The notes below the pieces were generated by a model. That model was not told the DNA's origin and ran no database searches. It worked only from the letters and a program-made list of their open reading frames with translations. Both the position numbers and the translations under genes were made by a program. From a virus (taxonomy: Duplodnaviria; Caudoviricetes): 50,864 nt of DNA. Shown piece after piece: positions 1-50,864 of this stretch; the first letter of the stretch is position 1, and each line of letters opens with the position of its first letter. The stretch is taken from positions 1 through 50,864 of the IMG/VR virus record IMGVR_UViG_3300021062_000004; one strand, given 5' to 3'.

Positions 1-127
1 ATGGCATTCAACCGCAAGAAACGAAGAGGACTTCCCGCCCCGCGTTCCCGCAACGCCGGAATGCCTTCCGAGCAGGACCAGGAAGCGATGCTCAAGGGGC
101 TTTCGGACCGCGATGTAGAACGCATCA
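1..127. repeat. Terminal direct repeat, left copy (identical to 50738-50864)
   Basis: Exact 127-bp match of both ends; length typical of an assembler k-mer overlap, indicating a circular contig. Confidence 0.97.
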
Positions 128-519
128 TGCGGGGCGGAGAGCCGAGACGAGGACTGCTTGGCCGCATCGGGGACTGGCTCCGTGGATCGGGGGGCGGGGG
201 CGGGGCGGATGAGGGGTTCATCGACACCGGCCCGCGATCCGTGGCGGCGGAGGAGCCGGACGACGCTCCCGGACAACTGTTCACTGAGGATGTCGGCAAC
301 GCCCCCAATTTCTTCGATGCGATGGCGGCTGGTCAAGTGCAGCCGCAAGTGCAAGTAGGGCGACGCCAGCGGCCGCAGCAGCCGGAAATCATGGTGAACG
401 ACTTCACGCAAGGAGGCTCCGGCGGCGGAGGCGACATGACGCAGGCTGATTTCCAGCGGCAAGTCCTGGAAAAGATGGACGAGATTCCGCAACGGATCGC
501 CGAAGCCCTTGGAGTGTAA
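1..519 (+). CDS. Hypothetical virion/tail-region protein
   Basis: 172-aa ORF; starts 4 nt after the stop of 49565-50734 across the circular junction; Gly/Gln-rich. Confidence 0.7.
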   Translation: MAFNRKKRRGLPAPRSRNAGMPSEQDQEAMLKGLSDRDVERIMRGGEPRRGLLGRIGDWLRGSGGGGGADEGFIDTGPRSVAAEEPDDAPGQLFTEDVGNAPNFFDAMAAGQVQPQVQVGRRQRPQQPEIMVNDFTQGGSGGGGDMTQADFQRQVLEKMDEIPQRIAEALGV

Positions 520-525
520 GAGCCA

Positions 526-1323
526 TTGCCCATCACCTTCTCCAACGATCGGTACGGAAGTTTTCTCACGCGGGGCGTGGGGGACATCCTGTACGAGCGT
601 GCCCGCCGGGTGAAGCTGGTGCGTGGGCTGACCAACGGCAACTTCACGCTCAATGACGCGGCCCAGGAATTCATCAACGTCAATGGGCTGTTTCACCACG
701 TCCGCACGACGCTCCCGCTCCAGCGGGTAACGGTGAACCGGTTCGGGCCGGAGAAGGTGTATCTCCAGGCCGACTATCACCGGCGGCGGATTTACGGGAC
801 GTTCACCACGCCGTCGTTCGCGTTGGCGAGATTTCGCGGCTCAATGCGGTCGGTGTCATGGATTCGCGACACCGAGACGTTCAGCGACGGGCTGCCGTCC
901 GGCGACATTCATTTTCACTTCCAAAGCTCGGCGACCGAGAATCCCATCAGCGACCCGCAGGCGGTTCCCCGCGAATGGGTATGGAATCAACCGGCGGCGG
1001 TCATCATCGTTGAAACCCTGCTCAACTCGTCGCCGCTGGCGACCATCGCCGGCCGGCTTGGGAAAGTCAACTCGAACGCGGTGGTGGCCGGAGGCTTCAG
1101 CTTCCCGCCGCTGTCCGTGCTGTTCAAGGATTACCAAATCGACCCCATTGAGCAAGCGGACGGCTCGTTCAAGTGGTTCGTGCGGTACATCTTCGTTGTG
1201 GTCAACGGCGGGTACTACCGGCAGCATCCGGTGTTCAACATCAACGCTGGCCCGCCCGCGTGGGAGACGGCGAACACGGTCGAGTACGAGACCAGCAGCT
1301 TCGCCGGAGGGTTCCCGGTGTGA
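526..1323 (+). CDS. Hypothetical tail/tail-tip protein
   Basis: 265-aa ORF with TTG start, beta-rich composition, packed in structural operon. Confidence 0.65.
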   Translation: MPITFSNDRYGSFLTRGVGDILYERARRVKLVRGLTNGNFTLNDAAQEFINVNGLFHHVRTTLPLQRVTVNRFGPEKVYLQADYHRRRIYGTFTTPSFALARFRGSMRSVSWIRDTETFSDGLPSGDIHFHFQSSATENPISDPQAVPREWVWNQPAAVIIVETLLNSSPLATIAGRLGKVNSNAVVAGGFSFPPLSVLFKDYQIDPIEQADGSFKWFVRYIFVVVNGGYYRQHPVFNINAGPPAWETANTVEYETSSFAGGFPV

Positions 1324-2090
1324 CGACGCTGCCGACCATCATCCCGGACGGAAGCTCGTTCAACGTCTTCACATTCGAGAATCGTGCCCTCATCGCACAG
1401 GCCATCGAGGCGGCGGCCGATTACATGAGCCGCCGCGATGATTTCATCCGCCGCCTCGCCATGATGCCGCCCATGCCCCCGACGCCCGGAGGCGGCAAGG
1501 GCGAGGTCCGCATCGGCATCGTGGAGTCCTACAGCGGCAACGGCGTCAATGGCGATCGTCTCTACAACATTCTCGACAAGGCGACGGGAGCACCGGTCGG
1601 CACCGGCATCCTGCCGTACCAAATCGACCATCCGGCGGTCAATGTCATCCCGGCCCCTCCAGGAACGGACGTGCTGTATTGGCTGGCACCGGAGGACCCG
1701 TTCAGCAACACGGTCCACATGATTGCCCTGAAGGAGAACTACAGCTCGGCGGCGTGCATCCAGGAGGAGCCGCTGCCGATATTCCAGCCTGCACAGGCTC
1801 CATCGGCTCCACAGACTTCCACGCCGCCAGCCCCGTCCATTCCGCAGGACATGCTCGACTGGCTCATCGCCAACGCCGCGAAGCTGCGGGGCGTGGCGAC
1901 GATGACCGCCGGGGCGGTGACTGTGAGCACCACCGCCGTCACCGCCAATTCGCAGATTCACTTGACGCCGCAGAACACGTCGGGCACGGCCGGAAGCGTC
2001 TACGTCTCCGCCCGCGTGGCGGGCACCTCGTTCACCATCACCAGCACGTCCGGCACCGACACCCGCGACGTGGCGTGGCTGCTCATTTAG
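1320..2090 (+). CDS. Putative tail protein with Thr/Ser-rich C-terminal beta domain
   Basis: GTG at 1320 overlaps upstream stop (GTGA); C-terminus AGAVTVSTTAVTANS...GTSFTITSTSGTDT..VAW resembles small tail-fibre domains. Confidence 0.65.
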   Translation: MTTLPTIIPDGSSFNVFTFENRALIAQAIEAAADYMSRRDDFIRRLAMMPPMPPTPGGGKGEVRIGIVESYSGNGVNGDRLYNILDKATGAPVGTGILPYQIDHPAVNVIPAPPGTDVLYWLAPEDPFSNTVHMIALKENYSSAACIQEEPLPIFQPAQAPSAPQTSTPPAPSIPQDMLDWLIANAAKLRGVATMTAGAVTVSTTAVTANSQIHLTPQNTSGTAGSVYVSARVAGTSFTITSTSGTDTRDVAWLLI

Positions 2091-2100
2091 GGAGGTCACT

Positions 2101-2511
2101 TTGGCGGCTAATCCTCGATTCATCGTCTCAGGGTTCGGAGAGCCGGCCGTCGTGGACGCCGTGGACGCCGACCGCTCCGGCGGCGGAACTTATGACACCG
2201 TTTGCACGGCCAGCACGGCGGCCGGCGGCATCTTTCACGGTGCGGTGGTGTGCATCGTCAATTCATCCCCGTCTTTCACCACCACCGACACGCTCATCAA
2301 TTTCTTCCACGACAGCGGGGCGAACACACGCTATATCGGCCACGCCGTCATTCCCCGCAACGACACGGCGAGCAACACCGATCCGCCGTTTGAAGTTCCG
2401 TTCACGCCGCTGGGCGGGCCTGTCGAGCTTGACCAGAACGACCAGATTCAAGCGGCGTTCATGTCCGGCTCCATGACCGCCCACGTGCGGGCGTTGGGGG
2501 GGAACTTCTGA
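2101..2511 (+). CDS. Hypothetical virion protein
   Basis: GGAGG directly upstream of TTG; 136 aa. Confidence 0.7.
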   Translation: MAANPRFIVSGFGEPAVVDAVDADRSGGGTYDTVCTASTAAGGIFHGAVVCIVNSSPSFTTTDTLINFFHDSGANTRYIGHAVIPRNDTASNTDPPFEVPFTPLGGPVELDQNDQIQAAFMSGSMTAHVRALGGNF

Positions 2512-3636
2512 TTGCCGGACTTTGTGCGAAGACTGACGCCTTCGGGCAGTTACCTCGCCTTGGCTCCGCAGAACCAGGGTGCTTTGCTCACCAACGAGAA
2601 CGGCATCGACTGCTGCTGCCCCACGCCGCCCGAATGCTTTCTCAAGATGGAGCCGTGCTCGTGCGGCCAGGATGACAACCGCTACACCTCCTGCTCGCAT
2701 TTCGAGGCGGCGGCGAAGGGCCAGTCCTGCATCGTCGTCAACATCGCCACCTCCGGCGACCCCGACTGCTACACCGTCTGCAACGCACCAGTCTTCACTG
2801 AGCTTCCGCCGGGAGCGTTGTTCACCACCATCTCCGCGACGAACGTAAGGCCCAACTGTGCGGAGTGCTGCGACCCGAGATGCTGGCATCCTTTGGAGGC
2901 TTGCCACATCACCGGATGCTCGAACGGGGCCACGTCCCTGTGCTCATCGGTTCCATCAGGCCAGTTCTTCGTCGCGTGCGAGGACGTTCCGCCCGAGTTT
3001 TGCCCGGACGGCATCATGAAGGCCAATGGGACGTGCTGGCGTGTGAACTGCGACGTGTCCACGGCGACGCTGCCCAACAACGCGATTGCCCTGGTTCCAA
3101 CCGCATGGTATGAAACATGCCAGGAGTGCTGCTGCCCGGAGCACTGCAACAACAACCACCACACGTTCTGCCTGCAAAGCTGCAACGCAACGCTCAACGT
3201 GCAGGTGGTGGGCATGAACACGACCGCCACCGAATGCACGAGCGGGCAGAACGGGGCCTTTTTCAATCCGACCACGGCGTCGGGCATCTTTCAGCGGGCG
3301 ACGACCGGATGCCTGTGGGTGGGAAACGTCGGCGTCAATTGCAGCGGTTTCACTCCCTGCCCTCCTTACGCTTGCATTCCGCCGCCGACGGAGCTTTTGT
3401 CCAAGATTCAGTGCGGGAGCCATCCGGTCACGTTTCAGCCGGGCTGGGTCGCGAACGTCTGGGTTCGCATGAGAACGGTCGAAAACAGCAACTGCTTCAC
3501 ATGCTGCACCAGGGAATTTGTCTTCTTCAACAGCGGCAACATTGGCGGATGTCCGCCTCCGGGCGGCTGGCAAAGCATTGGCGGCGGGCCGGTGGAACAG
3601 GCGTGCGGCGGAACTCCGATGCTTGTCGTTGGATAG
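2512..3636 (+). CDS. Cysteine-rich protein (39 Cys in 374 aa), putative tail fibre/receptor-binding
   Basis: Abuts upstream stop; Cys counted by hand; two internal repeats ending CxECC. Confidence 0.7.
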   Translation: MPDFVRRLTPSGSYLALAPQNQGALLTNENGIDCCCPTPPECFLKMEPCSCGQDDNRYTSCSHFEAAAKGQSCIVVNIATSGDPDCYTVCNAPVFTELPPGALFTTISATNVRPNCAECCDPRCWHPLEACHITGCSNGATSLCSSVPSGQFFVACEDVPPEFCPDGIMKANGTCWRVNCDVSTATLPNNAIALVPTAWYETCQECCCPEHCNNNHHTFCLQSCNATLNVQVVGMNTTATECTSGQNGAFFNPTTASGIFQRATTGCLWVGNVGVNCSGFTPCPPYACIPPPTELLSKIQCGSHPVTFQPGWVANVWVRMRTVENSNCFTCCTREFVFFNSGNIGGCPPPGGWQSIGGGPVEQACGGTPMLVVG

Positions 3637-3637
3637 G

Positions 3638-4039
3638 ATGCAAATAATGTTGATACACCACGCCTACAACGACACGCAAGGACGAGGTGGATTCTGGGTG
3701 CTTTATGCTGAAGTGGACGGGCCTTCGGCGTCTCTCAAAGGCACCAAGCATTACAAGACGACCGATGAGTTCCAGCAGGATTTGGCCAGGCTGTTCCCGC
3801 CGGCACCAACGGAAAGCGGAGATCAGTACGCATGGCCATGCACGCTGCGGGGCAATCCCAATCTTGCGACATGCCGGCAGTGCGAGCATCTGAAACCGAC
3901 TCCGAATTGCCCCGGATGTCCGCATTGCGAAAAACTGCCTGGGGAACCTAACAAGATGAGGCTGTATGATGTCATCATCCGTGGGGCGTGCCCGCTGGGC
4001 AAGCACAGCAAGGAGGCTGTCCATGCCAAGAATATATGA
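3638..4039 (+). CDS. Small Cys-cluster protein (CxxC..CxxCxxC..CPLGK)
   Basis: ATG 1 nt after upstream stop; C-terminal Cys motifs. Confidence 0.65.
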   Translation: MQIMLIHHAYNDTQGRGGFWVLYAEVDGPSASLKGTKHYKTTDEFQQDLARLFPPAPTESGDQYAWPCTLRGNPNLATCRQCEHLKPTPNCPGCPHCEKLPGEPNKMRLYDVIIRGACPLGKHSKEAVHAKNI

Positions 4040-4982
4040 CGCCGCCGCCGACCTTCGGGAACGAATGGAGCAACTGGCAGGCCGTACTTACGTTGAACCC
4101 GCCGCCGCCGGCCGCACGCTCGCGGAGCGGCAAAACTACCTGATCGGGCAACGCAACCAGCTTCCGACACTGCCGCCGGCCGGGAATGTCGCGTTGGCCC
4201 AGCGGCAGTTGCAAGGCTCTCGCCGGGCGGGCGAACCGGACGACGTGTATGGCGGGCGGCTCGCGGCTCGTGGATTCCAGCCGGATGAAGTCAGCGACTT
4301 CATGTCCAACCAACCGTTCCGGCCCGTGCCGGTGAAACAGTCTGCCGTTGCGTCCGCACCCCAGCCGCAACGTCAATCACAATTCTCCCGTGGCGTGTAC
4401 CAGCGTCCGCAACCGCAGGCAGGCCCCATCACGCCCGGCTCCGCGAGGGCGTTGGGGATTCAGACGCCGAAGGATCAGGAAGCCATCGGTCGGCAGTTCG
4501 CGGCAACTCGGGCGGCCGCACGCGACCGGGAAGGCTCATTGGCGATGCTGGATGCTTTTCACGGCGTCCGCAAGTTCGAGAAGCAGCACTATGACCGGTT
4601 CGCCAAGCTGGCGGACCATGTGAATCCAAACGAAATGCGGCTGCTGCTCGACCAATTTGACGAAGGCGGGAAAAAGGGTCCGTCCCTCTCGGACATCGAG
4701 CGGTTCGTGGTGTGGCCGAAGAACGAGGCGGGCGAGCCGATGTACCCGGAGGACCCCAAGGAACTGACGCGGCTGTACGAGGATGCCCGGCAGCGGCTTG
4801 AGGACTTCCAGCGGCGTGGCGGAACAGGGTCGACCGCACAGGCCGCACCCCAGCAGTCATGGACGCAGCAGGACATTGAATCATTGGCGGCCCAAATCGC
4901 CGGCGAGATTCGGGCGAGCGGCAGGCAGCCGACTCCGAAGGACATCCGCGACGAACTGGCGAGACGAGGAGTGCGACGATGA
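4023..4982 (+). CDS. Putative internal virion/ejection protein
   Basis: AAGGAGG upstream of ATG 4023; Ala/Gln/Arg-rich; precedes large internal proteins. Confidence 0.6.
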   Translation: MPRIYDAAADLRERMEQLAGRTYVEPAAAGRTLAERQNYLIGQRNQLPTLPPAGNVALAQRQLQGSRRAGEPDDVYGGRLAARGFQPDEVSDFMSNQPFRPVPVKQSAVASAPQPQRQSQFSRGVYQRPQPQAGPITPGSARALGIQTPKDQEAIGRQFAATRAAARDREGSLAMLDAFHGVRKFEKQHYDRFAKLADHVNPNEMRLLLDQFDEGGKKGPSLSDIERFVVWPKNEAGEPMYPEDPKELTRLYEDARQRLEDFQRRGGTGSTAQAAPQQSWTQQDIESLAAQIAGEIRASGRQPTPKDIRDELARRGVRR

Positions 4983-5206
4983 ACACCTGCAAGACGTGCA
5001 AGCATTGGGAGCACCCACGAAGGCGGGAGCATCGGCCTGAAGCACAATGGGGAGCATGTAATTGCAGAGCCGCGACTGACGATATCGCAATGGAGTGGCC
5101 AGGGGACGGAGAGTTGCACACCGTCAGCATCTTCGGCTGCATCCACCATGAACCCAAGAGTGGGCCGCATGGCGATAACTGCCAATGCGTGCTCTGTCTT
5201 CACTGA
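4979..5206 (+). CDS. Small Cys/His protein (CxTCKHW..GxC..FGCxHxEPK)
   Basis: AGGAG upstream, ATGA overlap; motif shared with 15080-15406. Confidence 0.7.
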   Translation: MNTCKTCKHWEHPRRREHRPEAQWGACNCRAATDDIAMEWPGDGELHTVSIFGCIHHEPKSGPHGDNCQCVLCLH

Positions 5207-5208
5207 CC

Positions 5209-7671
5209 ATGAGCACCCTCGACATCGACAGTGCGATTGAGAAGGCCCTGAAGCCGCCGGACGACGGTGGGCTGGACATCGATGGGGCCATTGAGCGAGC
5301 GTTGTCGCCGGCCCCGCAGGGACTCTACGGGTCCGCCCAAGTCTCTCTCGGCGGCGTCCAAGCCCCTCCCACGCCCGCCGGATATGAGCCTGCCGTCCAA
5401 TCCTACGTCCGCGACAACACCGCCGACGTGCCGCAGTGGGTGAAGGACATCGAGGCATCGGTCGGCATCATCGCGGAATCATTCCCCCGCCAGCGGCCGC
5501 AGCCTGACCGCTCCATCCCCGGCGAGATGGCCAGCCAGTTCACCGCAGGCCTCATGGGCGACCTGCCGCGTGGCATCGGCGGCGTGGCCCAGATGGCCGG
5601 CGACATGTTCCCGGAGTCGGAGATTGCCCAGACGGTGGGACGGCTTGGCGGGGCTTACGCTTCGGCAGGGGAAAGCGTGGGCCGTGCATTGCCGCCATCA
5701 GACCCCGGTGAACTGACCGGCCGCAGCATCGCCGGTGGCGTCTCCCGAGCCACCCCACAAATTGTCGGACAGGCTGGCTTGGCCTGGGCCACCGGCGGCG
5801 GCAGCGTGCCTGCACAACTTGCCATCTTCGGAGGCACGGCGGCGGCACCCGTCGTCGGCCAGCAATACCGCGACGCACTGGCGTACTACGAAGTGAATCA
5901 TCCGGACATGGACCCGCAGGAGATGCAGGAGCGGGCCAGGACGGAGGCGGGTGCGGCGGGACTCATCACCGCCGGCACATCGATTCTGCCGGGCCTGGCG
6001 ATGCTCCAGCGTGTGCCCGGTGCGTCCACGGTCCTGAGCAACGCCGCGTCGCGGGTCATCCAGTCCGCCGCCGGGGAAGGCATCCAGGAGATGTCCGAGC
6101 AGGTGCTGACGGACACCGTGGCGTCCATCGTCCGCGAGGACCCCCAGCTCTGGCAGCAGATCAGGAGCCTTAACCCGGAGTATTGGGATGGGGTGCTTCA
6201 CGCGGGCCTGATTGGGGCATTGACGGGCGGGGCGGTGAGGGGTGGGGTGGAGGCTCTGGGTCGCCAAGCTCAAGAGCAAGCCGACACAAAGCCGCATTTG
6301 ACCTCCGAACCTGTGCCTTTATCCACTCTGGATAGTGAAAGTGAACCTCTTGAAGGTAGATTTTCTGTTCCATCGTCTACTCCGGGTGCGGGGGTTCGGG
6401 AACAATCCGCCCTTGAGCGTCAAAAAGAACCCCCGACCTCTTCAAGTCGTCAAGGAGCCATCGTCGAAACCGAATCCGGTCAAGTCGCCTCATCGCAGGA
6501 GAGTTCAGACGCTTCTCCAATCGACATACAAACGCCCACACCGAAGCGTAAACCGCAATCGCAATCAGGCTCCACATCCCCCAATCCTATCACCCGCTCC
6601 GCCGACGAGCCATCGCCGCAAGGACCACGCACGACCAAGGCGGAATTGTTGGCTTCAAAGGCCGAGGTTGAAAAGTCGCAGGGCAAGCGATACGCCGACA
6701 AAATGGCGAATCAGCGGTTTCGTCTGCTATCGAAGAACCCTGATGAGATTCACGAGTATCGCGTTGCCGGTTATGTCACACGTTCGATGAAAGGCGACAA
6801 GTACACCCTGCATCTGGTTTCGGACACAGACAGCAAGGATTGGCGGATCGCTGACACCATCGACGTAACAGACCAGTATGTGAAGGCTCCCTCTACTGAT
6901 ATATCTACGCAAACACCTTCAAAACCGGCTCCAGAAAATCCAAAATCCATCGAGCGTGCCAAGGACGAGCCATCGCCGGAGGGCATGACCTCCGCCCGCA
7001 AGGTGGACATCAACCGGGACCGAGAGGCGTTGGGCCTCAACTCTCTCGATTCTCCCGAACGCCGCACATGGAAATCGGTGCTGGAGACGGCACAGAATGA
7101 GTACGACAAAGAGAAGGTGGACGACTTCGCCGCCGAGCTTGTCAGGAAACCACAGGCTATCGACGACAAGCAGACTGCACCGCTGGTCATCCGTTCGGCG
7201 GAACTGAAGAACGAGTACCGCGAACTCAAGGCGAAGATGGCCGCGACCACCGACCCAGCGGAAATCGCCGTGTTGTCCGCCGAGATGAACCGCAAACAGG
7301 ACAAGTACGATGTCGTGTCGCAGGCCATGCGTCAATCCCGCTCTGCCATCGCTCGCGGACTGACATTCAGCAAGGCCACCATTGACGAGGATTTTGACCT
7401 CATCTCCGTCAAGTCCCGTGCCAAGGCAGCTAAGGGGAAGGCGTTGACGCCGGCCGAGTCCAAGCGGTTCGAGGAGCTGACCAGCCAGCTTGAGGCCAAG
7501 ACGCGGCAGGTGGCGGCGTTGGAGAAGCGGGTGAACGAGCAGACGGCGATGCGGGCAGTGAAGCAGAGGAACCGCTTCAGCAAGATGAGCAAGGCCGAGC
7601 GGGACGTGGAGTTGGAGGGGTTGAAGGCGAAGGCGTTGGAATTGTTGAGGGCGGGATGTGGAGTGAACTGA
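5209..7671 (+). CDS. Large internal virion (ejection/polyvalent-type) protein, N-terminal part
   Basis: About 820 aa; Gly/Ala hydrophobic helices with EGIQEMSEQ motif, low-complexity linker, coiled-coil C-terminus. Confidence 0.7.
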   Translation: MSTLDIDSAIEKALKPPDDGGLDIDGAIERALSPAPQGLYGSAQVSLGGVQAPPTPAGYEPAVQSYVRDNTADVPQWVKDIEASVGIIAESFPRQRPQPDRSIPGEMASQFTAGLMGDLPRGIGGVAQMAGDMFPESEIAQTVGRLGGAYASAGESVGRALPPSDPGELTGRSIAGGVSRATPQIVGQAGLAWATGGGSVPAQLAIFGGTAAAPVVGQQYRDALAYYEVNHPDMDPQEMQERARTEAGAAGLITAGTSILPGLAMLQRVPGASTVLSNAASRVIQSAAGEGIQEMSEQVLTDTVASIVREDPQLWQQIRSLNPEYWDGVLHAGLIGALTGGAVRGGVEALGRQAQEQADTKPHLTSEPVPLSTLDSESEPLEGRFSVPSSTPGAGVREQSALERQKEPPTSSSRQGAIVETESGQVASSQESSDASPIDIQTPTPKRKPQSQSGSTSPNPITRSADEPSPQGPRTTKAELLASKAEVEKSQGKRYADKMANQRFRLLSKNPDEIHEYRVAGYVTRSMKGDKYTLHLVSDTDSKDWRIADTIDVTDQYVKAPSTDISTQTPSKPAPENPKSIERAKDEPSPEGMTSARKVDINRDREALGLNSLDSPERRTWKSVLETAQNEYDKEKVDDFAAELVRKPQAIDDKQTAPLVIRSAELKNEYRELKAKMAATTDPAEIAVLSAEMNRKQDKYDVVSQAMRQSRSAIARGLTFSKATIDEDFDLISVKSRAKAAKGKALTPAESKRFEELTSQLEAKTRQVAALEKRVNEQTAMRAVKQRNRFSKMSKAERDVELEGLKAKALELLRAGCGVN

Positions 7672-7844
7672 TGGGACATCATCCAGTACAAATCTCAAAA
7701 CATGGCCCAAAACTGGGCAGGAAGGCACGGAAAACCTACAAAGCCAGAGCGAAGCGATGGATGCGTAGGCTTGCAAACATTCTGCTAGAGGACGGGCCGA
7801 ACCGCTATCAGTATTCACGCACAACATGGTGGGACTGGAGTTGA
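7671..7844 (+). CDS. Small basic hypothetical protein (57 aa)
   Basis: TGATG overlap with upstream stop; Lys/Arg-rich; ends 3 nt before next ATG. Confidence 0.6.
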   Translation: MGHHPVQISKHGPKLGRKARKTYKARAKRWMRRLANILLEDGPNRYQYSRTTWWDWS

Positions 7845-7847
7845 TGA

Positions 7848-9536
7848 ATGGCCAAACGCATCGACTGCTCCGAACTCTCCCGTACCCTCCACGACCTCGC
7901 CCTCAACGTCGGCTCACGCGAGCACGTCAGCACGTTCGCGGACCTGACGCGGGAGATGCAGGCCGTGCTCGGCGAGGACATGATCGACGCCGACCGGCTC
8001 GCGGCGTCCATCGTCGAGGCCACGACCGGGGCCGCACAGGAGCAGTCCGAGCTTCAGTCGAAGCTGAACCGGCTCAAACGTGAGGCACGGCAATTCCACA
8101 ACCGCACCGAGCCGCAACTGCGGGAGAAGTTCGCCAGGCAGATCGACGAGTTGAAGGGCAAGCTCCGCAGTCCGGCCGTGGCACCCGTGCGGCGTGAGAG
8201 CGTGACGCTGAGCAAGGCCCTGGAGCGGCAGGCGTTCGAGCGGGACCTGCTCCGACGCAAGATTCATCAGCGTATCCAGGACCTCAAGCCGCTCACCATC
8301 ATGCAGAAGGTGATGGAGCCGATTCACTTCCAGCGTGCGGCGTTCTTCGGCATGGACTTCGGGCAGGTTCTCCAGCACGGGAAGATGGTCCTGGTCAGCC
8401 ATCCGCTGCTGTCCATCAAGAATCTGCCGCAGATGTTCAAGTCGTTCGCCAGCGAGGGGGCGGCACACAAAGCGGACAAGGCCATCGAAGACCATCCGCT
8501 GGCCCCGCTGGCCTACCGAGCCAAGCTCAGCCTGTCCACGGACTACGGCAGCAACGTGTCCAAGGAGGAGTATTTCCAAGGGCACTTCGCCCATCGGATG
8601 CCCGGCATCAAGCACTTCGCCAGGGCCTTCCGCGTGTTCCTCAACGCCGTGAGATTCCAGTCCTTTGTCACGGCGGTCAACTCGTGGACCATCGGCGGGG
8701 AAGCCACGGACGCGGAAGCAAGGATCATCGCCAACTTCATCAACGTGACGACCGGACGCGGAGCCATCCCGGACAAGATTGTCTCCGCCGTGAACGCTTC
8801 GAGCGTCCTGGTCAACGCCGCACGCTACCAAACCTCGCGTGCCCAGTTCATCATCGGGCAGCCGCTCTGGGGCGTCTTCGGCTCCCATCGCGGCAGTGCG
8901 AAGGCCAGGGCATGGGTCGCCAAGGAGTACGCACGCACCATCATCGGGTGGGCCTTGTACCAGGGCATGCTCTATTCGGCGTTTTACCTGTGGTGGGAGC
9001 AGTCCGGCGAAGACGAGGAAAAGAAGCCGAAAATCGAAGCCAACCCCCTATCGTCGGACTTCGGAAAGATTCGCATCGGCAACACTCGCATCGACACCAC
9101 GGCGGGCATCGGGCCGTGGATCACGTTCATGTCCCGCTCCGTTCGCGGCATGACCAAGCAGCGGGACGGAGACATTGTTCCCATTCGGGGCAAGGACGTG
9201 CCGTACGGCGGACATGCCTGGGACTACTTCGCGTTCAACTTCGCCCGCAACCGTATGGCCCCGGCTCCAGGGGCCATCGTGGACGGCCTACGCGGCACCA
9301 CGCCGGACGGGCAAGAGGCCACGCTCATGCGGCTGCTGCAACAGAACTTCGTCCCGCTTGGTCCACGCAGCGTCTATGACGCCATGCGGGAGGAAGGCTT
9401 GGACAAGGGAAGCGTGCTGGGTGCCATGGCCATGTTCGGCGAGGGCGTCAGCGTGTGGGAGGATCGGGAGCAGCAGGGCAAGCCACGTCGGAAGCCGGCG
9501 AGGCCGAAGCGGCCGGAGCGGCCAAGCCCTGGTTGA
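7848..9536 (+). CDS. Large internal virion protein, C-terminal part (polyvalent/LPD-like)
   Basis: 562 aa; PLSSDFGKIRIGNTRID and APAPGAIVD..G segments resemble C-termini of phage large polyvalent proteins. Confidence 0.65.
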   Translation: MAKRIDCSELSRTLHDLALNVGSREHVSTFADLTREMQAVLGEDMIDADRLAASIVEATTGAAQEQSELQSKLNRLKREARQFHNRTEPQLREKFARQIDELKGKLRSPAVAPVRRESVTLSKALERQAFERDLLRRKIHQRIQDLKPLTIMQKVMEPIHFQRAAFFGMDFGQVLQHGKMVLVSHPLLSIKNLPQMFKSFASEGAAHKADKAIEDHPLAPLAYRAKLSLSTDYGSNVSKEEYFQGHFAHRMPGIKHFARAFRVFLNAVRFQSFVTAVNSWTIGGEATDAEARIIANFINVTTGRGAIPDKIVSAVNASSVLVNAARYQTSRAQFIIGQPLWGVFGSHRGSAKARAWVAKEYARTIIGWALYQGMLYSAFYLWWEQSGEDEEKKPKIEANPLSSDFGKIRIGNTRIDTTAGIGPWITFMSRSVRGMTKQRDGDIVPIRGKDVPYGGHAWDYFAFNFARNRMAPAPGAIVDGLRGTTPDGQEATLMRLLQQNFVPLGPRSVYDAMREEGLDKGSVLGAMAMFGEGVSVWEDREQQGKPRRKPARPKRPERPSPG

Positions 9537-9540
9537 TGAT

Positions 9541-9711
9541 TCAATTGGGCAACTCCCGTCGGCATGTCACGCAGTACACCTTCCGCATCCGCTTCGCCTC
9601 CAGCTCGGCGAGCTGGCGTTGCACCAGTTGCTCATGGCACCGGTCCCACGCCTCATTGTCACGCCGCATCTGCTCGGGCGAACGCGGGGCGTAGGCGTTG
9701 AGGAAGTCCAT
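9541..9711 (-). CDS. Small hypothetical protein with C-terminal CxxC
   Basis: MDFLNAY.. 56 aa, co-oriented just downstream of TerS-like gene. Confidence 0.5.
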   Translation of the reverse strand: MDFLNAYAPRSPEQMRRDNEAWDRCHEQLVQRQLAELEAKRMRKVYCVTCRRELPN

Positions 9712-9725
9712 GAATAGGGAGGCGG

Positions 9726-10055
9726 TCAAGATGCCTGATCCCCCTCCCGCTTGAAGCTCCGCTCGCCCCGCTGCACGCGGACGACGTGAACTTCCGCCTG
9801 GACGTTGGCGTTGACGGTCTGGGCAGGCGTACCCTCCAGCCGGTCAAACAGGTACTTCCAGAATTGGAAGTCGCCCGCTTCCGCAGCCGCAATGCCCGCT
9901 TCCACGATGGCTTGGGCACGGCCGGGGTTCTCGTTGAGAACTTTTCTGATACGGTCAGACAGCCCAAACGTCCCAGGCGGTTTGCCGGCAGGATTGCCGG
10001 AAACCCCTGGTGGGAAAGGCTTTAGGTTCGCAAGGCTCTTGGGATTGACGGCCAT
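9726..10055 (-). CDS. Terminase small subunit-like protein (DUF5681-type N-terminus)
   Basis: NPKSLANLKPFPPGVSGNPAGKP N-terminus and YLFDRLEGTPAQTV C-terminal motif. Confidence 0.75.
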   Translation of the reverse strand: MAVNPKSLANLKPFPPGVSGNPAGKPPGTFGLSDRIRKVLNENPGRAQAIVEAGIAAAEAGDFQFWKYLFDRLEGTPAQTVNANVQAEVHVVRVQRGERSFKREGDQAS

Positions 10056-10102
10056 CTCTGCTAATCGTTGAAAGAATCTTCAGAAAATCTTACCACAACC
10101 TA

Positions 10103-10132
10103 TTGACAAGTCCAGTGGTGGTGGCACAAGAT
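10103..10132 (+). promoter_or_regulatory. Putative sigma70 promoter for the structured region
   Basis: TTGACA 10103-10108, 18-bp spacer, weak -10 CAAGAT. Confidence 0.45.
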
Positions 10133-10225
10133 GTTGAAGGTGAACCACAAACCGCACATTTCCGCCGCCAGCCCGTCACGCCTGGTTCACCAACCAGACG
10201 GGGGCGGTGTTTTTGCCTTCAGCAT
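10131..10225 (+). ncRNA. C4/CI-like antisense or attenuator RNA hairpin
   Basis: Bulged hairpin 10162-10207 followed by TGTTTTT; apical TGGTTCACC complementary to upstream GGTGAACCA (10139-10147); enclosed by 10131-10140/10216-10225. Confidence 0.5.
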
Positions 10226-10299
10226 AAGGAGGCAATTGTCCGACACGTATTCAAATAACATGGGTTCCCCCGCACCGTTGAAGCGGGACAATCAAACTT

Positions 10300-10935
10300 A
10301 CGAGGGACAGCGATGGAGTAAGCGCGCTGTGCTCTTTCCCGCCCGCCCTCTTCACTGAGCTTGAACAGAATCACGGCGGCAATCTCCGTGTGAAAAGTGA
10401 AAAGGCCCCTACGGGACCCGTTCCATGAGTCCCATAGGGGGTTGCCCATCAGCGAAGGCTGAGGTCATGCTGTCTCAGCATGGCCCGAAGCCAACGCCAA
10501 AGGGCGTAAAGGGCAGAAAGGCGGGTACGCACGTGGTACCTCCTCTCTCAAAGTGGCCCCGGCCAGCCGCCGGGTTCTACTCATGCCCGCCCCTCTTCAC
10601 TGAGCGGTGGGCGTTTTCCCCGCCGATCCCGGTGACCCCGGCCTGAGGCGGCACAACTTGACAGCCAGGTCCACGGATGGACTGCTCCTCAGGGAGCCGT
10701 GGAGGCAATAAGGCGTGGCCTCGCAGAACTTACGCCAGAGCATGTTCAAGACGTGTGGAACTAGACCCTACCGCACGCCAGTCTCAAGACTGCACTATTC
10801 GTGTGTATCGGTGAGCCGCATTGCTCCGGCTGAAATGGTGAAAACACACGCAACCGACCGTACCGACCGACTGACGGCATGGCGGACTCCTGTCAAGCAC
10901 AGGGTCTGCTCTCCCTTCTCTCTCTCCCTCTGGCA
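10300..10935 (+). ncRNA. Candidate large structured RNA or origin region
   Basis: More than ten inverted repeats back to back, a multibranch element and a long-range pair 10360-10367/10743-10750; no convincing ORF. Confidence 0.5.
10585..10617 (+). terminator. Terminator-like hairpin inside the structured region
   Basis: GCCCGCC..CTC/GAG..GGTGGGC then GTTTT. Confidence 0.45.
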
Positions 10936-10975
10936 TGTGCGGCATTCGCCGCAAGTGCAGCAACACCAACAGGTT

Positions 10976-11389
10976 ATGACGATGGCCAAATATCCGCGAC
11001 AATACAAATGCTTGAAGTGTCTCCGCATCATCACGTTGCAAAGGTGGTTCGCGAAGTATGAGACGATTCTGTGTCCGGAGTGTGGCGGCAAGAACAGTCT
11101 GAGCCGGGAATATTTGCACAAGGAGGTCCCGGCTCATGCTTTGATGGGTGACAGGCCTCAAGCTCCGAAGTCTGCTTCGCTTTCCCGCGAATCCCTGGAT
11201 TCCCGCTGGTCCGCGTTGTTCCCGGAGTTGGACGGGATCGGGAAGAAAGAGCATGAATCCGCTCCCGTCGTCACGGACGCGACGCGTCAAGCTCAATTCG
11301 ACCCGTTGGCGGACCCGCCATTTGTTCCGACACATCGCGAGGCGTGGAACACGCACCCGCGTTGGTCGCACTTGCCGGCGTCAGGGTGA
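10976..11389 (+). CDS. Zinc-ribbon protein
   Basis: CLKC..CPECG; start at 10976 or 10982. Confidence 0.65.
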   Translation: MTMAKYPRQYKCLKCLRIITLQRWFAKYETILCPECGGKNSLSREYLHKEVPAHALMGDRPQAPKSASLSRESLDSRWSALFPELDGIGKKEHESAPVVTDATRQAQFDPLADPPFVPTHREAWNTHPRWSHLPASG

Positions 11390-11698
11390 CTCTATGTGAA
11401 CCTCGTCGATTGGCGGCTCCGGCCCGGCATTCTTGATCCAGAATGTGCAAAGGCCGTCTCGCTCCAGCTCGGCCAGATGATGCGTCTCCGGCTCGCTCTT
11501 GGGTTCGTGATGAACCTCCTTGAGACCTGGCGGCTTGATGATGAAACGATTGCAGTAGACCGGGCCGACTTCAATCCACGCGACTTCGCCGTCTCGGCGG
11601 ATGACCAAAGCGACCGGCTTGTCGCCTTTGAACCCGACGCCGCAGCAGATGGCCTCTTCCTCCATGAATCGGCAGGGACATGGGAAGATGTGTTTCAT
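11381..11698 (-). CDS. Hypothetical protein (105 aa)
   Basis: MKHIFPCPC..; ATGA overlap with stop of 11695-11919; GGAGG upstream. Confidence 0.55.
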   Translation of the reverse strand: MKHIFPCPCRFMEEEAICCGVGFKGDKPVALVIRRDGEVAWIEVGPVYCNRFIIKPPGLKEVHHEPKSEPETHHLAELERDGLCTFWIKNAGPEPPIDEVHIESP

Positions 11699-11919
11699 CT
11701 TGAAGCCTCCATGGCCGGTCGCCCTGCCTTCGGCCGCTTGAGCTTCTTCAACGCATTCCGCTTGATGAGCACGCGGGACTCTCCCGCCGTCCACCACACC
11801 TCGACCACGCCCGACTCGATGTACCTCCACATCGTCGGCACGCTCACCCCCGCAATCTTTGCGGCCTCCTGCGGCGTGAAATAATCTGAGATATTTTTCT
11901 TGATTTGCTCTTGACTCAT
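11695..11919 (-). CDS. Excisionase/MerR-like helix-turn-helix protein
   Basis: YFTPQEAAKIAGVSVPTMWRYIESG motif; basic GRP tail. Confidence 0.8.
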   Translation of the reverse strand: MSQEQIKKNISDYFTPQEAAKIAGVSVPTMWRYIESGVVEVWWTAGESRVLIKRNALKKLKRPKAGRPAMEASR

Positions 11920-11956
11920 GTCGAGAAGACTGTATCATGTTTTCAGTCAGAGTCAA
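11911..11956. promoter_or_regulatory. Overlapping opposed sigma70 promoters
   Basis: Plus strand TTGACT-N16-TATCAT (11911-11938); minus strand TTGACT-N16-TACAGT (11956-11929). Confidence 0.65.
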
Positions 11957-11971
11957 CAAGGAGAAACGGAC

Positions 11972-12157
11972 ATGTACGCGATTCAAGTGACAGACCAGAT
12001 GCCAGGATGGGCTTGGCGAATCCGTGGTTGCTATCCAAAGGAACGCACCACGATTGTCAAGGCTCGCGACCGTGAGCAGCTTCGGCGGCGTGTCCACCGC
12101 CTGAAAGAGACCTGGCGGATTGACCGCGTGTGGCACGTGAAGGGTACGGATTATTGA
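11972..12157 (+). CDS. Hypothetical protein
   Basis: AAGGAG then ATG; first gene after promoter. Confidence 0.7.
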   Translation: MYAIQVTDQMPGWAWRIRGCYPKERTTIVKARDREQLRRRVHRLKETWRIDRVWHVKGTDY

Positions 12158-12212
12158 CACCCACCAATCCCCCGCCCCGACGTGAGGTCGGAGACACGAG
12201 GAGAACAGGAAA

Positions 12213-12356
12213 ATGCGAACCCAATTCATCAACTGCAAGACCATGAGAGACGCAAAGCGTCAGGCTCCGTGGGCCGCGAAGATTGTCAAGGTCGAAGGCG
12301 GCTACAAGGCCTTCGAGTCCATCGCCGACTACGAAACCTGGAAACGGCAGAAGTGA
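12213..12356 (+). CDS. Small phage protein (47 aa, APWAAKIVKVEGGYKAFES)
   Basis: Translated by hand (below ORF-track cut-off); GAGGAG/AGGA upstream. Confidence 0.75.
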   Translation: MRTQFINCKTMRDAKRQAPWAAKIVKVEGGYKAFESIADYETWKRQK

Positions 12357-12396
12357 CTGATTGACCCTCGCCCGAGCAAACACGAGGAGACATGAC

Positions 12397-12576
12397 ATGA
12401 AAACCGAGCATTCCAAGTTCACGATTCAAGCTGACCGATGGGTGACAAGCGAGGGTGAGTGGCAGGTGTTCCGCATTGTGAACAAGGTAGGAGCCACCAT
12501 CGCTCAGACCAGCGACGCATTTTGGGCCGATTTCATCATGAAGGCGGCCAATGACCTTGCGAAAGTGACTGATTGA
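12397..12576 (+). CDS. Hypothetical protein
   Basis: GAGGAG then ATG; bounded by repeats. Confidence 0.7.
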   Translation: MKTEHSKFTIQADRWVTSEGEWQVFRIVNKVGATIAQTSDAFWADFIMKAANDLAKVTD

Positions 12577-12654
12577 CCATCGCCCGCCCCCACCCCTTCA
12601 CGCGGTGGGCCAGGGCATCGGCCAATAGGGGACGATGAGACAAAGGGACAGAAC

Positions 12655-13008
12655 ATGCCTGATTACCTCGTATCGAAGCTTGCCGCAATTCTTCAACGTG
12701 CCCATGCCGCTGCGGTTGCCGCTGATCCTGGCGAGGGCAACGACGGCGGAACCTGCAACATGGACACTCCTGCGTTCCGCATCGACCGGGTAAAAGAGAC
12801 GACGATTCAGAAAGCCGCGAATCTGGCTGGCGTCGAGGTCATGCGATTTGGTTGGCTTGGCCGGGATTCGTGGTACTGGCTTCGCGTTCCCCTGCTCGGC
12901 CAAGGCAACCGGCGGTCGACGATGATGAAGGCGGCACAGAAGGTTCTCAATGATTCCGCTCCGCAAATCCCCGGCTTCCACGCCTGCGGCTACTACCAGA
13001 TGGATTGA
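12655..13008 (+). CDS. Hypothetical phage protein (DGGTCNMD motif)
   Basis: 117 aa; bounded by repeats. Confidence 0.75.
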   Translation: MPDYLVSKLAAILQRAHAAAVAADPGEGNDGGTCNMDTPAFRIDRVKETTIQKAANLAGVEVMRFGWLGRDSWYWLRVPLLGQGNRRSTMMKAAQKVLNDSAPQIPGFHACGYYQMD

Positions 13009-13080
13009 CCCTCGCCCCATTCCCCCACGGGGGAAGCGGGCATCGGCCAATGGTGGCGGATGAGACGAAAGGGATAAGAC

Positions 13081-13383
13081 GTGAGCAAACCTCGAAAGAT
13101 TGAAGTGCTTGAGGAGTTGGCCCGTACCCTCGTGGGCGATGCCAAGGGACCCAATATCTACTTTGTCACGGACCAGGGCGTCGTCGTGACCATTACTCGG
13201 TCGTTTGAACTTGCATACACCGAGTGGCGTCAACTGTCCCGACGTACGCCGCGTGTTGAATCGGCATTGGAGGACCGCAAGTTTGGAGTCATTGCCTCAG
13301 TTGCACCGGAGAGCGATGGGCCGGACGCCAAACTGCGAGTCTCTGACGATTCAGCGATGGCTGGATATCAAATCCACGTCTGA
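13081..13383 (+). CDS. Hypothetical protein
   Basis: GTG at same position in the repeat as the ATG of the previous gene. Confidence 0.7.
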   Translation: MSKPRKIEVLEELARTLVGDAKGPNIYFVTDQGVVVTITRSFELAYTEWRQLSRRTPRVESALEDRKFGVIASVAPESDGPDAKLRVSDDSAMAGYQIHV

Positions 13384-13446
13384 CTATCCCTTGGCCCAGG
13401 CCCCCGGCCTCACCCGCCGGGCCTGGGCCTGTCTTGAAAGGAGAAT

Positions 13447-13674
13447 GTGATGGCAAACGCACTCAAGCAGGAATTGATTGGCAAGCTGGTTCGTGTCGGC
13501 TCGTGGCCGCAACCGGTCCGTGTCATCAATGGGTCTGGGGCGTACACGTTCACCACCGGGCAGGCACTCATATGCCGCGATGAGCGGACTGGCGAGCAAC
13601 GCCGTTTCGAGGGATGGGACGTTGAGTCAATCGTGGACGAGCCGCTGACCGCCCCCACGGCGACGGAGGACTGA
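13447..13674 (+). CDS. Hypothetical protein
   Basis: AAAGGAG upstream. Confidence 0.7.
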   Translation: MMANALKQELIGKLVRVGSWPQPVRVINGSGAYTFTTGQALICRDERTGEQRRFEGWDVESIVDEPLTAPTATED

Positions 13675-13716
13675 GGACTGACCCGCCTCCCGCCCGGAGG
13701 CAGAAAGGTGTGACGA

Positions 13717-13896
13717 ATGGAAAAGACTCAATGGCTTGTGCCGATGCGATTGACAATCTACACGCAAGTTCGGGTTGAGGCTGCGTCGTCCGAAGAGGCA
13801 AGGTCGCTCGCAAAGAGTTTCGTGACGATTGACGATGGACGACAAGTCGCCGAGTGTGTCTATCCTGAGGTGATCGGCGAAGCTGTCGAAGTCTGA
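13717..13896 (+). CDS. Small protein with VEAxSxEEA motif (59 aa)
   Basis: Translated by hand: MEKTQWLVPMRLTIYTQVRVEAASSEEARSLA..; AAAGGTG upstream. Confidence 0.7.
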   Translation: MEKTQWLVPMRLTIYTQVRVEAASSEEARSLAKSFVTIDDGRQVAECVYPEVIGEAVEV

Positions 13897-13928
13897 CCCC
13901 ACCCCACCCCCGGCGGAGGAGTGAAGCG

Positions 13929-14204
13929 ATGAGCAATGCGAATCCAAGTCCGCAGCAGCGTATGTTTCCAATCGGAAGCTTCATTCGTCCGAATGATGAG
14001 GCGATGCGACGCGGATTGTTTCCGTTGCGTGGACGGGTTAAATTGGGATTTGTTTCAAGATACTGTGCCGACCCTTGGTGCGTGTATTACAAGAAGAATC
14101 CATGGACCAAAGGGAACGGCCATGTGATTTGCGTCAAATTCATAGAATTGGACTCACAAGATGCTGCTACCCAAAATATCGGAAGCACTGAACCAGTGCA
14201 TTGA
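13929..14204 (+). CDS. Hypothetical protein
   Basis: GGAGGAG upstream. Confidence 0.65.
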   Translation: MSNANPSPQQRMFPIGSFIRPNDEAMRRGLFPLRGRVKLGFVSRYCADPWCVYYKKNPWTKGNGHVICVKFIELDSQDAATQNIGSTEPVH

Positions 14205-14418
14205 CGCTTCGGAGTGCTACAAGAATGAGCCTCCGTCATTCGAGCAGGTCGCGATTGCTCGCCGCATGGCGGATGTGCTGCCAAAGGCGTTCATTTTGTT
14301 GGAGGTCATTCGCGACAATCCCCATGCGGACCGGGACGATTGCAAATCATTCGCCAAGCTTGCGATGAACATAATCATGGACACCGCTGACCCGCCCGCC
14401 CCAGGAGTGAAGCGATGA
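14161..14418 (+). CDS. Hypothetical protein, paralogue of 14811-15080
   Basis: Shared LxP(K/R)IxEALN..ARR....LPK. Confidence 0.65.
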   Translation: MLLPKISEALNQCIDASECYKNEPPSFEQVAIARRMADVLPKAFILLEVIRDNPHADRDDCKSFAKLAMNIIMDTADPPAPGVKR

Positions 14419-14633
14419 GCAGGCGGTACATAACCTTCGAGCAGATTGAGCAGCACGCCGCCGGAATCGACAGGCAAATCGCTTACCACGAGCAGAAGGT
14501 ACGCGAACTAAATCATATGAAGAAATATCTTGCCGACTTGGTGGCGAAACACCTCGTTCTTATGAACGAAGATGAACCCATTGCCGCCGAATGTGAAACC
14601 TCTGACCCGCCCGCCCACAGGAGCAGGACATGA
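14415..14633 (+). CDS. Small coiled-coil protein
   Basis: AGGAG, ATGA overlap. Confidence 0.65.
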   Translation: MSRRYITFEQIEQHAAGIDRQIAYHEQKVRELNHMKKYLADLVAKHLVLMNEDEPIAAECETSDPPAHRSRT

Positions 14634-14809
14634 GCGACAAACTGATTCACCGCGTCGAGATGCTCATCGACGATGAATGGGTTCCCGTGTTCAAAGGAGA
14701 TCATGCGGACCGCGAGGCTGCGGAGAATTGGAAGAAAATCCGCGAGGACATGCACCCGAATCACCCGCACCGCATCATCTCGTTCGACCCATCGACAGCA
14801 AGGATTTGA
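14630..14809 (+). CDS. Hypothetical protein (59 aa)
   Basis: Translated by hand: MSDKLIHRVEMLIDDEWVPV..; AGGAG, ATGA overlap. Confidence 0.65.
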   Translation: MSDKLIHRVEMLIDDEWVPVFKGDHADREAAENWKKIREDMHPNHPHRIISFDPSTARI

Positions 14810-14810
14810 C

Positions 14811-15080
14811 ATGCCCCTCTCACCCCGAATCGTGGAAGCGTTGAATGACGTACTTGGTAAAGCGGAGTACTCAATATCACACGCCAATTCCGACTGGCAG
14901 TATAACAAAGACATGCCAAAACTTCGCCTCGCCCGTCGCGTCGTGGAGGCGTTGCCGAAGGTGAATGAGACGCTCGTCGACCTCAGAGAGTATCTCAGAA
15001 GTTACGGACATTCTGATGTGATTGAGTGGGTGGACGAAGCCCTCTCCGCACTCCGCGAGGCGGGGGAGGTGAAGGCGTGA
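14811..15080 (+). CDS. Hypothetical protein, paralogue of 14161-14418
   Basis: MPLSPRIVEALN..; starts 1 nt after upstream stop. Confidence 0.7.
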   Translation: MPLSPRIVEALNDVLGKAEYSISHANSDWQYNKDMPKLRLARRVVEALPKVNETLVDLREYLRSYGHSDVIEWVDEALSALREAGEVKA

Positions 15081-15406
15081 TGTTGACAGTAAAGATTGGA
15101 CTCGGCCGGAGGACTCAATTCTTCGTCGACGACCGTGAAGTGGATGAGCAAACGTGGCTCAAGGTCCATGATGAGCTTGGCATTCCGCGTCCGGTCGAGG
15201 AGGTTCCGAAGCGGTGCAGGACGTGCAAGCATTGGCACAGGAGCGACCATCAAATCGCGTTCGTCGATGTCGGGCAATGCAATCTCTTGGTGAACGACGA
15301 GATGCACAACTACGTATGTGTGCCGACGTGGAAGGCTCAGGAAGAATTGCCGCATCCACTCACCGACGCCAGTTTCGGATGCACCCACTGGGAACCCAAA
15401 CCTTGA
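15080..15406 (+). CDS. Cys/His protein related to 4979-5206
   Basis: GGAGGTG, TGATG overlap; CRTCKHW..GQC..FGCTHWEPK. Confidence 0.7.
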   Translation: MLTVKIGLGRRTQFFVDDREVDEQTWLKVHDELGIPRPVEEVPKRCRTCKHWHRSDHQIAFVDVGQCNLLVNDEMHNYVCVPTWKAQEELPHPLTDASFGCTHWEPKP

Positions 15407-15430
15407 CCCTCCCCCAGCCCGACTACACCA

Positions 15431-15775
15431 ATGAGCACTGAAATAACCGTTCCTATAGGAATCGAGAAGCTGTCCAACATGATGTGTGGCTGCGGCTGCA
15501 ACGAACTTGCTTGGAGAGCCATTCTTGCCGCACTGGAACGGGCAGCCAGCGACGGCAAGCGGTCGCCGCTACCGGACGACGGCCATGTGTGGATGCTGCA
15601 CTACGTGCTTGATTACGCGAAGCTGACTGAGCACGGCAGCAACATTCAATGGGCATGGATTACCGATGAGGGGAGAGGCGTGTTGGATTTTCTCCGACAG
15701 TACGGAGAGGATTGGAAGGACTCCAAGGAAATCGAGTTTTTAGCGAGCGACGGATGCGTGCTCAGCAACATTTGA
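15431..15775 (+). CDS. Hypothetical protein flanked by an 18-bp direct repeat
   Basis: CGCG and EHGSNI..AWITDEG motifs; repeats at 15413 and 15776. Confidence 0.7.
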   Translation: MSTEITVPIGIEKLSNMMCGCGCNELAWRAILAALERAASDGKRSPLPDDGHVWMLHYVLDYAKLTEHGSNIQWAWITDEGRGVLDFLRQYGEDWKDSKEIEFLASDGCVLSNI

Positions 15776-16146
15776 CCCAGCCCGACTACACCACGGCGGA
15801 GATGGCGAAGCTGGCGGGCGTCAGCATGACCATCATCCAACGCCGCTGCGGCGAGCTTCGCCAGAAATACGGCTCCTTCGGCCGCATGCGGGCCGGGTTC
15901 TGGCTGTTCACCCGCGAGGAGGCCCAGCAGGTGCTTGCGATGGGGCCGGGCAAGCGAGGCCCGCGTCCGCCCGCCGACGCCAAGGAGTCCTATTCCGTCC
16001 GCGACCTGGCGGGCATCATCGGCATCCCCGAGTGGAAAGTCCGCGATCGGGCCGAGCGGCTTGGGCACGGGACCGTCCGCGACGGCCGGCTCGCCTTCAC
16101 CTACCACGAGATGAAGATGATGGTTCGCCGCGAGCGAAAGCGGTGA
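15772..16146 (+). CDS. Tandem helix-turn-helix protein
   Basis: YTTAEMAKLAGVS and YSVRDLAGIIGIP; TTG overlaps upstream stop. Confidence 0.7.
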   Translation: MTQPDYTTAEMAKLAGVSMTIIQRRCGELRQKYGSFGRMRAGFWLFTREEAQQVLAMGPGKRGPRPPADAKESYSVRDLAGIIGIPEWKVRDRAERLGHGTVRDGRLAFTYHEMKMMVRRERKR

Positions 16147-16149
16147 CGC

Positions 16150-16665
16150 TCACGGCGGGTTCTGCATGTTGAAAAGCTCGCGGTCAATTTCAATGACCTG
16201 CTCGTCAATCGAGCGAACCTCCATGTCCAGCCGTTCGATGTTCAGGGTGAGTCGCTGTCGCGTATCCGGGTCGCCGTTGCTCATCTCGCTTTGGAGTTGA
16301 TAGCGGGCGTTCACGATTTGAATCCGTTTGGAGTTCAGTGCGTTCTTCTTGGCAATCAGGGCGTTCTTTCGATTTGTCGCCTTGATGGTTTGGGCGACCG
16401 AACCCGGTGATGGCTGCGTCGCGGCCGAGTCCGGGTTCGCAATCTGCTCCAGGAGTTCATTCAGCTTTTTGACGGCCAGAGTGTCTTCCAGCCTGGAAGA
16501 CTCAAGGGCGGCAACTCGCTCTTGCAGCAGGCGGACTTCAATTTCAAGATCGCCAATTCTCTTGACGGGGGATTTTGTCCTCTCCTGGGGCTTGTTGTCC
16601 CAAGAGGAAAGGCCAGCCAATGCCCCAATCGCGACCACCATCGCAATCCACTTCAACGGCTTCAT
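16150..16665 (-). CDS. Membrane-anchored/secreted coiled-coil protein (possible lysogenic conversion or exclusion)
   Basis: N-terminal hydrophobic segment then heptads; co-oriented with repressor-like gene. Confidence 0.65.
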   Translation of the reverse strand: MKPLKWIAMVVAIGALAGLSSWDNKPQERTKSPVKRIGDLEIEVRLLQERVAALESSRLEDTLAVKKLNELLEQIANPDSAATQPSPGSVAQTIKATNRKNALIAKKNALNSKRIQIVNARYQLQSEMSNGDPDTRQRLTLNIERLDMEVRSIDEQVIEIDRELFNMQNPP

Positions 16666-16690
16666 GTTTTGCCCCTTTCATTTTGAACAA

Positions 16691-16723
16691 CCCGGCGGGT
16701 CCAAAGGCGGGTTACCCGCCGGG
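16691..16723. terminator. Strong GC hairpin
   Basis: CCCGGCGGGT / ACCCGCCGGG 10-bp inverted repeat. Confidence 0.55.
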
Positions 16724-16868
16724 TCACATGGAGGAGGTCATGCCGACTCCTCCTGGCACTTCCGCCTCAGCTCCTCTTCGTCCGATAACCACTTTGCAAT
16801 TGCTGTCATGCCCTCCGTGTCGATCCTGGCAATGGGTCCTTCCTCTTCGCCCCGGCCATCCCACACAT

Positions 16869-17204
16869 TTACCCCGTCTTGCGACCACGTTGTCGCTTCT
16901 CCGGCATGGCCTTGGCCGGAGCGGGTTTGGTTTTTCCCAGCAGTTCCGGCGGGGCGTGAACCCATTCGCTCAGTGGCGGACAACCAGATTCAATCCATCG
17001 ATTGAGGTCTTTCTTGGCGGCGATCCTCACGGGTTCGGGCTGCTGCATGAACCACCACAACGCACGGCTCACAATCTTCCGCTGGTGGGTGTCTTCGGAA
17101 TTCCTGAACCGCTTGAACTCCTCCATGAGCCGGGGGTGAAGCTCGTTGTAAAAGCTCTTTCGGTCTTCTTTCCCATCGCCATCGTCATCTTCGCTCTGTG
17201 ACAT
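16869..17204 (-). CDS. Putative repressor, ribbon-helix-helix-like
   Basis: KSFYNELHPRLMEEFKRF..QRKIVSRALWWFM fits strand-helix-helix pattern; divergent from early operon. Confidence 0.55.
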   Translation of the reverse strand: MSQSEDDDGDGKEDRKSFYNELHPRLMEEFKRFRNSEDTHQRKIVSRALWWFMQQPEPVRIAAKKDLNRWIESGCPPLSEWVHAPPELLGKTKPAPAKAMPEKRQRGRKTG

Positions 17205-17211
17205 CGTGCGT

Positions 17212-17295
17212 AAATTACTTGCCCGCAAGGGCATATGCAAATCTTTGTAAAAATTTGTAATTCCTGTTGACACATATGCCGACATATGACACCAT
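17212..17295. promoter_or_regulatory. Divergent promoters with three CATATG operators
   Basis: Minus TTGCAT-N17-TAATTT (17240-17212); plus TTGACA-N17-CACCAT (17267-17295); CATATG at 17232, 17273, 17283; AT-rich island. Confidence 0.7.
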
Positions 17296-17301
17296 ATCCG
17301 T

Positions 17302-17775
17302 ATGCCGATTTGTGTCCGAAACCGAGAATTGGACGACCGCGTGCAGCGTCTTGCTGACCTCCAGCCGTGCCGCGTGAGCAAGCACGCCTTGGCGGAGGCG
17401 GCACTGAATGCCGTCGTCAGCGAGTGCGAGCGTACGTCAAATCCTGAAGCCTGGAAACGAATCGGCTCTGCTGCGTCCTCTCGGCCCACCGATGCGGACG
17501 CGGTGACTCCCTCCAGCGAGTCGTCAATCCGTAACTCACTGCCTAATTCCCCGTCATCCGTGACGGCTTCTCCTGCGTCTCAATCGGTTGCCGCCGACGA
17601 GTCGCGTTGTGCTCCTCCAGCTTCGCCTCAGTCCCACTGTGGCGGAGCCTTTCTGCCCCCACACGGCGACGTGGACGAGAAATCCGCGTCGTCGTTTCAC
17701 CCGCCGGTTGGACGCTCTCTCAAGGTTTCCCCCGGCACTCCCGGCCAAGCCGCCGGAACCCATCCCACGGCCTGA
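17302..17775 (+). CDS. Putative Cro-equivalent, ribbon-helix-helix-like N-terminus
   Basis: MPICVRNRELDDRVQRLA..SKHALAEAALN then disordered Ser/Pro tail. Confidence 0.55.
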   Translation: MPICVRNRELDDRVQRLADLQPCRVSKHALAEAALNAVVSECERTSNPEAWKRIGSAASSRPTDADAVTPSSESSIRNSLPNSPSSVTASPASQSVAADESRCAPPASPQSHCGGAFLPPHGDVDEKSASSFHPPVGRSLKVSPGTPGQAAGTHPTA

Positions 17776-17854
17776 TCCGCTGTGGGGTGGATTTGGCCGC
17801 GTGGTTGGACACGCGACCGTTGCCAGCAGTTACGTGAAAGGAGCACTGCCGACG

Positions 17855-18181
17855 ATGCCAACGGTAGCACGAAAATCCAAGAAGGCAAGAAAACGCCGGA
17901 AATTCCCGACGCTTGGCCAGATGCAGTTGGGGCCAATGACGCCAGGCAATGGCAAGTACGGCTGTCTGATTCAGCATGCAACAATGCTCGGATTGGAACG
18001 GCTCCTTGACGACGACAAGGAATACGTAGACAACGAATCCTGCCTGTTCATGACCAGTGAGCCGGACGTGAACACGCCGGAGAATCGCCGGTTTGCCATG
18101 ACGATTCTCCGGAGGGTGGCAAAGCGTGCCGGATACTCGATTGGTCGCGACCGGATTATGCGGAAGGCGGTGCGTCCATGA
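17855..18181 (+). CDS. Hypothetical protein with basic N-terminus
   Basis: AAAGGAG upstream. Confidence 0.65.
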   Translation: MPTVARKSKKARKRRKFPTLGQMQLGPMTPGNGKYGCLIQHATMLGLERLLDDDKEYVDNESCLFMTSEPDVNTPENRRFAMTILRRVAKRAGYSIGRDRIMRKAVRP

Positions 18182-18513
18182 CCCGCCCCACCCCCGACAT
18201 CGCGGAAGGCGGGCACACGCCGTTGCCGTGGAGACGCGATGGCTCAAGCATTGGGCCTGACCGTTGCACCGTTTACATCGTTGGTGGACCAGCCGGAAAA
18301 TACCCAACCATCTTTGTCGAATCGCTCGGCGAGTATCCCGAACGGCTCGATGCCAATGCCGACCTCATCATTCGTTCCGTGAACTCTCACGACGACCTGC
18401 TGGCGGCGTGCAAGCAACTCACCGCCGCGATGCGTCAGCTGGGCAAGGGTCATCATCGGGAGGTGGTGTTTGCCGAATCCGCCATCGCCTCCGCCACAGG
18501 AGGTGTTCAATGA
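18178..18513 (+). CDS. Phage hypothetical protein (HTPxPW..ANAxLI type)
   Basis: HTPLPW and DANADLIIRSVNSHDDLLAACK. Confidence 0.75.
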   Translation: MTRPTPDIAEGGHTPLPWRRDGSSIGPDRCTVYIVGGPAGKYPTIFVESLGEYPERLDANADLIIRSVNSHDDLLAACKQLTAAMRQLGKGHHREVVFAESAIASATGGVQ

Positions 18514-18845
18514 AAATCATCGCTCTCGAATCCAGAGATTACGGCTCGAAGGTCATCGTTGAATTCAACCAGGAAGAGATGGGGAAGGCGGGAATCTTCA
18601 TTGGTCGTGGATACTCCGGACGTGATCCGAAAGAGCAAGAGATCATTGCGGGCCTGACGGCACTGTTGAACAACAGCTCAGATGCTCGTGCAATCGCTAT
18701 GAATGAGGCAAGCATCGCCGGTCTTGCTGGAAGATTCCTGAAAGAGTTCGAGGGCCTCGTGAGCAGGCATTCAAAGGTGCTGGCTCATGGCGATGTACCG
18801 TCTGCTGACGCCATGCCCGCCCTCGCCACAGGAGGCAAGCCATGA
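18510..18845 (+). CDS. Hypothetical protein
   Basis: AGGAGGT, ATGA overlap. Confidence 0.7.
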   Translation: MKIIALESRDYGSKVIVEFNQEEMGKAGIFIGRGYSGRDPKEQEIIAGLTALLNNSSDARAIAMNEASIAGLAGRFLKEFEGLVSRHSKVLAHGDVPSADAMPALATGGKP

Positions 18846-19654
18846 CGAAGCAGACGGCGGGGCCGAAGCAACGAAAGCCCGACAATGCCTTGCGTTTGTT
18901 GCTGGCATACGCCCAGTGCGAAGAGGCTATCAGTGACGTTGCCGACTACCCATCGGAAACATACCTCGCGACTCTGAGGAAGCACGGATACAAGGCCAAT
19001 GGCCTCAAGACTCCTGCGGAGTTTCTTGATTCACTTCGCAAGCGTGCTTTGTCCGCCGCCCGCTCCGCCCTCTCCCTCATCCCCAAGGAGGCGACGAAAT
19101 GCCCCGCGAACGATGGGAAGGTGGTGGAGGCGTGGACGTGCTTTCACTGTCATGAAACCTTCACGTCCGAAGAAGCTGCTGCCAACCACTTCGGCAAGCG
19201 TGACGGTGATACACCTGCTTGTCGAATCGATGAGGCCGAGCTGAAGCGGCTCCGAGCATTGGAAGATGAGAATCGCAAACTATGGAGCGACATTCATAAC
19301 GAGGACACGCTCTACAAGACTCACAATTCAATGGTCGAGTCAGAGTTGAAGGGCTACAAGCCGTTCCGAAATTGCCGAACGATCAACGACGTATTCAACC
19401 TGTACGACAGCCTTGAGGGCGAGAAGCTCGCACTGGAAGAAAGGCTTGCTCAAGCCCTCGCCCGCCCCTCCGACGCGGGGGTGGTGGAGACATTGAAGGC
19501 GGCGTGCGAACTTGCCAGAGAGTTCATCGCGTCAGAATACACGGCGGACAACGATGAAGGCGTCCTGATACCGGACGCCAATGCTCGCAGGGTGCATGAC
19601 AAGCTGTGTGATGCCCTCGCCGCCAACGCGGAGGAAGGGAGGGGCGATGCCTGA
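18842..19654 (+). CDS. Mosaic protein with C2H2-like zinc finger and coiled coil
   Basis: WTCFHCHETFTSEEAAANHFG. Confidence 0.7.
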   Translation: MTKQTAGPKQRKPDNALRLLLAYAQCEEAISDVADYPSETYLATLRKHGYKANGLKTPAEFLDSLRKRALSAARSALSLIPKEATKCPANDGKVVEAWTCFHCHETFTSEEAAANHFGKRDGDTPACRIDEAELKRLRALEDENRKLWSDIHNEDTLYKTHNSMVESELKGYKPFRNCRTINDVFNLYDSLEGEKLALEERLAQALARPSDAGVVETLKAACELAREFIASEYTADNDEGVLIPDANARRVHDKLCDALAANAEEGRGDA

Positions 19655-19853
19655 CACGTCGAAGGAGTACCCGAACCACATTCGGTTGGCGTTGGATATT
19701 CTCGACCGATTCTCGTCAGAGAGTTACGAGTCATATGACGCCAATGCGTTCAAGTGCGTCGTTGCTGCCGACCTTGTTTTAGAGCAGTTCATCCTCAATG
19801 GAGCGGCCTCCGGAGAAAAGCCCCAATGCCCAGTGACTTCGACAACCTCTTGA
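19647..19853 (+). CDS. Hypothetical protein
   Basis: GGAGG upstream; overlapping genes. Confidence 0.55.
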   Translation: MPDTSKEYPNHIRLALDILDRFSSESYESYDANAFKCVVAADLVLEQFILNGAASGEKPQCPVTSTTS

Positions 19854-20245
19854 AGCGTCATCCGACGCCGTGGCGAGTCATCAGGGATGAACTTGGTTCA
19901 AGCGTCATCGTTGACGCGAAAGGCGAGATGGTTCCGTGCGAGCCGGAGACGGACGAGGTTATCTGTGCCTCTGTCAACGTCGCGAGCCGTCTGCTTCGCA
20001 CCCGAGACGGGATGCTGATTGGACATGATGACCAAGTGTTCGACGACCACGGAAAGTCGTGGACGACCAAGACTGTTCTGTACGACCCAATGAGTCGTGG
20101 CGGCGACACCGATGAAGTCGGCTATGCGTGGAAGTCGCCGGAATTCTGCTGGTCATTCAAGCTCGCCATCGACCTCCCCGCCGCAGCCCGGCTCCTGCGG
20201 AAGTGCATGGAAGAAGAGAAGCCGGTTTCGGAGGACACGCAATGA
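19826..20245 (+). CDS. Hypothetical protein (HPTPW motif)
   Basis: GGAG upstream. Confidence 0.65.
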   Translation: MPSDFDNLLKRHPTPWRVIRDELGSSVIVDAKGEMVPCEPETDEVICASVNVASRLLRTRDGMLIGHDDQVFDDHGKSWTTKTVLYDPMSRGGDTDEVGYAWKSPEFCWSFKLAIDLPAAARLLRKCMEEEKPVSEDTQ

Positions 20246-20652
20246 ACAAAGGCCCTAACTACCAGGAACTCGTCACGCACATCCGCCCGACGTGGAAGCA
20301 GAAATCCGTTGCGGCGGAGCAGCCGTGCGAGGACGTGGCACTCGGCCGACTCGCCAATGACATCGCCGAGCATGACGGCAACCTGTCCATGCCGTTCGAG
20401 GCCGTCAGTGTTCACAACCAGGACTGGGTGGAGAACGCCGTGGAGCGGGCGGTGCGGCGGGTGATGCTGTACCAGCACGGCGACCTTCCCAAGCAGGTGC
20501 TCATCCAGCTCAAGCCCAGGAACGATGAGATCGTGTACGAGAACGTCGTCTCCGTCACGAACAACCTGGAGGTGCGGTTCACGATGGCGTGCAGGCCGTT
20601 CGTGAAGGGCGGGTTCACGTTCGTGGTGTATGACGTGGAGGAGGTGAAGTGA
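20242..20652 (+). CDS. Hypothetical protein
   Basis: GGAGG, ATGA overlap, high GC3. Confidence 0.7.
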   Translation: MNKGPNYQELVTHIRPTWKQKSVAAEQPCEDVALGRLANDIAEHDGNLSMPFEAVSVHNQDWVENAVERAVRRVMLYQHGDLPKQVLIQLKPRNDEIVYENVVSVTNNLEVRFTMACRPFVKGGFTFVVYDVEEVK

Positions 20653-20855
20653 TGGACCAAGCTCCTGGAGTCATCATTGGTGCGGTTTCCGGTTCTCTCG
20701 CCACACTTTTTCTGTTGTTGATTGTTGGAGCGGATTATGAAGGCGGCTACCGGGACGGGCAAATCGACGCCATCAACGACAAGGTGAAGTACCACCTTGT
20801 TGACCAGCCCGACAAGACGCGGAAGTGGGAGTTGATTGAGGAGGCTTCCAAGTGA
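20652..20855 (+). CDS. Small membrane protein (GYRDGQIDA motif)
   Basis: N-terminal hydrophobic helix; GGAGGTG. Confidence 0.7.
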   Translation: MDQAPGVIIGAVSGSLATLFLLLIVGADYEGGYRDGQIDAINDKVKYHLVDQPDKTRKWELIEEASK

Positions 20856-21148
20856 ACACCCTCGAAGTGCCGGCGGACATCTATGACGAGGCCCTTGCGT
20901 TCTGCAACGAACGGCTGCGTGAGCAGGGCAAGCCGGAGATTACGGAGTTGCCGGCGGGGTGGAGTGGCCAACCACGGTCTTGTCCATGCGGTAGGGCCTG
21001 CAATGTATGGGTTGGTTTAACGTCTTGGTCACCAAATGAATACAGATGGGAAAAAAGTGAAGGACACCCAACCCGTTTTGTGGATTATTTCGACGGACAC
21101 GTTCCGAAAGGTATCGAAACCCTCCCCATCCGCAAGGAGGCCCCATGA
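20852..21148 (+). CDS. Hypothetical protein
   Basis: GGAGG, GTGA overlap. Confidence 0.65.
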   Translation: MNTLEVPADIYDEALAFCNERLREQGKPEITELPAGWSGQPRSCPCGRACNVWVGLTSWSPNEYRWEKSEGHPTRFVDYFDGHVPKGIETLPIRKEAP

Positions 21149-21327
21149 CCACCCACGAACTCCAACAACTCCGTCCAGGCGACCGGGTGAGATGGCTTGA
21201 CGGTAATGACCCGGACACCGGGGCCGTGACGGCCATCAGCACGACGCACGTCAGCGTGCTGTGGGACTCGGGCGAAACTACGAACTTCGCGACCGTGAAT
21301 GGCGTGCCTTTGATGGGGAGGGAGTGA
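21145..21327 (+). CDS. Small SH3-like barrel protein
   Basis: LRPGDRVRW..GAVTAI..VLWD. Confidence 0.65.
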   Translation: MTTHELQQLRPGDRVRWLDGNDPDTGAVTAISTTHVSVLWDSGETTNFATVNGVPLMGRE

Positions 21328-21566
21328 TGCTCGACCCAAAGGATTATGAATACGACCTTCCCAATAAACTCTTCGTCATCCAGAACGAAGTGGACACGTA
21401 CACACACGTAGGCAGTGCAAAAGCCCACGACATCTGCGGAACCGCCGTAAGTAAACAACACTGCGTAGGCGTGTACAAGCTCGTCGCCATTCAAGTTATG
21501 GAATACCGGTCGTCATCAAGAACAATCGGGACGATTTGGAAAGACGGCAAGGAAGTGAAGAAATGA
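21327..21566 (+). CDS. Hypothetical protein
   Basis: GGAGG, TGATG overlap. Confidence 0.6.
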   Translation: MLDPKDYEYDLPNKLFVIQNEVDTYTHVGSAKAHDICGTAVSKQHCVGVYKLVAIQVMEYRSSSRTIGTIWKDGKEVKK

Positions 21567-22459
21567 TTAGGAGCAACCCAACATGCGAGGCCACCCCGCT
21601 TTCGACGACGACGCTTGCGATCCCGTGTGGCGAGTCAACCACGGCGTCAGAGGAAATCACTACGCAAATCGTCTTGCAGCTTCCGTTCGCCCAGTACCTC
21701 GCCCGGAAGGAGCTGAGTCAGTCCGTGCTCAAGGTGGGCCGCAAGTCCATGAAGCACCTCAAGGCGGCGTGGGACGAGGAAATCCAGACCGTCCCGACCG
21801 ACGACATGATTCTCGGCTCCGCCCTGCACACGGCGTTCCTGGAGCCGGAGCAGATGCCCAACCGCGTCGTGAAGTGGACGGGCGGGGCACGTCGCGGCAA
21901 GGAGTGGGAGCAGTTCAAGGCGTACAACGCTGACAAGTACATCCTCACCGAGAACATGCACGAGCAGCTTGTGGGCATGTGCAAGTCGCTGCGGCAGCAC
22001 CGTGAGGTGAGAGCATGGCTGTCGCACATCGAGGACGTGGAGGTGAGCGGCTTCGGCATGGTGAACGGCGTGAGGATGAAGGGCCGCATCGACGCCCTTA
22101 CGTCCGACCCGCTGATTGACTTGAAGAAGGTCGCGGACGGCGACAAGGGATTGTTCCGCAAGAACGCCCTCTGGCTCGGCTACCACATCCAGGCGGCGGT
22201 GTATTGCGAGTTGTTCCAGCGTGACCGGTTCATCCTGATGACGGTGGAAAGCGACCCGCCCTACGACGTGGTTCCCTGGCAGATTTCCGACGACCTGATG
22301 AAGCGTGGCCGGCAGGAGATGCACCAACTGCTCGACCGCGTGGCCGACTGCATCGAGAAGAACAGGTGGCCCGGACGGGCCGAGACGATTGAAGTGCTGG
22401 ATGACCCAATGGGGGTGAGTGACCAGCCACATTACGGACTCAAAATCAAAGGAGCGTGA
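21563..22459 (+). CDS. PD-(D/E)XK exonuclease VIII/RecE-like (DUF3799-type)
   Basis: LSQSVLK, MILGSALHTAFLEP, KGRIDAL..IDLK, GYHIQAAVY. Confidence 0.85.
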   Translation: MIRSNPTCEATPLSTTTLAIPCGESTTASEEITTQIVLQLPFAQYLARKELSQSVLKVGRKSMKHLKAAWDEEIQTVPTDDMILGSALHTAFLEPEQMPNRVVKWTGGARRGKEWEQFKAYNADKYILTENMHEQLVGMCKSLRQHREVRAWLSHIEDVEVSGFGMVNGVRMKGRIDALTSDPLIDLKKVADGDKGLFRKNALWLGYHIQAAVYCELFQRDRFILMTVESDPPYDVVPWQISDDLMKRGRQEMHQLLDRVADCIEKNRWPGRAETIEVLDDPMGVSDQPHYGLKIKGA

Positions 22460-22863
22460 CAGTGAACATCAAGACGGCATTCCCTAGCAACTACATCAAG
22501 GCCGCAGACCTGCAAGGCCGCGATATCAACGTGACCATCCGGGACGTGAAGATTGCCGATGTCGGCACGGCACAGGAACCGGACGAGAAGCCGGTGGTGT
22601 ACTTCGAAGGTAAAGAGAAGGGTCTGGTGCTGAACAAGACCAACGCCAACACCATTGCGGGCATCTACGGCGACGACACTGACCTGTGGCGTGGCAAGTC
22701 CATCACGCTGTTCGAGAGTCAGACGGAGTTTCAGGGCCGTCCCACAGCGTGTGTGCGTGTGCGGCTTCGTCCGCCGCAATTGAATGGGCAGGCGAAGTCG
22801 CCGCCGCCAGCTATGGCACCTTCAGGAGGTATGTCAATCACCGAAGACGACATTCCCTTCTGA
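22456..22863 (+). CDS. Phage single-stranded DNA-binding-like protein
   Basis: FPSNYIKAADL, LVLNKTN, acidic tail EDDIPF; next to exonuclease. Confidence 0.75.
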   Translation: MTVNIKTAFPSNYIKAADLQGRDINVTIRDVKIADVGTAQEPDEKPVVYFEGKEKGLVLNKTNANTIAGIYGDDTDLWRGKSITLFESQTEFQGRPTACVRVRLRPPQLNGQAKSPPPAMAPSGGMSITEDDIPF

Positions 22864-22938
22864 CCCCACCTCCCGCCCCGCCGACGCGGAGCGGGGGAGT
22901 TTGAACGATGACGCGGCGTGGCCGCAGAAAGTAAAGAC

Positions 22939-23586
22939 ATGACCAATCCAAACAAGTCGCATATTACGTTGATTCTCGACCGTTCGGGGTCGATGAATTC
23001 AATCGCATCGGATGTCATCGGTGCAGTGAATGGCTTTGTAGCCGAGCAGCAGGCTGTGCCTGGCGAGTGTTCGTTCACTCTAGTTCAGTTCGATGACCAA
23101 GACCCCTATGAGACCGTTTACGACGGGCCTCTTGCAAACGCGAAGAAGCTGGACAGCAAGACCTACGTGCCTCGCGGCAGCACGCCATTGCTTGACGCCA
23201 TTGGCCGGGGCATATCTGACCTTGGAGCCAAGCTATCAGCCATGCCTCAGCACGACCGACCGGGCAAAGTGATTTTCGTGGTGCAGACGGACGGCTTGGA
23301 GAACGCCAGCCGTGAGTACGACAAGCCGCGAATCAAGGAAATGATTGAGCGGCAGACCAAGGACTACAACTGGCAGTTCGTGTTCCTTGGTGCCAATCAG
23401 GACGCCATTGCGGAGGGTGCCGCCATTGGAACAGTTCAGGCATCCTCGATGAGCTATGCCGCCACGGGCCAGGGAGTGCGGGCATCTTACGCATCGACGG
23501 CGAATGCTGTGCGTTCGTTCCGTTCAGGAACGGCTGCATCCGTGGCCTTCTCCGACGACGACCGCGTTGAAGCAATGAGCAAGTAA
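22939..23586 (+). CDS. von Willebrand factor A domain protein
   Basis: MIDAS motif LDRSGSM, TPLLDAIG, TDGLEN, FVFLGANQDA. Confidence 0.9.
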   Translation: MTNPNKSHITLILDRSGSMNSIASDVIGAVNGFVAEQQAVPGECSFTLVQFDDQDPYETVYDGPLANAKKLDSKTYVPRGSTPLLDAIGRGISDLGAKLSAMPQHDRPGKVIFVVQTDGLENASREYDKPRIKEMIERQTKDYNWQFVFLGANQDAIAEGAAIGTVQASSMSYAATGQGVRASYASTANAVRSFRSGTAASVAFSDDDRVEAMSK

Positions 23587-23664
23587 CCCCTCGCGGCGTC
23601 CGGGCTAACCCCCGCCCGCCGCATTGACCGCCCCCGCATGAGGCGGGGTGAGATGGAGGTTGTG

Positions 23665-24498
23665 ATGGCACAGTTGGCGACCGTCATTGCTCCGGCACGC
23701 GAGTTCACGTCAGCCTATTTGTACGGACAGATTCAGGCGAGCGATAGCCAGCAAAAGGCTGAATGTCGCGACCGTATCCTGAAGTTCTTTGCCGACACTC
23801 ACGATCAATCAGTCTGTCCTCGACTGCTTTCGTTCCCGTCGGCAAATTGGTACTTCGAGAAGCAGTGCATCGACTTGTGGCCGTGGATGGAGTGTGTCGC
23901 GGTTGAACGCGACAGTCGCGTATATCGAGTCGCTGTGCAGCGAATGCCGGGGCCACGCACCACCATTGGTCAGCTTGATTTGGGATACGGACTCGTTCCG
24001 TGTGCTGAGAGCGGGCCACACCGAATTGCCTTATGCCACCTCTCCGCATTATTGCAATCAACCCGAATGGGAAAGAGCAAAAACAAGCAACGACAATTCG
24101 TCAACCAGTGGAAGCGATGGACGATGATTTGGCTCGACATCAATTCGCAGATTTGCGAGGAGGTCGAGAAGTGCGTAATCCGACTCTCAGCGTTCTGTGA
24201 TTACAGGATTCCGTGTGTGCCTGTGGCGGTAACGTTCTTTGGCGAACGTGGAACGTCGGATATCAAGAACAAGTTGTATCTGCTTCAGTCTGACCGTGTG
24301 GATTACATGGTTCGCCTGTTAGAAACGAACCGTCATCGTGCATGGGTGACGGATGATGTATTCGCCTATGAGACGCCGGGCGGAACAACACTTACCACGG
24401 TTGTGGGTCGCTTGTTATTGAGAAATCCCCGCTCATGCTCACCCGCCTCCTCAACCCCTCGCCGCACTGGAGCGACGCCATGCTGGAGCCGGCCCTGA
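23665..24498 (+). CDS. Hypothetical protein, possibly class I methyltransferase-like fold
   Basis: GGAGG upstream; LLSFPS..FE, VAVERD, IWLD spacing; lower GC. Confidence 0.5.
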   Translation: MAQLATVIAPAREFTSAYLYGQIQASDSQQKAECRDRILKFFADTHDQSVCPRLLSFPSANWYFEKQCIDLWPWMECVAVERDSRVYRVAVQRMPGPRTTIGQLDLGYGLVPCAESGPHRIALCHLSALLQSTRMGKSKNKQRQFVNQWKRWTMIWLDINSQICEEVEKCVIRLSAFCDYRIPCVPVAVTFFGERGTSDIKNKLYLLQSDRVDYMVRLLETNRHRAWVTDDVFAYETPGGTTLTTVVGRLLLRNPRSCSPASSTPRRTGATPCWSRP

Positions 24499-24752
24499 CC
24501 ATCGGAGGGACCCTGATGGTGCTGCTGGTCGCGGCGAGAGTCATCAAGCCGAAAGGATTCGAGATGCCACGATGCCCGAAGTGTGGAAGCGAAGTAAAGA
24601 GCAAGCCGGGAACCCCAATCGTCGAGCACACGCCGCACACCATCTCCTCGACCGGGAGAGTGTTCCCGCCGGTGGACGTGCCGGACCCGTGGGATGGCGG
24701 GTGCCCGGCGGATACGGAGATGGAGTGGACGGGGAGGGAACTTTCGGAATGA
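24435..24752 (+). CDS. Hypothetical protein with hydrophobic segment and CPKCG
   Basis: 105-aa ORF ending just before attP. Confidence 0.55.
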   Translation: MLTRLLNPSPHWSDAMLEPALTIGGTLMVLLVAARVIKPKGFEMPRCPKCGSEVKSKPGTPIVEHTPHTISSTGRVFPPVDVPDPWDGGCPADTEMEWTGRELSE

Positions 24753-24764
24753 AGATTCAAACGA

Positions 24765-24823
24765 AAAACCCGTCTCCCGCTGGCTGCAAGGTGTTGGTGA
24801 CATCCGGCCAGCGGGTAGACGGG
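24765..24823 (-). terminator. Rho-independent terminator downstream of the tRNA fragment
   Basis: Minus strand CCCGTCT-A-CCCGCTGGC..GCCAGCGGG-AGACGGG-TTTTT. Confidence 0.8.
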
Positions 24824-24831
24824 CCATTCAA

Positions 24832-24873
24832 AGCGGGTGATCGGGGTCGAACCGACGACATTCACGTTGGCAA
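24832..24873 (-). mobile_element. attP: attP core: 3' half of tRNA-Gly(GCC)
   Basis: Minus strand TTGCCAACGTGAATGTCGTCGGTTCGACCCCGATCACCCGCT gives anticodon loop, T-arm (GTTCGA) and acceptor strand; 5' half absent; about 135 bp from integrase. Confidence 0.9.
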
Positions 24874-24971
24874 GGGGAACTGTCTCAAGACTGGTTCACT
24901 CGTGCCGCGTGACGCTCTCCAGCCCGGCGGCTTGGATGTCACCAATTCCGTCGCCGTGGCTGGCGAGCATC

Positions 24972-24999
24972 TTGACGACACCTCAAAAACAGGTACGTT
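24972..24999 (+). promoter_or_regulatory. Putative integrase promoter
   Basis: TTGACG-N16-TACGTT, 8 nt before GTG. Confidence 0.55.
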
Positions 25000-25007
25000 G
25001 ACCTACG

Positions 25008-25973
25008 GTGACATCCGAAGGTTCTCGACCGCAGGACAATGCGGCCCTGCGTGCCTCATACGAGGCACGGGTGCGTGGCGACATTCCCTCGCCGACCACC
25101 GTGGGCCAGTTGGTGACGGCGTGGCTCTCCCACTGCCGCAGCAATTATCCTGCCCGCCCCGGCAAACGCTCGTCCACGTTCACCAACGCCAGGGATGCGA
25201 CGCGGCCGCTTCTGGACTTGTACTCGGCACATCCGATTGCGGCACTGGGGCCGGTGGAGCTTCAAGCGGTCCGGCTCTACATGATAGATTCACGGCTGGC
25301 CCGCAAGACCATCAACGACCGCATCGCCCGCATCCGTCGCATGTACCGGTGGGCAGTGGACCGGGGCTGGATTCAGTCCAATTTAGTCGAAGGGCTAAAT
25401 ATCGACGGCCTGCGACGGAACCGATCGGCTGCGGTCGAGACGGAGCCGCATCAGGCGGTCCCAATCGATTCCATCATGCGGACGCTCCGGGACCGCAGGC
25501 TGTCACCGGTGGTCAAGGACATGGTGAGGTTCCAGCTTCGCACCGGAGCCAGGCCTGCCGAGGTCTGCGAGCTTTGCGGACGGGACATCGACACGTCAGC
25601 TTCGCCGTGGGTGTGGAAGCCGCCCCACAAAATGTCATGGCTGGAGCGGTCGCGGGTTATTCTCATCGGGGAACGGGCACAACTTGTCCTGCTCCCCCAC
25701 TTGCAGGACGGCCCCTGCTTTCTTTCGCGGCGGAACAAGCCATACCGCATCGACAGCTACCGGCAGGAGATTGTCCGGGCGGCGGAACGCCAAGGCGTCG
25801 AGCGGTGGACACCGCAGCAGGTTCGAATGCGAACGGCGACCGAAGCCGCGACGGACAGCGAGATAGCCGCCAGGGACGTGCTCGGGCACGCCGACGTAAG
25901 GACCACGCGGAAGCACTACATCGACACGCGGCACTCGCCGGAGGCGATGAGGTTCGTGCGGCGGTTCGGGTAA
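25008..25973 (+). CDS. int: Tyrosine integrase
   Basis: RTGARPAEV, K in WKPPHK, WTPQQVR, LGHADVRTTRKHY; adjacent attP. Confidence 0.92.
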   Translation: MTSEGSRPQDNAALRASYEARVRGDIPSPTTVGQLVTAWLSHCRSNYPARPGKRSSTFTNARDATRPLLDLYSAHPIAALGPVELQAVRLYMIDSRLARKTINDRIARIRRMYRWAVDRGWIQSNLVEGLNIDGLRRNRSAAVETEPHQAVPIDSIMRTLRDRRLSPVVKDMVRFQLRTGARPAEVCELCGRDIDTSASPWVWKPPHKMSWLERSRVILIGERAQLVLLPHLQDGPCFLSRRNKPYRIDSYRQEIVRAAERQGVERWTPQQVRMRTATEAATDSEIAARDVLGHADVRTTRKHYIDTRHSPEAMRFVRRFG

Positions 25974-26016
25974 CGCTACAGCCTCTCATCATCGCATTCG
26001 CACAAGGAGGTGCCCA

Positions 26017-26724
26017 TTGGTGAACAGCCAGGATGGTGCTTGTTTTCGCTTGTTTGAAGCCGAAGAAGATGTTGATTGGGTGCCGCCAAATCCGAAATTC
26101 AAAGCGGCACTCCGAACCATCGCCAAGAACACGGTCAACTACTTTTACTGCAATGCGGACGGCCGTTACGCATCGGACAAGTGGATGAAGCGTCAGGTCT
26201 ATTTCCGGCATAAGAGCGAGCTTTGGAGGAAGGCGAACGAGGTGTGCCTCAAGATGTATGGAACCACGCTCCAATCCATGTTCCCTCGCATGAGCATCAT
26301 CGCCCTGTCGGATTATTACGAGGCAATCCGGAAGTCGTATTACAAGCATTTCAGGGACAAGCAGAGTGTTTGCGACGCTCCGCTGTTCGGCGACAAGGCG
26401 TCCCTGTCAGTCATCTACGCATATGCGGCCACGCATGAGGACTGCCCGTCCCGCGTGCTGAAAATCGGCTTCACCACCAAGCCTGTGGATGATTACATCG
26501 AGAAGCAGAACAAGCACCGCAAGCCCGTCAAGCTCGGCTCCATGATCGGAACGAAGGAAGATGAGGCGGCGTTGAAAGCCCGATTCGGCAAATACGTGGC
26601 GGCGGGCGACGAGTTCTTTTGGCCCAACAGCGAGATTATCGAGTGGATTCGCGACGCCATGAAGGACGACCTCGCCGCCGGATTCGACAACATCATCAAG
26701 ATTGAGTTTGGCTACAAGGGATGA
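26017..26724 (+). CDS. T5orf172/GIY-YIG-like domain protein
   Basis: IYAY..LKIGFTT..EDEAALKARF..GDEFF..EIIEWI; AAGGAGG. Confidence 0.7.
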   Translation: MVNSQDGACFRLFEAEEDVDWVPPNPKFKAALRTIAKNTVNYFYCNADGRYASDKWMKRQVYFRHKSELWRKANEVCLKMYGTTLQSMFPRMSIIALSDYYEAIRKSYYKHFRDKQSVCDAPLFGDKASLSVIYAYAATHEDCPSRVLKIGFTTKPVDDYIEKQNKHRKPVKLGSMIGTKEDEAALKARFGKYVAAGDEFFWPNSEIIEWIRDAMKDDLAAGFDNIIKIEFGYKG

Positions 26725-27044
26725 ACATGACAGCAGCAACATTTCCCCTCTTCGCCCCCCTCTCCCGCCGCACCGACCCCATCACCTCCCACATGGCGGA
26801 GCGGAAGCTTCGCCGCAGCGGCACGCTCGGCAAGCGGGCGGCGTTCGCCCTGGCGTGCGTGAGGGAATCACCGGACCGGACCGCCGCCGAGCTGGAGAAG
26901 AAGTACGGCGTCCGCGACGGTGTGATACGCAAGCGGCTGGCGGGTTTGGCGAAGGCCGGCCTCATCCGTCGCGGCCCCATCGCAAAGTGCTCGGTGACGC
27001 TGAGCATGTGCGTGACGTGGTATGTGCCGGAGGTGAGCACATGA
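26721..27044 (+). CDS. Winged-helix protein (RRTDPxTS type)
   Basis: RRTDPITSHMA..TAAELE..RKRLAGLAKAGLI. Confidence 0.7.
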   Translation: MNMTAATFPLFAPLSRRTDPITSHMAERKLRRSGTLGKRAAFALACVRESPDRTAAELEKKYGVRDGVIRKRLAGLAKAGLIRRGPIAKCSVTLSMCVTWYVPEVST

Positions 27045-27682
27045 AGCCCTATTACCACGACGAGGCGAGCGGCATCACCATCTACCACGGCGATTGCCGG
27101 GAGGTGGTTCCGACGCTGAGCGGCATTGATGCTGTCGTGACAGACCCGCCGTATGGCATTGCCGGCAAGTGGAAAGGCGGTTTTTCGACAGCTCATGGAT
27201 GGGGTCGTGCAGGCCAGATGGCGAACAAGCGGAATGAGTGGGACACAGAACCGCCGTCGAAAGAAACCATCGACCTCATGCTCTCAACTGGAAGTCAGCA
27301 CATTATTTGGGGCGGAAATTATTTCCAACTTCCTGTTTCGAGGTGCTGGCTGGTTTGGAATAAGCCCGAACGTGGATTCTCTCTTGCTGAGTGCGAACTG
27401 GCTTGGACTGACTTTGACAACGTGGCCCGTGTTTATGACTGCTGCCGAAGCGAACCAGACCGCGTTCATCCGACACAAAAGCCGCTTGCTTTGATGTCGT
27501 GGTGTATCAACAAAACTGATGGTTCAATCCTCGACCCCTTCATGGGCAGCGGCACCACGCTCGTCGCCGCCAAGCTCCAGGGCCGCCGTGCCATCGGCAT
27601 CGAAATCGAGGAACGCTATTGCGAGATAGCCGCCAAGCGGCTGGCTCAAAACTCATTGTTTAGCATGGGAGGTGTCGCATGA
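27041..27682 (+). CDS. DNA amino-methyltransferase (N6A/N4C, beta class), orphan
   Basis: IYHGDC, TDPPYG, HPTQKP, DPFMGSGTT, GIEIEERYC. Confidence 0.92.
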   Translation: MKPYYHDEASGITIYHGDCREVVPTLSGIDAVVTDPPYGIAGKWKGGFSTAHGWGRAGQMANKRNEWDTEPPSKETIDLMLSTGSQHIIWGGNYFQLPVSRCWLVWNKPERGFSLAECELAWTDFDNVARVYDCCRSEPDRVHPTQKPLALMSWCINKTDGSILDPFMGSGTTLVAAKLQGRRAIGIEIEERYCEIAAKRLAQNSLFSMGGVA

Positions 27683-27754
27683 CATGAGAGTCAATTCGGC
27701 TGTGGGGATTCTGTGCAACGGAAGGCACCATGAAACAGGGAACAGGAGGTAAGC

Positions 27755-28141
27755 GTGTCCAAGGCGGAACGCGACGATAGTTTTGATGAGGATTTCGAGG
27801 AACTGGCCCAGAAGCCGCCTCCACTCACGCCCCAGCAACGGAAGGCGTTCATTGTCGTGATTCGCGACATCTGGTTCGGCGGCACCATCGCCGACGATGA
27901 GCGTCCGCGAATCTTGCTGCTGGTGAAGCGGTTCAGTCAGAAGAATCCTGACCCCAACGAAATTAAGCGACGCTTCAGCGTCTACCGGGAGAAGTACCCA
28001 GATTGGGCCGACACGCCCGAGTCCCTGTGCAAGCATTGGGGCCGGTGCGGCTCGAATCCAACGGCGAAGAAGACCGTTGAGCAGGTGCAACAGGAGCAGT
28101 ACGAACGTCAATGGCGTATTGGTGACAGACACACCGCTTGA
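27755..28141 (+). CDS. Hypothetical protein
   Basis: AGGAGG then GTG. Confidence 0.65.
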   Translation: MSKAERDDSFDEDFEELAQKPPPLTPQQRKAFIVVIRDIWFGGTIADDERPRILLLVKRFSQKNPDPNEIKRRFSVYREKYPDWADTPESLCKHWGRCGSNPTAKKTVEQVQQEQYERQWRIGDRHTA

Positions 28142-28144
28142 AGA

Positions 28145-28366
28145 ATGGAGTGTGGTGCGATGGACAAGGCGAACGTGAATGGAGGCGTGTTGAAGGGTTC
28201 TTACATCAACGAAGCGATGGGCGAGAAGACGTGCTACGTCATTCGGGTCATCGACGAGTTCTATCCACAGAACAGCGATGGTCGAGGTCGCGGCGGAGCT
28301 GGACGCCGCACCCAAAGTGAGTACCGCTACAACCCGGTCAAGAAGACATGGGAGGTTCAGCCATGA
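28145..28366 (+). CDS. Hypothetical protein
   Basis: Fills gap; ATGA overlap with clamp gene. Confidence 0.55.
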   Translation: MECGAMDKANVNGGVLKGSYINEAMGEKTCYVIRVIDEFYPQNSDGRGRGGAGRRTQSEYRYNPVKKTWEVQP

Positions 28367-29457
28367 AACTGAAGATCACCCGCGAGCCGTTCGAGTCGGC
28401 CCTGGCGTTCTGCGGACGAGTCATCCCCGCCCGCACGCCGCAGGAATCGCTCCGCAACGTGCGGCTGGACGTGGACGAACGTGAGCTGAAGGCGTCCGCG
28501 ACGAATCTCAGCAGCCTCGTCAGCAAGTCCGTGGACAACGTGGACATCGCCTGCGGCGGCTCATGCCTCGTGAGCCACGAACTCCTGCACGGCATCGTCA
28601 AGTCGTCCGGCGACGAGGCGGTGTCGCTGGAACTTCACGGCGGCACGCTCGTCATCCGCACCGGCAGCGGCACATTCAAGCTGCCCACCGCCGGCCTCAG
28701 CACGTGGCCGGAGATGGACGCGGAGCTGGACACGCCGGATTCGTCCGTCATCACCACCGCCAACCACCTGCGGACGGCGTTGAAGTTCGTGAACGACGCC
28801 CAGGAAGAGTTTGAGGTGCAAGGCTATGCCACGACCTCCGTGCTGCTGGAGTCCACGGGCAAGAAGGCGTCGATGGTGGCCGTCAACGGCAACTGCATGT
28901 TCATCACGTCCTTCCCGTGCAGCGGAAGCGTGGTGGAGTCGATGCTGCTTCCGCCGTCACTCCGCACCTATCTCCTGTCGGAGCTGAAGGACGACGAGGA
29001 CGAGTGCTCCATCGAGAGGCACGGCAACCGGTTCGCCATCCGTGTCGGCGAATCCGTGCTGTTTGTGTCAACGCTCTTTGAAGGCCAGTTCCCGCCATAC
29101 AAGGACATGGTGGCGAAGAAGTGGGACGGCAACTTCACCGCCGGCGTCAAGACGCTCGACGACGCCGCCCGCACCATGCTCCTGCTGACGGACGAGGTGT
29201 CGCGGGCCGTCAACGTGGACTTCAACGGCAGCACCATCCGGTTCGCGGCGGCGACGGCCTCCATCGGAGAAGGCGACATCAGCGTCGGCGTGGAGTCCCT
29301 GGACGGGTGCAAGCCCATCGCCGCGAACGTGAAGCTGCTGCACGACATGTTGCGGCGGTTCGACGCGAAGCAGCAGGTCAAGGTGAAACTGGCGAAGACG
29401 ATGGCCCGGTTCGAGCAGGGCGACAACGTGGCCGTGCTGGCATTGGTGAACAGATGA
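28363..29457 (+). CDS. dnaN: DNA polymerase III beta sliding clamp-like protein
   Basis: 364 aa; MKLKITRE, ATNL, LFEGQFPPY; three-domain length. Confidence 0.85.
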   Translation: MKLKITREPFESALAFCGRVIPARTPQESLRNVRLDVDERELKASATNLSSLVSKSVDNVDIACGGSCLVSHELLHGIVKSSGDEAVSLELHGGTLVIRTGSGTFKLPTAGLSTWPEMDAELDTPDSSVITTANHLRTALKFVNDAQEEFEVQGYATTSVLLESTGKKASMVAVNGNCMFITSFPCSGSVVESMLLPPSLRTYLLSELKDDEDECSIERHGNRFAIRVGESVLFVSTLFEGQFPPYKDMVAKKWDGNFTAGVKTLDDAARTMLLLTDEVSRAVNVDFNGSTIRFAAATASIGEGDISVGVESLDGCKPIAANVKLLHDMLRRFDAKQQVKVKLAKTMARFEQGDNVAVLALVNR

Positions 29458-29750
29458 GACGCAAACCCAGCTTCAACATGCAGGATGTCCGCGACATTCT
29501 CATTCGGTTCGGCATCTCCTTGCCCGACCCATGGGAGGTCCTGAACCAAGTCCTTTCCGCACACGGCGTCGAGTATGCGGAACTCGTGAGCCGCCACCGG
29601 AACGAGCGTCTGTTCCGATGCCGACAGGAGGCCGCGAAGCAATTGCGTGAGAAGTGCGTCCTCAGTTGGCCGGAGATCGCGGCCATGTTCGGACGGAAGC
29701 ACCACTCCGGCATTCATTCCGCCGTGAAGAGGATGAAGGAGGTCGCATGA
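29454..29750 (+). CDS. DnaA domain IV-like stand-alone HTH
   Basis: ELVSRHR..RQEA..LSWPEIAAMFGRKHHSGIHSAVKR. Confidence 0.8.
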   Translation: MRRKPSFNMQDVRDILIRFGISLPDPWEVLNQVLSAHGVEYAELVSRHRNERLFRCRQEAAKQLREKCVLSWPEIAAMFGRKHHSGIHSAVKRMKEVA

Positions 29751-30037
29751 TGCCAGAGCTGACGCCGGAGATGGAAGTAATCATTGCCAACATTGTCAAC
29801 AATGCGATGAAGCGGGATGAGTTGGTTATCGACATCGACATTGAGGATGCCATTCTCGAATGCTGGCCCCTCATCGCGGCCCAGGAACGCGAGGCTTGTG
29901 CGAAGGTGGCGGACGAGCATGGCCGCAAGAGCAGGCTGGAAATACTCGACCCCGTGTACAACGACGGGTATGGAGATGGCTCTGAGATGGCGGGCATGGC
30001 CATCGCCGCCGCCATTCGCCGGAGGGGAGAGGCGTGA
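29747..30037 (+). CDS. Hypothetical phage protein (EREACAKVA motif)
   Basis: AAGGAGG; IAAAIRRRG end. Confidence 0.7.
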   Translation: MMPELTPEMEVIIANIVNNAMKRDELVIDIDIEDAILECWPLIAAQEREACAKVADEHGRKSRLEILDPVYNDGYGDGSEMAGMAIAAAIRRRGEA

Positions 30038-30378
30038 AATTCATCATCCCCGTCAAGGTCATTTCGGAGGCGAACCAGCGGGAACATCCGATGGCACGTC
30101 ATCGCCGGAAGCGAAAGCAGCAGGACGCCGCCGCACTCGTGTGTCGCCAGCACGACATCATCGAGCACTATCAACGCGACATGACCGTGCGTCTCACCCG
30201 CCTGGTGCCGAAGCGGTATCCGCGATTGATGGACTCAGACAATCTTGCCGGCTCGTTCAAGCACGTCCAGGACGCCATCGCGGACGAGATTCGCGTGAAC
30301 GACCGTGACGTGAAGTGGGAGTACGCCCAGCGTGTCGGCGATGACTACGGCGTGGAAGTGGAACTTATTCAGGCGTAA
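30034..30378 (+). CDS. RusA-like Holliday junction resolvase
   Basis: MDSDNLAGSFKHVQDAI..VNDRDV..YAQ. Confidence 0.75.
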   Translation: MKFIIPVKVISEANQREHPMARHRRKRKQQDAAALVCRQHDIIEHYQRDMTVRLTRLVPKRYPRLMDSDNLAGSFKHVQDAIADEIRVNDRDVKWEYAQRVGDDYGVEVELIQA

Positions 30379-30389
30379 GGAGCCAGCAC

Positions 30390-30656
30390 ATGAACTCGTA
30401 CCTCATCGTTTGTGGAGCATTTGTCTTCACTGTTCTTATCATCTCGATTACTTGCGTGATCGACAGCGTAATCACAAAACGCCATGAGTACCGGATGAAA
30501 TGTCCTCCGAAGGAATCCAGGGTCGCCAAGATTCCGTCTGTGAAGGCTGATCCGATGACTTTCACCACGAATGAATGGCATTGCGAAGTTACAAGCAAAC
30601 CCCGACACAAACCCCGTCGCAAGCCCCGCACCACCAACCGAAAGGCCAAGAAGTGA
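30390..30656 (+). CDS. Small membrane protein with basic tail
   Basis: AAGGAG; N-terminal hydrophobic helix. Confidence 0.6.
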   Translation: MNSYLIVCGAFVFTVLIISITCVIDSVITKRHEYRMKCPPKESRVAKIPSVKADPMTFTTNEWHCEVTSKPRHKPRRKPRTTNRKAKK

Positions 30657-31162
30657 ACGAAAACTTGATTGAATCGGGTGCACTTCTGTCTCAGTGTCGT
30701 ACATACCGGTACACCCTCTGGCGTATCTGGAGCGAAATTGAGCCATGCGTCGCATTCATCGGCCTGAACCCGTCCACTGCCGACGAGAAGAAAGACGACC
30801 CCACCATTCGTCGCTGCATTGGGTTTGCCAAGTCTTGGGGATACGGCGGAATCGTTATGTTGAACTTGTTTGCGTACCGCTCCACCGACCCCAGGAGGTT
30901 GCCTGCCGCCGATGACCCGGTTGGGCCAGACAACGATGGTCATTTGTGCAGCCAGCATTCCGCGTGCGTGATGACCGTTGCCGCATGGGGCGTTCATGGA
31001 GCGTTGCGGGACAGAGGCCGGGATGTTCATGCAATGCTTGGGAAATTGCATCATCTAGGCCTTACGAAAGACGGCCATCCCAAGCATCCGTTGTATTTGC
31101 CCGGCTCAACCCAGCCCATCGAATGGAACACCCCAACACTTTGCACGGAGGCTCACGCATGA
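30653..31162 (+). CDS. DUF1643 family protein
   Basis: YRYTLWRIW, FIGLNPSTAD, NLFAYRSTDP, AAWG, HPKHPLY. Confidence 0.9.
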   Translation: MNENLIESGALLSQCRTYRYTLWRIWSEIEPCVAFIGLNPSTADEKKDDPTIRRCIGFAKSWGYGGIVMLNLFAYRSTDPRRLPAADDPVGPDNDGHLCSQHSACVMTVAAWGVHGALRDRGRDVHAMLGKLHHLGLTKDGHPKHPLYLPGSTQPIEWNTPTLCTEAHA

Positions 31163-32760
31163 CCATCAAAACCAAGCCAGACGAGTCGGACGAGAAGCGG
31201 ATTGTCCGCGAGGTCGAGAAGGCCCTGGACGAACTCAAGGCCACTGTGGAGCAGGCCAGGCGTGACGACGAGGCCCGGTTCGCGAAATATGACGAGCGGA
31301 TGATGCTGCTGGAGCAGCGGATGGAAGGCTTGGAGCCGTCCGCTCCGCCGCTCCCCATGCTCTCCATCTCGTCCGCCTGCGAGGTGGATGTGCCCGGCGT
31401 CCCCATGCTGCCCGTCATCAGCGTCACGCCGGAGCGGACGAACGAGTACGTGGAGTACGAGTGCAAGCGGCTGCTGGGTGCGGACTACGCCAGCTTCAAA
31501 GGCTGGGTGGTCATCAACACGCGGGAGACGAACTTCACCGATGCAGTGAACGACATGGCTCGTGCCACGAACCATCTTCCGAATGCGTTGTTGATTGCGT
31601 ATTCGGCACAGGGGAGTTGGCCTGCGGGGTATGAAGGCATCGCTCTGTCCGCTCCAGTTCACCACGACACACTGTTCAACATTGACGATGCAATCACGTA
31701 CTCAGCCGGAATGGCCGCATGTCCCGTCATCGCTTTCATCTACGACCGTGGCCACGACGCGATGGAGAACGCCTTCTCGCTCGTGCCAGACGCCGACCTG
31801 TACCAGCTTGCGGCGTCGCTGAAGGCCGCAGGCGTCGCCGTGTGCCTCTGGAGCACGGGCCAGTACCTGCTGCGGCAGCCGGATTGCCCGCAGGCCATCC
31901 GCGACGAGTGCGAGGCACAAGGCGAGCCGCACGAGGTCTACATGGCCCGCCGCATCAAGCACTCGATGGCGGTGGTGAAGGCGGGCTACAACGGCACGCC
32001 GGCCCCCGAGCCGTTCGTGGTGGTGCCGAAGGTGGTGACGCCGCCCAACTTGACTCTTGTGCCCATTCCTGCGTCCGGCCCGATTGTTTTGGACAACATG
32101 AAGGACATGCTCGTCACCGGCACAATGACCGGACGGGCCGACGCCATTCTCGTGAACAATGGGAAGCTCGCCGAGAACATCGTGGTGCAGAACTTCGGTG
32201 CGTATGACCTCACGCACTCCGGCATCTACATCGGCAAGGGAAAGAATTGGACCCTGCATCAGGTCACTCTTCACGACAATCCGAACGGAAGCGAGGATGA
32301 GCGAGCACTTCGAGTCGCCGAGTGCGATGGGCTGAACATTACGGAGTTGAGCATCAGATGGCCCGGCAAGTCGCCCATCTGGCTTCTGAAGGTGAAGAAC
32401 GTCGCGATGGATGGTGTCGTGACCACGGGCGGAGCATGGCGGCTGGGCATCAGGTTTTCTGACGACCATCTTGGCGTCGGCTTGTGCGAGCACTTCATCT
32501 CCAGAAACTTTGTCATCAACAAGCAGTCCGGCGGCGACGCCAACGCGATTGAGGCATGGGCCGGTTGCCATGACGTTCAATTCATTGGCGGAAACATCAA
32601 CGGCGGCTCACATTGGCTGAGCATCGACAACAACAACACGGGCAACATTCGCTGGTCGAATGTCCACTGGAACGGGAACCTCATCACCGGATGGGAAGGC
32701 GTGCGGCTTGGCAGCATGACGCAGGCCGAAGCCATTGCTCGTGGGATTGGACCGTTATGA
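31159..32760 (+). CDS. Multidomain protein with C-terminal parallel beta-helix-like repeats
   Basis: GGAGG; N-terminal coiled coil; Asn/Gly/Ile-rich repeats (ENIVVQN, KNWTLHQ, DGLNITE, KNVAMDG). Confidence 0.65.
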   Translation: MTIKTKPDESDEKRIVREVEKALDELKATVEQARRDDEARFAKYDERMMLLEQRMEGLEPSAPPLPMLSISSACEVDVPGVPMLPVISVTPERTNEYVEYECKRLLGADYASFKGWVVINTRETNFTDAVNDMARATNHLPNALLIAYSAQGSWPAGYEGIALSAPVHHDTLFNIDDAITYSAGMAACPVIAFIYDRGHDAMENAFSLVPDADLYQLAASLKAAGVAVCLWSTGQYLLRQPDCPQAIRDECEAQGEPHEVYMARRIKHSMAVVKAGYNGTPAPEPFVVVPKVVTPPNLTLVPIPASGPIVLDNMKDMLVTGTMTGRADAILVNNGKLAENIVVQNFGAYDLTHSGIYIGKGKNWTLHQVTLHDNPNGSEDERALRVAECDGLNITELSIRWPGKSPIWLLKVKNVAMDGVVTTGGAWRLGIRFSDDHLGVGLCEHFISRNFVINKQSGGDANAIEAWAGCHDVQFIGGNINGGSHWLSIDNNNTGNIRWSNVHWNGNLITGWEGVRLGSMTQAEAIARGIGPL

Positions 32761-32870
32761 AGCACCGGCTCAAGCCCATCAACTCCGCAGATCGCCTGTA
32801 CCTGAGTGCAGTGATCGCGGGCCTCGTCTTTCTGGTCTTCGCCTTCGGGCGGCAGAAAGGGTGGTGGTGA
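32757..32870 (+). CDS. Small transmembrane peptide (37 aa)
   Basis: ATGA overlap; single hydrophobic helix. Confidence 0.55.
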   Translation: MKHRLKPINSADRLYLSAVIAGLVFLVFAFGRQKGWW

Positions 32871-32933
32871 GGCGTCGGCTTGACAATCCTGGAGGCGAGA
32901 CAACGCCGCACACGCGGCAGAATCGAGGACAGC

Positions 32934-33530
32934 ATGACGAACGCATTGCTGGTCGCACTGTTCCTGCTCGCAACCAATGCGAAAGGAGGTGAAGGGCACA
33001 TGCCCGAAATCCAGGTGTCCTTCTCGCCCGCGTTCGCCGTCCAAGGCAAGGGACACGTCGTCACGTTGTCCGACGACCAGTTCCTTGTCGCCACGGCGAA
33101 CGACATCGCGATGGGCAGCGTGTCCAACCATCGCCAGCGGGTCGTCATCGAATCGCTCGTGGACCCGGAGATGTCCCTGTCGGTCGGCAACGTGAATGAG
33201 CAGGTGGCCCGTGCCACGGCGACCATGCTCTGGACGGGCGAGCAGCCCATGAAGTCAGAGGGCGGAGGGTCGCTGGGCTCCGCGTGTGCGGAGCGATTTT
33301 ACGACCAGGGGATTGAGGACTTCGACACGTACATCTACGGCGGGTTCGCAACCTGCGGGCAGTTCCTCGAACTTGAGGACCAGGCCAAGTGCATGGCGGC
33401 TTACCTGGCAAGGTACTGGGACCAATGCTGCGAGGCGTGCGAGACCTACCGCCGGTGCTGCGAGGAGTTGGACGAGCCGCTGAACAGGATGATCCTGACC
33501 TGGTGTGCGGAAGTGCCGCCGTGCGATTGA
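32934..33530 (+). CDS. Putative secreted protein with Cys-rich helical C-terminus
   Basis: GAGGA upstream; signal-like MTNALLVALFLLA; CCEACETYRRCC. Confidence 0.6.
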   Translation: MTNALLVALFLLATNAKGGEGHMPEIQVSFSPAFAVQGKGHVVTLSDDQFLVATANDIAMGSVSNHRQRVVIESLVDPEMSLSVGNVNEQVARATATMLWTGEQPMKSEGGGSLGSACAERFYDQGIEDFDTYIYGGFATCGQFLELEDQAKCMAAYLARYWDQCCEACETYRRCCEELDEPLNRMILTWCAEVPPCD

Positions 33531-33579
33531 CGACACACCCCTCCCCGGACGGAAGTTCGGGGGCGGGAATTGAAAGGAT

Positions 33580-33957
33580 GTGAACATGCCATGTCAAATG
33601 TGTGAAAAACGCGGAAAGAACTGGGAAGGCGGCGACCCTACATGTGCCTTCACGGACACGCTGTTCTCTCCGGACAACTGGAATTGTGCCACCGTGAACG
33701 CGATTCGCGACATCGTGTACGAAGGTCAGGAGTTGCAAGAAGGCGTCGCGTATCAATATTGCGACGACATGAAGTACGCCACCATCGATGTCAGCGACAT
33801 TGAAGGTGTCATGGGTTATTGCCTGTGGGTGTGCTGGTACAAGAACCGTGGCGGAACCGACGCACTCTGGCTCCTCGACAGCAGGGACAGGCCGCGTCCT
33901 CCAACTGAGGGCGAATGCCGAAGAATCATCGAACATTACGAGGGCAAATCCGCATGA
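33580..33957 (+). CDS. Hypothetical phage protein (NWNCAT, WYKNRG motifs)
   Basis: AAAGGA upstream. Confidence 0.7.
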   Translation: MNMPCQMCEKRGKNWEGGDPTCAFTDTLFSPDNWNCATVNAIRDIVYEGQELQEGVAYQYCDDMKYATIDVSDIEGVMGYCLWVCWYKNRGGTDALWLLDSRDRPRPPTEGECRRIIEHYEGKSA

Positions 33958-34081
33958 CCTCCCCCTACTTCAACCCGTCATTGCACTCGTCCGGCAAGTC
34001 GCTCTTTGAGCGGAGGCCGGAGTGGAGGCCGCGTCGCGACGAATCACCTTTGGCCGCCCTCGCGGCGGGGAAGGAGCGGGG

Positions 34082-34573
34082 ATGAGCGAACCCAGAGACG
34101 CAATGAAGGACGTGCATATGCCGAAGGTGCCTGCTCAGGTTCACGCAAGTCGGCTCGAATCCATCGGCCAGAGCATCGCGGTAGGTCACAACGCCATCGA
34201 CCAACTGGCTCAATATCGGACGGGAATTGAGAACGCCATCCGGATGATGAGCGGCGACCCTGATGGCAAAATCCCGTGGGAGGATTGGTCGAAAGTCGAT
34301 GAAATTCTCCAGTCCTATGCGGTTCAGTTTGACGCCAGCGTGGATGCGACTGCGGAACTCTCCCGCATCCGAGAGCTCCTAGGCCTGCCGGAGAACGGGG
34401 ATGTGGTGGCTGAGATCGAGCGTATCGGTTCGCTGAAGGAGTGGATGCAGAAGTTCTCCCCCGACCAAGACACCGCAGGGGGATTGCTCAAGCTGTCGGA
34501 TGAACTGCTCGGACTCCGCAAGCGAAACGCCGAGTTGGAGGCGGAGCTTGCGAAGTATCGTGGGACAACATGA
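34082..34573 (+). CDS. Hypothetical coiled-coil protein
   Basis: AAGGAG upstream. Confidence 0.65.
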   Translation: MSEPRDAMKDVHMPKVPAQVHASRLESIGQSIAVGHNAIDQLAQYRTGIENAIRMMSGDPDGKIPWEDWSKVDEILQSYAVQFDASVDATAELSRIRELLGLPENGDVVAEIERIGSLKEWMQKFSPDQDTAGGLLKLSDELLGLRKRNAELEAELAKYRGTT

Positions 34574-34785
34574 CCCACCCCCTCACACCACGGCAGAGGC
34601 AGGTCGCGGAACTTATCGCGGAAGGCCTTCGCTCCCGCGAGATTGGCGAGCGGCTGTTCATCAGCAGCCAGACCGTGGACCGTCACGTTGAGGACATCGC
34701 CCACAAGCTCGGCATCGTCGGGAACGTAAGGTTGAAGATAGCTGCCTACATTCTCGTGGGGACGATGCCCCAATTATCCGAGTAG
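34570..34785 (+). CDS. LuxR/GerE-type HTH regulator (possible late activator)
   Basis: LTPRQRQVAELIAEGLRSREIGERLFISSQTVDRHVEDIAHKLG. Confidence 0.9.
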   Translation: MTHPLTPRQRQVAELIAEGLRSREIGERLFISSQTVDRHVEDIAHKLGIVGNVRLKIAAYILVGTMPQLSE

Positions 34786-34835
34786 GGGTTATTTCGGCGG
34801 CGAACCGCTTGTAATATCCATGCAGGAGTGCATGG

Positions 34836-35126
34836 ATGCCAAGCTCAACACAATCACTCGGTGTTGGTCAAGAGGGGTTCCTTGCCGGGATACTTGGCAA
34901 GCAGTCGGGGCAAATCCTTCTGGGGTTCGCGATATTCATGTCTCTTTGGTTTTGGGTGGTCAAGCCTGAAATCAACCGCAGTCACGAGTTCGCCAAGACG
35001 ATCGCTGACATCTCCGCCTCCAACGCAGACACGGCACGCACGCTCTTGAAGGCGAGCGAAGCCCTTGAATCCACCGCCAAATCGCTCTCGATGGCGACCA
35101 TGGAACTCAACAAGGAACGTCCATGA
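34836..35126 (+). CDS. Putative holin-like membrane protein
   Basis: One hydrophobic helix then coiled coil; heads the membrane-protein cluster. Confidence 0.55.
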   Translation: MPSSTQSLGVGQEGFLAGILGKQSGQILLGFAIFMSLWFWVVKPEINRSHEFAKTIADISASNADTARTLLKASEALESTAKSLSMATMELNKERP

Positions 35127-35302
35127 GCATGACACAAATCATGTCGAATCTTGCGGCCCAGGCGGCGGCACTGAGAGCCAAGAAGCAGATTCAGGACCTC
35201 CAGGAGCTTGCCGACCAGCTTGAGCAGGAGGCCCAGCGGATTGAGCAGGCCATCGATGCACTGAACCGGATTTTCCAAAACCCCGAGTACATCGACGAAT
35301 GA
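35123..35302 (+). CDS. Small coiled-coil protein (59 aa)
   Basis: Translated by hand: MSMTQIMSNLAAQAAALRAKKQIQDLQ.. Confidence 0.6.
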   Translation: MSMTQIMSNLAAQAAALRAKKQIQDLQELADQLEQEAQRIEQAIDALNRIFQNPEYIDE

Positions 35303-35357
35303 CCTTTCTTCTTTCTCCCCGCCGTCCGTGGTCGCAAGCCACGGATGGCTTTGACAG

Positions 35358-35549
35358 ATGTTCCACGACGACCCCAACCCACGCGGACATTACACCGACC
35401 CGCTCCATCGGCTGCGACGGGCGGAAGCGAAGGTTCGCAAGCAACAGCACGACGAGCCTCCATCGCCGTGGCTGCTGGTGTTCGGCATCGTCGCGTCCCT
35501 GGCCGTGATTGGCATGCTGATTTGGCTGGCGGGAGGGATGCCACTATGA
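35358..35549 (+). CDS. Small membrane protein
   Basis: C-terminal hydrophobic helix. Confidence 0.55.
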   Translation: MFHDDPNPRGHYTDPLHRLRRAEAKVRKQQHDEPPSPWLLVFGIVASLAVIGMLIWLAGGMPL

Positions 35550-35566
35550 ACCCAAAGGAAAACACC

Positions 35567-35944
35567 ATGAGATTCATTGCCCTGTTCGCGGCCTTGATGC
35601 TGGCGGGATGCCAGTCGGGCCAGCCCGTCGATTGGCCCACCGTCTGCAACACACTCACCGAAGGCAAGGCCACCGCTGAGGACTTCCTGCCCCTGCTGGA
35701 GCCGGAGCAGCAGGTGAAGCTCACCCAGGTCATCGCGTTGGTGGAGCCGGCCCGTGCGGCCGCGTGTGCCAAGGCGGAAGACCCGGACGCACCGGTTGAC
35801 CCCGCCGCCCTCATCGATATGGCGTTGGAGGCCGCAATGGCCTATGTGCTGTCGCTGGAGGACCCGGCGAAGCAGCAGCGGGCATTGCTCGTCATCCTTG
35901 GCATCAAGACCGCGTTGCGGATCGCGGGGGCGGTGAAGGGATGA
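35567..35944 (+). CDS. Lipoprotein, possibly spanin-like
   Basis: MRFIALFAALMLAG-C lipobox; AAAGGA; hydrophobic C-terminal helix. Confidence 0.7.
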   Translation: MRFIALFAALMLAGCQSGQPVDWPTVCNTLTEGKATAEDFLPLLEPEQQVKLTQVIALVEPARAAACAKAEDPDAPVDPAALIDMALEAAMAYVLSLEDPAKQQRALLVILGIKTALRIAGAVKG

Positions 35945-36120
35945 GCATGACCGAAAACACCCCCGACCAGATTCTCCACAAGGCCCTCGCCGCCGACGAG
36001 GCGTTGTCCGCAGGCGACCTCCGGGCCGGACAGCTTTACGTCCGCGACATCATCGTGGTGCTGCGGAACGCGGGCGTGGAGTTGGAGGCGGGGAAGATTG
36101 CTGGAAAGGACTTGAAGTAA
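35941..36120 (+). CDS. Hypothetical protein (59 aa)
   Basis: Translated by hand: MSMTENTPDQILHKALAA..; ATGA overlap. Confidence 0.55.
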   Translation: MSMTENTPDQILHKALAADEALSAGDLRAGQLYVRDIIVVLRNAGVELEAGKIAGKDLK

Positions 36121-36131
36121 TGCTCTCAATC

Positions 36132-36223
36132 GCGGGATGGACGCCTATCAACGATGCCGCGTCTTCAGCGTGGTTTGATGCGGATACGCAAAAGAGTCTG
36201 AAGCTCGACCCCCATCCTGCTCC
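36132..36223 (+). ncRNA. Candidate structured RNA with tRNA-like closing stem
   Basis: GCGGGATGG/CCATCCTGC stem enclosing ACGC/GCGT, CTTCAG/CTGAAG and TGCG-GATA-CGCA. Confidence 0.4.
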
Positions 36224-36264
36224 TGTTTGAAGCCACCAACGGACTGAAAGGGAATGGGCCACGG

Positions 36265-37464
36265 ATGGCCTTGCTTTCAACAACCTACTACCAGCACACG
36301 GGCATCGAAATCGGCTCCACCTCCGGCTCCGGCACGGTGTCGTTCATCCCGTCGCCGTTCGAAGTGGGAGACCGGTACGCTGAGCGGCTGGTGACGACCT
36401 CATCCGCACTGGCCCGCATCCGTTTCGGGGCAAGGTCGGCGGACGGGGCACGGGCGGCGTTCTCGTCCAGCCCCACCTACGCCGAAGGGCCAATCACGTT
36501 CACGGAGGCTCCCGCCGCAAACAACGAAGAGTTCGCGGCGTGGACGACGCTCTCCGGGGCCACGCGGTTCGTGCAGTACCGATTGAACTCTGCCCGCAAG
36601 GTCGAGTTCTACGACGGTGACGCTTTGGGCGGCAATACGCCAACCTCCGTCACCACCGCCGCCCTGACGCTGAACACGCCCTACTGGTTCCAGTTGAAGA
36701 TGACGCCTGGCGGAGCGGCCACGGCGTCCGAGCTTCACATCCGCACGATGAACAACACGCTGGTCGAAACACTCGACTGCACCGGCCACTGGAGCGACCT
36801 GTCCACCGCCGGCTTGGTGATCGGCCGGTTCTTCGACCAGAACGGGCAGAACCTTTCCATGAACGTCGGCGGGTGGTTTGCGTTCGACGATAGCTGGAAG
36901 GGTCCGCTCAAGTGCCGCACCGCCTACCGTCGCGTGAGCGGTCCGGGCTTCTACCAGGCATCGACCGCCGTGGGCAATGTCGCCACCGACTCCGAGCGTT
37001 GGCGGAATCTCCGCGACCTGATGAGCGAGAGCGAGTACCTGACGTTCACCTCCGCCACGGCGGGCGACGCCTTCACCTGCACCGTCGAGCCGTTCAGTGG
37101 CACCGCCCCGGACATCTATGGCGTCATCCCCATCTGCCTCACCAAGGACCATACCGGCGGGGCGGACGCGGTGCAGCAGACGCGGCTCCGCTCCGGCTCG
37201 ACCGACAGCGACACCACCGACCGCACCATCGGCATCGCGTCCACGGAGCTTTACGGCGTCTACCGAACGACCGACCCTTCCACCAGTGCCGCATGGACGC
37301 TGGCGGGCGTGAACGCGGCCCAGGTCGGCGTGGAGTTCCGCAGCACGGCGGACTTCCGGTTCTACTCGGCGGGGATGTTGATGGCGTATGACGGGAGCAC
37401 GGGGCAGATTTCCGGCACAAGCATTCCACTCGCGTACAAGCACTTAATTTTGGGAGCCGCGTGA
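36265..37464 (+). CDS. Putative virion beta-sandwich protein
   Basis: 399 aa Thr/Ser/Gly-rich; TDPSTSAAWTLAGVNAAQVG. Confidence 0.65.
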   Translation: MALLSTTYYQHTGIEIGSTSGSGTVSFIPSPFEVGDRYAERLVTTSSALARIRFGARSADGARAAFSSSPTYAEGPITFTEAPAANNEEFAAWTTLSGATRFVQYRLNSARKVEFYDGDALGGNTPTSVTTAALTLNTPYWFQLKMTPGGAATASELHIRTMNNTLVETLDCTGHWSDLSTAGLVIGRFFDQNGQNLSMNVGGWFAFDDSWKGPLKCRTAYRRVSGPGFYQASTAVGNVATDSERWRNLRDLMSESEYLTFTSATAGDAFTCTVEPFSGTAPDIYGVIPICLTKDHTGGADAVQQTRLRSGSTDSDTTDRTIGIASTELYGVYRTTDPSTSAAWTLAGVNAAQVGVEFRSTADFRFYSAGMLMAYDGSTGQISGTSIPLAYKHLILGAA

Positions 37465-37465
37465 A

Positions 37466-37789
37466 ATGGGACTCCGTTATCTCACCGTCACAACGTCCGG
37501 CAACACCGCCGCAAACATGGCTGACGCTTCCGGCAAAGAAGCGGGGGCTGTCGGAGTCATCACTGATGTCGAACTGAGCGGCGGCACGGACACCAGTGCC
37601 GACATCACCATCGCCGACCCGGTTGGAACGGTGTTCAGCGTGACCAGCGTGGACCTCACCACCACGCTTCGTTACAAGGTCGATGACGCCGCCATCAAGA
37701 GAAACGCAGTCGCCGGCAAGCTCACGGTGACTCCGGCCAACACGACCGGGGCGGCTGTCGTGCGGGTGTGGGTCTCAGAAAACAGGTAA
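37466..37789 (+). CDS. Hypothetical small virion protein
   Basis: Tightly packed; beta-rich; does not resemble TerS. Confidence 0.6.
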   Translation: MGLRYLTVTTSGNTAANMADASGKEAGAVGVITDVELSGGTDTSADITIADPVGTVFSVTSVDLTTTLRYKVDDAAIKRNAVAGKLTVTPANTTGAAVVRVWVSENR

Positions 37790-39261
37790 TGGTCGCCATC
37801 GCCAACATCAAGGTCGAGCGTGACTACACGCTGTACGGCGGCCTGGCGGATGTCAGGGACGACATCCTGTCGGGCCGCATGCCGCCGGAGACGCTGGTGG
37901 AAGGTCCGTCGCGAACCGGCAAGAGCCTTGGCATCGGCCTGGCCCTCGCGGGTCTCATGGAGGAGCAGCCGGGGACCAAGGTGCTCATCGTCCGCAAGAC
38001 CCTGAAGTCGATGCGGGAGACCGTCCTGGCCACCTGGGAGGACGAGGTTCTTCCGTCCGGCCACGAGGCGTTGCGGGCCAACAACCGCCACTCGCAGAAC
38101 CCCCGGTACCAGTTCAACAACGGCTCGCTGGCCGTCGCCACCGGATGCAACGGCCCCGACGACATCGAACGCATCAAGTCGTCGGAGTGGGACATCATCT
38201 GGTTCAACGAAGCCACGGACGGCACGTTGAACGATTGGGAGACGCTGCTGACCCGCCTCTCCGGCAAGGCCCCCATCGGCCGCTTCGCCATCGCGGACTG
38301 CAACCCCGTGGCCAAGACGCACTGGCTCAACCGCCGGGCCTCGACGCCGAAGATGCGGCGGGTCAAGACCACACTGGACGACAACCCGCGATTCGTGGAC
38401 CAGCGGACCGGCGAGTACACCGAAGACGGGATGCGATATCTTCGCGTGCTCGACAATCTCACCGGCGTCCGCAAGCTGCGGCTTCGCCACGGACTTTGGG
38501 CAGTCGCCGAGGGGGCGATCTGGGGGAACTTCAACGAAGACGTCCACATCATTGACGCCGCCATCAAGCCCAACGTGCAGAGTGGCTTCTATGAGCTTCG
38601 GTTCAATGATGGCCGCGTCGTCCCCTTGACATGGTTCTTCGCGGGCGTGGACTGGGGCTGGCGTGCTCCGGGATGTCTCCTGGTGTTCGGAATCGACAAG
38701 GACCGCAACGCCTACTGCATCCATGAGATTTACATGACCCAGAAGGACAAGATTTGGTGGGCGGAGAAGGCCGAGAAGCTGCGTCGCAAGTACGACATCC
38801 AGCGGTTCGTGTGCGACAGTGCCGAGCCGGACTCCATCGACCTGTTCAACAAGCGGATGGGCAAGGTCGGCGGCCACTGGATTGCCCAACCGGTGAAGAA
38901 GCACGCCCTGGGCTTTGAGGCTTCGGCGTCCATCGTGCGTGAGCGGCTGGACCGTGGCGGGCTGTTCTTCCTTCGCGACTGCCTGGATGAAATCGACCCG
39001 TTGCTGGTCGAGGAACGCAAGCCCGTAAGCGTGCTGGAGGAGATTCCGGCCTACGAGTACCACGAGGTCAAGGACGGGCAGCCCATCAAAGAGGAACCCA
39101 GGAAGGATGGCGACGACCACGGCTGCGACGCCGTGAGGTATGGCATGTCCTTCCTCGACGACAACAACTGGCAACCCGTGCCGGAAGAGAGCAAGTTCAA
39201 GCCCGGCAGCTTCGGAAGGCTGCTCGGGCACGACACCATGAAATTCAGGAGATCAGCATGA
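37789..39261 (+). CDS. terL: Terminase large subunit (PBSX-like)
   Basis: Walker A GPSRTGKS, Walker B WFNEA, DCNP, nuclease GVDWGW, CDSAEP, DHGCDAVRY. Confidence 0.93.
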   Translation: MVAIANIKVERDYTLYGGLADVRDDILSGRMPPETLVEGPSRTGKSLGIGLALAGLMEEQPGTKVLIVRKTLKSMRETVLATWEDEVLPSGHEALRANNRHSQNPRYQFNNGSLAVATGCNGPDDIERIKSSEWDIIWFNEATDGTLNDWETLLTRLSGKAPIGRFAIADCNPVAKTHWLNRRASTPKMRRVKTTLDDNPRFVDQRTGEYTEDGMRYLRVLDNLTGVRKLRLRHGLWAVAEGAIWGNFNEDVHIIDAAIKPNVQSGFYELRFNDGRVVPLTWFFAGVDWGWRAPGCLLVFGIDKDRNAYCIHEIYMTQKDKIWWAEKAEKLRRKYDIQRFVCDSAEPDSIDLFNKRMGKVGGHWIAQPVKKHALGFEASASIVRERLDRGGLFFLRDCLDEIDPLLVEERKPVSVLEEIPAYEYHEVKDGQPIKEEPRKDGDDHGCDAVRYGMSFLDDNNWQPVPEESKFKPGSFGRLLGHDTMKFRRSA

Positions 39262-39884
39262 CCGTGACCGAACCGTCTGTTCAATTTCCAAAGAAGCGAA
39301 TGGGGCGTCCAAAGGGGAGCAAGAACAAGCCGAAGGATTGGCGTGATTCTCCTGCAATCATGTCTGCTCCTCCAGAAATCGAAGCACTGGCCAACAAGAC
39401 GGCTGCGGACATCGAAAGAATTGCGAAGCAATTGCAGCCTGTACATGAAACCCCCGATCAGAAGCGTGCCCGCCTCTTGGCGGAGCTTGCGGAACTTGCC
39501 CCGCAGTCATCTGCCCCAGTGGGTCCCAACTACTGGACGATGACCCACAACACCCTCAAGGCCCTGTGCGTGAGCAAGAGCATCATCGACCGCACCGGCA
39601 CGAAAGAGGGCATGGTGGGAGCGTTGCAGGCCGAGGACATGAAGGCTGGGCTTCAGCCGCACCCGCGTGAGAACGAGCAGGCGTTGAGCGGCTTGCGGCC
39701 GAGCAACACGCCCGTCCATGCCGAGCCTCAGAACCGCGACTCCATGCGAATCATCGACGCGGACGGCAACCAGTACGCGATGGTGTACCGCATCGGCCGC
39801 AACGTGAACGGCACGCCGGTCATCATGGACATGGAAGGCAACGCGAGGAAGATCGTCGCGGCGTTGAACGAGGGGAGAATCTGA
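39258..39884 (+). CDS. Hypothetical DNA-binding protein with AT-hook-like motif
   Basis: KKRMGRPKGSKNK; helical LKALC..GTKEGMVGAL segment. Confidence 0.6.
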   Translation: MTVTEPSVQFPKKRMGRPKGSKNKPKDWRDSPAIMSAPPEIEALANKTAADIERIAKQLQPVHETPDQKRARLLAELAELAPQSSAPVGPNYWTMTHNTLKALCVSKSIIDRTGTKEGMVGALQAEDMKAGLQPHPRENEQALSGLRPSNTPVHAEPQNRDSMRIIDADGNQYAMVYRIGRNVNGTPVIMDMEGNARKIVAALNEGRI

Positions 39885-40279
39885 TGAAAATCAAACCATT
39901 CGAGGACTTCATCGTCGTCCGGCCGCTGGAGGTCAAGGAAGGCCCCCGGCCGACGAAGATTCACCTCAGCCAGAAGGCCCGCGAGCAGGCCGGAATGTTC
40001 GACATCGTGGTCGCCGAGGTGGTCGCAGTCGGCGAAGGCCGGCTCCTGGAGTGCGGCATCCGCCGGGACATGGGCGTCAAGGAGAAGGACCGCATCATCT
40101 TCCCGATGCGTGGCATCCCGCAGTTCCCGCTCGCCGAGACGGCGATATGGCAAGCCAACGGACGCCAGCTCCCTCCGCTCATCGTCATCAACGTCGGCCA
40201 CATCCTCGGAGTTCTGGAGGAGGTCGGCAACATCGAGTTCCAATACGCGGAGAAGACTCCGACGATTTCGGAGGACTGA
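39884..40279 (+). CDS. groES: GroES-like co-chaperonin
   Basis: MKIKPFEDFIVVRP, AEVVAVGEGR, VKEKDRIIF, ILGVLE. Confidence 0.85.
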   Translation: MKIKPFEDFIVVRPLEVKEGPRPTKIHLSQKAREQAGMFDIVVAEVVAVGEGRLLECGIRRDMGVKEKDRIIFPMRGIPQFPLAETAIWQANGRQLPPLIVINVGHILGVLEEVGNIEFQYAEKTPTISED

Positions 40280-40281
40280 CG

Positions 40282-40560
40282 ATGGAGTTTCCTCGGAACG
40301 GAAGCATTGTCTTCATCCGCGTGTACCCCATGTACGAGGGAATCACCCCCTTCGCCATATGGCATAGGTTGGATGACGCCGACACCATCACATTCTGGTG
40401 CGACTGGGTGCGTGAAGACGAAGACGCTCGGAAACGCATCGCGGAAAATGTCCGGCGATTCGAGGACAACGGCGTAAGCGTGAATCAGGAGTGGCTTCGT
40501 TCGGGAATGTTCGCACTGAGCTGGAACTTCATCAAAAAGGAGTCAATGCAATGCGTATGA
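40282..40560 (+). CDS. Hypothetical protein
   Basis: GGAGG upstream. Confidence 0.6.
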   Translation: MEFPRNGSIVFIRVYPMYEGITPFAIWHRLDDADTITFWCDWVREDEDARKRIAENVRRFEDNGVSVNQEWLRSGMFALSWNFIKKESMQCV

Positions 40561-40640
40561 ACAAGACCGGCAAGGGCACGGGCTGCACCTCGCAGGGAAG
40601 CAAGAAGAATGGCGGCAAGAAGCGTCCCAAGGGCTACTGA
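40557..40640 (+). CDS. Tiny basic peptide (27 aa)
   Basis: MNKTGKGTGCTSQGSKKNGGKKRPKGY; overlaps both neighbours. Confidence 0.45.
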   Translation: MNKTGKGTGCTSQGSKKNGGKKRPKGY

Positions 40641-40837
40641 TGGTCATCCACACCGACTTCAATCAAGGCATCCAAATCTTCGTCGGCAGCCAGCGAATCA
40701 CCGTGCAGGCCACGGTCGAGAAGGGCATGATGCGGTATTGGGTCGGAAAGCCCCAAGACGTGTCCGTGGAGATGGTGCAATGCCGGACATCGACAAAATC
40801 CCCCTTGGGGGCCAGGTATCCCAAGGTGAATATGTAG
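40640..40837 (+). CDS. Hypothetical protein (CsrA-like beta pattern possible)
   Basis: TGATG overlap; 65 aa; GIQIFVG..ITV..PQDVSV. Confidence 0.5.
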   Translation: MVIHTDFNQGIQIFVGSQRITVQATVEKGMMRYWVGKPQDVSVEMVQCRTSTKSPLGARYPKVNM

Positions 40838-41016
40838 GACAAGCCTGCATGTGCCCGCTCTGCGGTTTCGTGACGTTCACGAACGATCAGGAGTACGTGT
40901 GCATGTGCGGACGTAAGATGACGCGAACGCAACAGAGGGCCGTCTGCCCGAATCCCGGAATCATGGGAATAGGCGGACGGCCCGATGCTCGACGTATCAG
41001 CGAAGAACTTGTATGA
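40780..41016 (+). CDS. Small zinc-ribbon protein
   Basis: CPLCG..CMCG; GGAG upstream. Confidence 0.5.
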   Translation: MPDIDKIPLGGQVSQGEYVGQACMCPLCGFVTFTNDQEYVCMCGRKMTRTQQRAVCPNPGIMGIGGRPDARRISEELV

Positions 41017-42835
41017 AGAGGTCTGCTCCGCCGAGCGGTTCCGCGACGCCCACCTCTCGCGTGTTCCGTCGATGGTCGAGAACTACGTCGGGGACAGCTA
41101 CCGCACCGACCTCAACGGCCAATGGTCGGAAAACAACTATTACGAGTTCATCCGCCTCACCACCGGCAAAATCATCTTCGACAACCCCAAGACGCGGGTG
41201 AAGACCCGGCGGCCCGCCACGCAGCGGCTCGTCGCCCAGGCGATGCAGTACGGACTCAACCGCTGGGTCCGCGATGTCAAGCTCCGCCGTCTCCTGAAGC
41301 GGGTGTACGCCGCCCAGTGCTTCTGCTACTCCGTCGTGCAGACCGTCATCGAGCCGCAGCCGTGGATGGACCCCCGCAAGGCGTCCATGCCGCACTGGCC
41401 GCAGTGCTACGTCATCGAGTCCGACCGGTTCGGCTTCGACCCGCTCTGCACCTGGTTCGGGGCGGCCCGCTACTCGTTCCACAAGTTCGTCCGCGACAAG
41501 GAGGACCTGCTGGACGAGGCCGAGATGCACCCGGAGATGGGATGGAACACCGACGCCATCAACGCCATCGGTGCGGACTCCGGCATTGAAAACCTCAAGC
41601 GTGGCGGCTCGTCCGACCGCCAATCGCTCACCCGCAAGGAGATCGTGCTGTACGACGTGTGGGTGCCGGAGATGGAGACGGGCGACCCGCAGATGGGCTT
41701 CCACGGCACCATCTACACCATTGCGGCGTCGCCATCCAGCGACCGCAACGGCGGAGACTACGGCTACATCCGCGAGCCGCGTCCGTACTACGGGCCGCGA
41801 TGGGGTCCGTACACGCTCTTTGGCGTCTATCCCGTGCCGGGCGACCCGTATCCGCTGGCTCCCTTCGTCGCGACGAGGCCGCAGAGCCAGGACATGAACG
41901 ACGTGGCCCGCTCCACGAACAAGGCCATCAACGAGTACAAGCGTCTGGTGCTCTGCTCCGCCGAGAACCCCGACCTGGCGATGAAGCTGAAGAAGCCCGA
42001 CAACCTGGTGCTGACGGTCAAGGGTTTCAACAAGGACCAGGTGGAGGTGATTGAAATCGGCGGCGTCACCGAGCAGCACCTCAAGCAGCTCGAAATCATG
42101 CTGGCCCGCGGCGACCGGAACATCGGCATCAGCCAAACCCAGCAAGGCAAAGTGACCGGGGCCACCGCGACCGAAATCGCCGAAGTTGGGGCCGCCGCCA
42201 GCGACTCGCTTTCCTACATCAAGCAGGAGTTCACCGACGCCGTGGTGCAGGTGCTCGACAGTGCCGGATGGGCCTTGTACCACGACGACCGCATCGAGTT
42301 CCCCTTGGGCGAGGACGCCGCCGCCGCGTTGGTGGACCCGATGACCGGCCAATCGATGGTCGAGCCGTGGTTCGCGGGCGGTTCGCACCTGGACGACTCC
42401 GGGGCCAAATACGACGACCTGGAGCTTGAGATTGAGCCGTACAGCATGGAGCGGATGAACGAGGCTCTGATGCGTGCCCAGTACGCCGAGATGATGGAAC
42501 TGGCCATCGCGTCCGCCGCCGTCATCCCGACCGCCCCGTTCTTCGATTGGAAGAAGCTGTTCGACAAGGGCGGCGAAGTGATGAACGACCCGACGTTCGG
42601 CGAGTTCTACAACGCCGAAACCGCCAACGTGATGCAGATGATGACCGCCCAGCAGCAGGTCATGGAGCAAAAGGAGACAGGGACGAGCATTCAGGTCAAT
42701 CAGGCTGCGGCCGCGGGCCAAATGGTGTCCGCCGCTGTTGATGCTCAGAAACCGGGTCTGGAGCGGGAGAAAATCGCCACGCAGCGGGCGGGGTTGGCCC
42801 AGAAGAACGCCCAGAAAGGCAAGCCGAAGAAATAA
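40985..42835 (+). CDS. Portal protein
   Basis: 616 aa between TerL and scaffold; TGATATE motif and Gln-rich C-terminus as in P22-like portals. Confidence 0.8.
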   Translation: MLDVSAKNLYEEVCSAERFRDAHLSRVPSMVENYVGDSYRTDLNGQWSENNYYEFIRLTTGKIIFDNPKTRVKTRRPATQRLVAQAMQYGLNRWVRDVKLRRLLKRVYAAQCFCYSVVQTVIEPQPWMDPRKASMPHWPQCYVIESDRFGFDPLCTWFGAARYSFHKFVRDKEDLLDEAEMHPEMGWNTDAINAIGADSGIENLKRGGSSDRQSLTRKEIVLYDVWVPEMETGDPQMGFHGTIYTIAASPSSDRNGGDYGYIREPRPYYGPRWGPYTLFGVYPVPGDPYPLAPFVATRPQSQDMNDVARSTNKAINEYKRLVLCSAENPDLAMKLKKPDNLVLTVKGFNKDQVEVIEIGGVTEQHLKQLEIMLARGDRNIGISQTQQGKVTGATATEIAEVGAAASDSLSYIKQEFTDAVVQVLDSAGWALYHDDRIEFPLGEDAAAALVDPMTGQSMVEPWFAGGSHLDDSGAKYDDLELEIEPYSMERMNEALMRAQYAEMMELAIASAAVIPTAPFFDWKKLFDKGGEVMNDPTFGEFYNAETANVMQMMTAQQQVMEQKETGTSIQVNQAAAAGQMVSAAVDAQKPGLEREKIATQRAGLAQKNAQKGKPKK

Positions 42836-43164
42836 TGCCGACTTACATTTACGAGCGAATCGACACCGGCGAGCACATTGAAATCGTCCAGTCCATGAAA
42901 GACGACCCTTTGGCGGAAATTGATGGCAAGCCTGTCCGCCGCATCATTACTTCGCCCCAGCTCTGCGGCGTGGAACGCAAGACATGGGGATACCCGCGGG
43001 TTTCCAACCAGCTCGACGAGCATGTCAAGGGATGCAAGATGGTGCGGACCAAGCTCCCAAACGGGAAGCTCTCCCGGCCCAAGCCGCTGATTGAATCGCT
43101 CCGGCACGAAAAAGAAGTCGCCAAGCGGAACAATCTGGTGGAAGCCGACTTGTCAGACAGTTGA
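42835..43164 (+). CDS. FmdB-like protein lacking zinc cysteines
   Basis: MPTYIYE..GEHIEIVQSMKDDPL..RRII. Confidence 0.7.
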   Translation: MPTYIYERIDTGEHIEIVQSMKDDPLAEIDGKPVRRIITSPQLCGVERKTWGYPRVSNQLDEHVKGCKMVRTKLPNGKLSRPKPLIESLRHEKEVAKRNNLVEADLSDS

Positions 43165-43229
43165 AATGTGCGATATTGTGATAGCAACGAGTTCGGGCCG
43201 TCTGCCCATCACCCCGTCAGGGCAGACAC

Positions 43230-44261
43230 ATGGCCGACACCGACAACACCGCAACCGAAACCACCAACGCCATCGCCCAGGCCGACGCCGCCGCTGAAGC
43301 GGAGCAGGATGCCGTGCTGGCGAAAATCCTCAGTGGCGACAACGCGGAGCCATCCAATGAACCCCCCGGCGACCGTGCCCGAGACGAGCATGGCCGCTTT
43401 TCATCGTCGAAGGAAAAGGCTGAGAAGCCCGAAGCGAAGACCGCCGAAACCCCGGAATCCAAGGCTCTGCCGGAAGGGGTCAAGGCGGAAGACTATCGCA
43501 AGGCTTTGAAGGCTCTCCAGTTCGACACCACGCCGCAGAAGGTCATTGACTCGCTCGACCCGTCCGAGGTCATCGAATGGGGATTGAAGCGGTCCAAGAA
43601 CCATGCGGACGTTGAACGGCTCAAGGCGGACCTGATCAAAGCGAAGGCGTTGCAGACCAAGGCCACGGCGGAAGCCACGAGCGAATCCTCCGAACCGGAC
43701 TGGTCGAAGCTCATCGAGCCGGTCGCCAAGAAGTTCTCCGACGACTTCAGCGTCGACATGTCCGAGCCGTTGAAGGCTTTCGCCAAGCAGCTTGCGGAGA
43801 CCGTCTCCGCGTCCAACCAGGCCAAGTTGCAGGAGCAGCAGGCCGTCATCGACGCGATTCAAGGCCAGTTCCGCAGCCAGCAGCAGGAAGCCGCACGAGC
43901 CAAGTTGTCCGAAAAGTACGACTTGGACAAGGACGAGCGGTGGCAGCGGGTGCTCGAACATCGCCAGGCGGACAAGAACGAGTACGCCAGCGAGCACGAC
44001 GCCATCCAAGCCGCCTGCCGTCACGAGTTCGCCGAGGAAATCATCGCCAATTACGAGGCCAAGCTGAAGGAGCAGCACAAGCTCCGCTCCAACGGCCAGC
44101 CCACCGCCGAGCACAAGAAGACGCCGCCCAAAGCCATGTCGCAGGAGGACGTCGAGAACCAGATTCTCGGCCACATCCTCGACGGCAACCACGAGGCGGC
44201 AGCACGGCTCGGCCGCCGGTCGCAGATGAGTGCGTCCGAAATGATGGCGATGCAAGCCTGA
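43230..44261 (+). CDS. Capsid scaffolding protein
   Basis: Acidic helical protein with RDEHGRF motif, directly upstream of capsid gene. Confidence 0.75.
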   Translation: MADTDNTATETTNAIAQADAAAEAEQDAVLAKILSGDNAEPSNEPPGDRARDEHGRFSSSKEKAEKPEAKTAETPESKALPEGVKAEDYRKALKALQFDTTPQKVIDSLDPSEVIEWGLKRSKNHADVERLKADLIKAKALQTKATAEATSESSEPDWSKLIEPVAKKFSDDFSVDMSEPLKAFAKQLAETVSASNQAKLQEQQAVIDAIQGQFRSQQQEAARAKLSEKYDLDKDERWQRVLEHRQADKNEYASEHDAIQAACRHEFAEEIIANYEAKLKEQHKLRSNGQPTAEHKKTPPKAMSQEDVENQILGHILDGNHEAAARLGRRSQMSASEMMAMQA

Positions 44262-44312
44262 GGCGAGTAACAAACGCACCCCTCCCCGTCTGGGATTCAA
44301 GGATGAAACCAG

Positions 44313-45467
44313 ATGCCAGGCACCGCACTCAGCAACTTCACCGACTTCGTGAAGTTCACCGGCCCCGCGTACTTCACCAGCTCTGACAAGTTCCTCAACG
44401 AAGCCGCCAAAACCACTTACTCCCTCCCGATGTTCCTCAAGGGCAAGGGGATGGACAAGGTGATTCAGTCGGGCGAGAACATCAAGGACGACGTGATGTT
44501 CGACGAGGCCCGCACGTTCCAGAACTACCAGCCCAACGCCGAATTTACCTGGACGCAACCGCAGGTCGCGACCGAGCAGTCCATCGAGTGGCGGTTCTCC
44601 ATCGACCACATGTCATGGACCGACCACGAAATCACGCTGAACATGAACAGCGGATTCTCGCGTGAGTACGCGATGGTCCAGTACAAGAAGCTCCGCAAGA
44701 AGCTGGAGCAGCGGATGTGGACCTCCATCACCAACGGCATGGAGGAGAAGCTGTGGGCCGGCTCGCCGACTCACGCGGACATGGAGGCCGCCAACGGGTC
44801 CGAGCAGTACTCCCTCCTCGCCCTCATCACCGAGGACGTCACCAACTATCACTGTGCCTCCGGCTCATGGGTGACCATCGAGGGCATCGACCCCGCCACC
44901 GAAACCAAGTGGCGGAACCAGGTCTCCACGTACGACTACGACGACCCGGACGACACGGACGGCGACCGCGACGGCCTCATCGACAAGTTCGACGAGATGC
45001 TGACCAACGTCGGCTTCGAGGCTCCGGCGTTCCACCGCGAGCACTTTGAGGATTCCTCGTCCAGCAACACCAAGTACATCTTCTGCTCCAACGGCGGGTT
45101 GAACCTGTACAAGGCGATGCTGCGGGCGAGCAACGACACGCTGGTCCGCAAGACCGACGCCTCGTACTCCGGCGTCACCTTCGACAGCATCCCGCTCAAG
45201 CGGGTCGCCCAGCTCGGCACCGTCAGCCACGTCTGGAACACCAACACCACCGCCGGCACGGAGACGGGGTACGCCACGGACGGGTACCGGTACTTCTGGA
45301 TCGACACGAACTACATCACGCCGATTTACCACAGCGAGCGGTACTTCTTCAAGAAAGACCCGTTCTTCCTGGAGAAGCAGCCGTACACCTGGGTCTGCCC
45401 GGTCGACATCTGGTGGAACGTGTTCTGTCACAGCCGCCAGCGTCTGGGCATTGTTGCACCTCAGTGA
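44313..45467 (+). CDS. Major capsid protein
   Basis: 384 aa, very high GC3, position after scaffold, ends SRQRLGIV. Confidence 0.82.
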   Translation: MPGTALSNFTDFVKFTGPAYFTSSDKFLNEAAKTTYSLPMFLKGKGMDKVIQSGENIKDDVMFDEARTFQNYQPNAEFTWTQPQVATEQSIEWRFSIDHMSWTDHEITLNMNSGFSREYAMVQYKKLRKKLEQRMWTSITNGMEEKLWAGSPTHADMEAANGSEQYSLLALITEDVTNYHCASGSWVTIEGIDPATETKWRNQVSTYDYDDPDDTDGDRDGLIDKFDEMLTNVGFEAPAFHREHFEDSSSSNTKYIFCSNGGLNLYKAMLRASNDTLVRKTDASYSGVTFDSIPLKRVAQLGTVSHVWNTNTTAGTETGYATDGYRYFWIDTNYITPIYHSERYFFKKDPFFLEKQPYTWVCPVDIWWNVFCHSRQRLGIVAPQ

Positions 45468-45573
45468 TGAGCTGCGATGAGTGAGCCACGCCCGTCCGGC
45501 GTGCTCATCAACAAATCCAAGGCCGTCTGCCACAACCTCCTCGACCCACATGGGCCGGGAAAGGAGCTCGCAG

Positions 45574-46341
45574 ATGGCATTTCCCAACACTCGACTCATC
45601 GGTTCTGGATTCGCACCTGGCCAGGCGGTCCAGCAGGACTACGAGTTCTTCGACGACTTCCTTGCCGGAGGCTACGGCACGTCCAGCGGACATAAGTTCG
45701 CCTCGACCGCCGACGTGTCGGAGTGGCTGTACACCGCCCTGACCGGCACTCCGACGTTCATCATCAAGGACGCCGCACGCGGAGGCATTCTCGCCGCCGC
45801 CACCGGGGCCGCGACCGACAACCACGGCTTTGAGTGCCAGTTGAACGGCGAGTGCTTCGCAATCACCGCCGACAAGGACATCTACTTCGAGATGCGGTGG
45901 GCTTCGCGGAACTCCGTCACCGCCATCGACTGGGTGTGCGGACTGGGCACGACCGAAACGTCGTTCATGGCGAACCTGTCGGCGAACTTCATCGGCTTCA
46001 CGTCCGGCTCGTCGGCGTCCGCCGCCGTGCTTGACGGCGGTGCGGCGAACATCATCGCCCGCTGCATGGAGGACCAGTCGGCATGGACCGGGACCGGCAG
46101 CAACCTCGACACCGGCTCGGACCTGGTGGCCGGCACGATGGTGACGATGGCGTTCTGGGTGCAGATGAACGGCTCCAACGCCCGCGTGCGGTTCTACGTG
46201 GACGGCAATCAGAAGCACGAGACGACCACGAACGTCCCGGACGCCGGCGACGCCCTGACGCTGATGTTCGGTGCCCAGAACAACGGCACCACGCAGGCCA
46301 TCATGGACATCGACTACATCTACGCCGCCCAGAAGCGTTGA
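45574..46341 (+). CDS. Putative capsid decoration/minor virion protein
   Basis: AAAGGAG; FFDDF, RFYVDG, MDIDYI..Q.R lectin-like beta pattern. Confidence 0.7.
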   Translation: MAFPNTRLIGSGFAPGQAVQQDYEFFDDFLAGGYGTSSGHKFASTADVSEWLYTALTGTPTFIIKDAARGGILAAATGAATDNHGFECQLNGECFAITADKDIYFEMRWASRNSVTAIDWVCGLGTTETSFMANLSANFIGFTSGSSASAAVLDGGAANIIARCMEDQSAWTGTGSNLDTGSDLVAGTMVTMAFWVQMNGSNARVRFYVDGNQKHETTTNVPDAGDALTLMFGAQNNGTTQAIMDIDYIYAAQKR

Positions 46342-46395
46342 GCGTAACCAAGACGTTGCATCAAACCGCCGGGGAAACCTGGCGGGATGATTTGA

Positions 46396-47400
46396 ATGGC
46401 CCTTACGTTGGCAAATCTTAAGTTGCACGCCCAGCACGCGGCGACGCTGGACAGCACCACGCTGCCGCCCGGCACCACGTCCGACGCGGCGGCTGGCCAG
46501 ATTGTCAATCAGGCTGGCCGCTATTTGTTCAAGCACCTGTGGAATTTCCGCATCGCTCCGCCGGCGATTGTCGGGTTCACGGCTCCCATCAGCGTGACCA
46601 GTGCGACATATGGATTGACGAACAAGTCCATCACGAAGACCAGTGGATTCAGCAGCTATACATTCGCCAAGGGCGACATCTTTGAAGTGACGGCGGGGAC
46701 CGGAGCGACGACCGGCCTGTACACCATCACGTCAAAGGAAAGCAACAACGAGATTCGCCTGGCGACCGCCATCGGTGCGGCGGACGGAATCACCAACGTC
46801 AGCGGAACCATCGAGTTCCCCTACGTCAACCTACCGAGCGACTTTGGAGACCTCATCGCCCTTGAAATGAACTCCACGTATGCGTGCGTGTTCCTGACCT
46901 CGCTGGAGGAAGTCATCTCCATGCGGCTTCGCAACGTCGCTGTCAACGCGAACCACTATCGAGCGGCGGTGGTTCAACCGGGGCAGACGGCGGCAACCAG
47001 TGTTTTGCCGGTGGCGAGGCTTGAGCTTGACCACGCACCGACCGCGGCCGACCCGGACGTGATGTTCGTCATGTACCGGAGGTCGTGGACGACGCTCTCC
47101 ACCGACACGCATTACGCGGAAGTTCCCGAATGGGCGGAGGACCTGCTCGTCGAGTACATCCGTGCGTTCGCCGAAGGCTACATGAACCGGCACGGCGACA
47201 GCCAGGGGATTCTCCCGGTCGTCACCACCAGCGACCGCCTGGCGGACATTGACACTGGCCCGCTGTTCAAGATGACTAAGGAATACGACGGCCTCATCCA
47301 ATCGGATTACGGCCCCACAGGGGATGGCCCGGCGGGTCATCCATATCACGCAACAACGTGGCGTTCGCGAACGTCTGGTGCGGTCGCCGACCCTGCTTGA
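46396..47400 (+). CDS. Putative head-tail adaptor
   Basis: MALTLANLK, IVNQAG..W, LPSDF; position. Confidence 0.65.
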   Translation: MALTLANLKLHAQHAATLDSTTLPPGTTSDAAAGQIVNQAGRYLFKHLWNFRIAPPAIVGFTAPISVTSATYGLTNKSITKTSGFSSYTFAKGDIFEVTAGTGATTGLYTITSKESNNEIRLATAIGAADGITNVSGTIEFPYVNLPSDFGDLIALEMNSTYACVFLTSLEEVISMRLRNVAVNANHYRAAVVQPGQTAATSVLPVARLELDHAPTAADPDVMFVMYRRSWTTLSTDTHYAEVPEWAEDLLVEYIRAFAEGYMNRHGDSQGILPVVTTSDRLADIDTGPLFKMTKEYDGLIQSDYGPTGDGPAGHPYHATTWRSRTSGAVADPA

Positions 47401-47414
47401 GTTAGGACATCAAC

Positions 47415-48299
47415 ATGCCCGCAAATGAAACGACACGAGTTGGCCGTGCCATCTATGACGAGCGGTCGCGGACGGCGACGCTCACCAACAAGACGCTCAC
47501 GTCTCCGACCATCACCGCTCCGACGATTTCGGGGGCCGTCACGAACAGCGGAACCCAGACGCTCAGCGGCTCCACGACCATCACCCGTGCGGGCGAGATC
47601 GTGGAGGCCGACTATGACCCCGGCTCCCGCGTGTACTTCCGCTCCTCGTTCGAGGGCCGGGCGTACAGTGCCACGGTCATCTCCGACTGGTCGAACTTCA
47701 AGTCCGTCGCTTCGGCGAACCTCGACTGGGTGTTCAGCCGCTCGGCGACCAACGCCATCGCACGCGGAAGCTCGGACGGGGCGATGGTGCTCTCGGACTC
47801 CAACTCCAGTGCGATGTGCTTCATCCGGCCTCGCACCGGCTCGCGTCTGAACAAAATCAAGTGGAACACCTCCCGCTCACCGCGATTCCGCTGCGTCTTC
47901 AAGACCGGGGCGAGCATCGCCGACGAGCGATGGCTGTTCGGCCTGGAGTCCGTCGCCCGGCCGAAGTACCTCCGCAACTCCGCCGGCGACTCGAATCGCG
48001 TGGAGATTTACTTCCACCAGAACGCCGACAGCCGCATCCATGCCCGCAAGGCGGCCGGCGGCTCGTCGTCCTCGGCCACGCTGACCGGGGTTGTCGCCGC
48101 CGACACGGTGTATGACCTGGACATCCGGGTCGATTCGTCCCGCGTCGTGACGGTCTACGTGAATGGAACGCTGCTGAAGACGTTCACGACCGCCCTGGCC
48201 GCGAGCAAGGCCCTCATCCCCATCATCGGGCACCAGTCCGAGGGCGGGAAGCGTGCCATCGCCCTCTACTACATGGAGATGAGCCAGGACTTCGGTTGA
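47415..48299 (+). CDS. Putative virion/fibre protein
   Basis: TLTNKTLTSPTI motif; C-terminal domain resembles 45574-46341 (VYVNG). Confidence 0.65.
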   Translation: MPANETTRVGRAIYDERSRTATLTNKTLTSPTITAPTISGAVTNSGTQTLSGSTTITRAGEIVEADYDPGSRVYFRSSFEGRAYSATVISDWSNFKSVASANLDWVFSRSATNAIARGSSDGAMVLSDSNSSAMCFIRPRTGSRLNKIKWNTSRSPRFRCVFKTGASIADERWLFGLESVARPKYLRNSAGDSNRVEIYFHQNADSRIHARKAAGGSSSSATLTGVVAADTVYDLDIRVDSSRVVTVYVNGTLLKTFTTALAASKALIPIIGHQSEGGKRAIALYYMEMSQDFG

Positions 48300-49096
48300 T
48301 GACCAAGACCATCCACATCCTTGACTTCGACCGCATGGCGAACGCCGGCGGCAGCGAAGTGGTTGGCACGGCCAAGGATTTGATTCGGGACGCACACGAC
48401 AACCCGATTCAATGGCTGCACAACGCCCATGCCCATCCAGACGACCGCCAGCGGGCATTTCTGGTCGGACGGGGATGGTCGGCCACCAAGAAGCGACGCC
48501 GACACATCGCGGAGGCCGGCATCCCCGTCATGGCCATCAACGACTATCCGAAGGACGCCCCCAAACCGAGATACTGGGTGGCCGGCGACCCCGCCGGTTA
48601 CTACAGCAACCGGATTTGGGGCGACCCGGACGTGATGAAGTTCTCTCCCATCGGGAGCTGCAAGTCCATGCGTCCACGCGAGGACGCCTACGCCCCGGCA
48701 TTGACGCCCAAGGACGCACCCAACACGCACTTCTATCACCAGGTCAACAACGACGTTGACGTGGAGAGCTGGCTGCACAAGCCCTGGATCAACTGGGGCA
48801 TGACCATCTTCGGCGAGCATGTGCCCAGCACGTACTTTGAAAGCGGGGCGGCCCGCTCGTCGATGCTCTGCGGGCTGCGTCTGCTGTGGCACCTGGGGTA
48901 TCGGGAGGTGTACCTGCTCGGCTGCGACTGCACGCCGGGCCATCATCCGGCCCCAATGTACTGGGCTTCGGTGCTCGATTACGTGCAGAAGCTCAGCCCG
49001 ACGTTCAAAAGGTTTGGTTATTCGGTCCGTCAGACCAATCCCGACTCTCATCTCCGCACGTTCGAGTTCGCGGACTTCGAGAGTGCCATCGCTTGA
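48299..49096 (+). CDS. Glycosyltransferase/MptE-like Rossmann protein
   Basis: FLVGRGWS, MAIN, SSML..LWHLGYREVYLLGCD. Confidence 0.65.
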   Translation: MTKTIHILDFDRMANAGGSEVVGTAKDLIRDAHDNPIQWLHNAHAHPDDRQRAFLVGRGWSATKKRRRHIAEAGIPVMAINDYPKDAPKPRYWVAGDPAGYYSNRIWGDPDVMKFSPIGSCKSMRPREDAYAPALTPKDAPNTHFYHQVNNDVDVESWLHKPWINWGMTIFGEHVPSTYFESGAARSSMLCGLRLLWHLGYREVYLLGCDCTPGHHPAPMYWASVLDYVQKLSPTFKRFGYSVRQTNPDSHLRTFEFADFESAIA

Positions 49097-49118
49097 CGCG
49101 ATGTAAGGACGGTCGCGG

Positions 49119-49565
49119 ATGGCAACCAGAAAACCGGACTCAATCGGTTCAACGACGAACCCGCCGGCAGGCTCGACGCTCATCAAGCAGTCGGGCGGCA
49201 CCTTCGTCCTGAAGATGCACGAGTTCGATTTCGAGCACTTCCTGCACCATTACGAGGAGGCCACCGGAGACGGCGACGCCGACCCGGTGTACGAGCACAA
49301 CGGGATGCAGCGGGGGCGTTACACGATTCGCGGCGTCGCGGTCACCGCCGCCGCCATTGGTTTGGCGAACCTGAGTTCCGCGAGCAATCCGGGCACCGTC
49401 AAGCTCAAGCTGGACTCCACGGCCGACGCCGGCTCCTTCCACAACTTCACTGCCCTGGTGCTTCGGGTGAGCGGCCGGTGGAAACGCGGCCGAACGCTCA
49501 TGCCGCTGGCCATCGACTGCATCATCACCACCACCGCCGAATCGAGCCTGGAGGCTTCGACCTAA
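49119..49565 (+). CDS. Putative tail tube-like protein
   Basis: 148 aa beta-rich; position. Confidence 0.5.
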   Translation: MATRKPDSIGSTTNPPAGSTLIKQSGGTFVLKMHEFDFEHFLHHYEEATGDGDADPVYEHNGMQRGRYTIRGVAVTAAAIGLANLSSASNPGTVKLKLDSTADAGSFHNFTALVLRVSGRWKRGRTLMPLAIDCIITTTAESSLEAST

Positions 49566-50734
49566 TGGCCATCAAGACCTGGAAGGGTGGTGCGACTCGC
49601 GTAAGCCAAGTCGCCACCTGGACCATCAGCAGCAACACCAACGGGCACACGTTCATCCTGAGCGTCACGCATCCCTCCGGCGTCCCGACAGACACCGTGG
49701 AAATCGTGAACGAGACTGCCGACGGCGTTTTGACGACCACTCAAATCGCGAGCAACATCGCAACCGAATGGAACGCCAGCAATCACGACTTCGCCGCCGC
49801 CGTCACCGCACAAGCAAGCTCCAATGTCGTGACGTTCACGGCTGATGTCGCAGGCGTCCCTTTCATCATTTCCAAGTCCGGCACCGGCACCTCCACGCTG
49901 ACGACCACCACGGCCAACAGCGGTCCGAACGACTACGGAGTTCCAAGCAACTGGGCGGAGGGTGCAATTCCCATTGCAACGAACGACGTGCGAATCACCG
50001 GGAACGTGGACATTCTCTATGGCCTGAACCAATCGTCGGTCGCATTGGATGACGTCATCATCGAAGGCTTCACCGGCCGCATCGGCGAACAGTCACACTT
50101 GCTTGCGTTCGACCCGGCGACACTGACGATTGATTGCACCGGCAACGTCCACCTTTTGCTCGGCTCAGTGACGACCGTTCGGGTGCTCAACACCGGCAGC
50201 GGACACAACAGTTCCGGATTTGGATGCTTCCTTGTTGGGGCTGGAACGACGACGACGCTGGAGCTGATTGGCGGAAGCACGAACGTCAGCCAGTTTCATG
50301 ACGCCAACATGACAATTGGCACTTGCCACATCGAAGGCGGTCGCAATTACATCGGCCCGAACATCACGTTGACGACGTTCCGGCAGACCGGCGGCGACAA
50401 CACGCTGGAAGGAATCTCCGGGGCCACCGTGACGACCATCACTGTCGATGGCGGCGACCTTTTCGCACATGGGGCCTTCGCCACCACCACCGGAACACAG
50501 AACGGCGGCAACGTCACATGGGAGGTGACGGGAGCCTGCACGACTTACAACGCCCGTGGCGGACTCCTTGACCTCTTGTTCTCCAAGAAGACCAAGGAGA
50601 TCACGACCATCGTCCAGAACAACTGCACCATCCGATACGACAAGTCTTTCCTCACCAACACCACATGGACGGAGAACGTCCCGATGGAGAAGAAGCCCGC
50701 CCTTTCCTCAGCAGGAAAGAGCGTGTTCCGATGA
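49565..50734 (+). CDS. Putative tail protein with beta-helix-like C-terminus
   Basis: TAATG overlap; SNWAEGAIP..ND motif; repeated GG/T-rich turns. Confidence 0.6.
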   Translation: MAIKTWKGGATRVSQVATWTISSNTNGHTFILSVTHPSGVPTDTVEIVNETADGVLTTTQIASNIATEWNASNHDFAAAVTAQASSNVVTFTADVAGVPFIISKSGTGTSTLTTTTANSGPNDYGVPSNWAEGAIPIATNDVRITGNVDILYGLNQSSVALDDVIIEGFTGRIGEQSHLLAFDPATLTIDCTGNVHLLLGSVTTVRVLNTGSGHNSSGFGCFLVGAGTTTTLELIGGSTNVSQFHDANMTIGTCHIEGGRNYIGPNITLTTFRQTGGDNTLEGISGATVTTITVDGGDLFAHGAFATTTGTQNGGNVTWEVTGACTTYNARGGLLDLLFSKKTKEITTIVQNNCTIRYDKSFLTNTTWTENVPMEKKPALSSAGKSVFR

Positions 50735-50737
50735 CCT

Positions 50738-50864
50738 ATGGCATTCAACCGCAAGAAACGAAGAGGACTTCCCGCCCCGCGTTCCCGCAACGCCGGAATG
50801 CCTTCCGAGCAGGACCAGGAAGCGATGCTCAAGGGGCTTTCGGACCGCGATGTAGAACGCATCA
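50738..50864. repeat. Terminal direct repeat, right copy
   Basis: Identical to 1-127. Confidence 0.97.

What the first reader, a model, noticed from the sequence alone, without database searches (positions are those of the whole stretch)
10300..10935. About 650 nt of near-continuous secondary structure: candidate large ncRNA or RNA-primed origin
Seen: hairpins at 10302-10334, 10372-10390, 10406-10440, a multibranch at 10443-10515 (including GGTCATGCTG/CAGCATGGCC), 10558-10574, 10585-10612, 10671-10702, 10752-10777, 10779-10792 and 10800-10850. There is also a long-range pair CTTGAACA/TGTTCAAG (10360/10743), tandem ACCGACCG at 10853-10869 and a pyrimidine tract at 10909-10931. Several stems use G-U pairs on the plus strand. 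It is the largest non-coding gap in the genome, and I see no initiator, helicase or primase. Inference: an undescribed structured RNA, possibly a ColE1-like replication primer gated by the upstream switch. This is my best candidate for a new system.
Basis: partly seen in the sequence, partly recalled or inferred. Interest (0 to 1): 0.85.

Follow-up and report, generated by a model that had tools for sequence, protein, structure and literature searches.

The report
Terminator-rich regulatory spacer in a temperate phage
The 0.9-kb gene-free stretch is real, but only about a third of it is unusually structured, and it looks more like a boundary region where opposing phage transcripts end and overlap than like one large new RNA or a replication origin.

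Summary
The window is a complete 50.7-kb temperate phage from soil: integrase at 25008-25973, with a tRNA 3' fragment beside it. Positions 10056-10978 show no coding signal, no Rfam match, no tRNA and no protein-family hit. Structure beyond shuffles is limited to 10395-10625 (z -5.2 plus, -5.9 minus; 0 of 200 shuffles) and a plus-strand hairpin at 10163-10209. Positions 10300-10394 and 10621-10935 match shuffles, and the 8-nt long-range pair is chance.

The structured parts include three terminator-like hairpins: T1 (+) at 10163-10214, T2 (-) at 10440-10390, which tops the tool's terminator-like listings, and T3 (+) at 10583-10619. T2 and T3 face each other, so opposing transcripts would overlap by about 230 nt across a strongly folding 73-nt element.

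No homologue of the DNA was found in 123 related loci, the IMG/VR and JGI pattern scans or 802 genomes. No RNA run was available, so covariation and transcription remain untested.

Best reading (0.5): a regulatory boundary with convergent terminators and 3'-overlapping transcripts. A discrete new RNA or antisense pair stays possible (about 0.2). The ColE1-like primer idea has no support.

One oddity: the genome's only GCGC sites lie here, 2 against about 336 expected.

The parts
10056..10978 (.). Gene-free spacer. It lies between the minus-strand DUF5681 gene and the plus-strand Zn-ribbon ORF.
   Evidence: Codon log-odds are at or below zero in all six frames. Eight gap ORFs gave no Pfam match and only two PHROGs matches at E 0.17-0.18. 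No Rfam family reached its gathering score and no tRNA was found.
10087..10132 (.). Candidate back-to-back promoter pair with abutting -35 boxes. Plus: TTGACA-18-CAAGAT at 10103-10132. Minus: TGGACT-16-TAAGAT at 10114 down to 10087. Inferred only.
   Evidence: Found by my relaxed scan, below the threshold of the tool's own scan. The density of such sites is not above the genome background (3 per kb here, 1.2 per kb genome-wide). The site lies in a stretch of 43% G+C.
10163..10214 (+). T1, a bulged 16-bp hairpin followed by UGUUUUUG. It would be a plus-strand intrinsic terminator or attenuator.
   Evidence: Folding energy is -26.6 kcal/mol, z -3.1, with 0 of 200 shuffles as good. For 10056-10299 the plus-strand local-hairpin z is -2.55 against -0.6 on minus.
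10236..10358 (+). A 40-codon ORF behind AAGGAGG, with the ribosome-binding site inside a hairpin. Doubtful as a gene.
   Evidence: Listed. The enclosing 75-aa frame has a codon score of 1.9 and no homologue.
10322..10327 (.). GCGCGC, within the 8-bp palindrome AGCGCGCT. These are the only two GCGC sites in the genome.
   Evidence: 2 observed against about 336 expected.
10346..10360 (+). Copy 1 of the exact 15-nt direct repeat CCCTCTTCACTGAGC. It follows GCCCGCCC and has no 3' stem arm.
   Evidence: An exact 15-mer repeat arose in 2 of 1000 shuffles of the gap.
10390..10440 (-). T2, a 14-bp hairpin (10440 down to 10406) followed by CCUUUUCACUUUUCAC. The tail is the (GTGAAAA)x2 repeat on the plus strand. 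It would be a minus-strand intrinsic terminator.
   Evidence: First in the tool's listing of terminator-like sites for 1-20000, with the most stem pairs (14) of the 47 sites the tool listed across the genome. Energy is -27.1 on minus (z -4.2) against -22.5 on plus, where the G-U pair becomes a C-A mismatch. TRF result.
10443..10515 (.). A 73-nt strongly folding element. On the plus strand it forms a three-way junction. On the minus strand it forms a long irregular hairpin of about 24 bp.
   Evidence: Energies are -37.9 and -37.7 kcal/mol, z -4.9 and -4.7, with 0 of 200 shuffles on either strand. The 10-bp stem has a U-G pair on plus that becomes an A-C mismatch on minus.
10516..10582 (.). Two further hairpins: GGTAC...GTACC and CCCGGC...GCCGGG.
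   Evidence: z -2.4 on plus and -1.8 on minus.
10583..10619 (+). T3, a hairpin with arms GCCCGCC/GGTGGGC, holding copy 2 of the 15-nt repeat in its loop and followed by GUUUUCC. It would be a plus-strand terminator. A hairpin with identical arms lies at 12582-12610 in the early operon.
   Evidence: Energy is -20.8, z -5.65, with 0 of 200 shuffles. The arm pattern matches 4 times (two plus-strand hairpins, plus one palindrome at 31945 counted on both strands) against 0.12 expected.
10621..10935 (.). Right-hand part with no structure beyond shuffles. It holds the ACCG repeat (10853-10875) and the 23-nt pyrimidine run (10909-10931). It is probably the 5' leader of the Zn-ribbon ORF.
9726..10055 (-). 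Flanking DUF5681 gene, followed by a 62-aa ORF at 9541-9729.
   Evidence: Pfam PF18932, E 5.2e-8, above its cut-off.
10979..11389 (+). Flanking Zn-ribbon ORF with a CxxC-x16-CxxC pattern. An orphan with a weak coding signal.
   Evidence: Pfam Zn_ribbon_8 at E 6e-4, below its cut-off. The only hit among 5.8 billion proteins is itself, called as 215 aa.
11381..11956 (-). Leftward unit that would run into the spacer. It comprises promoter TTGACT-16-TACAGT (11956 down to 11929), the HTH_17 gene (11919 down to 11695) and a 105-aa ORF (11698 down to 11381). T2 is the first strong minus-strand terminator downstream.
   Evidence: These are the two best sigma-70-like sites in the genome, 11911-11938 on plus and 11956 to 11929 on minus. 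HTH_17 scores E 3.5e-7. The only other minus-strand terminator candidate, at 10873-10851, gives z 0.15.

Best explanation
The stretch is a regulatory boundary between transcription units of a temperate phage. It is not one large RNA.

Shown:
- It is non-coding.
- Its excess structure is confined to a plus-strand hairpin with a U-run (T1) and to a core of about 230 nt.
- That core is bounded by a minus-strand hairpin with a U-run (T2) and a plus-strand hairpin with a U-run (T3).

Inferred:
- T2 ends the leftward transcript that starts at the strong promoter at about 11950 and covers HTH_17 and the 105-aa ORF. It thereby insulates, or attenuates entry into, DUF5681 and the 62-aa ORF.
- T1 and T3 end rightward transcripts. 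These would be late-operon read-through, a transcript from the weak promoter at about 10103, or both.
- Each terminator lies beyond the other, so the opposing RNAs would share about 230 complementary nucleotides (10390-10619). That span includes the 73-nt element.
- The overlap could allow duplex formation and RNase III-type decay, that is, antisense cross-talk between the two directions.
For: - No coding signal, no protein family and no homologue of the gap ORFs.
- Structure is local: 10395-10625 gives z -5.2 on plus and -5.9 on minus with 0 of 200 shuffles. 10300-10394 and 10621-10935 match shuffles.
- T2 heads the tool's listing of terminator-like sites for 1-20000 and has the most stem pairs of the 47 sites the tool listed across the genome. 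Its G-U pair and U-run are specific to the minus strand.
- T1 and T3 have plus-strand U-runs and plus-strand G-U pairs.
- T3 shares its exact stem arms with a hairpin at 12582-12610 inside the plus-strand early operon. The arm pattern occurs 4 times against 0.12 expected, which ties T3 to plus-strand transcription.
- The genome's two best promoter-like sites lie at 11911-11956, one of them firing leftward toward the spacer.
- The spacer sits where the tail genes end (9536) and the regulatory and early genes begin.
Against: - No transcript ends are known. No RNA run holds the phage.
- Promoter-like sites inside the spacer are weak and no denser than the genome background.
- The 73-nt element (z about -4.8) and two more hairpins are not needed for termination, so they hint at something beyond terminators.
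- A leftward transcript ending at T2 would carry about 940 nt of non-coding RNA antisense to the Zn-ribbon ORF, which is unusual.
- The terminator-like site count in 9400-11600 is 5, against a shuffle mean of 2.1 (sd 1.6), so the excess is modest.
- My own genome-wide terminator scoring did not discriminate.
Confidence: 0.5

Rival explanations
1. The core is a discrete, undescribed structured RNA or a cis-antisense RNA pair.
- One candidate is a minus-strand RNA of about 210 nt (10601 down to 10396) ending at T2, with its 5' and 3' ends paired.
- The other is a plus-strand RNA ending at T3.
- Either would regulate the neighbouring units by base pairing.
For: - The core gives z -5.9 on minus and -5.2 on plus, and the 73-nt element gives z -4.9/-4.7.
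- In the minus-strand fold, a 10-bp helix joins AGUGAAGAGG (10601-10592, the complement of 15-mer copy 2) to CCUUUUCACU (10405-10396). This closes a 206-nt domain.
- The exact 15-nt repeat arose in 2 of 1000 shuffles.
- The genome's only GCGC sites are kept here, which suggests sequence constraint.
- Windows 10301 and 10401 rank 2nd and 4th of 506.
Against: - No homologue exists, so there is no covariation.
- No promoter was found just upstream on either strand.
- Both strands fold about equally well, as any set of DNA inverted repeats would.
- No Rfam family matched.
- I noticed no GNRA- or UNCG-type loops of the kind common in large folded RNAs. This was by eye only.
Confidence: 0.22
2. The stretch is, or contains, the phage replication origin. 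Replication might be primed by an R-loop from a transcript crossing the purine/pyrimidine tract.
For: - The 23-nt pyrimidine run is the longest in the genome, with 0 of 1000 shuffles reaching it. A minus-strand transcript across it would be purine-rich and prone to forming R-loops; this point rests on general knowledge and was not tested.
- No initiator, helicase or primase was recognised in the ORFs I scanned.
- A short ACCG repeat is present.
Against: - There are no iterons and no AT-rich unwinding stretch. The lowest-G+C windows lie at 11876 and 17200.
- GC skew is flat from 3 to 20 kb and shows no turn in the gap.
- Nothing matches RNA I or any other Rfam family.
- The pyrimidine tract lies in the part with no excess structure.
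- Many ORFs remain unannotated, so an initiator may exist.
Confidence: 0.06
3. The spacer encodes one or more small proteins. One form would be a prophage type I toxin-antitoxin pair with 3'-overlapping RNAs, as in bsrG/SR4.
For: - Four small ORFs sit behind AGGAG-type ribosome-binding sites.
- One of them is a 27-codon minus-strand ORF (10532 down to 10449) that stops 9 nt before T2.
- The convergent, overlapping layout and the prophage setting resemble bsrG/SR4. That system pairs a 294-nt mRNA with a 180-nt antisense RNA complementary to its 3' end, involves RNase III, and has its toxin genes on prophages (passages of PMC3834814).
Against: - None of the candidate peptides has a hydrophobic membrane segment.
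- Codon scores are about zero or negative.
- No homologues or families were found.
- By my rough estimate, which was not computed, such pairings of ribosome-binding site and start codon are expected by chance at this G+C.
Confidence: 0.07
4. The hairpins are leftover or chance features of decaying DNA, with no present function beyond ordinary terminators.
For: - The region is unique to this phage. The 80 relatives found through the tail protein share none of the neighbouring genes downstream of it: 13 of 16 window proteins hit 0 of 84 loci.
Against: - The core and its sub-elements give z of -5 to -6 with 0 of 200 shuffles.
- The exact 15-mer repeat and the retained GCGCGC argue for constraint.
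- The gap is itself depleted of GCGC. About 6 sites per kb would be expected and it has one locus, so it is not recent foreign DNA.
Confidence: 0.1
5. The stretch is the phage attachment site (attP). The two 15-nt direct repeats, 245 nt apart, would be integrase arm sites.
For: - The two identical non-palindromic 15-mers are 245 nt apart.
- The phage has a tyrosine integrase.
Against: - The integrase gene is 14 kb away, at 25008-25973.
- A tRNA 3' fragment, read by eye as T-arm plus acceptor strand, lies on the minus strand at about 24832-24868. It sits directly upstream of the integrase gene, in another highly structured non-coding stretch.
- Its 21-nt core recurs with one mismatch in 9 of 802 genomes, and the reversed control pattern matched none.
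- The gap has no tRNA-like match.
Confidence: 0.02

Closest known systems
Convergent intrinsic terminators and 3'-overlapping cis-antisense transcripts in prophages. An example is B. subtilis bsrG/SR4; passages of PMC3834814 were seen.
   Same: - Two terminator-like hairpins face each other, so the two RNAs would be complementary over their 3' parts (about 230 nt here).
- The setting is a prophage.
- The overlap is strongly structured.
   Different: - No hydrophobic toxin ORF is present.
- The transcripts are inferred, not observed.
- There is no sequence similarity.
ColE1 RNA II / RNA I primer control. This comparison is recalled; no paper was read.
   Same: - A non-coding region of several hundred nucleotides with possible transcripts on both strands.
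- No recognised initiator protein.
   Different: - In ColE1 the antisense RNA covers the 5' end of the primer. Here the overlap would be at the 3' ends.
- No Rfam RNA I match.
- No sign of an origin.
- Dependence on RNase H and Pol I cannot be tested here.
P4 CI and P1/P7 C4 immunity RNAs.
   Same: - A repeated short sequence (the 15-mer, twice) and a partly complementary element between the copies.
- That element is (GTGAAAA)x2. It pairs with the 15-mer at 8 of 9 positions on plus, and at 10 of 10 on minus counting one G-U.
- GGTGAACCA can pair with TGGTTCACC at the tip of T1.
   Different: - No processed small RNA is known.
- The folds favour the plain terminator hairpins.
- There is no homology.
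- A 9-10-nt complement is weak evidence.
Large structured RNAs of phages and bacteria held in Rfam, such as GOLLD, ROOL, HEARO, OLE and raiA. The names are recalled.
   Same: Non-coding, in a phage, several hundred nucleotides long, with many hairpins.
   Different: - None of the 4227 families reached its gathering score over the whole window.
- The best sub-threshold hit was DUF3800-XI at 23.1 bits, against a cut-off of 37.8.
- Only about 230 nt is significantly structured.
Repeated promoter/stem-loop cassettes between small early genes of phages, such as the 'PeSL' cassettes of T4-type phages. This comparison is recalled.
   Same: - T3 shares its arms with the junction hairpin at 12582-12610.
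- GCCCGCCC occurs 12 times against 5 expected, and many of the plus-strand copies lie at or near early-gene junctions.
   Different: - The gap holds no gene between the cassettes.
- The function of the cassettes in this phage is unknown.

Membership tests
Any curated Rfam family, including large phage-associated RNAs, RNA I, tmRNA, RNase P and introns | A covariance-model score at or above the family's gathering threshold | tested here: not met
   There were 0 matches over 50864 bases on both strands. With E <= 10 on 9900-11200 there were 5 sub-threshold matches, the best at 23.1 bits against 37.8.
Conserved structured non-coding RNA in general | Compensatory base changes across homologues | not testable with these tools
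   No homologue of the DNA was found.
- blastn and nhmmer against 123 loci gave a best E of 0.29.
- Model R1 on the window plus 99 of those 123 loci found only itself.
- The IMG/VR pattern scan gave 0 hits.
- The JGI pattern scan gave 1 unrelated hit.
- 802 genomes gave one 26-nt match, judged chance.
- The two source runs carry identical contigs.
Conserved structured non-coding RNA in general | Folding energy better than dinucleotide shuffles | tested here: met
   This is met only for 10395-10625 (z -5.2/-5.9) and for T1. It is not met for 10300-10394 or 10621-10935.
Intrinsic (Rho-independent) terminator | A G+C-rich hairpin followed at once by a U-run on the transcribed strand | tested here: met
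   - T2: 14 bp, then CCUUUUCACUUUUCAC.
- T1: 16 bp with bulges, then UGUUUUUG.
- T3: 9+3 bp, then a shorter GUUUUCC.
Actual termination was not measured.
ColE1-type RNA-primed origin | An antisense RNA complementary to the 5' part of a long preprimer | tested here: inconclusive
   The terminator positions imply overlap at the 3' ends, not the 5' ends. No transcript data exist.
ColE1-type RNA-primed origin | Primer processing by RNase H, a Pol I-dependent start, and autonomous replication of the fragment | not testable with these tools
   This needs bench work. GC skew gives no origin signal in the gap.
Type I toxin-antitoxin with 3'-overlapping RNAs | A small hydrophobic toxin ORF | tested here: not met
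   None of the 10 small ORFs that follow a ribosome-binding site has a hydrophobic segment. This was judged by eye.
Type I toxin-antitoxin with 3'-overlapping RNAs | Convergent toxin mRNA and antisense RNA that overlap | tested here: inconclusive
   This is inferred only from the facing terminators T2 and T3.
Phage attachment site (attP) | A position next to the integrase gene and a host tRNA fragment | tested here: not met
   The integrase gene is at 25008-25973 (PF00589, 45.9 bits against a 27.1 cut-off). The tRNA 3' fragment lies at about 24832-24868. The gap has no tRNA-like match.

The most novel reading that the evidence does not exclude
The core of about 230 nt (10390-10620) may encode a new kind of phage antisense module.
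- Two highly structured RNAs would overlap at their 3' ends. One variant is a single minus-strand RNA of about 206 nt whose ends pair.
- The duplex or fold would decide whether the leftward regulatory operon reads on into DUF5681 and the 62-aa ORF.
- The repeated 15-mer and the (GTGAAAA)x2 tail would act as pairing elements.
- The genome's only GCGC sites would have been kept because the sequence there is needed.
Probability: 0.2. Interest if true: 0.6.

Novelty: new member of a known kind. Interest (0 to 1): 0.3.

Why it matters
If the boundary reading is right, this is ordinary phage gene-regulation architecture in a very poorly known, widespread group of environmental phages. Relatives of the tail protein occur in at least 399 IMG/VR stretches. 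Its main value then is as an annotation aid.

If the core proves to be a discrete RNA or an antisense pair, it would be a new regulatory RNA from an uncultured temperate soil phage.

The one locus that escaped an otherwise near-total purge of GCGC sites is a cheap pointer to sequence under functional constraint. It is worth a bench test.

Tried and rejected
Homologue hunting gave nothing useful.
- blastn against the phage collection found no match.
- Single-protein locus searches with the 562-aa and Zn-ribbon proteins found none. The DUF5681 search gave 4 distant loci with no similar DNA.
- Of 80 IMG/VR and 39 GTDB loci fetched with the tail-protein alignment, none shares DNA with the gap. All-against-all comparison of their uncalled gaps showed no link to the window.
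- Rfam on 11 of those loci gave 0 matches.
- Model R1 (10402-10520) gave only weak hits. L066 scored 15.6 bits, E 0.19 in the 1.17-Mb search, on the opposite orientation relative to the tail gene, and I judged it noise. L101-L124 were not searched with R1.
- The JGI pattern scan gave one unrelated contig, L125.
- The 26-nt and 25-nt matches in two genomes appear to lie in coding-like sequence and look like chance.

No RNA holder was listed. Read laying showed one identical 50,767-nt contig in each of two soil DNA runs. These may be the source of the record, and they carry no variants.

The TTCAC motif is enriched in the core, with 6 copies in 490 nt, but other windows reach 7, so I dropped it. 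CTTCAC loops genome-wide showed no pattern.

My own terminator scoring allowed multibranch folds and did not discriminate.

The search for the tRNA-fragment pattern gave only one-mismatch hits: 8 of 401 genomes in the phylum of G001 and 1 of 401 in the phylum of G002. This is a weak host hint at best.

The paper search for DUF5681 listed one paper, and I saw only the listing. Supplements were not consulted.

I first ran Pfam, PHROGs and the Atlas on the 483-aa frame at 24572-26023. The overlapping frame at 25008-25973 carries the real gene.
Full report
CONTEXT

The window is a whole virus record of 50,864 bases. Its ends repeat 127 bases, so it is a circular assembly. It comes from soil DNA. 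Two runs each hold it as one identical 50,767-base contig, and no RNA run is listed.

Most genes lie on the plus strand. The large terminase subunit is at 37768-39261, and structural and tail genes run on across the record's start to 9536. A sliding clamp, a PDDEXK nuclease and a DNA methylase lie in the 21-29-kb region.

The frame at 25008-25973 is a tyrosine integrase (PF00589, 45.9 bits against a cut-off of 27.1). Just upstream, on the minus strand at about 24832-24868, I read by eye a tRNA T-arm plus acceptor 3' strand. That stretch is among the most structured in the genome (window 24901). The phage is therefore temperate, and its attachment site is most likely there rather than in the finding.

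THE INTERVAL

The spacer runs from 10056 to 10978. On its left is a minus-strand DUF5681 gene (9726-10055, E 5e-8), followed by a 62-aa ORF. On its right is a plus-strand ORF with a CxxC-x16-CxxC zinc-ribbon pattern (10979-11389). That ORF scores E 6e-4 against Pfam, below the cut-off. It has no relative among 5.8 billion proteins other than the source's own 215-aa call.

Evidence that the spacer is non-coding:
- A codon log-odds model trained on the phage's long ORFs gives no positive frame from 10056 to about 10960.
- Eight ORFs from the gap match no Pfam family, and only two PHROGs families at E 0.17-0.18, with a cut-off of E <= 1.
- The 75-aa and 73-aa ORFs have no homologues.
- No tRNA was found, and no Rfam family reached its threshold anywhere in the window.
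- A permissive scan of 9900-11200 gave five sub-threshold matches. The best was DUF3800-XI at 23.1 bits against 37.8.

IS THE STRUCTURE REAL?

The full 636 nt gives z -3.0 on plus and -4.0 on minus with 20 shuffles. The signal, however, is local:
- A local-hairpin energy sum gives z -3.6/-3.5 for 10300-10620 (0 of 200 shuffles) and +1.1/-0.05 for 10621-10935.
- By full folding, 10300-10394 gives -0.5/-0.05.
- 10395-10625 gives -5.2 on plus and -5.9 on minus (0 of 200 each).
- The 73-nt element at 10443-10515 gives -4.9/-4.7.
This is due to a bulged hairpin at 10163-10209.

In a genome-wide scan of 506 windows of 200 nt (15 shuffles each, so noisy), windows 10301 and 10401 rank 2nd and 4th by summed z. 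Window 24901 and 17301-17800 are comparable.

- The long-range 8-mer pair is chance: 2 observed against 2.96 in shuffles.
- The exact 15-nt direct repeat is not chance (2 of 1000 shuffles).
- The 23-nt pyrimidine run is not chance either (0 of 1000; the longest in the genome).

WHAT THE STRUCTURED PARTS LOOK LIKE

Three of them have the form of intrinsic terminators.
- T2 (10440 down to 10406, minus strand) has 14 continuous pairs and is followed by CCUUUUCACUUUUCAC. It comes first in the tool's listing for 1-20000 and has the most stem pairs of the 47 sites the tool listed across the genome. It is 4.6 kcal/mol more stable on minus, because a G-U pair there becomes a C-A mismatch on plus.
- T1 (10163-10209, plus strand) scores -26.6 kcal/mol and is followed by UGUUUUUG.
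- T3 (10583-10612, plus strand; -20.8 kcal/mol, z -5.65) is followed by GUUUUCC and has a plus-strand G-U pair. Its arms, GCCCGCC and GGTGGGC, recur exactly at 12582-12610 between two plus-strand early genes. The pattern is found 4 times against 0.12 expected.

GCCCGCCC is over-represented, with 12 copies against 5 expected. Many of the plus-strand copies lie at or near early-gene junctions. These links tie T3 to plus-strand early transcription.

TRANSCRIPTION AROUND THE SPACER (INFERRED)

The two best sigma-70-like sites of the genome overlap at 11911-11956. One fires rightward. The other fires leftward into an HTH_17 gene (11919 down to 11695, E 3.5e-7) and a 105-aa ORF (11698 down to 11381).

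Going on leftward, the first convincing minus-strand terminator is T2. The candidate at 10873-10851 has z 0.15.

A relaxed scan finds a weak back-to-back promoter pair at 10087-10132. It could serve DUF5681 leftward and a plus-strand RNA rightward. Such sites are no denser here than elsewhere.

T2 lies to the left of T3. A leftward RNA ending at T2 and a rightward RNA ending at T3 would therefore overlap over about 10390-10619.

BEST READING AND RIVALS

I take the region to be a boundary element in which opposing transcription units end. Their 3' ends may interact as antisense partners. I put this at 0.5.

The main rival, at 0.22, is that the core is itself a discrete RNA or an antisense pair.
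- For it: the 73-nt element and two further hairpins are not needed for termination.
- For it: the minus-strand fold closes a 206-nt domain with a 10-bp helix between the complement of 15-mer copy 2 and the tail of T2.
- For it: the genome's only two GCGC sites (2 against about 336 expected) sit at 10322-10327, while CCCGGG, GGGCCC, CTCGAG and CTGCAG are absent from the genome. That locus lies in the part with no excess structure, so the constraint may act on DNA.
- Against it: there is no promoter, no homologue and no strand preference.

An origin has little support (0.06). Skew is flat, and there is no AT-rich stretch and there are no iterons. Small proteins or a type I toxin pair get 0.07, because no hydrophobic ORF is present. 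attP gets 0.02, and no present function gets 0.1.

HOMOLOGUES

The tail protein next door has relatives at no more than 39% identity.
- The 123 loci fetched through the tail protein and through DUF5681 share no DNA with the gap.
- tblastn was run against the 84 loci held at that point (L002-L085). The 562-aa protein hit 80 of them and the 828-aa protein hit 24. DUF5681 hit only the 4 loci that had been fetched with it. The other 13 of 16 window proteins hit none.
- A covariance model of 10402-10520 found only itself in the window plus 99 of the 123 loci.
- Pattern scans of IMG/VR and of JGI metagenomes found nothing related.
- 802 genomes of two phyla gave one 26-nt match, which I judged to be chance.

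VERDICT

The interpretation as one large RNA or a ColE1-like primer is not supported, though a smaller novel RNA is not excluded. Interest is modest, at 0.3.

Noticed in passing
window 10322-10327 and genome-wide: Several palindromes are avoided to an extreme degree. GCGC occurs twice against about 336 expected, and both copies lie in AGCGCGCT inside the finding. GATC occurs 59 times against 241. CCCGGG, GGGCCC, CTCGAG and CTGCAG do not occur at all. This points to strong restriction pressure and one protected or constrained locus.
   Followed up: partly
window 24500-25973: A tyrosine integrase lies at 25008-25973 (PF00589, E 6.9e-12). It is preceded by a highly structured non-coding stretch (window 24901: z -5.1/-6.8). 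On the minus strand at about 24832-24868 that stretch holds a tRNA T-arm plus acceptor 3' strand, read by eye. This is the likely attP. The longer overlapping 483-aa frame at 24572-26023 is probably not the gene.
   Followed up: partly
window 11911-11956: The two best sigma-70-like promoters of the genome overlap back to back. One is TTGACT-16-TATCAT, firing rightward. The other is TTGACT-16-TACAGT with an upstream TG, firing leftward. The leftward one would start 2-3 nt before the HTH_17 start codon, giving a near-leaderless mRNA. The site lies in the lowest-G+C spot of the genome at 37%. It is a likely genetic switch.
   Followed up: partly
window 17300-17800 (+) and 16666-17587: This is a second stretch with little coding signal and strong plus-strand structure (z -5.3, 0 of 100 shuffles). 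Windows 17301 and 17601 give z -6.3 on plus only.
   Followed up: no
window 12351-13072, 14394, 14609, 18815: Junction cassettes recur between small early genes. A 24-nt unit sits at 12351, 12563 and 12995, and a 35-nt unit at 12613 and 13038. GCCCGCCC precedes ribosome-binding sites at 14394, 14609 and 18815.
   Followed up: partly
window 11001-11200 (-): The minus strand, antisense to the Zn-ribbon ORF, folds better than shuffles (z -2.9, with 2 of 200 shuffles as good). The plus strand does not (z 0.3 with 15 shuffles).
   Followed up: no
L006-L124: The 562-aa tail-region protein defines a large, diverse group of environmental phage contigs of 35-70 kb. At least 399 IMG/VR stretches carry a relative. 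Copies are binned into MAGs of many phyla, so host assignment by binning is unreliable.
   Followed up: no
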